DNA from: Candidatus Kuenenia stuttgartensis
GTDB lineage: Bacteria > Planctomycetota > Brocadiia > Brocadiales > Brocadiaceae
Direction of reading: 5' to 3'
Assembly (NCBI RefSeq): GCF_900232105.1
Contig: NZ_LT934425.1
Coordinates: 720,001 to 752,000, forward strand
Length of the DNA stretch: 32,000 bases
Part shown: positions 1 to 32,000 of the stretch, one piece after another
How positions within the stretch are numbered: position 1 is the stretch's first letter
Layout of the letters: each line of letters begins with the position of its first letter
The notes under the pieces: model-generated
Database searches by the model: none
Seen by the model: only the letters and a program-made list of their open reading frames with translations
What the model was told of the DNA's origin: nothing
Made by a program: the position numbers and the translations under genes

Positions 1-317
1 TTAAAGAATATGTTCATTTCTGTGTCAATAGGAACACCGTTTTCCCTTGCAATTTGTATGAATTTTGAATCCCCGGGAACAGCAGGGCTGACGATGACCA
101 TATCAGTATTGATAAAATCTACATCTCTGTGTTCGCCCAGCCGGTAAGTAATCTGCAGATTTTCAAGATGCCGCAGGGATTGTGAAAGATCTGTTTTACT
201 CTTTATATCCGTTACCGTGACATGCGCCCCCTGCCTTGCAAGAAATTGTGTTATGCCAATGCCACCCCCAAATACACCGAGTCCCATAACGGTAACTCTT
301 TTATTTTTAAATTCCAT
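1..317 (-). CDS. murD: UDP-N-acetylmuramoylalanine--D-glutamate ligase, N-terminal part (gene runs off the left edge)
   Basis: Absent from the ORF track because it is truncated. Own translation from ATG at 315-317: MEFKNKRVTVMGLGVFGGGIGITQFLARQGAHVTVTDIKS...DMVIVSPAVPGDSKFIQIARENGVPIDTEMNIFF. The GxGxxG Rossmann start and SPxxP motif are typical of the MurD N-domain. Confidence 0.55.
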   Translation of the reverse strand, partial: MEFKNKRVTVMGLGVFGGGIGITQFLARQGAHVTVTDIKSKTDLSQSLRHLENLQITYRLGEHRDVDFINTDMVIVSPAVPGDSKFIQIARENGVPIDTEMNIFF

Positions 318-364
318 ATACATTTCACTTGTTTTGTTTATTTCACTCAAAATTAAAAGGAGAA

Positions 365-405
365 ATCGTAACACTTTAGTTTTTTGAAAAATTCCAATAA
401 TAGCG
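365..405. repeat. Solo copy of the dispersed terminal-repeat motif ATCGTAACACTTTAGTTTTTTGAAAAATTCCAATAATAGCG
   Basis: Same sequence as 16811-16837. It is the reverse complement of 5544-5581 and 17003-29. Only a weak partner lies nearby (TTTTTCAAAAG near 488-498). Confidence 0.6.
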
Positions 406-578
406 CTGTTTTCCGCACAATGTAGGGACGATGGATTATGGATTACGGACTACGGACATCCTTCGTCTTTCGTCTCTAGCTCTTACGTTTTTCAAAAGAC
501 GCAATTTAAATGATTTTTTTGCGATGCTTTTAACACTCCAACAGGCAGCGTAATGTCTGAATATAACCATTCAATGAT

Positions 579-1157
579 TTATTTGCAATAGTGGTGAAGC
601 CGAAAACAATTGAATGCCTCTATTCCAACTTCTTTTTTTAATCCCGCCAAAATATCTTTCAGGATATCAGGCCCTGATGCATTGCCCCAGAAAATCTTGC
701 TCTGTTTGGGAAATCCCTCTTCATCAACGGTAAGGGATAGCGTAATTAACGGACAATCATTACGACTCTCTTTTGCTACCCTCAAAATAGGTATTTGTTA
801 AATCATATAAAATCACCATCTCTTTGAGGGAAAAATATCTCTCGCGCCCGCTTTGATAACCCTTGCTCTATGGCAACATGATTCTCCCACAGCAAAACTG
901 CCGCGCGATGCAGCGCTTTATCATACAGTTTAACCCCGGAGTCTAACAGCTCTACCACCCCCGCTTGTTTCAGAAAGCCATCGCACGGTATCACGCTCGC
1001 TGCCAGGATGAACCATTCTCCCCACAATGAGCGTCTTGGAACAGGCAATTAGATCCTCTGTAAAATCAAGCCCTTGTAATATTTTATCAAACCCGTATTC
1101 ATTCATTTGGCTTATAGCCATATGCTCGGAGAAGGTAAAGATGTCTCCAAAAAGCAA
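579..1157 (-). pseudogene. Degraded IS1634-family transposase remnant (N-terminal ~200 aa spread over three reading frames)
   Basis: Fragments LIVGRMVHPGSERDTVRWLSETS, LYDKALHRAAVLLWENHVAIEQGL, ILYDLTNTYFEGSK (third frame, own translation) and AKESRNDCPLITLSLTVDEEGFPKQSKIFWGNASGPDIL follow the same motif order as the N-terminal ORF at 28156-28965. Several frameshifts are present and the C-terminal half is missing. Confidence 0.6.
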
Positions 1158-1214
1158 TCAATTCCCCGCTCAATTTAAGAAAAAAATCGCCGCTTAATTT
1201 TTAACAAAGTAATG
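1149..1214 (+). mobile_element. Solo-end remnant of the IS701/IS4-like IS found intact at 2067-3535
   Basis: The reverse complement of 1166-1214 matches 2067-2115 at 48 of 49 positions, including the 15-bp terminal repeat and the transposase stop region. 1149-1165 matches an internal IS segment about 75 bp further in, which implies an internal deletion. Confidence 0.8.
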
Positions 1215-1228
1215 TTTTAAAAAGAGAA

Positions 1229-1256
1229 TTGACAAAGTTACAGCAAAAAATATAAT
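1229..1256 (+). promoter_or_regulatory. Sigma70-type promoter of lexA (TTGACA, 16-bp spacer, TATAAT)
   Basis: TTGACA at 1229-1234 and TATAAT at 1251-1256. The ATG at 1266 is only 9 nt after the -10 box and has no Shine-Dalgarno, which implies a leaderless or near-leaderless mRNA. Confidence 0.55.
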
Positions 1257-1265
1257 GGTAAACAT

Positions 1266-1916
1266 ATGTCCACCAATGAAGAAAAATTAACGGATACTAT
1301 TTTAACCAAAAAACAGGCGGATTTTCTAGCCTTTTTAAAAGCATCTCTTCAGGAAAAAGGGTATCCACCTACGGTACGCGAGATTATGCGCGGGATGGAT
1401 CTTTCCAGCACCAATATCGTCAAAAAGTATCTTGACATCCTTGCCCGTAAAGGACACATCAAAAAACAATACAACAGTCCCAGGGCTATTGAAATTATAG
1501 AAGCCCCGGCCGGACATGCAGAAACGAATCTCATCCCCATTGTTGGAAGTGTCAAAGCAGGCGCTCCTCATCCGGCAATAGAAGATATTATGGGATATCT
1601 TGCAGTAGATAAAACAATCTGCCGTACCGGAGACGCATTTTTTTTGCGGGTTGAGGGAGACAGCATGATTAATGCTCATATACAGGAAGGCGACCTCGTA
1701 CTGGTGAGGCCGCAACCGGTTGCCAATAACAGGGAAATTGTGGTTGCCCTCATAAATGGTGAGGCCACGGTCAAAAGATTCTACAAGAAGGGAAATACGC
1801 TGGAATTGCACCCGGAACACCCAATGATGAAACCCATTGTGCTCCAGGGAGAACAAGATGAGGTTCGCATCATTGGCAAGGTTACTGCGGTGGTGCGGTT
1901 GTTAGAGAAGTTATAA
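1266..1916 (+). CDS. lexA: LexA repressor (winged-helix DNA-binding domain plus S24 autopeptidase)
   Basis: 216 aa. N-terminal KGYPPTVREI...SSTNIVKKYLDILARKGHIKK, a VKAGAP cleavage-site region, and RVEGDSMINAHIQEGDLVLVR...NGEATVKRF carrying the Ser/Lys dyad motifs. Confidence 0.9.
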   Translation: MSTNEEKLTDTILTKKQADFLAFLKASLQEKGYPPTVREIMRGMDLSSTNIVKKYLDILARKGHIKKQYNSPRAIEIIEAPAGHAETNLIPIVGSVKAGAPHPAIEDIMGYLAVDKTICRTGDAFFLRVEGDSMINAHIQEGDLVLVRPQPVANNREIVVALINGEATVKRFYKKGNTLELHPEHPMMKPIVLQGEQDEVRIIGKVTAVVRLLEKL

Positions 1917-1941
1917 CAGTGATTTCCGGGGGGATGACGGT

Positions 1942-2066
1942 ATGATTACTGAAGTTCATGAAGCGATCAAAGTAGGGGCGATTTTTGGTGATAACAAAAA
2001 AAAACTCAAACCCGTTTGGTTTATTTGGAACGGCACAAAATATACTATCCGGGAAATTACTTACAT
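1942..2066 (+). pseudogene. 5' part of a small lexA-adjacent ORF interrupted by the IS (MITEVHEAIKVGAIFGDNKKKLKPVWFIWNGTKYTIREITY...)
   Basis: ATG at 1942 preceded by a G-rich RBS-like run. The frame continues exactly across the IS once the IS and one TTACAT copy are removed. Confidence 0.5.
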
Positions 2067-3535
2067 CATTACTTTGTTAAAAATTAAGCGGCGATTTTTT
2101 TCTTAAATCGAGCGGATTTAATTTTAAAATATTCTTGTGAGAGTTTTTCGTTCTTTGATAAAGCGTTTGTTGATGAGAATTCAAGCAGGGAATTGATTGC
2201 TTTTTTGAATTCATTAAAGGTAGAAGGTTTTGTTTCCATGATTTTATCCAGATAAGCGTTTTGTTTTATCCAGTAAACGAATGTCCATGAGATCAGACAA
2301 ATATTCCAATATCGCTCAATCTTGTCAATGTGCCTTACCTGATAATGATCGAAATAAAAAGTATCCTTCAATTCCTTGAAACAGTGTTCAATACCCCAAC
2401 GCAACAGATAGTTTGTGATAACCGTTTTTACAGAGGCGTCGAGTTGATTGGTGATAAGGACATGATATTTTTTATCATCTTCCTTGTTCCATTTTCCCAA
2501 AATTACCACAAACTTCAACGGGACATTGCAACCATTCAGTTTGGCGTCAAACGTGTAGGTTTTATAGGAAACTTCACTTCCATCCGCGGATTTTAAAGTA
2601 ACATACTTGGTTTTGTCGGCATAATGCTTTTTGATGAGGGTCACGAGCTCATCTGGTTTGATTATGCAATATTTTTGTTTTTCCGGATGGTACATGGAGA
2701 TATTTCTGTTTGATTTTATTTCTGAAAAAAAGTGTTTCTTTTTTGCGTGAATATGTTCGAGAAACCGTTGAGAGGCATACCATGTGTCGAAGGCAATAGC
2801 TGAAAAATCAAAGACGTTAGAAGCAGCATCAAACATATCCATTGCTATTTGTATTTTGTCTTTAAATTTGGGATCATTTTTCCCTTCCCCGAACTCATCG
2901 GCAGGAAGGTAGGGAATAACATCCAGGGGAAAATGTTTTGTTTTTGAGACAAATGCCGCGCCAACAACAACATTGCAGGTTTCCGGCCTTTTAAGCGGAC
3001 CGCAATATTGCCATTTGGCTGCCTCTGTATTTTTAGCATAGGGCTTTGGACATCCGGTATCATCTATGGTAAGGATGCTGTCTTTTGTCAATGCCGTGGT
3101 TCTTTGTTTTTGGATAATGTCCATTCTTTTCTGCTTTAATGCGGGTAAATCCCATTTGGATTCAGAAAAGAAGTATTGAAATTTCTGGTAATCCGTATGA
3201 ACGGCTTGCGCCATGGCCTCCAGTGAATTTCTTTTATAGTCTTTAAACATTGCGTAGACAACAAGTAGAAACATTGCAAATTGTTTTTTAGTAAAACACG
3301 ATGCAAAATGTTCAAGAAATTTATTTAATAACGGTATGTTTGTTCTGAAAATACTCAAATCCTTTGCTCCGGTAATTGATTGTGTAAAAAATTTACAAGT
3401 GCAATTAATACCGGAAGTAACGAGCAAAATCAAGAGTAAATATTTATCGCAAAGCATTGCTAAATCATAAGTTGTGGCCGACTCGACTTACGACTTAAAA
3501 ATATTTTTTCAGACGCTTTCTTTAACAAAGTAATG
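2067..3535 (-). mobile_element. Intact IS701/IS4-like insertion sequence (1469 bp)
   Basis: Perfect 15-bp TIR: CATTACTTTGTTAAA at 2067-2081 and TTTAACAAAGTAATG at 3521-3535. It is flanked by direct TTACAT (2061-2066 and 3536-3541) and contains a single transposase ORF. Confidence 0.9.
2084..3457 (-). CDS. DDE transposase, IS701/IS4 type
   Basis: 457 aa. Motifs LTIDDTGCPK...KWQYCGPLKRPETCNVVVGA, IAFDTWYAS and YLLRWGIEHCFKELKD correspond to the D, D and E(YREK-like) regions. Confidence 0.85.
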   Translation of the reverse strand: MLCDKYLLLILLVTSGINCTCKFFTQSITGAKDLSIFRTNIPLLNKFLEHFASCFTKKQFAMFLLVVYAMFKDYKRNSLEAMAQAVHTDYQKFQYFFSESKWDLPALKQKRMDIIQKQRTTALTKDSILTIDDTGCPKPYAKNTEAAKWQYCGPLKRPETCNVVVGAAFVSKTKHFPLDVIPYLPADEFGEGKNDPKFKDKIQIAMDMFDAASNVFDFSAIAFDTWYASQRFLEHIHAKKKHFFSEIKSNRNISMYHPEKQKYCIIKPDELVTLIKKHYADKTKYVTLKSADGSEVSYKTYTFDAKLNGCNVPLKFVVILGKWNKEDDKKYHVLITNQLDASVKTVITNYLLRWGIEHCFKELKDTFYFDHYQVRHIDKIERYWNICLISWTFVYWIKQNAYLDKIMETKPSTFNEFKKAINSLLEFSSTNALSKNEKLSQEYFKIKSARFKKKIAA

Positions 3536-3541
3536 TTACAT

Positions 3542-3593
3542 CTGGAAGGAAAGGGTTGGAAAAACGGTGATACACTACTTTACGGTTACCTAA
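3542..3593 (+). pseudogene. 3' part of the IS-interrupted small ORF (...WKERVGKTVIHYFTVT*)
   Basis: In frame with 1942-2066 after IS removal. TAA at 3591-3593. The reconstructed product is 58 aa. Confidence 0.5.
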
Positions 3594-3817
3594 GGTGCCA
3601 ATTTTTTTCCATCTCCTATAACACTTATACCCTGCTATGGACACTCCATTCCATTTATACCTAAATTGGATAAGAAAGTTAATAACTATGTAATACCTCT
3701 TCCCGAATTCCGAAAGCGTCGAATATAACCTTCTGTTTTTTTGATAATTCGCTCAGGAACGGTTTGTTTTGATTTATTTGTATAATTTTTAATTTTTTGC
3801 GTTCTGCAAATAATTCC

Positions 3818-4217
3818 TTATGTGCGTGATACCGCTTTTCGTGAAGATCATTCTCAAATACGCACAAAAAATGCCCAAGGGCAATGGCTTCTTTGAGGAA
3901 TCTTGTGGTTGGGCTTTTTCATTTTCTCCATGTAACAAATATTGCAAAGATGCTCAGAAATTTTGCGGCAAGACCTTTTCTTGCACTTCAAATGCTTCGC
4001 TGGTAATGTCGAGAACAAAAAAAAACACTTTATTTTTTACTCTCTCTCTCTTTCTTTCATTACTACAGGGATACTCCCGCTCCATTTTGCTTGTTTTGCT
4101 TATTTTTACTCATTTAAATGAGAACCCTATCGTTTTTTACTTTCTTTTCCACTTATTGACGGGAGCTTTTGGCACAAATTCTTGATCCGCGTCTTTCGTA
4201 GGGTGACTTTGACGTTG
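3818..4217 (+). mobile_element. ISAs1-like IS remnant, copy A (3' ~400 bp only; transposase C-terminus frameshifted)
   Basis: Encodes YVRDTAFREDHSQIRTKNA then loses frame (one C missing relative to copy B). By eye about nine in ten bases are identical to the reverse complement of 8843-9236. Homology stops at GACGTTG (4211-4217). Confidence 0.8.
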
Positions 4218-4355
4218 TCGTGCCCCGCAAGAGGTTCTCCTTGACACCAAAAACTTCCCTTGTTAAACTTCTTCCGGGATTTCCGATTTGCAATAGCGTG
4301 CAGTAAGAAAACATATTGTACTCATTAATAAACTTATTCGTATATTAAAATACCA

Positions 4356-4805
4356 ATGGGGAAAATTTTAGCTGTCTGCGTAAGCGAAAGAAAAGGTATC
4401 CAGAAACGAAATATAGGCAAATGCATGGCAATTAAACATTATGGCCTAGAGGGAGATGCCCATGCAGGAAAATGGCACCGCCAGGTGAGTCTGCTTGCAA
4501 CGGAAAGCGCCGACGTGATGCGTAGTAAAGGCTTAGAGATAAAAGACGGCGATTTTGGAGAAAATATTGTCACCAGTGGCATAGAACTAAAATCGCTTCC
4601 TGTTGGAACTACGCTGAAAATCGGAAATGATATTATCATAAAGATAACCCAAATCGGCAAATTATGCCATGACCGCTGCGCCATTTATTACAAGGCAGGC
4701 GACTGTATCATGCCGCGAGAAGGGATTTTTGCAGAAATCCTTAGCAGCGGAATGATTAAAGCCGGAGATGAAATTTTAATACATGAATATCCCTCTGGGG
4801 TGTAA
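4356..4805 (+). CDS. MOSC domain protein
   Basis: 149 aa. GLEGDAHAG...RQVSLL...GDFGENIVTSG...L.VG..L.IG motifs. Lies immediately upstream of mog/moaB. Confidence 0.75.
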   Translation: MGKILAVCVSERKGIQKRNIGKCMAIKHYGLEGDAHAGKWHRQVSLLATESADVMRSKGLEIKDGDFGENIVTSGIELKSLPVGTTLKIGNDIIIKITQIGKLCHDRCAIYYKAGDCIMPREGIFAEILSSGMIKAGDEILIHEYPSGV

Positions 4806-4808
4806 ACT

Positions 4809-5315
4809 ATGATTCGCACCGCAATAGTAACATTGAGCGATAAAGGGTCAAAAGGGGAGCGCGAAGACAAAAGCGGAGAGATTATCCGTACGATGCTCCA
4901 ACAAATCAATACATCCATTGTCGCATACGAAATAATCCCCGATGAAAAAGACCTCATTATCAAAAAACTTCGTGAATTCTCCAAACTATCCGATCTTATC
5001 ATCACAACCGGAGGTACCGGAGTTGGCCCTCGCGATATCACGCCTGAGGCAACAAGGGCAGTGATAGAAAAAGAATTGCCTGGCTTCGGAGAAGCAATGC
5101 GTATGGAAGGGATGAAGCACACACCAAGGGCAATGGGTTCCAGGGCGGTGGCAGGGATATATCGGCAAACCCTTATCATAAACCTTCCTGGAAGCCCAAA
5201 AGGCGTTGCGGAAAACCTCTCCGTCGTTCTGCCGGTTATTCCTCATACCATAAACCTTATCAAAGGCACGGTGACAGATTGCGCCAAAGACCGGGAGCAA
5301 CACCCTCACAGGTAG
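4809..5315 (+). CDS. mog: Molybdenum cofactor biosynthesis protein MogA/MoaB family (molybdopterin adenylyltransferase-like)
   Basis: 168 aa. TLSDKGSKGEREDKSG...ITTGGTGVGPRDITPEAT...LPGFGEAMR...INLPGSPKG. Confidence 0.85.
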   Translation: MIRTAIVTLSDKGSKGEREDKSGEIIRTMLQQINTSIVAYEIIPDEKDLIIKKLREFSKLSDLIITTGGTGVGPRDITPEATRAVIEKELPGFGEAMRMEGMKHTPRAMGSRAVAGIYRQTLIINLPGSPKGVAENLSVVLPVIPHTINLIKGTVTDCAKDREQHPHR

Positions 5316-5433
5316 CCACCCGAAAATGCAGACAAATGAATGTCTCTCTTCTTCAAAACTGCATCAAAAACAATGACATCGCCTCCCAACAAACAGCACA
5401 GACGCACCATCAAGTCGTGATCTCCATAAAAGT

Positions 5434-5581
5434 ATCAACTTAGTTTTTTGAAAAAGTATGGGCGAAGCATTTGCCCGTTTGGGTATGAATTTATCTATGA
5501 CAATTTATAGCAAATGCTTCGCCCATACACATGCGGCAAACATCGCTATTATTGGAATTTTTTAAAAAACTAAAATGTTAC
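5434..5581. repeat. MITE-like element: outer TIRs of the TTAGTTTTTTGAAAAA family enclosing a perfect 19-bp inner inverted repeat
   Basis: Left ATCAACTTAGTTTTTTGAAAAA (5434-5455). Right CGCTATTATTGGAATTTTTTAAAAAACTAAAATGTTAC (5544-5581). Inner GTATGGGCGAAGCATTTGC (5456-5474) pairs with GCAAATGCTTCGCCCATAC (5510-5528). Confidence 0.65.
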
Positions 5582-5625
5582 CAAACGATAAATTTTGGAT
5601 TATAGGTCAAAATTTGTTATAAAAC

Positions 5626-5663
5626 AAAAAAGCCATAAGAGTTTGGTTTCTTATGGCTTTTTC
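5626..5663. terminator. Bidirectional intrinsic terminator between mog (+) and tRNA-Glu (-)
   Basis: 11-bp stem AAGCCATAAGA (5630-5640) pairing with TCTTATGGCTT (5649-5659). An A-run lies on the left and a T-run on the right. Confidence 0.7.
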
Positions 5664-5673
5664 AAATCATATA

Positions 5674-5748
5674 TGACCCCATGGGGATTTGAACCCCAGT
5701 TCACAGATCGAAAATCTGTTGTCCTAGACCAGACTAGACGATGGGGCC
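5674..5748 (-). tRNA. tRNA-Glu (anticodon UUC)
   Basis: Reverse complement GGCCCCATCGTCTAGTCTGGTCTAGGACAACAGATTTTCGATCTGTGAACTGGGGTTCAAATCCCCATGGGGTCA folds as a cloverleaf. Anticodon loop is TTTTCGA. CCA is not encoded. Confidence 0.9.
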
Positions 5749-5767
5749 ATTTATGCACAATAGTAAA

Positions 5768-5840
5768 TGAGGGCAGATGGACTCGAACCATCGACACCCG
5801 CCTTAAAAGGGCGGTGCTCTACCGACTGAGCTATGCCCCC
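5768..5840 (-). tRNA. tRNA-Lys (anticodon UUU)
   Basis: Reverse complement GGGGGCATAGCTCAGTCGGTAGAGCACCGCCCTTTTAAGGCGGGTGTCGATGGTTCGAGTCCATCTGCCCTCA. Anticodon stem CCGCC/GGCGG, loop CTTTTAA. Confidence 0.9.
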
Positions 5841-5926
5841 ATTATACAGAAATGTATGAATATTGCACGCAGAAAATAAAATTACAAAGGGAAAAAACAT
5901 CGATAATATACGTTTCAACGGTACGT

Positions 5927-6487
5927 TTATACCTTGAGTATTTCTTCAGTCTTTCTTTTGATTAAATCATTTACCTTAGTTTCAAAGTCTTTGATAATTT
6001 TTTGAATTTCATCCTTGGCGCGCTTAACATCGTCTTCTGTTAAAATATTTTCTTTCTTTTCTTTATCCGCTTGTTTATTTGAATCCTGCCGTATATTACG
6101 CAAAGAAACCTTTGTTGATTCCCCAAAATCTTTTACGGTTACGGAAAGTTTTTTTCTCCTCTCCTCATTAAGCGGAGGAATAACGATGCGCAGGGTTTTA
6201 GCTTCAACAGAAGGGTTCAGGCCGATGTCTGATTGAATGATTGCCTTTTCGATATTAGATACTATAGTAGTATCGTAAGGTTTTATCAAGATTGACTGTG
6301 CATCAGGTGTGGAAATCACTGCAAGTTGCTTTAAGGGTGAAGGGTTCCCGTAGTATTCAACCCGTATATTTTCGACCAGACCAGTGCTTGCCCTACCGGT
6401 TCTTATTCCCTTCAAATCATCTTGCAAATGAGCGATAACCTTTTCCATTTTTGCCTTTGTTTCTTTGCAAATCGAATCTATTGACAT
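5927..6487 (-). CDS. frr: Ribosome recycling factor
   Basis: 186 aa. LKGIRTGRAS..LVENIRVEYYG...LNEERRKKL; last gene of the rpsB-tsf-pyrH-frr block. Confidence 0.92.
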   Translation of the reverse strand: MSIDSICKETKAKMEKVIAHLQDDLKGIRTGRASTGLVENIRVEYYGNPSPLKQLAVISTPDAQSILIKPYDTTIVSNIEKAIIQSDIGLNPSVEAKTLRIVIPPLNEERRKKLSVTVKDFGESTKVSLRNIRQDSNKQADKEKKENILTEDDVKRAKDEIQKIIKDFETKVNDLIKRKTEEILKV

Positions 6488-6492
6488 ATCGG

Positions 6493-7236
6493 TTAATTTC
6501 CTATAAAAGTACCAACAGATTTCCCCAAAACAGCCTTTTCAATATTTCCTTTTTTATTCATGTTTAATACGATTATTGGCAATTTGTTTTCCATGCTCAA
6601 GGATACCGCAGTCATATCCATTACGCCTAATTGTCGGTTTAATACTTCGGCATAGGTCAGTTTGCTTAACAGCTTTGCGGATGGATTATTAGCTGGATCA
6701 TCTGTATACACGCCGTCAACTCTTGTGGCTTTAAGCATCACGTTGGCATTAATTTCTATCGCGCGTAAAGCAGCTGCAGTATCGGTTGTGAAATAGGGGT
6801 TTCCCGTTCCCCCCGCAAAAATAACAATATTTCTTTCTTCAAGATACCGTAAACAATTTCGTAAAATAAAAGGTTCTGTGATATTCTTAATTTCAATTGC
6901 GCTTATTACATGCGTTTTAATGTTGCACTCTTCCAGGGTGTCCTGCAAAAGCAATGCATTTAAGATGGTAGCAATCATCCCCGCCTGATCCGCTACAATT
7001 CTGGATTTTCCCGAAAGGCCAAATTTAGCGCCGCGCAACACGTTACCGCCGCCAACGACAAGCGCCGTTTCAGCACCGAGTGATAAAATCTTTTGTATCG
7101 TTTTGGCAAATGTTGCAAATTTTTCAGTATCGATGCCTTTTCCGTTTTCACCGCCAAAGCCTTCGCCGCTAACTTTCAATAAGATACGTTTATACTTTAT
7201 TTTCTTATTTTTCGGCATAATGATTGTGTGCGGCAA
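6493..7236 (-). CDS. pyrH: UMP kinase
   Basis: 247 aa. YKRILLKVSGE...VVGGGN..RG...GNPYFTTDTAAALRA.E...ATRVDGVYTDDP. Confidence 0.92.
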   Translation of the reverse strand: MPHTIIMPKNKKIKYKRILLKVSGEGFGGENGKGIDTEKFATFAKTIQKILSLGAETALVVGGGNVLRGAKFGLSGKSRIVADQAGMIATILNALLLQDTLEECNIKTHVISAIEIKNITEPFILRNCLRYLEERNIVIFAGGTGNPYFTTDTAAALRAIEINANVMLKATRVDGVYTDDPANNPSAKLLSKLTYAEVLNRQLGVMDMTAVSLSMENKLPIIVLNMNKKGNIEKAVLGKSVGTFIGN

Positions 7237-7249
7237 TCTAAACTGCTAG

Positions 7250-7837
7250 CTATTTCCCCCCTACTTCAAGCCTGGCAAAGCGATTAATTTTAATATTTTC
7301 ACCTATTTTTGCGATAATTGCAATTAATAAATCCTGAATAGTTTGTGAGTCATCTTTTATAAACGGTTGTTCCAGCAGGCATTTTTCCTTATAAAAATTT
7401 TCCAGCTTTCCTTTAACGATTTTTTCAGAAATATCAGATGGTTTTCCTTTGGTATCCTCTATAAAACCCCTTTTTTGTGTTTCCACAATTTCCGAAGAAA
7501 TATCTTCCCTTTTTATTGCGATTGGATTGGTTGCGGCAATTTGCATGCAAATATCTTTTAAAAACTGCTGAAAGACCTCGTTTCTTGCCACGAAATCTGT
7601 TTCACAATTCACCTCAACCATTACGCCTATTTTCCCGTTAGTATGAATGTAAGAACCTATTCTGCCTTCGGCAGTTGTTCTTTGTTCTTTCCTGGAAGCT
7701 TTTGCAAAACCTTTCTTTTTTATAATTTCCAGTGCTTTATCATAATCGTCATTTACTTCATCCAAGGCGTTTTTGCACTCTAATATTCCCGCACCTGTTT
7801 GTTCACGCAATTTCATAACACTCGCTTTATCTGCCAT
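7250..7837 (-). CDS. tsf: Translation elongation factor Ts (short form)
   Basis: 195 aa. VMKLREQTGAGILECKNAL...EGRIGSYIH.NGKIGVMVEVNCETDFVARN. Confidence 0.92.
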   Translation of the reverse strand: MADKASVMKLREQTGAGILECKNALDEVNDDYDKALEIIKKKGFAKASRKEQRTTAEGRIGSYIHTNGKIGVMVEVNCETDFVARNEVFQQFLKDICMQIAATNPIAIKREDISSEIVETQKRGFIEDTKGKPSDISEKIVKGKLENFYKEKCLLEQPFIKDDSQTIQDLLIAIIAKIGENIKINRFARLEVGGK

Positions 7838-7986
7838 CGGTATCCTCCAAAATAATATAGCTACGAACTGTCCTTGTTGCGAAGCCGGTAATCTTGTTAT
7901 TACAAATAATCAAGCGGAACATCTTGAGATGTGTATCTTTAAAGGCAGTTGTTAGATTGGCAATCCAAGGATATACAAACTCTGAA

Positions 7987-8018
7987 TTTTACGAAAAATG
8001 GAAGGATTTTCGTAAAAA
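7987..8018 (-). terminator. Candidate AT-rich hairpin (attenuator) between rpsB and tsf
   Basis: TTTACGAAAA and TTTTCGTAAA form a 10-bp stem around an 8-nt loop just downstream of the rpsB stop. The stem is weak (AT only). Confidence 0.3.
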
Positions 8019-8023
8019 CCTGA

Positions 8024-8728
8024 TTAATCTTTTGTCAGCGTAACAAGTTGTTCTTTTCCGGCAAGAACGGCGTCTGCTGTCTTAGATAAAAAGAGATTAA
8101 TCGACCGTATCGCATCGTCATTCCCAGGTACACAAATATCTACCATATCAGGGTCACAATCGGTATCCGCCAGGCAAACAGTTGGTATTCCCAATTTTTT
8201 TGCCTCTTTTATAGCGTTGTGTTCGTATCTTGGGTCCACTACCACAAGTGCCCCTGGAAGTTTGGTCATATTGCGGATGCCTTCCAGATTGGTAAGTATT
8301 TTCTTGTATTCTCTGTTGAGTGAGGAAATCATCTTTTTACTGTATTGGTTGATTTCGCCTGTATCTTTCATTTTTTCCAATTCTTCAAGACGTTCTAAAC
8401 GACTCCTGATAGTATCAAAATTTGTCAACGCACCACCAAGCCATCTTTCGCTGACATAATGCATACCACACCGCTTTGCTTCTCGCGCGGTAATATCCTG
8501 TGCCTGCCACTTCGTGCCTACAAACAATATATCTTTCTTTGTTTGCACCAGGTTCGTTACAAATCTGCAAGCAGTGATAAGACCCTTCACCGTTTCCCGT
8601 AAATTAATGATATGAATCAGATTTTGCTTACCAAAGATAAAAGGCTTCATCTTTGGGTTCCACCTGCTTGTTCTATGTCCGAAATGAAACCCTGCTTCGA
8701 CTAATTCTTGAATATTCACAATAGACAA
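8024..8728 (-). CDS. rpsB: 30S ribosomal protein S2
   Basis: 234 aa. LVEAGFHFGHRTSRWNPKMKPFIFG..N.IHIINL..T...FVGTK...RWLGG.LTNF. Confidence 0.93.
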   Translation of the reverse strand: MSIVNIQELVEAGFHFGHRTSRWNPKMKPFIFGKQNLIHIINLRETVKGLITACRFVTNLVQTKKDILFVGTKWQAQDITAREAKRCGMHYVSERWLGGALTNFDTIRSRLERLEELEKMKDTGEINQYSKKMISSLNREYKKILTNLEGIRNMTKLPGALVVVDPRYEHNAIKEAKKLGIPTVCLADTDCDPDMVDICVPGNDDAIRSINLFLSKTADAVLAGKEQLVTLTKD

Positions 8729-8791
8729 ATAACGCCCTTTCCAGATTGAGATAATAAAAGAAAATAAAGGAATTTTTCAGAAAAGAATGTG

Positions 8792-8819
8792 ATTATAGCC
8801 ATTATAGGCAAGTTGTCAA
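8792..8819 (-). promoter_or_regulatory. Sigma70-type promoter of the rpsB operon (TTGACA, 16-bp spacer, TATAAT on minus strand)
   Basis: Reverse complement of 8814-8819 is TTGACA and of 8792-8797 is TATAAT. Lies about 60 nt upstream of the rpsB ATG and about 24 bp from the IS end at 8843. Confidence 0.55.
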
Positions 8820-8842
8820 GTATATTTATTGTAACACCTCAG

Positions 8843-9537
8843 CAACGTCAAAGTCACCCTACGAAAGATGTGGATCAAGAATTTGTACCAAAAGCTCCCG
8901 TCAATAAGTGGAGAAGAAAGTTAAAAACGATAGGGTTCTCATGTAAATCGGCAAGAATGAGCAAAACAAGCAAAATGGAGCGGGAGTATCCCTGTAGTAA
9001 TGAAAAAGAGAGAGTAAAAAATAAAGTGCTTTTTTTGTTCTCTACATTACTAGCGAAGCATTTGAAGTGCAAGAAAAGGTCTTGCCGCAAAATTTCTGAG
9101 CGTCTTTGCAATATTTGTTACCTGGAGAAAATGAAAAAGCCCAATCACAAGATTCTTCAAAGAAGCCATTGCCCTTGGGGCATTTTTCGTGCGTATTTGA
9201 GAATGGTCTTCACGGAAAGCGGTATCACGCACATAATGAAGTCCATTTTCTATTGACCAGTGTCCGCGGGAAAACTTAAGAATGGTTTTGGGACTTGCTT
9301 TTTGTTGTGTCAGGCTGGTAATACCGTAAACAATTTCCCCGGTCTTTTTGCTTGTCTTGATTTTTGTAAATATTCTATGAATGCAAAATACCTGTCGTTT
9401 CGTTTTTGTATTGTAACGGCAGGAGAGACGTTTGAGCATATTTTGCGGACAACGCTTTGCCCACTCTGCAATAGCAGCAAAGCTCCAAGCATTGCATATC
9501 TTTGTATATTATGTGCTTATGGAAAACTTTGACAGCG
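8843..9537 (-). mobile_element. ISAs1-like IS, copy B (internally deleted derivative, ~0.7 kb)
   Basis: Ends share the core GTCAAAGT in inverted orientation (8847-8854 and 9526-9533). The coding frame reads ...SFAAIAEWAKRCPQNMLKRL then jumps to the C-terminal ISAs1 signature, so the central transposase portion is missing. Confidence 0.75.
9050..9439 (-). pseudogene. Truncated ISAs1-family transposase (C-terminal 129 aa)
   Basis: FSRGHWSIENGLHYVRDTAFREDHSQIRTKNAPRAMASLKNLVIGL is the classical ISAs1 C-terminal signature. Far too short to be an active enzyme. Confidence 0.8.
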
Positions 9538-9828
9538 TCGTGTCTTGCGGGGCATAATCAAAGACGAAGGACCAATGACTAATACACTACTGCTCCCAAC
9601 TATCACAATTTATTGGTAAGTTACGACGACGCTAACGTTACTCCGCAACTGCCTGTAGCGGTGTATAAAATCCTTGTTTTTTGTAACTGTTGCAATTAGA
9701 ATTGCTTCTTTAATCCATTCTATTCAAAAGATTACGATTGTTTGGTCAAAATTTTCATTACAGAGAAATTTTACCGTGGAAAATAATTTTAGTAAAATCT
9801 GTTTTCAACCAGAGAAAGGCAAGATCGC

Positions 9829-11175
9829 ATGTCGGGTGAACATATTGATTTGGCAGTAATTAACCGGGCAAAAGACGATAAGGTAAAGCTTGTTCAGTTA
9901 CAATTTACCGATATTAACGGTAGTGTAAAGGCAGTTACCATACCAATTGAAAAGTTCCCGGAATCTTTGGAGAAAGGGTTGTGGTTTGACGGTTCATCAA
10001 TTGAAGGTTTTACAAGGATTTGTGAAAGTGATATGTTTTTAAAACCCGATGCAGGTACATATGCGTTGCTTCCCTGGGAGACGGTTGCTGTGACTGCGAG
10101 GCTGTTCTGTGATGTTTATATGCCTGATGGTTCGCCTTTTGAGGGAGATCCCCGTTACATATTAAAGAGGGCAATTAAAAATGCCCGTGATATGAATTTT
10201 GAATATAACGTGGGGCCTGAACTGGAATTTTTCCTGTTTAAACCGAAGAATGACGGGGCCGTTGCACCCACCCCACATGATGTAGGAAGTTATTTTGATT
10301 TCTCTCCCAGGGACCTTGCGGGGAATGTGAGGGCAGATATTATTTTTACTCTTGAAAAAATGGGTATCAATGTGGAGATGAGCCACCACGAAGTAGCTCC
10401 GGGCCAACATGAGATTGATTTTAAATATGCAGAAGCATTACGGACGGCTGAGAATGCCCTGACCTTCAAGCAGGTGGTAAAATCCATTGCACATAAGCAT
10501 GATCTCTATGCTACCTTTATGCCGAAACCGATTTTTGGGATATGTGGCAGCGGGATGCATTGTCATCAGAGCCTTTTTGATATAAGGACAAACACCAATA
10601 TTTTTTTTGATGAAAATGACACGTATAAATTAAGCAGGAACGCAAAACATTTTATTGCCGGGCAACTGGAGCATGTAAGGGCGATGAGCGCAATACTTTC
10701 TCCGACCGTGAATTCCTATAAGAGATTGGTTCCGGGATATGAAGCGCCGGTGTATATATGCTGGGGGCAAAAAAACAGATCTGCCCTCATCAGGGTGCCG
10801 AGGTATTCTCCCGGCAGGGAGCAGGCAACAAGGGCTGAACTGAGGTGTCCTGACCCAAGCAACAATCCCTATCTTGCTTTGGCAGTAATGCTGGAAGCAG
10901 GACTGGATGGTATAAAAAGAAAGCTTGAATTGCCAAAGGCAACAGAAGAAAATGTGTATGAATTTAATAAGGATGAACTGGCATACCGTAATATTGCAAC
11001 ATTGCCTGGTTCTTTGGGGGAGGCGTTGCATGAATTAAAACAGAGTGCGTTGATGAAGAGGGCGCTGGGTTCACATACTTATCAAATATATTTGCATTCA
11101 AAATTTTCCGAATGGGATGAATACAGGATTCAGGTAACGGAGTGGGAGCAGAAAAAATATCTTGAAACCACATAG
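9829..11175 (+). CDS. glnA: Glutamine synthetase, type I
   Basis: 448 aa. FTDINGSVKAVTIP...WFDGSSIEGF...GPELEFFLF...MSHHEVAPGQHEIDF...MPKP..G..GSGMHCHQSL...NSYKRLVPGYEAP. Confidence 0.93.
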   Translation: MSGEHIDLAVINRAKDDKVKLVQLQFTDINGSVKAVTIPIEKFPESLEKGLWFDGSSIEGFTRICESDMFLKPDAGTYALLPWETVAVTARLFCDVYMPDGSPFEGDPRYILKRAIKNARDMNFEYNVGPELEFFLFKPKNDGAVAPTPHDVGSYFDFSPRDLAGNVRADIIFTLEKMGINVEMSHHEVAPGQHEIDFKYAEALRTAENALTFKQVVKSIAHKHDLYATFMPKPIFGICGSGMHCHQSLFDIRTNTNIFFDENDTYKLSRNAKHFIAGQLEHVRAMSAILSPTVNSYKRLVPGYEAPVYICWGQKNRSALIRVPRYSPGREQATRAELRCPDPSNNPYLALAVMLEAGLDGIKRKLELPKATEENVYEFNKDELAYRNIATLPGSLGEALHELKQSALMKRALGSHTYQIYLHSKFSEWDEYRIQVTEWEQKKYLETT

Positions 11176-11430
11176 TTCTCCCTGACCACGGGTATCTAAA
11201 ATCAATTAATTGCGAGTGGATAAAAACCATACCATGAATGAGATCGGTTACAATATTGCCTTTGCAGAAAGTATGGGTTCCGGCGGGCATATCGGCTTTG
11301 TAAAATATTTTCTAAAAAGAGGGCAGGCTTTCGGCATGTGAAATTGTTGGCTATGAGCGAAGGACTCAGAAACGAATTGTATTAATCCGACAAGTTTCTT
11401 GATGTTATCATTTCGGCAAACCGGGAAGCC

Positions 11431-11961
11431 TTGTCGTTAAAAATGGATTTGTGGCGCAGGATTTATAAGTACAGGCCCGTACAATGCATGGATTATCCTG
11501 ATTGTGCCGGAGCCGCTTCCGGGCAGGAAATAACAGGACTATGCATTTATAACGAATATAATACTTCAGGCGCTTATCAGCAGTTGGTCTATAAGCGTGA
11601 ATGGAAGGCATTTCTCGCAATCAGGGATGATTTGACCGCTTTGCGCGGAATATTCTCAGGCAATGAAGTTTCAGCCACAAGGGAAATATTGCTAAATGCA
11701 AAGGGAGTTTGTCTTGCGGAGATATCCGTAGAATCGGAGAAACAGGATTTTATCCTGATTCCTCTACCGAAACGAACAGAAAATATTTTATATTTATCCG
11801 AAAAACACCAGCCTATTACTACGATAAAAGACGCTTACAGGAGATGGGATGAGAAGATAAAAGGGAATCTTCAGTACCATTATGGAACGGAGTGGAATAA
11901 AAAATTGGAAGAGGCTATTAGAATGGAGGGAAAAGATGTTAGTAAAGGAAATAATGAGTAA
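11431..11961 (+). CDS. Hypothetical protein (start uncertain; ATG at 11443 possible)
   Basis: 176-aa ORF with no motif I recognise. The 3' end overlaps the CBS gene start. Supported only by length and position. Confidence 0.35.
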   Translation: MSLKMDLWRRIYKYRPVQCMDYPDCAGAASGQEITGLCIYNEYNTSGAYQQLVYKREWKAFLAIRDDLTALRGIFSGNEVSATREILLNAKGVCLAEISVESEKQDFILIPLPKRTENILYLSEKHQPITTIKDAYRRWDEKIKGNLQYHYGTEWNKKLEEAIRMEGKDVSKGNNE

Positions 11962-12352
11962 ACAGTTGGTCACCCTTAATGCCGATTCAAAGCTTGGCTT
12001 TGCCGAAGATATTATGTATTTGGGGAGAATCAGGCATTTGCCGGTAGTAAATGGAAAAGAAATAGTGGGTATTTTGACGCAAAGAGATCTTTACAAGGCG
12101 TCGCTGACTTCCATTGTTACGAATTGGGAAGAAAATAAGACTTTTCTTGATTCTGTTAAAGTTGCGGAGGTAATGACAAAAGACGTCATTACCATTTCTC
12201 CGAACACTTCAATTGAAGATGCTGCACAGATTATGATTGATAAAAAGGTTGGCTGTTTGCCGGTGGTTGAAGATAAAAATACTCTTCTTGGCTTGATAAC
12301 AGAAACGGATGTATTGCAGTATTTTGTTCATGAATGCAGAAAAAACAGATAA
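11936..12352 (+). CDS. CBS domain pair protein
   Basis: I prefer the ATG at 11936 (MLVKEIMSKQLVTL...), preceded by GGAGGG, over the track start at 11882. Two CBS motifs are present (IMS..LVT..., GRIRHLPVV; VMTKDVITI..., VGCLPVVE). Confidence 0.8.
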   Translation: MLVKEIMSKQLVTLNADSKLGFAEDIMYLGRIRHLPVVNGKEIVGILTQRDLYKASLTSIVTNWEENKTFLDSVKVAEVMTKDVITISPNTSIEDAAQIMIDKKVGCLPVVEDKNTLLGLITETDVLQYFVHECRKNR

Positions 12353-12422
12353 CCGTTTTGTTTTTTAAAGAGTTCATGCAAATTAACCTGTCTTTTTTGC
12401 AGATCCGGAAAATATTGCCAGT

Positions 12423-13253
12423 ATGATTTCAAGAAGAACATTTATAAAAGGAGCCGGCGGATGTGTACTGGGTATGGTATCCGTAGGGGGTTATAGCCAT
12501 TTTTTAGAGCCCCGGTGGGTAGAAATAAACAACGTTACCATAAAGCTTGAAGATTTACCGACTAAATTTGAAGGTTTAAGAATAGCGCAACTTTCAGATA
12601 TCCATCATTGTGAATATGTATCAAAGGATTTTATACGGAATTGCGTCCACAAGACTAATGCGTTATGTCCTGATGTAATAGTCCTGACTGGAGATTATGT
12701 TTTTGGCAGCAACGATTATCTTTCTTCGGTGGCAAAAGAATTATCTGAATTGAAGGCAAAAGAGGGAGTTTTCGCTATCCTTGGAAATCATGATGATAAG
12801 GGAAGCACCTATGATGAATTGCAGAGAAATGGCATTCGCTTACTCATAAATGAGCATATTGTTTTATATAGGGACAACGCGTATATATTTATTGCGGGCA
12901 TAGATGATCTCTGGAAGGGCGAAATAGATATTAAAAAAACCCTGAAAGGAATGGATGAGAATCCAAAGATTTTACTGGCACATAATCCGGACGTGATTGA
13001 AACAATCCAGTATGAGGATGTCGATTTTGTTATATCCGGACATACTCACGGGGGGCAAGTGTGTTTCCCCTTTTATGGACCTCCTATCGTGTACTCAAAA
13101 TTTGGGGCTCGTTATGCTGCGGGTCTCTTTCGTGAAAGAAATACGTTAATGTATGTAAACAGAGGCATAGGCGTATCTAATTTGCCGGTACGGTTTTTTG
13201 CAAGGCCTGAAATCACGCTGTTCACCATAAGAAATGGTTTGCAACAGGTGTAG
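12423..13253 (+). CDS. Calcineurin-like metallophosphoesterase with Tat-type signal (YaeI-like)
   Basis: 276 aa. MISRRTFIKGAGG; QLSDIHH, LTGDY, GNHD, GHTHGG motifs. Confidence 0.85.
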   Translation: MISRRTFIKGAGGCVLGMVSVGGYSHFLEPRWVEINNVTIKLEDLPTKFEGLRIAQLSDIHHCEYVSKDFIRNCVHKTNALCPDVIVLTGDYVFGSNDYLSSVAKELSELKAKEGVFAILGNHDDKGSTYDELQRNGIRLLINEHIVLYRDNAYIFIAGIDDLWKGEIDIKKTLKGMDENPKILLAHNPDVIETIQYEDVDFVISGHTHGGQVCFPFYGPPIVYSKFGARYAAGLFRERNTLMYVNRGIGVSNLPVRFFARPEITLFTIRNGLQQV

Positions 13254-13269
13254 TTCTTTCTTCTTCCTT

Positions 13270-13306
13270 TAGTACTTTATCAGTAATTTCTTTGCATTTT
13301 TTGTCA
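13270..13306. repeat. Dispersed ~36-nt motif, copy 1 (TAGTACTTTATCAGTAATTTCTTTGCATTTTTTGTCA)
   Basis: Aligns with 21413-21448 and 31859-31894. Confidence 0.6.
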
Positions 13307-13398
13307 TTAGAATTTGTTTCGTATTTCGAATTTCGTGCTTATTTGTTGCTTGGTTCTGGCTATGCCAGCTTAGGTATTATTTTTAAAATGTGCAATTA

Positions 13399-13662
13399 TT
13401 ATTTGCCCCTGTATTTATATAAAAAGCGCAAAGAGAAAATAGTACTCACAAAAGAAAGAGTAAATCCATTGGCAAGCACAATGATTATATCTCTTAAATG
13501 TAACCCGTAAACTAACCACATACTGCAGCCGAGTAGTAAAAGGGATAACATTATCGGGGAAACATCATTTAATTCCTTTGTCCTTATCCCACGAATGATT
13601 TGCGGGATAAAACCTACTGTAGTACACAATGCCGCAATTGTTCCTATTATAGACCATCCCAT
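13399..13662 (-). CDS. SemiSWEET / PQ-loop family transporter
   Basis: 87 aa with three predicted TM helices. FIPQIIRGIRTKE contains the PQ motif. Confidence 0.8.
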   Translation of the reverse strand: MGWSIIGTIAALCTTVGFIPQIIRGIRTKELNDVSPIMLSLLLLGCSMWLVYGLHLRDIIIVLANGFTLSFVSTIFSLRFLYKYRGK

Positions 13663-13829
13663 ATATATTTCCCCGGTTATTTTGTTATTATCAAAAATAT
13701 AGTATTAATTGTTTAAAGCATACCAAAAAGAATTGCAAAAAGTAAGATCAAACGCTATATTTAACGACTTAACGGGCAGTAAGGAAAGGGGGAAAATAAT
13801 CAAGGGAAAAGGGAAAGATAAAAGATAAA

Positions 13830-14864
13830 ATGGGCGGAATAAGAAACATGATAAAAACATTACACCCGGCTTACTTTGTGTTTATCATGTCAACAGGCAT
13901 TATATCGATAGCGTCAAATATGTTGGGAATAACGCCGGTAGCACAGGGGTTGTTTTATTTAAACATTGTGGCATATGCGGTTATATTGACGATCCAGATA
14001 CTGAGGATAATAATGTACTGGAGTTTGCTGTACTCAGACATATCAAATCCGAAACTTGGACTGGTTTATTTTGCGATAGTAGCAGGAACCAACGTGCTTG
14101 GGGCGCAGTTTGTAACCGTAGTTAACTGCCAGTGCGTTGCCAAGTCATTGTGGTTTTTTGGAATATTTCTGTGGGTGGTGCTCACCTTATCGACATTCAC
14201 CTTGTTATTTTTAAAAAACGAACAGCAGATAGAGCGCACAATACACGGGGGGTGGTTAGTATCGGTGGTAGGCACACAGTCGGTTGCGGTGCTTGGTGCG
14301 TTATTATCGCCGTGTTTTGCGGAGACCTCAAACTTTATCCTGTTTTCCTCGATGGTGTGGTGGATGATAGGATGTTTCTTATACGTGGTGATTATAACGT
14401 TAATAACTTATAGGTTAATATTTTTCAAGATAGCACCGGAGGTGTTGGTGCCTCCGTACTGGATCAACACGGGAGCTGTAGCGATAACAACACTTGCAGG
14501 GGCGACAATAAGCTTAAGCATCCCGAAGATAGAAGATCCGTTTTTAGATATTGATGGATTTATCAAGGGATTTTCTGTGTTCTTCTGGTCTTTTGGAACG
14601 TGGTGGATTCCGCTGCTGGTAATAATCGGGATATGGAAATACGTGTATCACATGACGCCGTATAAGTATAATCCGCTGTACTGGGGTCTGGCGTTTCCGT
14701 TGGGAACGTATACGGCAGGTACACTAAAGCTGGCAGAGGCGCTGGGGATAGGATATATATCAAACATATCAAAGGTATTTATCTACATAGCGTATATTGC
14801 CTGGCTGATAGTGTTCGTGACTATGATTCGTTCTTTTCTTAAACCAGCTCTGGCAAAGCAATAA
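13830..14864 (+). CDS. TDT family (TehA/Mae1/SLAC1-like) anion/dicarboxylate transporter
   Basis: 344 aa, about 10 hydrophobic helices. N-terminal PAYFVFIMSTGIISIAS is typical of the C4-dicarboxylate/tellurite-resistance transporter family. Confidence 0.6.
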   Translation: MGGIRNMIKTLHPAYFVFIMSTGIISIASNMLGITPVAQGLFYLNIVAYAVILTIQILRIIMYWSLLYSDISNPKLGLVYFAIVAGTNVLGAQFVTVVNCQCVAKSLWFFGIFLWVVLTLSTFTLLFLKNEQQIERTIHGGWLVSVVGTQSVAVLGALLSPCFAETSNFILFSSMVWWMIGCFLYVVIITLITYRLIFFKIAPEVLVPPYWINTGAVAITTLAGATISLSIPKIEDPFLDIDGFIKGFSVFFWSFGTWWIPLLVIIGIWKYVYHMTPYKYNPLYWGLAFPLGTYTAGTLKLAEALGIGYISNISKVFIYIAYIAWLIVFVTMIRSFLKPALAKQ

Positions 14865-14914
14865 CGCAATGTCAGTTTCCAGGAATCTTTTAGCGAACCA
14901 TACGATACTTTTTT

Positions 14915-14940
14915 TGTAACAATTTAGTTTTTTGGAAAAG
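14915..14940. repeat. Solo copy of the GTAACA.TTTAGTTTTTTG.AAAA terminal-repeat motif
   Basis: TGTAACAATTTAGTTTTTTGGAAAAG, followed by the hairpin GAAACGCTA-GTA-TAGCGTTTC (14943-14963). No partner repeat was found. Confidence 0.5.
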
Positions 14941-14986
14941 TAGAAACGCTAGTATAGCGTTTCATTAAAATATCTATATTGATACC

Positions 14987-15066
14987 GTCATTGCGAGCGA
15001 CAGCGAAGCAATCTTAAGTCTTTTGGGAACAAGAGATTGCTTCGTCGCTACACTCCTCGCAATGAC
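14987..15066. repeat. Long imperfect hairpin GTCATTGCGAGCGACAGCGAAGCAATC ... GATTGCTTCGTCGCTACACTCCTCGCAATGAC
   Basis: Inverted repeat read directly from the sequence. The loop contains TTTTGGGAAC. Confidence 0.6.
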
Positions 15067-15104
15067 ATTTTTTTACGTACACATTTTAACGAAACGATGT
15101 ACTA

Positions 15105-15128
15105 GTTCCCAAGCTCCGGCTTGGGAAC
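15105..15128. repeat. Perfect hairpin GTTCCCAAGC-tccg-GCTTGGGAAC
   Basis: 10-bp stem. Shares the GTTCCCAA/TTGGGAAC core with the arms of the 21033-21350 element. Confidence 0.6.
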
Positions 15129-15313
15129 TATACTGTAAGAGTTCACAAATAGGGATTTCTAAAATTAGATTTAACTTTTGTTGACATAAATAGTTATAGT
15201 ATTTTTGAAATCACACTTTGTGAACCCCTTGAGTATAGCAGTTTTTCCCATTTCATAGCACTAAAGTATTATAAATTTCATCTCTTTCATCTCTAAGATA
15301 AAATCCTTACGTT

Positions 15314-16303
15314 ATGTTGAATGGCTTAACAGAAAAACAGCCCCTGTCTGACATAGATTATGCAAAAAAAGTATTATTACTCGAGTCAGAAGCAATAAAA
15401 AATCAGATTCATCGTATTGACCATCATTTTCAAAAAGCCGTAGACGTCATATTTACGTGTTCCGGCAGGGTCGCAGTTACCGGGGTTGGAAAGGCTGGCA
15501 TTATTGGACAGAAGATTTCGGCCACTTTGGCGAGCACTGGCACGCCTTCCTATTGGATACATTCTTCCGAAGCCAGGCATGGCGACCTTGGTAAAATTGT
15601 TGCCAGCGACATTGTACTTGCGTTGTCAAACAGCGGCGAAACAGAGGTGGTGTTGCTTTTGCCATTTTTGAAACAAATGGGAACAAAGATAATCTCCGTT
15701 ACGGGCAATAATAAATCTTCCCTGGCGCTGCATAGCGATGTCGTTCTTGATATTGGAAATGTTGAAGAAGCCTGCCCTTTAGGCATTGCGCCTTCTTCGA
15801 GCACAACGGCGATGCTTGCCATTGGAGATGCCATTGCGTTAACGATATTTAAAAAGAGGAATCTTAGCAAAGAAGAGTATGCCTTCTATCATCCTGGCGG
15901 AGAACTTGGAAGAAAATTACTGCCGGTTGAAGTTGTTATGCGCAAAGGCAGGGAAAATCCTGTAGCGGATGAAGATATGCCTCTGCTGGATGTCCTTGGC
16001 ATTATGACGGAAACAAAAGGTAACCCGGGAGCAGTGAGTATTGTTGATAAAAATAACCGGTTGACGGGGTTTTTTACGGACGGGGATTTGAGAAGGCTTT
16101 TAAGGGAAGGAACGTCATTTTTATGCAAGACAATAAAAGAGGTTATGACCCCCTTTCCCAAGGTAATCAATAATCGTTGTTTAGTTGAAGAGGCATATAA
16201 AATACTGAGAGAAAACAAAATTGACCAAATTCCTGTGGTTAACGATTTCCATACACCTGTCGGCATATTTGATGTGCAGGATTTATTGGAGGTTAGATTT
16301 TAA
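15314..16303 (+). CDS. kdsD: Arabinose-5-phosphate isomerase (KpsF/GutQ family; SIS domain plus CBS pair)
   Basis: 329 aa. GRVAVTGVGKAGIIGQKISATLASTG.PS...SNSGET.E....GDA.A, then a tandem CBS region. Confidence 0.9.
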   Translation: MLNGLTEKQPLSDIDYAKKVLLLESEAIKNQIHRIDHHFQKAVDVIFTCSGRVAVTGVGKAGIIGQKISATLASTGTPSYWIHSSEARHGDLGKIVASDIVLALSNSGETEVVLLLPFLKQMGTKIISVTGNNKSSLALHSDVVLDIGNVEEACPLGIAPSSSTTAMLAIGDAIALTIFKKRNLSKEEYAFYHPGGELGRKLLPVEVVMRKGRENPVADEDMPLLDVLGIMTETKGNPGAVSIVDKNNRLTGFFTDGDLRRLLREGTSFLCKTIKEVMTPFPKVINNRCLVEEAYKILRENKIDQIPVVNDFHTPVGIFDVQDLLEVRF

Positions 16304-16308
16304 ATACG

Positions 16309-16833
16309 ATGAAAAAGATAAAACTTGTTATTATCGATGTTGATGGTGTTTTAACAGATGGCTCGATCTTTATTGATAGTGAAGGGCGGGAAGCAAAGGC
16401 TTTTAACGTGTTGGACGGCACGGGTATCTCTTATCTTCATCGTGTCAATATTAAAACGGCAATAATTAGCGGAAGAACGAGCAAAGCGGTAGATCACCGG
16501 GCAAAAGAATTGAATATCGCAGAGGTGCATCAGGGAATCAAAAATAAACTGGACGTATATAATGATATCCTTGGGAAATATTCGCTTAAAGATGAAGAAG
16601 TGTGTTATATTGGCGATGACCTCATAGACCTACCCATATTTTACCGCGTCGGTTTTCCCGTTGCGGTTGCCAATGCCATGCCTGTCGTAAAACAATATTC
16701 TTCTTACGTTACAAAAGCCAAAGGCGGATGTGGCGCTGTAAGAGAAATTGCCGAGAAGATAATTAAATTTCAAGAGAAATGGCATATAATCATGGATCGA
16801 TATCAGAAGAATCGTAACACTTTAGTTTTTTGA
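16309..16833 (+). CDS. kdsC: KDO-8-phosphate phosphatase (HAD superfamily)
   Basis: 174 aa. IKLVIIDVDGVLTDG...DG.G.......I..AIISGR.S..V..RA.ELNI.....G..NK...YIGDDL.D.P. The last 7 codons and the stop lie inside the repeat element starting at 16811. Confidence 0.88.
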   Translation: MKKIKLVIIDVDGVLTDGSIFIDSEGREAKAFNVLDGTGISYLHRVNIKTAIISGRTSKAVDHRAKELNIAEVHQGIKNKLDVYNDILGKYSLKDEEVCYIGDDLIDLPIFYRVGFPVAVANAMPVVKQYSSYVTKAKGGCGAVREIAEKIIKFQEKWHIIMDRYQKNRNTLVF

Positions 16834-17029
16834 AAAAAATTTACCACGCATCTATAGTACAGTATGCGTGGTAAAAGGAATGCTTCTTTATAACACTCCC
16901 CTCCCCAGGCCCCTCTATAAAGAGGGGATTTAGGGGTGTGTTTAATAATCATGTATATACCTTTCTTTTTGTAAACACCGGAATCCTTGATTTTATTGAG
17001 TGTTTTCAAAAAGCTAAAGTGTTACGAAT
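16811..17029. mobile_element. Complete MITE-like element (219 bp) of the CGTAACACTTTAGTTTTTTGAAAA TIR family
   Basis: Left ATCGTAACACTTTAGTTTTTTGAAAAA (16811-16837). The right end, reverse-complemented, reads ATTCGTAACACTTTAGCTTTTTGAAAA (17003-17029). Internal hairpins: TTACCACGCAT...ATGCGTGGTAA and CCCCTCT-ataa-AGAGGGG. No ORF. Confidence 0.7.
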
Positions 17030-17138
17030 AATCAGATATAAATATTGAAAATTTCTTTTTTCATACCAGCCCTGCATAATTAATGTTTGTAACAAATAAA
17101 GCACTTCAGAAGTGAGACTTTTTGTTTTCCTGTAAATA

Positions 17139-19133
17139 ATGACTACGCGAAGATATATATTTTTAAGCATACCCATCATTTGTTTCATTACGATAATCAT
17201 TTCAGTTATTCTCTCAAAGCCTAAATCAAAAAGTCCTGTCGAAAAACCAGGAGAAAGCATTGTTTCGTCAGAAAATTCTCTAAAGAATAAGCGAATAATA
17301 GACGACATACGAAAATCCGAGAAGATCACTCAAACGGTTGACGGTCTTTTTCTCCCCAACTACGATAAGGAAGGAAATGAGACGTACACAATGAGAGGGA
17401 AAAATACCTTTTTGCTGGAGAACGACAAATATAAAATAATTGAACCGGAAATTGAATTAATGGATGATGAAGATCCGGGGGACGAAGCGAAAAGGGTGAT
17501 AATTACATCGGACATTGGAGAGATGGATAAGATTTCAAATGAGGGGTACCTTTCCGATAACGTTGTAGTTCATCTGGATAAGGAAACCAGGTTGTATACC
17601 GAAAACATGCAGTACTCTCCCGGGAATAAGTCCGTACATACGGATGAGTTTGTCACTATCACCGGAACAGGGCTTGTAATCACCGGCAAGGGTTGCGAGG
17701 TGGATCTTGCCAACAGAAAGATGTGGATTATAAAAGATGCGGAAATGGAAATGGATGGTGTGAAAAATGATCTCTTTTTCATGTATGAAGAAGGCTTAGG
17801 ACAAGGCCATGTACCGGAAGCACCGGATATGGGGAAAACGGTTGAAGATGAAAAGACTGAAGAAAAAACAATCATTCGTTCCAACGGTCCGCTTGTGTTT
17901 GATAGGGATGCTGATTTCCATGTCATGACATTCAACGACAATGTTGAAGCCGCGAAGGGCAGCACTACCGTTTTCTCAGACAAGCTTGTTATTTTTCTTG
18001 ATGCAGAAACAAAAGTAACGAAACAGGCGATTGCAAGCGGAAATGTTCTTGCTTCGCAGGGATCAAAAATTGCCAAAGGAGACACACTTTCCTGGGATGC
18101 CAATACGCAAAGCGCAATTCTTGAAGATGCAAAGAAGGCAGAATTTATACGAGATGATCTCAGTATATACGCCGCCAAAATGATTTTTTATAAAAATGCA
18201 AACAAAATAGACGTTCCGTGTGCCGGCAGCTTGAGAATAAAACCCAATGAGAAAAACATTCCGGAGAAAAAAACTGCGGATGCAGATGCAAAGTATGAAA
18301 TGATTAATGTGAAATGGGAAGGGAAAATGAATTACATGGGGGATGCAAGGGAAGCCATCTTCGAGGAAAATATTGAAGTACGGAGAGATGATTCCCTTCT
18401 CCGGTGTGATTATTTGTACGTAACGTTTAACGACAATAACTATGACCTGAAATCATTTGACGCAAAGGATAAGGTTCATATTGTTGATAAAAAAGGCGGT
18501 TTATGGAACGAGGCGGTTGGTGATCAGGTTGCATGGGATGCACAAAGTAACGCAACCGTTTTATATGGGACCCCTTTTGCTATTCTCAGGGAAGGAAATA
18601 CAAGGCAGATTATTTCCCCCAAGGTTACTTTCTTCGAAAATGAGGAAAAAATCCTGTGTGAGGGAAAGGGGAGTTTATATGAAATCGGAAAGGGAATGAA
18701 TCGCACCGAAGAAACGGACAAAACAGGCATTAAAGTTACCTGGCTAAAAAAAATGGAGTATGATAGTGTTATAAAAAAGGCAGGATTTTTTGAAGAGGTT
18801 CTGGTTTCTCAAAGCGGACAAAGGCTGAGCGGAGACCAAATTGATGCATATATGGGAGCAAACGGAGAGATTTCAAAAATTATTACCGCCGGCAACGTTT
18901 ATTTTTATAGCGAGGATTTAGGAGGGAGCGAGGGGTTCGGCACATTTTTTACCTGGGATTTACCGAAAAACATGGGAGTGCTGACTGGCAGCCCGAAGGC
19001 GGAATTAAGAAAAGAAGGTTCGAGGACTTTTTCTGAAAAGGTTTACTTCAATATGGCAGAAGGCAGGATAACGTGGGAAGGCAGACCTCACTGGCAACTT
19101 ATCAGTAAAGAAGCTGGCAATGCGGATAAATAA
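17139..19133 (+). CDS. Membrane-anchored LptC/LptA (OstA-like) repeat protein
   Basis: 664 aa. N-terminal TM anchor, then repeated beta-jellyroll-like segments (GNVVVHLDKETRLYTENMQYSP..., FNDNVEAAKGSTTVFSDKLVIFLD...ASGNV...GDTLSWDA, GNVYFYSEDL...). Sits directly after kdsD-kdsC, as lptC-lptA does in the E. coli yrb operon. Confidence 0.5.
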   Translation: MTTRRYIFLSIPIICFITIIISVILSKPKSKSPVEKPGESIVSSENSLKNKRIIDDIRKSEKITQTVDGLFLPNYDKEGNETYTMRGKNTFLLENDKYKIIEPEIELMDDEDPGDEAKRVIITSDIGEMDKISNEGYLSDNVVVHLDKETRLYTENMQYSPGNKSVHTDEFVTITGTGLVITGKGCEVDLANRKMWIIKDAEMEMDGVKNDLFFMYEEGLGQGHVPEAPDMGKTVEDEKTEEKTIIRSNGPLVFDRDADFHVMTFNDNVEAAKGSTTVFSDKLVIFLDAETKVTKQAIASGNVLASQGSKIAKGDTLSWDANTQSAILEDAKKAEFIRDDLSIYAAKMIFYKNANKIDVPCAGSLRIKPNEKNIPEKKTADADAKYEMINVKWEGKMNYMGDAREAIFEENIEVRRDDSLLRCDYLYVTFNDNNYDLKSFDAKDKVHIVDKKGGLWNEAVGDQVAWDAQSNATVLYGTPFAILREGNTRQIISPKVTFFENEEKILCEGKGSLYEIGKGMNRTEETDKTGIKVTWLKKMEYDSVIKKAGFFEEVLVSQSGQRLSGDQIDAYMGANGEISKIITAGNVYFYSEDLGGSEGFGTFFTWDLPKNMGVLTGSPKAELRKEGSRTFSEKVYFNMAEGRITWEGRPHWQLISKEAGNADK

Positions 19134-20904
19134 AAAGATTCGTCATATTATAATTTTTTTGGTATTTTTTCTAACAACCTTTGCAGGGCAGCTTTACGCA
19201 GAAAATACGCAACGTGTGGAAATTTTTGCGCATCGGGGTATATTGGAAGAAACGCCGGAAAATACATTTGCTGCTTTGCACAGGATTGCAGAATTGGGCA
19301 TAGACGGTGTTTTGGTTGATATTCGCAGTACAAAGGATGGCCGGCTTATATTAATGAACGACGAAACGATTGACCGCACAACGGATGGTATGGGCAGGGT
19401 TGACCGTTTATTATATTCGGAAATACAACAGTACGATGCTGGATCATGGCGGGGCGTGGAGTTTGAGGGGGAACGTGTTCCTTTGCTGTCAGACGTACTG
19501 ATGTTTTGTAAAATTAACAAACTTAAACTGATTTTAAATATACAACAGATTTTTCTGGAAGAACAAGTTGCAGAACTGATTAATACCTATGAGATGTCTT
19601 CGCAAGTTTATTTATGGGGAACGATGAGGAATTACAGCCCTAAAAACGCAAGGTCTTTCGGAAAGGGACTGGTGTATGTTTCCACAGATGAACTAAACGA
19701 AGAAAAACTGAAACAAATCCGCAAAGAAAAGAAATACGCATTTACTTCTTTACTGGAAAGTGATGACCGTCGGATAATACAGAGGGCGATAAAGCGGGGA
19801 GTAGATGTTCTTCTCGTGGATTATCCCTATGTAGCAATGGATGTTTTGGATATAAATACCCGATTAAACACCACAACTGAAATAAAAAAGAAAGCACGTG
19901 AAAAAAGGCCGCTTTCGATAGACAATAACGACCCGTTTATTCAAACAAAAATAAAAACACTGTTGAACACGTTGCAGAGCGAAGGAGAGGATGAATCAAG
20001 GACAGCGGCAATAACATTAGCCGTTCTGCCACAGAAATACACGGTACCGCCGCTTCTGAAATTATTCAAAAAGAAGAGTGCAAAGATAAGGCAAAATGCC
20101 GTTTGGGCGCTGAGTTTTTGTGGTGATAATACTATCGCACCACAGATAGAACCGCTTTTAAACGATAAAAATACCATCGTTCGGAGGGAGGCGGTGCTCG
20201 CATTAAAAAGGCTTGGCGCAGCACAATCAATACGGGCGCTTACTGACAGGTTTCAAAGAGAAACTGAGATAAACGTAAGATATGATATTGCAAGGGCATT
20301 ATGCACTCTGGGAAATCAAGGTTCAGTCTTTCCCATACTGGAGATGCTTAAAAAAGAAAAGAGCTGGCTTGTCAAAGAGGCTTGCATTGAAGCGGCAGGC
20401 AATAGTGGTAATGATAAAGCAATTGCAGCCTTGTACGATATTCTTATCACCGATGCGGAAAGTGAGGCCTCCTTTGCCCGTACAAAATCAGCGTGGGCAT
20501 TGGCTTCTATGGAGGAAAAGGCCGTTCCTTTTCTGATAAAGGCCCTCCATGATAACGAAGAATCTACAAGGCGTAAAGCCAGTTGGGCGTTAATAAAAAC
20601 AGGCAATCCTGCGGTACCGGCATTAATTGGCGCACTGAATGACGTTAATGAACATACGAGAAATCGTGCAGCGCAGATACTCGGATGGATTGGCAATGCA
20701 AGCGCCGTAACCCCGCTGATGTGGTCGCTAAAAGATAAATCCCCTTTGGTGGTAAGCTCTGCAGCCTGGGCGCTTGGCAGAATCGGGACGCCAAAGACAC
20801 TTCTATCCCTGAAGGCACTCATAAATAGCGGGAATGAAGACGTCGTGGAAAGCGCATTTGAGGCGATGGGCAGGATTGTGGAGCGATACAAAGATATTGA
20901 GTAG
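19120..20904 (+). CDS. Secreted glycerophosphodiester phosphodiesterase domain fused to HEAT (PBS-lyase type) repeats
   Basis: 594 aa with a signal peptide. IFAHRG...ENT..A......G.DG...D.R.TKDG.L.LMND.T.DRTTDG (GDPD), then at least 6 repeats of the type .VR..A..AL..LG....I..L. Confidence 0.75.
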   Translation: MRINKKIRHIIIFLVFFLTTFAGQLYAENTQRVEIFAHRGILEETPENTFAALHRIAELGIDGVLVDIRSTKDGRLILMNDETIDRTTDGMGRVDRLLYSEIQQYDAGSWRGVEFEGERVPLLSDVLMFCKINKLKLILNIQQIFLEEQVAELINTYEMSSQVYLWGTMRNYSPKNARSFGKGLVYVSTDELNEEKLKQIRKEKKYAFTSLLESDDRRIIQRAIKRGVDVLLVDYPYVAMDVLDINTRLNTTTEIKKKAREKRPLSIDNNDPFIQTKIKTLLNTLQSEGEDESRTAAITLAVLPQKYTVPPLLKLFKKKSAKIRQNAVWALSFCGDNTIAPQIEPLLNDKNTIVRREAVLALKRLGAAQSIRALTDRFQRETEINVRYDIARALCTLGNQGSVFPILEMLKKEKSWLVKEACIEAAGNSGNDKAIAALYDILITDAESEASFARTKSAWALASMEEKAVPFLIKALHDNEESTRRKASWALIKTGNPAVPALIGALNDVNEHTRNRAAQILGWIGNASAVTPLMWSLKDKSPLVVSSAAWALGRIGTPKTLLSLKALINSGNEDVVESAFEAMGRIVERYKDIE

Positions 20905-21032
20905 CATCTGAATGCCTTACGCAAAGAGAAATGCAGCCCAAAAGTGGTATATGGCGGCATTGGTTACGTTTTACAAACGTGTGCAATAAACAATTTGACT
21001 AAATAATAGGATTTCAATATTATGACGAGATT

Positions 21033-21350
21033 AAAATTTTGTAACTATTCAGCGTAATTTATTAAACTACCGGAGATCAGAGCGCAACTCGTTCCCAAAC
21101 CTTGTACTGAACATAGTGAAGTATCTGTTTGGGAACGTAATTACACTGGAAACTTTGTTTCCAGTGAGGGTCTGACTTGACAAATTACAAACTGTATTAA
21201 CCCTGTGATTTTATTCCCTATCTATCAGCAAACAGGCGAGAAACCGGAGTTTCTCGAACAAATGCATTCCCAAACAGATACTTCACTATGTTCAGTACAA
21301 GGTTTGGGAACGAGCCGTGTATCGTTTACGCTGAATAGTTACAAAATTTT
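21033..21350. repeat. 318-bp compound palindromic element (outer 25-bp and inner 48-bp perfect inverted repeats)
   Basis: 21033-21057 is the exact reverse complement of 21326-21350, and 21088-21135 of 21267-21314 (checked base by base). Each 48-bp arm is itself a hairpin (GTTCCCAAAC...GTTTGGGAAC). Two further hairpins lie in the core. Confidence 0.85.
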
Positions 21351-21412
21351 TGTAATAGTCCTTATAATATGTGTTTTATGGCAGAGACAATCCCCCGACA
21401 ATTAGCAGTATG

Positions 21413-21448
21413 TAGCACCTTATCAGTAATTTCTTTGGTATTTTCTGG
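21413..21448. repeat. Dispersed ~36-nt motif, copy 2 (TAGCACCTTATCAGTAATTTCTTTGGTATTTTCTGG)
   Basis: Aligns with 13270-13306 and 31859-31894. Confidence 0.6.
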
Positions 21449-21529
21449 TTTACGAGGGGATTTATGGGTGGGTAAATAAGAAAAGCCGTTGGGTTTTGTT
21501 TTTTTAAACCCGGCTTATTTCAATATTTT

Positions 21530-21557
21530 TGCAGAGACGCATGCATGCGTCTCTGCA
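21530..21557. repeat. Perfect 28-nt palindrome TGCAGAGACGCATGCATGCGTCTCTGCA
   Basis: Read directly from the sequence. Preceded by TTCAATATT, as is its sister at 23142-23170. Confidence 0.8.
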
Positions 21558-21583
21558 TTTAATCTATAAGGAAAGGTATTTTA

Positions 21584-23113
21584 TTGATGAAACGCAGTAT
21601 TGTGTACTTAGTAGGAGCAGGTCCTGGAGATCCGGGGCTTATAACCGTAAAAGGGCATGAGTGTATTAAAAAAGCAGACGTCATTGTTTATGATTATCTC
21701 GTAAACGTTGAATTACTTAAAGCCGCAAAGCCAGACGTGGAAATGATATATGTAGGAAAGCAAGGCGGTTCCCATACCCTTGAACAGGAGGATATTAATA
21801 AGCTTCTCGTAGAAAAAGCATTGGAAGATAAAATTGTCACACGGCTGAAAGGGGGAGATCCTTATATTTTTGGACGCGGCGGAGAAGAAGCCCTTGTTCT
21901 GCGAGAATATAAGATCCCTTTTGAAGTAGTTCCGGGCATTACCGCAGCTATAGCGACTCCTAACTATGCAGGCATTCCCGTAACGCATAGGGAATATACC
22001 TCTACTTTTGGTTTGATTACCGGGCATGAAGACCCTGCCAAGAACGAAAGCTCCATTGACTGGTCAAAAATAAGCACGGGGATTGGCACACTGGCATTTT
22101 ATATGGGGGTAAAAAACCTTCCATATATTACAGAACAGCTTATGAAGCACGGACGTTCCGGCGATACGCCGGTGGCGGTAATACGGTGGGGCACCACTTT
22201 CCGGCAGGAAACCGTTGTCGGCACACTGAATACGATTGTAGCGAAGGCAAAAAATATCAAACCTCCTGCAATAACCATCGTTGGTGAAGTTGTTAAGTTG
22301 CGTGACCAGCTTAATTGGTTTGAAAACAGGCCATTGTTTGGCAAAACGATTGTCGTTACCCGTTCGAGAGAACAGGCAAGCGAATTTGCGGACAGGCTAT
22401 ATGAATTTGGCGCAAATGTAATCGAGTTTCCCACGATTGAAATTGTAAAACCGGATTCAATACAACCATTGGATGAAGCAATAAATACCATTAATACTTA
22501 CGACTGGCTGGTATTTACAAGTATTAATGGTGTGGATAGTTTTTTCCAGCGATTGTTTGAATTAGGAAAGGATGTAAGGGTTTTGAAAGGCCTTAAGATA
22601 TGTGCCATAGGCCCTGCTACTGCCGGAGGCATAGAAAGGTATAATATCAGGGTCGATTGTAAACCGCCAAAGTTTGTGGCAGAATCTGTGGCGGAAGAAC
22701 TGAAGAGGGTAACGGCAATAAAAGGCGAGCGGTTTTTACTTCCACGGGCAGATATAGCAAGAAGTTATCTTCCCGAAGAATTGCAGAAGTCAGGCGGTGA
22801 AGTTAACGACCTGATTGTATACAAGACCCTTATGGGGCAGCCAAAAGACGTCAATATTTTAGAGAAAATGAGAAACGGGGAGATTAACATCATTACCTTT
22901 ACCAGTTCCTCAACGGTAAGGAATTTTGTACAACTTATAGGAAAAGAAAATATCACTTCTTTAAAAGGACATATCCAATTTGCGAGTATTGGCCCCATTA
23001 CTACAAAGACAGCGGAAGAAATGGGGATTGATATTGCCATTAAAGCGAAGGAATATACGATCCCCGGATTGGTAAATGCCATACTGGAAAGTACATCTCC
23101 CATTGATAAATAA
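21584..23113 (+). CDS. cobA: Uroporphyrinogen-III C-methyltransferase (CobA) fused to uroporphyrinogen-III synthase (HemD)
   Basis: 509 aa. VYLVGAGPGDPGLITVKG......ADVIVYD.L......GK........Q..IN..L.......V.RLKGGDP.IFGRGGEE (SAM methylase), then a HemD-like C-terminal half (VVTR....A..F...L...GA.V.EFPTI). The likely true start is the ATG at 21587. Confidence 0.9.
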   Translation: MMKRSIVYLVGAGPGDPGLITVKGHECIKKADVIVYDYLVNVELLKAAKPDVEMIYVGKQGGSHTLEQEDINKLLVEKALEDKIVTRLKGGDPYIFGRGGEEALVLREYKIPFEVVPGITAAIATPNYAGIPVTHREYTSTFGLITGHEDPAKNESSIDWSKISTGIGTLAFYMGVKNLPYITEQLMKHGRSGDTPVAVIRWGTTFRQETVVGTLNTIVAKAKNIKPPAITIVGEVVKLRDQLNWFENRPLFGKTIVVTRSREQASEFADRLYEFGANVIEFPTIEIVKPDSIQPLDEAINTINTYDWLVFTSINGVDSFFQRLFELGKDVRVLKGLKICAIGPATAGGIERYNIRVDCKPPKFVAESVAEELKRVTAIKGERFLLPRADIARSYLPEELQKSGGEVNDLIVYKTLMGQPKDVNILEKMRNGEINIITFTSSSTVRNFVQLIGKENITSLKGHIQFASIGPITTKTAEEMGIDIAIKAKEYTIPGLVNAILESTSPIDK

Positions 23114-23141
23114 GTTCATAGTACAGGAACTTCAATATTAA

Positions 23142-23170
23142 TGTAGAGACGCATGCAATGCGTCTCTACA
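23142..23170. repeat. Palindromic hairpin TGTAGAGACGCAT-gca-ATGCGTCTCTACA (sister of 21530-21557); possible terminator of cobA/hemD
   Basis: 13-15 bp stem 29 nt after the cobA/hemD stop. No T-run follows. Confidence 0.7.
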
Positions 23171-23384
23171 TTGAAAAATCGCCAAAGGCATAATTTACTT
23201 CAAAAAATAAACCCCCTGCTTACTTGACCTACATCATTTTTTCACCCCCCCCGGAGAAACGTTCTATGTGCATTACAGCACAATGTTTTTCCAGTTGATA
23301 TGTCTGTAAATTCCATTTAATTTGAAACGCAATGTAATGTAAAAGGTATCGGTACCGCATATCACATATAAGGAGGCCATCAAT

Positions 23385-23430
23385 ATGAAAAGAGCAAATA
23401 TTAACATAAAAATATCCGTTATGTTTTTGT
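23385..23430 (+). pseudogene. Detached 5' end (signal-peptide n- and h-region) of the beta-propeller gene at 29092-31574
   Basis: AAGGAGG RBS at 23370-23376, ATG at 23385, encoding MKRANINIKISVMFL. The frame joins 29092 onward exactly when 23431-29091 is removed. Confidence 0.65.
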
Positions 23431-23486
23431 TTATAACGGATGTTCACCCCAAGTCAAAAAACAAAAGTGCCGTAAAAGCCTTATAT

Positions 23487-24378
23487 TTATTGGCTTTTAC
23501 GCCGAACAGCAAGCTTTTTTCTAGTGACTACCCGTATGTTCCGGCTTGGCAATACTTCTGGCAACTTTATCTGTAATGCCTCTAATAATTCATGTGATTG
23601 TTGCCGCGGACGCGGGATCTTCTGGCAACTAGCTTTTTGGCCTTTGATTGTTACTTCCATCGAACAAATGGTCGTCAATTGTGCGAGACCTTCCTCTACC
23701 GTCAAGTCAAAATTCTTCCACGCTCTGCGCAGCCTTCGAATTATCATGTACGCAAGCATTACCACAAACACATGTCCCCGTGTACTATCCTCCTTTCTTA
23801 CATACACCGGACGAACCTCCAAATTCACCGTCTTACAGTCCCGAAACGCCTTCTCCACTTCCGTTAAATCCTTGTATCGTTCATGTACCAGATTGGTATC
23901 CGCCTCGTTCTCCTCAAGATCAGTCTTGATTGCGTAACAACCATCAAGGTATGATGCCTCCTTTAATGCTTCCTCAGCTCTCTCTATCTTTAGCGTCCTA
24001 TCCTCTTCTTTTATCTGCACCCACCCATCAAGTTTCAATCTCGTTAGCCTTTCCCTTGTTGTTTCCAGGGCCTTCGATACTGACGACTTAGGATGTTCCT
24101 TCAGATAACTGTTCTTCTTCACGATGTATTTCTCTATACTCTGTAATTTTGATACACGGGTCTTTGACATCTCTTCCGCCCTTACCGGATTGCGCCTCAG
24201 AATATATCTAACCTCATCATCCTTTATCTCGCAGAGCTTTTCTTCGAACAATCCTAATTGCAGTATCCCTTTATTTATCAACGACTCTATCTGCGGCTTG
24301 GTTATCGCCGTTATGTAATGAAACCCTTCCGGTAAACTTTCGATTTGCACCGTCTTGATCATCCCACGATCTCCTACA
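23487..24378 (-). pseudogene. IS1634-family transposase, C-terminal half (split by the nested transposon)
   Basis: (VGDRG)MIKTVQIESL..GFHYITAI...YKDLTEVEKAFRDCKT.LEVRPVYVRKEDSTRGHVFVVMLAY. The codons VGDRG immediately upstream of the ATG are intact at 24363-24377. Confidence 0.85.
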
Positions 24379-24416
24379 TGCTAAGCCCCACAATAAATGA
24401 ACCTGGAATTCTCAGA

Positions 24417-24719
24417 TTAAGTGGAATTAATATATTGAGGTAAAACGGATTTTAGCAGATAGACAGCATCTGGGAAAGAGGAGTTGGAATCTACCATGAC
24501 GATGTCGATGGTATTAAAGTTTTTTTTACAACGGAAACACCTGGCGAGGTTCGTATTTGGGTTGGTGGCGGAATTAAATTCAGAACAGAGAGGGCAGAGG
24601 AAGCGGAAATAGCCTTCGGAGTATTTATGAGGTATGGAGAGGACATCAGCGATGAGTCGATCGATGGGGATATCGTTTCGTAATGAGCGCAAGAGTTGAG
24701 GGGAAAAGAGACGGGCCAT
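24417..24719 (-). CDS. Small primase-type (CHC2-like, here CCCC) zinc-finger protein
   Basis: 100 aa. IPIDRLIADVLSIPHKYSEGYFRFLCPLCSEFNSATNPNTNLARCFRCKKNFNTIDIVM follows the DnaG zinc-binding-domain pattern (CPxx.E....x(n)..CFxC......ID.VM). Confidence 0.6.
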   Translation of the reverse strand: MARLFSPQLLRSLRNDIPIDRLIADVLSIPHKYSEGYFRFLCPLCSEFNSATNPNTNLARCFRCKKNFNTIDIVMVDSNSSFPDAVYLLKSVLPQYINST

Positions 24720-24730
24720 GGTAGACCTCC

Positions 24731-25522
24731 TTAAAAAGATTGAATTTCAGCAAGAGCCTGATGGAAGATATCCTGGGTAATTTTCTGTGATTGTCTGATG
24801 GAAGCGTTAATCAGGCAGGCGGTGGAAATGGCGTTGATTTGCCTTGGGATGCCGGCGGAGAACTCATGGATCAGGTCTTTGACGTCTGAGTCAAAGATTT
24901 TATCGGATGCGCCGGAAGATTTCAGATGGAAGTCTATGTATGCAGCGGTTTGAGTTTTAGTAAGGGGATGAATGTGGTAATGTACCGAGATGCGTTGTGC
25001 GAAGTCGGCATGGATGTCTCTTTTGAGGATATATTTGAGGTGTTCCTGTCCCGAGAGGATGATTTTGAGATGAGTGGAAGAATCAAGCGGAGAGCTGACA
25101 AGGAGTCTGAGGTCTGTGATGGCGTCGGTTTTCAGGAGATGAGCCTCGTCGATAACGATAATGGGAGTGAGATTTGAGCGCAAGGATTTATCCATAATTT
25201 GGAGGAAGAGCCGGTCTTTGGTGTGTTTTGGTATTTCACCGAGCTGGGAGACGATTAAGGAGAGAAGGCTGGATGATTTTAGGTGGGTAAAATGGAGGTA
25301 GATGGGGAGAAACAGGTTTTGGGGGATTTGTGAGAGGAAGAGTTTGAGGAGTGTGGATTTTCCGACTCCCGTCTGTCCGTAGAGGACGGCGATAGAGCCT
25401 GAGTGTAAGAGGTATTGGAGTCGTGCAAGCCCCTGGGTAAAGCGTTCGTCTTTCATGATAAGGCTGGTGTTGATTCTTTCAGAGAACGGCTGAGTAGTCA
25501 TGGAAAAATGAGAAGTAAACAT
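24731..25522 (-). CDS. AAA+ ATPase, TniB/TnsC/ExeA-like (AAA_22 type) transposition helper
   Basis: 263 aa. Walker A YGQTGVGKSTLLK, Walker B IIVIDEAHLL, LRLL....THLKIILSGQ, QRISVHYHIHPLTKTQTAAYIDFHL, AGIPRQINAI. Start is 2 nt after the transposase stop. Confidence 0.8.
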   Translation of the reverse strand: MFTSHFSMTTQPFSERINTSLIMKDERFTQGLARLQYLLHSGSIAVLYGQTGVGKSTLLKLFLSQIPQNLFLPIYLHFTHLKSSSLLSLIVSQLGEIPKHTKDRLFLQIMDKSLRSNLTPIIVIDEAHLLKTDAITDLRLLVSSPLDSSTHLKIILSGQEHLKYILKRDIHADFAQRISVHYHIHPLTKTQTAAYIDFHLKSSGASDKIFDSDVKDLIHEFSAGIPRQINAISTACLINASIRQSQKITQDIFHQALAEIQSF

Positions 25523-25524
25523 GG

Positions 25525-27085
25525 TTAAGAGACCTCCTTTTTCGAGTAAGCGATTTGTAATTCACGAATGATATAGGGTAAGGTTTTCACGGAGGCATTT
25601 TGGAATGCCTCCGTGAGCAATGATTCGTTGAGAGCGGGGATACGGTTGTAGCATTTTTTAAGCGATTCGAGTTCATGAGAGCTGAAGGCGGAGAGAGAGC
25701 CTTTGTGTCCCATGAGGAGTGCGAGTTTCTGGACGAATGCCATGAATGGCCAGGGTCGTTCGGAGATGATTTGGTGGTAATCAATGCCTTTGGCCTGAGC
25801 CTGGAGAATGGATTTGTGTTTCTGAGTGATAAGGTCGAGGTAATTATGTTTTGGTTTTGAAGGTGAGGCGGCTGGAGTTTCAGCGCCCTGGTCGCGCAGG
25901 TAGAGATTTCCCGAGCCGAGGTATTCACCGTTTGCGGAATAGATCAAGACCTTTTTGAGATCGCCGTATGGGTCGTAACGGACTTCTACTTTATCGCCTC
26001 TGAGTTTGGGGTCAACACGGTAAAAGCGGTTATCAATGCGGACATCGGCAAAGGTTCTGTCAACGGTTCTGGGGATGCGTTTCATGAAGAAGGCAAGAGC
26101 GGCGTCCATATCGACGTGTCGGATGACGGTAAGCCCCTCGTCGTAGCGTTGTTTTGGAGATTGATTGGTTTCGGAGTGGATTCTTGCGTGATAGACAACG
26201 GCAAGGTAAGCGGAGAAGGCCTGGTTAATGGCATCAAGGGTGATAATGTCGCCGGAGCGGACTTCCGACTCGAACTATGTCTGGCTGGTGCCGAAGAAAC
26301 GTTCGACCAGTCCGCCGGGAGCAGGGTCGCGTGGTGGTCTGTGGATGAGTTTAATGCCGAGGTTGTAACAGGCAGAGCGCAGGGCGTCAGAGTGGTAGAC
26401 CTTGGCATTGTCGAGGTAGAGTTCTTTGGGCGAGCCGTGGATAGTCCAGGCCCTGATGAGAGAATCGATAAGGATATCGAGGGTTTGTTTGAGATAATAC
26501 CGTCCTTCGACCACATAACGGCTGTAGCAGTCGATAAAGAGACAGAGGTTTGTGGGAAGCGCCTCGCCGTCAACGAGCACGAAAGGGCCTTCCTGGAAGT
26601 CGCCAATCCAGAGGTCGTGGGTATGCTCACGGCTAAGAGCGTATACGCACCTTTTGCTGTGAGACGCCGAGTTTGAGCCGGGTCGCCCCTGCGAGTCTGA
26701 GATGGCGGTAGAGGGTGGATTTGGGGATCGTTTTCCCATAGTATTTCTCAAGAAAGCGGTTGAGGCAATCGTCGCTGCGGCGTGGTTGTTCTTTTTTGAG
26801 TTCAACGGCTTTGTCGATAATTTCAGGAGAAAACCTTCTGGATGCGCCACGGTCGCTCCTCGCCTTTCTTGCAAGAGATTGAAATCCATCTTTGCGGTAG
26901 CGGTTGAGTTTTCTCCTGAGGGTAGAGATAGTGGGTCTTTTCCGCTTTCCGTTGGGGAATACGACCTCCTGAAGGCAGAGTTTTTTCAGAAAAAGGTTGG
27001 TCTGCTCCTTCTCAATCTCACCGAAGATGACAGGATGCAGAAGATTGCACCAGAATAAAGCCCATTTTTCGTCTTTCGATTTCAT
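25525..27085 (-). pseudogene. TnsB/TniA/MuA-like DDE transposase (about 519 codons) disrupted by one frameshift and one in-frame TAG
   Basis: N-terminal HTH part in frame A (27085-26636). The catalytic core HTHDLWIGDF...FIDCYSRYVVG...LYLDNAKVYHS...GGLVERFFGT is in the +1 frame. TAG at 26275-26277 lies in the same frame as the downstream ORF, which carries the Mu-transposase C-domain-like RIDNRFYRVDPKLRGDKVEVRYDPYGDLKKVLIY. Confidence 0.8.
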
Positions 27086-27123
27086 AATTCACCTCCTTTT
27101 TTAAGTGTGGAGGTGATTGTAAC

Positions 27124-27762
27124 TCAAGACCAGCCGCTTTTTGTTGCCAGTTCGGGGAAAAATGAATGCCCAAAAATTCGGTGATATTCCGGCTCGGCGC
27201 TGAACAATTGAATCGATTGATCGAGGGAGGTTTTTCGTTGTTTGCTTTTATACTTTCCGTGGTAAATGGGAAACATTTGGCGAAAAACCGGAGAGTTGGG
27301 GTCGGCCTGCCTGATGAGGTCAAAGGCGTTGCGGAGTGTGTATTTCAGTGAGCCAAAGAAACGCAGCCACCTCCAAACGGTTGACCAGGCAAGCATGCGG
27401 TTGTCTATTTCCTGTGTTCGGGTAGTATATCCGATGGCAGAGGAGACACTCCGGTAGGTTTCTGTATCATCTTTGACATAAGCCTGACTGAAGGAGAGAC
27501 AGTGATCCTTTACGTACCGCTTGTAAGGGAGCGCATACTCAGGATAGGAAGTAAACGTCTTCTTGCACAAGGAACATTTCCAACGTCCCAGGAAAGATTC
27601 TATCGTATGAACAAGGGAGTCGATAATAACGTGAAACAACCGATATCTGCATTCATGAAGGGTGAAATTGACATGGGTACTCTTGCACTTTGGACAAAAG
27701 CATGGCTTCTGTTTTGTCGCAATAAGCTTTTCATGCTTGTGGATTTTTTCTATAATATTCAC
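27124..27762 (-). CDS. Double-CxxC zinc-ribbon protein, first gene of the transposon (function unknown)
   Basis: 212 aa. GTG start 6 nt after AAGGAGG. CFCPKC...(34 aa)...RWKCSLCKKTFTSYPEYALPYKRY. From memory it resembles transposon-associated DUF6431-type domains, but this is unverified. Confidence 0.6.
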   Translation of the reverse strand: MNIIEKIHKHEKLIATKQKPCFCPKCKSTHVNFTLHECRYRLFHVIIDSLVHTIESFLGRWKCSLCKKTFTSYPEYALPYKRYVKDHCLSFSQAYVKDDTETYRSVSSAIGYTTRTQEIDNRMLAWSTVWRWLRFFGSLKYTLRNAFDLIRQADPNSPVFRQMFPIYHGKYKSKQRKTSLDQSIQLFSAEPEYHRIFGHSFFPELATKSGWS

Positions 27763-27790
27763 GCACTGCCTCCTTTGTATAGGGGGGAAA

Positions 27791-27843
27791 TGGGCAGGAG
27801 GATGAAGTTTCCCAACGTTCGGTCCTCCTGCCCTGAGTTTTTT
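27791..27843 (+). terminator. Strong hairpin plus T-run in the transposon leader region (plus-strand intrinsic-terminator shape)
   Basis: GGGCAGGAGGA (27791-27801) pairs with TCCTCCTGCCC (27822-27832), followed by TGAG and seven T. The orientation is antisense to the transposon genes. Confidence 0.5.
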
Positions 27844-28168
27844 ATGTTCCGGAAAAATCTTACAAAACTTGTCCTCGTGAAAACGGGGAACTGGGAAGTA
27901 AACCGCCGTTAGGAAGTTTGGAAGTGGTTTTAACCCCTTCCAAACTATTTAATGAGGCTTTACTCCGCCTTACGGACGTAACTTCTTTCTAACGGGGTAA
28001 ACGATGTATTTTTCTTAACGTGAACAAAAAATCAAGTGAAATACTTACGCAGGATAAAAAAAAGGCGGGGTAGCTGGGTAAGATTTTTCAAATCATTTGC
28101 TGGGTATTAGACTCAAATATTCTGAGACTAATTGGGCATTTTTGGAGCATTTATTCTAAGACGTAGCA

Positions 28169-28965
28169 CCTACAATCGTTACATCTTTGCATCCAAACCG
28201 CTCTAATACCTTCTTTACCTGTGATTCAAAGGTCTTCGGATCCTGGGTGTTGCCCCTAAATACTTCTGTTGATACCGGCTCCCCGGATTCATCACAAAGC
28301 ATACCGATCACTATCTGTTTTTTCCTCTTTTTGCCGTCACGATTATACCCGTACTCACCAAAATGATTCGACTTCCCCTCTAAATAACTGCTCGTCACGT
28401 CATACAAAAACAACTTCGGCTTATTGCCTCCTCGTCTTAACTCAAACAGCTTTCGCTCTATCTTTGCCTGATTCTCTGACAACCATGACAAATTATCGTA
28501 CAGATTGTTCTCGTCAAACCCACGCTTCATATCCAGGACGTCACCCGCAGCATGTATCTGCGCCAGCCTTACTGCAGACAGTCTTGACCCCCGGCCTATT
28601 ACCCTTGCCATTACTTGCCAAAGCGCCAGCTTTCCTTCAAAGTCCTTTCCCAATGCCTCTTCTATCCCTAATTCCTTTGCCACTTGGTACACGCTCCACG
28701 CTGCTCCCACAGACAAACCCTCATGGAGTTTCACCGATTCTGACAATGCGCCCAATGCACAGAGATCGTCTTTATGTGCGAGTGCAAGTCTTATCGCTTC
28801 AATCTCCAGGGGAGTGCAATTCGACAGATTCGCAATGGTGCGTTTCTTGACCTTCCCATCCTCACGGTACGATTCCCGCAGAAGGGTAGATCGATAGATT
28901 TTTTTACCGGATTTTGACTTGTTCTCTACAATATGCATGTCCACCATTGTACAGATAACAACCAT
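28169..28965 (-). pseudogene. IS1634-family transposase, N-terminal half (split by the nested transposon)
   Basis: MHIVENKSKSGKKIYRSTLLRESYREDGKVKKRTIANLS...FLYDVTSSYLEG...GYNRDGKKRKKQIVIGMLCDESGEPVSTEVFRGNTQD...FGCKDVTIVG, then runs into the transposon end (ATS*). The likely true start is the ATG at 28938. Confidence 0.85.
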
Positions 28966-29171
28966 TATCAGTCAAGTATATTGTCGGATAATAACAATAT
29001 ATTAGTGACTACATATTTATTAAAAATACAGCCTTAACCAACTATTTATTAAGCACTTATGCGTTTTGGCAGGGGTGAACATCCGTTATAATATTCCTGG
29101 GATCGGCAGCTTTCGCAGACCAAAGCGGTAAACAAAAAACATTACATCAGGAGATAGTTAAAAAAGCGCAA

Positions 29172-31574
29172 ATGCTTACGGTACCCTTTATTCTTAATAA
29201 AGGACAAGTAGATGCAAGGGTAAAATTTTATGCCAACACCTTTGGCGCGACAATTTATGTGACAAGCGAAGGTGAAATAGTTTATTCATTGCCGCATATT
29301 TCAGACAGGCCAGGAACGAAAACGCAAAATATTACCGCGCAAACCGAACCCTGTTCCCAAGACTCCACAGTTGCAACTATGAGAAAGGCAGATAGTAAGA
29401 ACAACCTGGTTATGAAGAATATCGTGCTTACGGAGCATTTGGCCGGTGGAAAGACGGTTAATATAAAGGGAGAAAAAACTTCGGTTACGAAGGTTAACTA
29501 TTATAAGCATAAAGACCCTTCGCAGTGGCAACAAAATATCCCAACATACGAGTGTCTCTGTTTTGGCGAGGTTTTCAACGGAGTAGATTTAGTATTAAAG
29601 GCGTATGGCAACAATGTAGAAAAACTTTTCCACGTAAAACCAAATGCCAGCGCGGAAGGAATAAGAATAAAGATACACGGAGCGAGTTCGTTACATGTTA
29701 ATAAAACAGGACAACTGGAGGCAGAGACGCCGTTAGGAAATGTTACGTTCACCAGGCCGGAAGCATATCAGGAAATAAATGGGAAAAAGATCCTGGTGGC
29801 GGCAAGCTATCATTTGAAAGATGCCGGTATGGTTTATGGTTTTAAAGTGGATGAGTATGATAAAACGAAGGAGCTTGTTATCGACCCCCTTCTTGCTTCT
29901 ACCTATCTTGGCGGTTCAGATAACGATGAAGTGTGTTCTTTGGCAATTGACGGGGATGGGTATGTCTATATCGCCGGTAATACATTGCAGTCTGACTTTC
30001 CGACTACCGGTGGTTCATACAATACCGGCAGCGCAGGAAGTAATGTTTTCATTTCAAAAATAAATCCAACGTTAACTAGTCTTCTTGCTTCGACTTATTT
30101 GGGCGGATCTTCAGAGGATAAAGTACGGTCTTTGCTTTTAGACCCGGAAGGGAATGTTTACGTAACTGGAGAAACGAATTCGTCCGATTTCCCAACAACT
30201 GAAAATGCTTATGCAGGGTCGTTAAACGATTCATATGGAGATGTTTTTGTTTCCCGGCTTGACACCGATTTGACGAATCTTCTGGCTTCTACCTATTTAG
30301 GCGGGACTTTTGGCGATTATAGCCGAGATATAGCAATTGCTGCAGAGGGAAATATTTATGTAACGGGTGATACAAATTCTGCTGATTTTCCTGCTTCAGC
30401 GGGCGCTTATAAAACTTCATTGACCGGCAGCTCCAGAGATGTTTTTGTTTCAAAACTGAATAATGAACTAACCGGTCTTTTGGCCTCAACATTCATGGGA
30501 GGTTCTTCCGGTGATTATAGCAGCGCCCTTGTTATCGATTCCAAAGGAAACGTTTTTATCGCAGGCACTACCGGCTCATCAGATTTCCCTGCTTCTTCAG
30601 GCACGTATGATGCTGTCTTTAATGGTGGAGAACATGATGTTGATGGTTTCGTTTCAAAGTTTGATAAGGATCTGACGAGCCTTCTTGCTGCCACATACAT
30701 TGGGGGATATTTTAATGACTATATAAGCGATATGGCAAGCGATTCTGAAGGCAATATTTATGTAACGGGTGGCACCCTTTCTTCGAATTTTCCAATAACT
30801 ACAAAGGCATATGATACGACATACAATTTTGGCTCCGATGCCTTTGTATCGAAATTGAGCAATGATTTAAAAACACTTATTGCCTCAACCTTTTTGGGCA
30901 GTTCGGGCTATCCTTCAGAAGGGTACGACTATAATTACGGATATGAGCATGCGAATGCCATCGTTATTGTTTCGGACGGAAAAATTTACGTAACCGGCAG
31001 TACGTATTCTTCAGATTTCCCTACCACAATAGGGTCTTATAACGCCTCATTTAATGGTGGAGGTGCAGATGCGTTCATTTCCAGTTTTGACAACAATCTG
31101 GAAGATCTGCTGGATTCCACCTATCTTGGCGGTTCCTCTGGCTATGATTGCGGCAAGGCATTGGCAACAGGGCCGGAGGGAGATATTTATGTTGCCGGAT
31201 TTACGAATGCTTCAAATTTCCCGGTTACCAGTGGGGTTCTTTATGCAAATTATAGCGGTAAGATAGACACCTTTATTTCACAACTGGATAGTGATCTATC
31301 TGCATTTTTGGGGAAAATATCGGGAAGTTTGAGCGATGAGAATAAAAACCCCGTTGAATCTGCTAAGATAGCACTGAAGGGAAAAACTACAAAAATTAAA
31401 AGGAAAACCTTTTCTGATGAAAATGGACTTTTCGAGTTTGGCAATTTAAAGGCGGATACGTATAATATTACAGCTACAAAGAATAGCTACAGGAAATACA
31501 AAACAAAGGTTGATCTGGAAGAGGGAGAAAAGAAGGAAATTAAGGCAGAGATGAAGAAAACAAAGACCCGATGA
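29172..31574 (+). CDS. Seven-repeat SBBP-type beta-propeller protein with C-terminal carboxypeptidase-regulatory-like (Ig-like) domain; native 5' end removed by the IS
   Basis: 800 aa as listed in the track. The frame is open upstream to 29079, and from 29092 it encodes ..FLGSAAFADQSGKQ.. (end of a signal peptide). Seven units of LLASTYLGGS..D....I..D..GN.YVTG.T.S.DFP.T.GAY......DVFVSKL. C-terminal GSLSDENKNPVESAKIALKG...TFSDENGLFEFGNLKADTYNITATK. Confidence 0.8.
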   Translation: MLTVPFILNKGQVDARVKFYANTFGATIYVTSEGEIVYSLPHISDRPGTKTQNITAQTEPCSQDSTVATMRKADSKNNLVMKNIVLTEHLAGGKTVNIKGEKTSVTKVNYYKHKDPSQWQQNIPTYECLCFGEVFNGVDLVLKAYGNNVEKLFHVKPNASAEGIRIKIHGASSLHVNKTGQLEAETPLGNVTFTRPEAYQEINGKKILVAASYHLKDAGMVYGFKVDEYDKTKELVIDPLLASTYLGGSDNDEVCSLAIDGDGYVYIAGNTLQSDFPTTGGSYNTGSAGSNVFISKINPTLTSLLASTYLGGSSEDKVRSLLLDPEGNVYVTGETNSSDFPTTENAYAGSLNDSYGDVFVSRLDTDLTNLLASTYLGGTFGDYSRDIAIAAEGNIYVTGDTNSADFPASAGAYKTSLTGSSRDVFVSKLNNELTGLLASTFMGGSSGDYSSALVIDSKGNVFIAGTTGSSDFPASSGTYDAVFNGGEHDVDGFVSKFDKDLTSLLAATYIGGYFNDYISDMASDSEGNIYVTGGTLSSNFPITTKAYDTTYNFGSDAFVSKLSNDLKTLIASTFLGSSGYPSEGYDYNYGYEHANAIVIVSDGKIYVTGSTYSSDFPTTIGSYNASFNGGGADAFISSFDNNLEDLLDSTYLGGSSGYDCGKALATGPEGDIYVAGFTNASNFPVTSGVLYANYSGKIDTFISQLDSDLSAFLGKISGSLSDENKNPVESAKIALKGKTTKIKRKTFSDENGLFEFGNLKADTYNITATKNSYRKYKTKVDLEEGEKKEIKAEMKKTKTR

Positions 31575-31662
31575 ACAGCAAAAAAGAATCTTTTCGCGGT
31601 GGCTTAATTAATTACGTTAAAGCGGTGTTCCGCGAGGGATTAAAAAAGAGGTGAAACATAAG

Positions 31663-31740
<78 letters not shown>

Positions 31741-31858
31741 TCATATTGAAAATATTCGTTTTTTCAGGTTAATTGTAGTTCACATTATACGTTACATCTG
31801 TATAAATACAAGCAAAAACAGAATAAAAACGTACCCATCATTGCCTACATGCCTTCGC

Positions 31859-31894
31859 TAGCACCTTATCATACTTACTTTACATTTTTTGACA
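31859..31894. repeat. Dispersed ~36-nt motif, copy 3 (TAGCACCTTATCATACTTACTTTACATTTTTTGACA)
   Basis: Aligns with 13270-13306 and 21413-21448. Confidence 0.6.
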
Positions 31895-32000
31895 AAATAT
31901 TTAAATGTATGATGCTTCTAAGATATTATTTTACAAGAAGATAGCGCATGCATTCCGGCGTTTTAAGTAATAATGGTTAATTATTGCCCGCCAAAAAGCA

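Follow-up and report, generated by a model that had tools for sequence, protein, structure and literature searches.

A 4.6-kb housekeeping block in Kuenenia stuttgartiensis lies between two inverted remnants of one insertion sequence (IS), and its rpsB-tsf-pyrH-frr operon now runs opposite to all neighbours, a circumstance that matters for inferring operons, promoters and replication-strand bias. The locus raises the question of whether the block was turned round where it stands and, if so, by what route. From comparisons of a 32-kb window (the whole stretch of DNA analysed) with related genomes, we conclude that the block was very probably flipped via these two decayed copies. The account given in an earlier note, which had reasoned from the raw sequence of the window alone, is supported as largely right. 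The kind of rearrangement is ordinary and well known, and it reveals no new mechanism.

The locus and its insertion sequence

The features of the locus are collected in Table 1. Pfam and ARAGORN confirmed the gene content that the earlier note had assigned to the segment. The rpsB promoter-like site also held as a match at every consensus position; it lies 18 nt inside the terminus of the older insertion, IS-2, and travelled with the segment. The segment ends in 10 bp (8828-8837) of native IS-2 flank. In MOSC and mog, the G/C skew at third codon positions is opposite to that of nearly all other plus-strand genes, which lends weak support to an inversion.

Table 1. Coordinates of the features at the inverted locus, numbered from the first letter of the window.
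Feature	Position	Strand	Description
Copy A	3814-4222	+	3'-terminal 409 bp of ISAs1-family IS, reference coordinates 1660-2061, 5'-truncated
Target duplication copy 1 of IS-1	4223-4232	+	CCCCGCAAGA; now inner, MOSC side
Inverted unique segment S	4233-8837	.	MOSC, mog, short repeat, tRNA-Glu, tRNA-Lys, frr, pyrH, tsf, rpsB, rpsB promoter region
MOSC-domain protein gene	4356-4805	+	Pfam PF03473
mog-like molybdopterin-binding gene (MoCF_biosynth)	4809-5315	+	Pfam PF00994
tRNA-Glu(UUC)	5673-5749	-	ARAGORN
tRNA-Lys(UUU)	5767-5841	-	ARAGORN
frr	5927-6487	-	Pfam RRF
pyrH	6493-7236	-	Pfam AA_kinase
tsf	7250-7837	-	Pfam EF_TS
rpsB	8024-8728	-	Pfam Ribosomal_S2
rpsB promoter-like site	8819->8792	-	TTGACA, 16 nt, TATAAT; 12/12 consensus positions; consensus match only
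Copy B	8838-9542	-	Internally deleted ISAs1-family copy, IS coordinates 1-51, 857-961 and 1506-2061
Target duplication copy 2 of IS-1	9543-9552	+	TCTTGCGGGG; outer, glnA side; reverse complement of 4223-4232
glnA (glutamine synthetase)	9829-11175	+	Pfam Gln-synt_N, Gln-synt_C; ancestral divergent neighbour of MOSC

A full-length reference for the element is found elsewhere in the same genome (locus L012, 2547-4607; 2,061 bp). It is bounded by CACGGC...GCCGTG, the form shared among copies being CACGRC...GYCGTG, and it sits within an interrupted aldo/keto-reductase gene with a perfect 10-bp duplication, TGAATGGCCT, on either side. This bears out the terminus and duplication length that the earlier note had expected of other copies. 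The reading frame is broken into two ORFs, the first of which encodes a transposase scoring 139.1 bits against NCBIfam NF033564 (curated cutoff, 70 bits) and carrying the paired DDE_Tnp_1_assoc and DDE_Tnp_1 domains. Members of the ISAs1 family typically measure about 1.2-1.5 kb; this element is longer, at 2,061 bp, and its transposase has an additional N-terminal DruA-like domain (PF14236). The ISAs1 family typically produces a 10-bp direct repeat and has terminal inverted repeats of 14-22 bp (PMC11946415), and the element resembles it in both its 10-bp direct repeat and its imperfect terminal inverted repeats of about 16-17 bp (CACGGCGCTGTCAAAGT versus CACGGCAACGTCAAAGT, 14/17 positions alike). 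Its termini read CACGG/CACGA, whereas the quoted family consensus starts with CAGGG (PMC11946415), a consensus feature that is not necessarily required for membership.

Copies A and B both match this reference, in inverted orientation, at the two breakpoints. Copy A matches L012 4206-4607 at 89.8% and contains no intact transposase ORF; no IS sequence was found to its left, in 3536-3813. In copy B, an ORF at 9050-9439(-) corresponds to the C-terminal part of the ISAs1 transposase (NF033564, E=3.9e-17), its 62.4 bits falling under the family cutoff because only this C-terminal fragment is present. The inverted repeat of about 395 bp described in the earlier note is real: 3814-4217 and the reverse complement of 8843-9240 align in three gap-separated blocks at 91-94%, or at 92.6% identity as one gapped alignment of 405 columns. 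The ends of the copies required small corrections, since alignment to the reference places TCGTG within the IS terminus. The true 3' terminus of A (...GACGTTGTCGTG) thus falls at 4222 and the 5' terminus of B (CACGAC) at 9542, both belonging to the later insertion, IS-1. The 3' terminus of B lies at 8838 instead of 8843 and coincides with the old IS-2/rpsB junction; its final five bases read CTGAG in IS orientation through mutation of CCGTG, and the orthologous ends are intact in a close relative, Kuenenia sp. Bin_40 (L017), and in L048.

A split target duplication

With the termini fixed independently by the reference copy, the 10-mers beside them sit at predetermined positions. The flanks read TCGTGCCCCGCAAGA at 4218-4232 and TCGTGTCTTGCGGGG at 9538-9552, and the two 10-mers are exact reverse complements, just as the earlier note had described. 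In IS orientation, the same 10-mer directly abuts both the 5' terminus of B and the 3' terminus of A, so that the duplication of one insertion is split over two copies. Each 10-mer occurs once in the 32-kb window, and a 10/10 match at fixed positions has a chance of about 3.2e-7 given the window's base composition. The repeat is as long as the duplication made by the L012 copy, the one clean independent copy available for this comparison.

Gene order in relatives

The closest comparison is provided by Kuenenia sp. Bin_40, a short-read metagenome-assembled genome that is about 96% identical. In it, MOSC and glnA are divergent neighbours on either side of one TCTTGCGGTG, and the empty site can be read directly as GGTGTCAAGGAGAACC-TCTTGCGGTG-CATAATCAAGG, with one target copy joining the reverse complement of window 4233 onward to window 9553 onward. 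Across this joint, window 4221 meets 9543 via that one copy (GAGAACC-TCTTGCGGTG-CATAATC). The rpsB-tsf-pyrH-frr operon runs in the same direction as glnA: L017 8331-11633 corresponds to window 8907->5603 and L017 11730-12906 to window 5399->4221, so the block is opposite relative to glnA. Neither a glnA-side IS copy nor the ISAs1 inversion is present in Bin_40. An ISAs1 relic does occupy L017 8166-8400, with its 3' end abutting the same rpsB-upstream flank as the 3' end of copy B, and by this shared junction IS-2 predates the inversion.

The earlier note had asked whether the operon lies in the opposite orientation relative to lexA and glnA in related genomes. In Bin_40 it does so relative to glnA; measured against lexA, the block points the same way there as here, because Bin_40 underwent a second, larger inversion (about 9 kb) of its own. 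In that genome, lexA lies downstream of the glnA block and MITE-like elements are found at both junctions. The metallophosphatase|MtN3 joint is common to the window, K. hertensis, Jettenia and loci L041/L042, which places the extra inversion on the Bin_40 branch.

Among more distant genomes, MOSC and glnA are adjacent and divergent in K. hertensis (L039), Brocadia (L043) and Jettenia (L044), where the order MtN3 / metallophosphatase / CBS / orf / glnA <> MOSC / mog is kept. L041/L042 preserve the MtN3 / metallophosphatase / CBS / orf <> MOSC / mog block with no glnA call at that position, and in L051-53 glnA stands beside MOSC, likewise divergent, with no IS. The earlier note had regarded relatives that lack the IS copies and yet share the window's orientation as evidence against an inversion. 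In Bin_40, which lacks the glnA-side copy, the orientation relative to glnA is opposite, and outgroup synteny, the empty site and the split duplication together support its claim of an inversion between inverted ISAs1-like copies.

These comparisons also bear on whether any inversion took place here at all. If the order in the window were ancestral and the 10-mer match coincidental, Bin_40 would be the rearranged genome, and it does carry at least one rearrangement of its own (the displaced lexA and the MITE-like elements noted above). Such a reading would nevertheless have to accept a roughly 3e-7 coincidence at terminus-fixed positions, a precise empty site in Bin_40, glnA/MOSC adjacency in three more distant genera or species, and a metallophosphatase|MtN3 joint that the window shares with K. 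hertensis, Jettenia and L041/L042. We assign it a negligible probability.

A fixed arrangement within K. stuttgartiensis

The arrangement of the window recurs in K. stuttgartiensis-type contigs (n=11, 99.6-100% identity), among them the 4.33-Mb CP049055.1 of strain CSTR1, described as sequenced and circularized (PMC7709395). The orientation is the same in all contigs that span both repeats (11 loci), and the inversion predates the K. stuttgartiensis strain radiation. It is a fixed fossil rather than a switch. Among the assemblies examined, none preserves an intermediate in which IS-1 is present and the block unflipped.

Inverted repeats are a classic source of mis-oriented segments, and an assembler misled by them could have placed the block backwards. 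Against this, different projects arrived independently at assemblies with this order, CP049055.1 included; at about 400 bp and with 7% divergence, the repeats are short and distinct enough to be assembled through with ease; and the split duplication is biological testimony to inversion that does not depend on the assembly. An assembly artefact therefore merits next to no credence. Slightly less remote, though still highly improbable, is that the segment is an invertible element still active today, with both orientations coexisting in populations and the assemblies reporting only the majority isomer. In principle, inverted repeats of this length (about 400 bp) could go on recombining, and some short-read contigs, L048 for one, are interrupted at both repeats, leaving the orientation unreadable there. 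The single orientation in every repeat-spanning contig speaks against such an element, as do the 7% divergence and continuing decay of the repeats and a Pfam scan that found no recombinase among the segment genes or the flanking genes scanned. A programmed switch operated by a site-specific recombinase is not supported, there being no invertase or integrase among the genes scanned and one orientation in the repeat-spanning assemblies.

Proposed route of the inversion

The preferred history, a flip between two separate insertions, would have run in four steps. The ancestor common to K. stuttgartiensis and Bin_40 would already have had IS-2 upstream of rpsB, in the order [5'-truncated ISAs1-like relic IS-2, +] rpsB+ tsf+ pyrH+ frr+ tRNA-Lys+ tRNA-Glu+ mog- MOSC- | glnA+ ... 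metallophosphatase+ MtN3-. In the K. stuttgartiensis lineage, IS-1, the same IS in opposite orientation, would then have entered the divergent intergenic region between MOSC and glnA, doubling the 10-bp target TCTTGCGGGG. Homologous recombination inside the roughly 400-440 bp common to IS-1 and the inverted relic would have turned round all 4.6 kb between them and left two hybrid copies: A, with the IS-1 3' end and one duplication copy, now toward MOSC; and B, with the IS-1 5' end and the other duplication copy on the glnA side, fused to the old IS-2 3' end beside rpsB. Later decay would account for the 5' truncation of A and the internal deletions of B, after which neither copy could transpose. 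We infer that host homologous recombination, not the transposase, performed the exchange; the crossover position and the order of the decay events are reconstructed in the same way.

The earlier note had left two mechanisms open, homologous recombination and intramolecular replicative transposition. The latter would have a single IS at MOSC/glnA strike a target upstream of rpsB, producing the second copy and the inversion together. It predicts an identical pattern of split duplication, in which the original duplication lies on the outer side of one copy and on the inner side of the other, and it is the known route of IS26-type inversions (PMC10501869, PMC4471558). The final geometry in those cases is likewise that of inverted copies flanking a flipped segment with split duplications. 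In the IS26-type event, the second copy is made by the inversion, whereas here it pre-exists in an uninverted relative: in Bin_40, the rpsB-side relic occupies the very same junction without a glnA-side copy or an inversion, so the event did not create the second copy. Moreover, the 3' junction of B is the pre-existing IS-2/rpsB junction, meaning that a new insertion would have had to strike the exact old terminus, and A should show a 5' end with a new duplication, which is not present. The IS-2 relic in uninverted Bin_40 excludes a single replicative transposition as the origin, and we leave this route only a very slight probability. The same relic favours homologous recombination between two independent insertions.

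On sequence grounds, recombination between A and B appears feasible given identical runs of 50, 46 and 26 bp. Traces of the crossover are sparse. Only two informative sites fit a hybrid pattern (A agrees with the Bin_40 relic at window 3897, and B does so at 3931), the remainder being private changes, and the middle part of A has more of these than expected of the younger copy. Gene conversion between A and B may have blurred the crossover signal. The 5' end of A is deleted together with the left flank of IS-2.

The earlier note had taken a divergence of roughly 10% and the decay of the copies as signs of a non-recent event. The A/B divergence (about 7-10%) is not a clock for the inversion, because the copies descend from two separate insertions. 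Internal deletions of B differ among strains, so part of its decay is very recent. As a separate observation, 92.6% identity is low for efficient RecA-type recombination; A and B may have been more alike at the time of the inversion.

Relation to known rearrangements

Chromosomal inversions that arise by homologous recombination between inverted IS copies can be told from target-site duplications that have changed partners. Examples are IS-associated inversions in Streptococcus pyogenes (PMC11602124) and, between the MBR1 and CSTR1 strains of K. stuttgartiensis, transposase-flanked rearrangements that include 11 reversals (PMC7709395). K. stuttgartiensis was already known to have more than 200 transposase genes. 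The present case resembles homologous recombination between inverted IS copies in its two inverted copies at the breakpoints, its duplication split into reverse-complementary halves, and the uninverted order and empty site in a relative. Unlike the S. pyogenes and MBR1-CSTR1 cases, it is small (4.6 kb), older than the strain radiation and present in all K. stuttgartiensis assemblies examined, and one of the two IS partners had already been truncated to a relic. In the papers searched on K. stuttgartiensis genome structure, there is no mention of this inversion.

The significance is modest: a fully documented, base-resolved case in which even truncated IS relics go on remodelling the genome of an important anammox organism, and in which the inversion split the MOSC/glnA divergent control region. 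It also shows that an argument built on a split duplication, with nothing but the raw sequence to go on, can be right. All K. stuttgartiensis-type assemblies examined have the inverted arrangement and Bin_40 does not, so it may be usable as a structural marker to tell them apart.

In both lineages, the block ends up in the same orientation relative to lexA/MtN3. It is conceivable, though we consider it unlikely, that rpsB-tsf-pyrH-frr was re-oriented twice independently against the lexA/MtN3 backbone, by ISAs1 recombination in K. stuttgartiensis and by the approximately 9-kb inversion with a different MITE-like element in Bin_40. If so, the shared outcome might be more than coincidence: it could reflect selection on the direction in which a highly expressed operon runs, for instance with respect to replication, or the relic upstream of rpsB could be a lasting hotspot of recombination.

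Insertion sequence copies and a split target duplication

The inverted repeat described in the earlier note is real (3814-4217 against 8843-9240, 92.6% over 405 aligned columns), and both 15-mers quoted there are present exactly. Copy B contains an ORF (9050-9439, minus strand) for a C-terminal transposase fragment that matches the ISAs1-family model. Using the closest homologues of this fragment to reach other genomic copies, we obtained a 2,061-bp IS complete at both ends, which interrupts an aldo/keto-reductase gene (locus L012, 2547-4607). Its termini are CACGGCGCTGTCAAAG...CTTTGACGTTGCCGTG. Whether other copies make 10-bp duplications had been raised as a check, and a perfect one, TGAATGGCCT, flanks the L012 element; ISAs1 elements are reported typically to have a direct repeat of 10 bp (PMC11946415). 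The L012 reading frame is broken into ORFs of 442 and 132 aa, the first of which scores 139 bits against the NCBIfam ISAs1 model (cutoff 70). Its transposase domains are DDE_Tnp_1_assoc, DDE_Tnp_1, and an N-terminal DruA-like domain (PF14236, 77 bits). Compared with the ISAs1 family, both the length of the element and this N-terminal domain, named after a Druantia anti-phage defence protein, are unusual. Searching metagenomes with the pattern of the IS 3' end added no further IS copies; the only hits were two unrelated, GC-rich chance matches. At ~1.94 Mb of chromosome CP049055.1 (L011, 964-4607), the same IS carries an IS630-type insertion and lacks a target duplication; its flanks, ...atcttcctac and tagggggggt..., may mark another IS-mediated rearrangement.

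The termini of copies A and B were set independently, from the L012 reference. Immediately outside the 5' end of B and the 3' end of A stands the same 10-mer, CCCCGCAAGA in IS orientation, which on the plus strand reads CCCCGCAAGA at 4223-4232 and TCTTGCGGGG at 9543-9552. Each 10-mer is unique within the window, and the chance of such a match at fixed positions is ~3.2e-7. On the sequence evidence, the split 10-mer is the signature of one insertion whose ends now lie in two oppositely oriented copies. The last five bases of B are mutated, with CTGAG for CCGTG, as the intact orthologous termini in Kuenenia sp. Bin_40 (L017) and in the L048 lineage show.

Gene order in the window and in relatives

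Gene order was called with Pfam and ARAGORN (see table). The first 12.5 kb of the window, all that was compared, is 100% identical to OCTL01000098.1, a contig of the assembly that also holds L012 (GCA_900232175.1). Ten further contigs, including the 4.33-Mb chromosome CP049055.1, are 99.6-99.9% identical. The near-identical records label their proteins Candidatus Kuenenia stuttgartiensis; their KsCSTR locus tags indicate strain CSTR1 (PMC7709395). The 234-aa rpsB ORF had no exact match in a protein look-up, the start codon probably being called differently elsewhere. The IS701-family IS is an insertion polymorphism, absent from contig L009 and Bin_40; ~55 bp of its end (2061-2115) recurs as an inverted copy upstream of lexA (1166-1220), which places lexA between inverted IS701 ends.

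Features of the window in order along the forward strand, with repeat and inversion-junction elements; IS coordinates were measured against the L012 reference
Feature	Position	Strand or orientation	Details
lexA	1266-1916	+	
IS701-family IS	2068-3535		transposase 2084-3457 on -
Copy A (ISAs1-family relic)	ends 4222	+	IS coordinates 1660-2061
MOSC		+	
mog		+	
tRNA-Glu		-	
tRNA-Lys		-	
frr, pyrH, tsf, rpsB		-	in this order
Copy B (ISAs1-family relic)	starts 9542, ends 8838	-	IS coordinates 1-51, 857-961, 1506-2061
glnA		+	
Short dispersed repeat family	366-437, 5426-5585, 16797-16837, 16993-17039	both	core GTAACACTTTAGTTTTTTGAAAAA
MITE-like elements at Bin_40 inversion junctions	L017 7947-8165 and 16716-16958		site in window 13306/13370

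A PyrH scan with one genome per species yielded only Bin_40 (~96% nucleotide identity) and K. hertensis. The order in Bin_40 is [ISAs1 relic] rpsB+ tsf+ pyrH+ frr+ ... mog- MOSC- glnA+. Here, sequence matching window 5399->4221 runs straight into 9543->13306, with a 12-bp overlap of the alignments, and the joint reads GGTGTCAAGGAGAACC-TCTTGCGGTG-CATAATCAAGG, corresponding to the MOSC flank, a single target copy with one substitution, and the glnA flank. By these alignments, Bin_40 has a precise empty site at its MOSC/glnA joint.

More distant relatives extend the comparison. In K. hertensis (L039), Brocadia (L043, CP091279.1), and Jettenia (L044), the MtN3/metallophosphatase/CBS/orf/glnA genes lie divergent from MOSC-mog; L041 and L042 share this MtN3-to-mog block, except that no glnA was called between orf and MOSC. 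A second K. hertensis contig (L018) shares only rpsB-frr and the tRNAs with the window and is uninformative on the junctions. The metagenomic lineage L051-L053 also has glnA adjoining MOSC, without an IS. Judged by gene order, the MOSC/glnA adjacency is ancestral, and its presence in distant relatives makes the window order, with 4.6 kb including rpsB between MOSC and glnA, the derived one. A single inversion of 4223-8837 gives back the ancestral order. Relative to glnA, the synteny comparison thus went as the earlier note had anticipated, with rpsB-tsf-pyrH-frr co-oriented with glnA in Bin_40 and opposite in the window. The proposed reconstruction of an IS-bounded inversion is essentially correct and now has independent proof in the comparison with relatives. 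In L051-L053 (ENA metagenome contigs), the glnA side is 96-97% and the MOSC side only 90% identical to the window, and 97 bp of intergenic region (9553-9649) is missing; the difference in divergence between the two sides is a hint of recombination across lineages.

The comparison with lexA, suggested alongside glnA, needs more care. With window segments a = 1-2067, b = 3537-3750, S (the flipped block), c = 9543-13306, and d = 13370-16837, and primes for reversal, the order is a b A S B c d in the window and a b c' S IS2' d in Bin_40 (reverse-complemented), where IS-2 is the relic upstream of rpsB. Relative to lexA, the block therefore faces the same way in both, owing to a larger inversion in Bin_40 itself. 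We infer a common ancestor with the order a b IS2 S' c d, from which the K. stuttgartiensis order would follow by insertion of IS-1, the element on the glnA side, and inversion of S, and the Bin_40 order by inversion of the whole block [IS2 S' c]. The c/d joint (metallophosphatase/MtN3) is common to the window, K. hertensis, Jettenia, and L041/L042. At this joint the window reads GCCAGCT-TA-GGTATT without interruption. In Bin_40, the sequence on either side of the TA abuts a MITE-like element whose terminal repeat is TAACCCAACTTCGACA. The shared, uninterrupted joint marks the larger inversion as derived in Bin_40. This second inversion spans ~9 kb [IS-2, rpsB...MOSC, glnA...metallophosphatase], and a 2.1-kb IS in L014 shares its terminal repeats with the MITE-like element. 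Simple models of recombination or transposition of the MITE-like copies fail to account for this inversion, as the two copies lie in direct, not inverted, orientation.

Mechanism and timing of the inversion

The ISAs1 relic of Bin_40 (L017, 8166-8400) has an intact 3' end, GTTGCCGTG, abutting the same rpsB-upstream flank as that of B. This shared junction makes IS-2 older than the lineage split and than any inversion. Given its absence from Bin_40, IS-1 is the later insertion. The earlier note had allowed for intramolecular replicative transposition, a process that would itself create the second copy; the uninverted Bin_40, already carrying the rpsB-side relic, contradicts it. Coincidence, an assembly artefact, and an active switch were likewise rejected as readings. 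Instead, two independent insertions in inverted orientation, IS-1 and IS-2, underwent an exchange that flipped S; the simplest route is host homologous recombination in the 400-440 bp that they had in common. A and B match without a difference over stretches of 50 and 46 bp. Taking the Bin_40 relic as the IS-2 orthologue, the pattern of reciprocal hybrids, with a tentative crossover near 3897-3931, appears at two sites, and most differences are private. The middle part of copy A is more decayed than expected, and gene conversion between A and B is possible.

Every K. stuttgartiensis-type contig that spans both repeats has the inversion. In the L048 lineage (~2% diverged), the 3' end of IS-1 and its duplication already adjoin MOSC; because the L048-L050 contigs stop inside both repeats, the orientation of the block is unreadable there. 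With IS-1 present in L048 and absent from Bin_40 (~4% diverged), insertion and inversion are placed between these splits. The divergence of the copies, earlier taken to indicate an event that was probably not recent, fails as a clock: A and B come from separate insertions and were never identical sisters, so their 7% divergence gives no date. Copy B in L006 (8975-9720) retains IS coordinates 1-51, 857-1103, and 1628-2057, which differs from the window, and that in L047 has an additional 33-bp deletion. Since the window and L006 forms cannot be derived from each other, their common ancestor had a longer B, with the caveat that L006 is a metagenome-assembled genome; by these deletion patterns, its decay is partly very recent and independent between strains.

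IS-mediated inversions recognised by exchanged target duplications are textbook, and the finding, though real, adds a new case to a familiar class of events and does not reveal a new type of system. Transposase genes number >200 in K. stuttgartiensis; two of its strains differ by 11 reversals, and transposases lie at the edges of the blocks (PMC7709395). The present inversion is unmentioned in the searched literature on K. stuttgartiensis genome structure, presumably overlooked because it is common to the sequenced strains and hence invisible in strain comparisons.

Possible consequences of the inversion

A promoter-like site for rpsB (8819->8792, 12/12 consensus match) lies within the flipped DNA, so this predicted promoter, as the earlier note had it, travelled with the segment and stayed attached to rpsB. 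IS-1, in turn, appears to have split the divergent MOSC/glnA control region. At 9529-9558 (plus strand), TTGACA in the IS-1 5' terminus (9529-9534), 18 nt, and a native CATAAT before glnA form a possible hybrid promoter (11/12 consensus match), in which the IS may supply a replacement -35 region for glnA. The translation-gene operon would now be transcribed against nearly all its neighbours.

Pooled third-position GC skew contrasts strongly between the segment and its flanks (Fisher p = 7e-9), most of which is expected from gene orientation, as the two flanking minus-strand genes are also G-rich on the coding strand. MOSC and mog (4356-5315) have 58 G3 vs 87 C3, a coding-strand skew of about -0.2, while nearly all other plus-strand genes have positive third-position skew. 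For these two genes, the only informative ones, the skew is weakly supportive of, and compatible with, recent residence on the other strand.

One copy of the short dispersed repeat (5426-5585) sits at the mog/tRNA-Glu seam. Gene order conserved with K. hertensis, Brocadia, and Jettenia breaks off at this seam, which makes the flipped block itself a lineage-specific fusion of two gene groups. Elsewhere, an inverted repeat of 67 nt (88% complementary, 93-nt spacer) lies at 21088-21314, and a GC-rich stretch at 25000-27000 (0.48-0.53 vs ~0.40 elsewhere) has strong positive GC skew.

Follow-up and report, generated by a model that had tools for sequence, protein, structure and literature searches.

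Results

A transposon inside an IS1634 transposase gene

What kind of element interrupts an IS1634 transposase gene in the anammox bacterium Candidatus Kuenenia stuttgartiensis, and can it still move? In the 32-kb stretch of DNA analysed here (the window), a first-pass annotation had placed a compact transposon precisely within this gene. Both junctions were reproduced (gatct-CCTACA-TGCTAAGCC on the left and GACGTAGCA-CCTACA-atcg on the right), and with element ends at 24379 and 28168 the duplicated target sequence is the 6-bp CCTACA (Table 1). When positions 24379-28174 were deleted in silico, both flanking ORFs came into one frame (...FGCKDVTIVGDRGMIKTVQIE...), and the two halves of the host gene are contiguous on the curated transposase model (model length 483). 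Resemblance to other Kuenenia copies of the interrupted IS runs from ~23427 to ~29091. As annotated, 18 of 25 positions of the terminal inverted repeats are identical between the ends, and the element has a higher G+C content than its flanks (47.3% vs 41.2%). All four of its genes lie on the minus strand; profile searches of their products agreed with the annotation that the element encodes no TnsA, TniQ or resolvase and carries no passenger genes. These data show that this is a real, precisely bounded transposon that inserted into the IS1634 transposase gene and generated a 6-bp duplication.

Table 1. Positions of the element, its genes, its ends and the interrupted gene within the window
Feature	Position	Strand	Remarks
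IS1634 transposase gene, C-terminal half	23487-24378	-	NF033559 transpos_IS1634, 126 bits, model positions 222-482
Left target-site duplication CCTACA	24373-24378		Identical to 28169-28174; abuts element end
Transposon	24379-28168	-	3,790 bp, four genes, cargo-free; copies of same length and ends elsewhere in Kuenenia
Right-end (gene-distal) terminal inverted repeat and outer transposase-type site TGCTAAGCCCCACAATAAATGAACC	24379-24403	+	18/25 vs other end
Right-end inner site ATTCTCAGATTAAGTGG	24407-24423	+	Overlaps stop codon of zinc-finger gene
Primase-type zinc-binding protein, 100 aa	24417-24719	-	Predicted Cys4 variant of CHC2 fold; Pfam Zn_ribbon_DnaG
AAA+ ATPase, 263 aa	24731-25522	-	Walker A GQTGVGKS, Walker B IDEAH; Pfam AAA_22, 5e-21
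Transposase pseudogene	25525-27085	-	Pfam matches on pieces; intact relatives 519 aa with HTH_32, rve, Mu-transpos_C
In-frame TAG (CAG in other copies)	26275-26277	-	Private to window copy
Frameshift lesion TCTTAGC (TGGAGC in intact relative), +1 nt	26632-26638	-	Creates TAG terminating 150-aa ORF-A
DUF6431 protein, 212 aa	27124-27762	-	PF20020; CxxC...CxxC zinc ribbon and conserved STVWRWL helix
Left-end-only ACCC(A/C)GC direct-repeat array, three copies	28062-28108	-	Element positions 65, 91, 99
Left-end inner transposase-type site GTCTCAGAATATTTGAG	28112-28128	-	Direct repeat of terminal site motif; element positions 41-57
Left-end terminal inverted repeat TGCTACGTCTTAGAATAAATGCTCC	28144-28168	-	Junctions, copies, end-motif search
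IS1634 transposase gene, N-terminal half	28169-28965	-	NF033559, 148 bits, model positions 1-215
Right target-site duplication CCTACA	28169-28174		Matches left copy

The end motif, with the family consensus TGCTA(A/C)GTC(C/T)CA..TA..TGA, was found in the 32-kb window at 24379-24399 and 28148-28168 only, with a chance expectation of 0.00 (100 shuffles). A second right-end site of the GTCYCAGATTAA.TG type lies ~24 bp inward of the terminus and is also kept in the ends of other species' elements. Each end bears two tandem transposase-type sites. In its strict form, the ACCC(A/C)GC motif is present in 1-7 copies at the gene-upstream end of all 10 elements compared, which come from different species, and a looser form of the motif, judged by eye, adds further copies there. 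It is absent from the opposite end in 8 of these 10 and present there as a single copy in two close relatives.

Copies in Kuenenia and in other genomes

Copies were found at 10 loci in three Kuenenia assemblies (this count includes the window locus, L001, and L005 and L009 represent one insertion site). All are 3,790 bp long with identical ends and differing flanks, and they differ from the window copy by no more than 7 bases. Insertion is strain-specific, as the occupied sites vary among Kuenenia strains. Matching duplications are missing at 6 of the 10 Kuenenia copies, for which later rearrangement has to be assumed.

A 5-bp duplication is typical of Mu, Tn7 and Tn5053, and the first-pass annotation had listed it among the hallmarks of the Mu/Tn7/Tn5053/Tn552 superfamily. 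When duplications were tabulated for 40 copies in five genomes, 30 copies had one, and 6 bp predominated (24/30, with three copies each at 5 and 7 bp), so the 5-bp assignment does not hold for the family. The duplications favour a central TA, with a weak TA-centred palindromic preference. Clean ends and duplications were present in the four genomes besides Kuenenia. The element occurs in multiple copies both in Kuenenia and in no fewer than four further genomes.

The transposase gene of the window copy is disrupted

The region annotated as a single transposase is split by a +1-nt lesion and an in-frame TAG. The latter arises at element position 1892, which is T in the window copy and C in the 9 other Kuenenia copies. 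The frameshift is common to every Kuenenia copy examined, including the ten near-identical ones of the initial set, and is not in Logan contig L095 (98.7% identical); one Kuenenia copy (L094) has a suspect compensating deletion and differs by four homopolymer indels that resemble sequencing errors. Intact homologues of the transposase have 518-524 aa, and the element of Desulfoferrobacter suflitae DRH4 is an example of an intact family member. The family alignment shows no variation in the DDE triad (D162, D225, E261). With these lesions, the window transposase is dead, and because of the frameshift and the nonsense codon, the window copy cannot be autonomous; it could be mobile only if transposase were supplied in trans. 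Nevertheless, if the element were simply dead, it would be hard to see why ten copies with the same frameshift are found at many sites and vary from strain to strain.

The transposase matched PHROG 310 (transposase, 142 bits) and cleared no curated IS-family cutoff. The nearest curated IS model was IS481, at 132 bits (cutoff, 224), with the N-terminal 313 residues aligned end to end; the IS21 (IstA) model gave 45 bits (cutoff, 160). Its family profile matched ShCAST TnsB at 8e-13 (~51 bits), and PADLOC reported TnsB_V-K at 33 bits.

The ATPase and the two zinc proteins

The ATPase reached 143 bits, under the model cutoff, with the ExeA-like TIGR03015, and 7e-24 (85 bits) with PHROG 296, "DNA transposition protein". 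The ATPase family profile matched MuB (8xvb) at 3e-6 (~30 bits) and ShCAST TnsC at 1e-3. Pfam TniB matched 4 of 19 ATPases weakly and IstB_IS21 none of the 19, and there were weak matches to STAND and Avs-type NTPase models. By these scores, the protein looks like an ExeA/MuB-type AAA_22 ATPase, not TniB. The annotation had placed the element in the Mu/Tn7/Tn5053/Tn552 superfamily. Its rve-type transposase and AAA+ partner are confirmed by Pfam rve, Mu-transpos_C and AAA_22 matches; similarity to TnsB and TnsC is remote, and the nearest IS model is IS481.

The primase-type zinc finger had been recognized correctly: the 100-aa protein matched Zn_ribbon_DnaG at 26.3 bits (cutoff 24.9), a model that 28 of 28 family members also matched, and its AF2 model (pLDDT 92) had the DnaG zinc-binding domain 1d0q as its best Foldseek match (TM 0.74). 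The modelled structure thus predicts a DnaG zinc-binding fold, in a well-conserved protein (47-67% identical between loci). The double-CxxC protein upstream corresponds to DUF6431. PF20020 scored 21.4 bits, under its cutoff, on the window protein and matched 24 of 24 family members (best, 1e-7), in which C23, C26, C63 and C66 are invariant; stand-alone relatives number 587 at 50% clustering. Its structure model was poor (pLDDT 61) and returned no matches in the structure search, so a putative DNA-binding role is drawn from motifs alone. TniQ was found in neither the 28 zinc-protein nor the 24 DUF6431 family members searched.

A widespread four-gene family

More than 1,520 transposase homologues were found, and at least 224 loci were confirmed as relatives in one-genome-per-species contigs, with members in Desulfobacterota, Planctomycetota, Chloroflexota, Bacteroidales, Cloacimonadota and Pseudomonadota. 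The order DUF6431, DDE transposase (HTH_32, rve, Mu-transpos_C), AAA_22 ATPase and primase-type zinc-binding protein is kept across phyla. The four-gene set is complete in 67 of 80 loci, and 8 of the 13 incomplete ones plainly stop within or right after the ATPase or transposase gene. The annotation had suggested a minimal and possibly undescribed element. We found no name for the family in the papers and curated models searched, and it is apparently unnamed; as judged from its homologues, however, the element is no rarity but one member of a large, widespread family.

Discussion

Based on these results, the element probably represents a widespread four-gene family of IS-like DDE transposons, as a copy that is defective and carries no cargo. 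By remote homology with MuA/MuB and TnsB/TnsC, an intact transposase would bind the paired sites, synapse the ends, expose a 3'-OH at the terminal ...CA and insert the two ends into the target at points 6 bp apart, and the ATPase would coat or mark the target DNA and activate the transposase. As the element encodes neither a second nuclease of the TnsA type nor a resolvase, the 5' strands would be left to host replication or repair or to a copy-out route. More speculatively, the motifs of the DUF6431 zinc-ribbon/HTH protein suggest that it might act as a regulator or architectural factor by binding the ACCC(C)GC array of the left end, and the primase-type zinc-binding protein might link the ATPase with DNA or with host replication.

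Weak matches of the ATPase to STAND and Avs-type NTPase models could hint at an immobile chromosomal cassette, such as a defence or regulatory module between two gene fragments. That reading is already contradicted by exact ends, inverted repeats and duplications at 30 independent sites in five genomes and by restoration of the interrupted gene on excision in silico; TnsB was the sole defence-model match, and we give the cassette practically no credence. A reduced but true member of the Tn7/Tn5053 lineage, in which the 100-aa zinc protein would be a degenerate TniQ-type target selector, would fit the order of transposase, ATPase and small zinc protein (paralleling tnsB, tnsC and tniQ), the asymmetric ends with repeated sites and the ShCAST and PADLOC matches. 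It is improbable given that TniQ is missing from all zinc-protein and DUF6431 members searched, that the zinc protein has a predicted DnaG zinc-binding fold, that the duplication is 6 bp rather than 5, that TniB matches are weak and few, that cargo, attachment-site specificity and resolvase are lacking, and that IS481 and phage-transposase models outscore TnsB. The end-to-end IS481 alignment and a 6-bp duplication with a central TA, which resembles the NCTAGN target habit of IS481, would instead suit an atypical representative of a known IS family. This would be an IS481 element accompanied by helper genes or an IS21 element whose ATPase is different, as IS21 likewise combines a DDE transposase and an AAA+ helper and carries repeated sites at its termini. 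Scores far under both cutoffs and no IstB_IS21 domain among the ATPases make this a poor prospect too, as do two features missing from IS481 elements: the 200 additional C-terminal residues, which include a Mu-type barrel, and the three further conserved genes.

Frameshifting is a regulatory device in IS3 and IS1 elements, and the Kuenenia copies might be autonomous if a +1 ribosomal shift at TCT-TAG-C yielded a product of the ancestral length, 519 aa (...IRS-SREHTHDLW...). This would account for a lesion that all ten near-identical copies in three assemblies share despite their many sites and strain differences; the stop codon would occupy the A site, and the +1 frame rejoins the conserved sequence gap-free. 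We nonetheless consider it doubtful, since TCT to CTT is poor re-pairing, inspection of the sequence revealed no Shine-Dalgarno-like stimulator at prfB-type spacing, a single intact transposase ORF is the family rule, the indels of the sole "repaired" Kuenenia copy (L094) look like sequencing errors, and trans-mobilisation or gene conversion could explain the pattern equally well.

Comparison with known systems

The element can be set beside several known systems. Judging from profile scores, its transposase/ATPase pair resembles MuA/MuB and TnsB/TnsC only remotely, and its best overall matches are the phage transposase and "DNA transposition protein" families. With Mu and Mu-like phages it shares an rve-core DDE transposase, a Mu-type C-terminal barrel, an AAA+ "DNA transposition protein", the highest family-level scores (PHROG 310, PHROG 296 and MuB), the terminal ...CA and multiple transposase sites per end without a second-strand nuclease or resolvase. 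However, it is no phage (3.8 kb, with no relatives in IMG/VR), duplicates 6 bp rather than the 5 bp of Mu, has an HTH_32/IS481-like N terminus in place of the end- and enhancer-binding domains of MuA, and encodes two additional zinc proteins.

Tn7-like elements (Tn7, Tn5053/Tn402 and type V-K CAST) have the same order of transposase, ATPase and small zinc-containing protein, remote TnsB/TnsC homology and asymmetric repeated-site ends, and Tn5053 and V-K CAST likewise lack TnsA. The element differs from them in having no TniQ/TnsD domain, resolvase, cargo or attachment site, in its 6-bp duplication, in having just two transposase-type sites per end and in its upstream DUF6431 gene. Tn552 encodes the p480 transposase, the p271 ATP-binding protein and BinL, has paired transposase sites at each end and duplicates 6-7 bp of target; protein sizes, sites and duplication length are comparable. 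The Tn552 region of pMW2 nevertheless shows marginal sequence similarity (transposase, 26% over 102 aa; ATPase, P-loop only), and the element lacks a resolvase/res site and resistance cargo.

Among curated IS transposase models, that of IS481 comes closest, with an alignment spanning the entire HTH and DDE core, and IS481 has a similar 6-bp, weakly TA-centred palindromic duplication, whereas the element scores well under the family cutoff, has a transposase ~200 aa longer with a Mu C-domain, and carries three more conserved genes in more than three times the length. IS21 (IstA/IstB) resembles it in its DDE transposase with AAA+ helper, repeated terminal sites and TG/CA-type ends, but the IstA score is below cutoff, IstB_IS21 is absent, the accessory genes are different, and abutted-end junctions were found at 0 of 100 loci.

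Cassettes of DUF6431, DDE integrase and AAA ATPase genes in Actinomycetota and Bacillota, for which we found no name in the literature either, lack the fourth gene for the primase-type zinc-binding protein. They match the element in its first three genes and in how these are ordered, with ~30% identity in transposase and ATPase, for example on a Streptomyces subrutilus plasmid; Clostridium sp. JS66 has 15 copies of the three-gene cassette (10.64898/2026.08.16.744336).

Boundaries of the transposon and the interrupted IS1634 gene

The first-pass annotation had described a compact transposon nested in an IS1634 transposase gene, and the junctions read as it claimed: gatct-CCTACA-TGCTAAGCC on the left and GACGTAGCA-CCTACA-atcg on the right, with 18 of 25 positions matching between the terminal inverted repeats. 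When 24379-28174 is removed in silico, the flanking ORFs are fused in one frame (...VTIVGDRGMIKTVQIE...), also as predicted. The N-terminal half of the interrupted gene aligns with positions 1-215 of the curated model NF033559 (148 bits) and the C-terminal half with positions 222-482 (126 bits); the two halves, each alone above the cutoff of 100 bits, are contiguous on this model and together span positions 1-482. Based on the junctions, the termini, and the restored IS1634 frame, the element is 3,790 bp long and is flanked by a 6-bp duplication, CCTACA. Direct repeats of 5-6 bp had been proposed; the repeats are present, and the 5-bp reading of their length is not retained. In the 32-kb window, the degenerate end motif occurs at the two termini only, with none expected from 100 shuffles. 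The element has a higher G+C content than its surroundings (47.3% versus 41.2%), in line with the earlier description, and in all five genomes examined the element was richer in G+C than the host flanks.

The exact ATPase protein of this element is encoded in Candidatus Kuenenia stuttgartiensis assemblies, where the counterpart of the window is GCA_900232175.1 contig OCTL01000098. The proposed check for further copies yielded ten fetched loci from three assemblies (the window locus, L001, included), all of which carry an element of 3,790 bp with identical ends. These copies differ from the one in the window by 7 bases at most and lie in different flanks, except for L005 and L009, which represent one site. 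The same length and ends at ten loci settle the boundaries independently. The ORF specific to the junction is recorded only in the assembly of the window, and a different IS occupies the same intergenic site in GCA_027493735.1, so this insertion is strain-specific. No uninterrupted copy of the interrupted IS1634 was present among the fetched loci.

The intergenic space that separates the 800-aa SBBP-repeat gene from the cobA/hemD fusion gene serves as a landing pad for ISs (see the table); in another Kuenenia assembly it holds a DDE_Tnp_1_4 IS. Several displayed contigs stop 114-139 bp upstream of the SBBP-repeat gene. Elsewhere in the window, three tRNA genes are the sole Rfam matches.

Positions of the transposon and related features (L numbers are fetched loci)
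Feature	Locus	Positions	Remark
Transposon	window	24379-28168	genes on minus strand
End motif	window	24379-24399; 28148-28168
Common lesion in transposase gene	window	26632-26638	net +1 nt
Second lesion	window	26275-26277	CAG to TAG
Inverted repeat	window	27897-27964	imperfect, 33 nt
Repeat array	window	28062-28108
Repeat array	L019	133-330
Repeat array	L030	1311-1510
Repeat array	L075	5051-5250
Repeat array	L038	4432-4630
IS1634-type element	window	23427-29091	hit near transposase residue 266
IS1634-type element	L008	3020-3354	hit near residue ~466
IS1634-type element	L094	6707-7363	hit near residue 177
IS landing pad	window	23114-29171
IS landing pad	L098	5954-8000
tRNA genes	window	5674-5748; 5768-5840; 31666-31740	minus strand
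Element with homopolymer indels	L094	2917-6706
D. suflitae DRH4 element	L038	4432-8752	4,321 bp
Planctomycetota element	L075	5051-9115	4,065 bp
Extra end or partial copy	L014	1-2173
Extra end or partial copy	L051	~2539
Extra end or partial copy	L057	~13435

Lesions in the transposase gene of the Kuenenia copies

The transposase had been read as one ORF (25525-27085); this reading does not stand, as the gene is split by lesions. One lesion is common to the first ten Kuenenia copies fetched, which are near-identical: an intact metagenomic relative that is 98.7% identical (L095) has CGC TGG AGC where the Kuenenia copies have CGC TCT TAG C, a net gain of one nucleotide that creates an immediate TAG and splits off a 150-aa HTH protein from the catalytic remainder. 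The second lesion, a further TAG, is found in the window copy alone. As judged from its sequence, the window copy of the transposon is dead; it is a decayed insertion within another, likewise dead, IS, and its biological impact taken alone is small.

All ten copies first fetched carry the frameshift, yet many sites are occupied. An autonomous source might be sought in a further copy from the window's own assembly (L094), in which a one-base loss in a G-run restores the frame and gives a 519-aa database protein, P0002. This copy was dismissed as autonomous, because it has four single-base indels relative to the others, all in homopolymer runs, and this pattern, with three such indels accompanying the G-run loss, is typical of sequencing error; P0002 is thus probably a sequencing or assembly artefact. 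The scattered, frameshifted copies could be explained by gene conversion, by trans-mobilisation, or by +1 recoding at TCT-TAG-C, which would restore a 519-aa protein.

A matching duplication is kept in four of the ten Kuenenia copies (6, 6, 5, and 5 bp) and is missing from L002, L003, L006, L007, L008, and L010. CTTCAC is found both to the left of L007 and to the right of L002, so that these two flanks pair, and L003 and L006 have a common left flank. The mismatched and exchanged flanks point to later recombination between copies; more generally, the unmatched flanks imply inversions, recombination of one copy with another, or intramolecular events of a replicative kind.

Relationships of the transposase and ATPase

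By profile search, the transposase contains HTH_32, rve (the type that the annotation had anticipated), and Mu-transpos_C domains, with Pfam Mu-transpos_C matched in 16 of 17 members and residues D162, D225, and E261 invariant. Its best family matches are the PHROG 310 phage transposase (142 bits, 7e-41) and then an IS481 model (132 bits, cutoff 224), both of which outscore TnsB. In four intact members, the NCBIfam IS481 score of 123-138 bits does not reach the cutoff of 224, and the IstA model gave 45-47 bits against a cutoff of 160, with no match in two of the four. The best solved structure is ShCAST TnsB (8e-13, 51 bits with the family profile), compared with 0.013 for Tn6677 TnsB. No MuA-specific N-terminal domain was found in the transposase.

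The AAA+ partner claimed for the transposase is present as an AAA_22 protein; Pfam TniB matched weakly in 4 of 19 members. IstB_IS21 was absent from the Pfam matches of the same 19 ATPases. The ATPase aligns over its full length with ExeA-like TIGR03015 at a score below cutoff, matches PHROG 296 "DNA transposition protein" (7e-24), and has MuB as its best solved structure (3e-6), followed by ShTnsC (1e-3) and VchTnsC (0.02). The PHROG 310, PHROG 296, and MuB scores support a putative homology of the pair to MuA/MuB.

Two zinc proteins flank the transposase and ATPase genes

The 100-aa protein is, as proposed, a primase-type zinc-binding protein: it scores 26.3 bits against the DnaG-type zinc-binding family (PF01807, cutoff 24.9), which 28 of 28 members match. 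Its structural model (pLDDT 92) superposes on the DnaG zinc-binding domain 1d0q with a TM score of 0.74 and an rmsd of 2.3 A. Four cysteines take the place of the CHC2 ligands, the histidine ligand being replaced by cysteine. To our knowledge, a copy of the primase zinc-binding domain is known in no other transposon.

The 212-aa protein with a double CxxC motif is a probable member of DUF6431 (PF20020), in which both CxxC pairs are invariant and an STVWRWL helix is conserved. The window protein itself scores 21.4 bits (cutoff 26.6), and 24 of 24 aligned relatives match the family (best 1e-7). In every case the DUF6431 protein is stand-alone. The AF2 model of the 212-aa protein was poor (pLDDT 61), and Foldseek and PDB profile searches with it gave nothing usable. 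Neither the 24 DUF6431 members nor the 28 zinc-protein members contained TniQ at E<=0.1, in agreement with its reported absence.

A family with conserved gene order across phyla

More than 1,520 homologues of the reconstructed transposase were found, mostly single ORFs of 514-534 aa, and many of these lie on 3.5-4.2-kb contigs, as expected of a collapsed repeat. A scan of one genome per species gave at least 224 relatives; the best 80 of these 224 loci come from Desulfobacterota, Planctomycetota, Chloroflexota, Bacteroidales, Cloacimonadota, Pseudomonadota, and others. The complete order of DUF6431 protein, transposase, ATPase, and zinc-binding protein is found at 67 of the 80 loci; of the remaining 13, at least 8 are contigs that break off within the ATPase or transposase gene or shortly after it. 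Identity across loci is 31-45% for the DUF6431 protein, 49-63% for the transposase, 42-58% for the ATPase, and 47-67% for the zinc-binding protein. Four other genomes, one of them the isolate Desulfoferrobacter suflitae DRH4, each contain 7-9 near-identical copies with clean boundaries. Overall, the elements are 3.7-4.3 kb long and have four conserved genes and no cargo.

Individual members vary in layout. The D. suflitae element has ~600 bp extra at its gene-upstream end, and in a Planctomycetota element the ATPase gene is separated from the zinc-protein gene by a spacer of 325 bp. The coding strand is C-rich throughout the family, with GC skew from about -0.10 (median of 32 short contigs) to -0.26, as measured on these contigs, the window element, and those in L013, L038, L050, and L075. 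Two members were binned to archaeal MAGs, L020 (Methanophagaceae) and L033 (Thermoplasmatales), on contigs of 3.5-3.7 kb; if this placement is real, DDE and AAA+ transposons of the Mu/Tn7 type reach archaea, although 3.5-kb contigs are easily mis-binned. Extra ends or partial copies, some inverted, were seen no more than a few kb away from full copies (see the table), which speaks against strong target immunity.

Distant three-gene relatives (DUF6431, DDE, and AAA; ~30% identity) are carried on Streptomyces plasmids, and a Thermobacillus plasmid has the DDE and AAA pair with no DUF6431 gene annotated. In Clostridium sp. JS66, fifteen three-gene copies were termed just "repetitive gene cassettes" in a 2026 preprint (10.64898/2026.08.16.744336). 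Current labels for the genes are "Mu transposase C-terminal domain-containing protein," "AAA family ATPase," "DNA primase," and "hypothetical protein." No name for the family was found in the literature or in curated models (DUF6431, ExeA/Mu transposase, TniA/TniB, Mu-transpos_C, and CHC2; ISfinder lay outside this coverage).

Ends, repeat array, and target sites

The ends have the consensus T(G/C)CTA(A/C)GTC(C/T)CA..TA..TGA, and a second related site lies ~24-35 bp inward at both ends, giving two tandem putative transposase sites per end that are conserved across species. At the gene-upstream end, direct repeats of (A/T)(A/T)CCC(C)G(C/T), sometimes spaced by ~9-11 bp, are found just inside the two terminal sites, in 1-7 copies per element under the strict pattern and more by eye under a looser motif. 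The opposite end is free of these repeats in 8 of 10 elements of different species, and the closely related L038 and L086 have one each. Either the DUF6431 protein or the transposase HTH may use this array as an operator or enhancer. A G+C-rich hairpin closes most gene-distal ends. In the window copy, the untranslated leader of the DUF6431 gene contains an inverted repeat that is 76% complementary with a 2-nt loop. A promoter and terminator scan of the element gave nothing decisive.

Duplications were tabulated, as the first-pass annotation had suggested, for 40 copies in five genomes: 24 copies have 6 bp, 3 have 5 bp, 3 have 7 bp, and 10 have no duplication. The two central positions favor T and A (16 of 24 for each), and a sequence-specific target was dismissed because this weak central TA is the sole signal. 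Preference for mobile DNA is another reading, under which it would be telling that 7-8 of 10 interrupted genes encode integrase, transposase, restriction, conjugation, or DruA-fused proteins; these genes are a subset chosen by eye, the survival of neutral insertions explains the list equally well, and targeting of mobile DNA was not upheld. An IS1634-type element of Kuenenia has been struck by the transposon at three positions in three copies (see the table), which could reflect target preference or the survival of neutral insertions.

In 100 loci, no right end was found within 30 bp of a left end, as circle or tandem-dimer junctions would have, although assemblies rarely retain such junctions. 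Orientation relative to replication was tested crudely by the sign of the GC skew in the flanks, which was positive for 19 of 39 copies (p = 1) and indicated no bias.

Proposed mechanism and comparison with known systems

By analogy with MuA/MuB and TnsB/TnsC, the transposase would bind the ends at the paired sites, cleave at the 3' CA, and carry out strand transfer with a 6-bp stagger into a target captured by the ATPase. As a second-strand nuclease and a resolvase are not encoded, completion would depend either on replication or repair by the host or on a copy-out route. Roles for the two zinc proteins are speculative. The stand-alone DnaG zinc-binding domain could link strand transfer with priming or replication restart by the host, or alternatively it could pick targets via single-stranded or gapped DNA, and the DUF6431 protein could read the repeat array at the left end.

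Programmable DNA-insertion tools rest on ATPase-assisted DDE transposons (Mu, Tn7, CAST, and IS21), the origins and minimal requirements of which are still debated. We tentatively raise the idea, which we hold to be doubtful, that the family is a distinct, unnamed DDE and AAA+ lineage between IS481-type ISs and Mu/Tn7 machines, with the zinc proteins as a new accessory module. If so, it would offer a small, four-gene, cargo-free model for the origin of ATPase-assisted transposition. In this family, two small zinc proteins stand in place of the usual target selector and second-strand enzymes; their roles could reveal a new coupling of transposition to DNA or replication. The family is experimentally tractable because it is compact, abundant, distributed across phyla, and present in the cultured isolate D. 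suflitae DRH4, and its recognition would improve annotation and explain many 3.5-4.2-kb contig breaks in metagenomes.

Among named systems, Tn552 was ruled out as the closest relative because the similarity is just marginal, and membership in a defense system was ruled out, a weak TnsB match being the only one obtained. The absence of TnsA and a resolvase noted earlier agrees with the finding of only four genes between the ends, none of which matches a TnsA or recombinase model; no further conserved gene was found inside the element. Tn7-like elements (Tn7/Tn5053/CAST) make a 5-bp duplication, whereas that of the element is mainly 6 bp, and the element lacks TniQ, TnsA, and a resolvase; it resembles them in having repeated putative transposase sites at both ends, with an extra array at the left end only. 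Compared with IS21, it lacks an IstA-level score and IstB, and compared with IS481, its transposase is below cutoff and it has four genes in 3.7-4.3 kb rather than being a single-gene IS of ~1 kb. Unlike Mu, the element is not a phage, has no phage genes, and makes a 6-bp rather than a 5-bp duplication; no relatives were found in IMG/VR. The element works like an ATPase-assisted transposon of the Mu/Tn7/IS21 type yet lacks features expected of Tn7-like, IS21, IS481, and Mu members.
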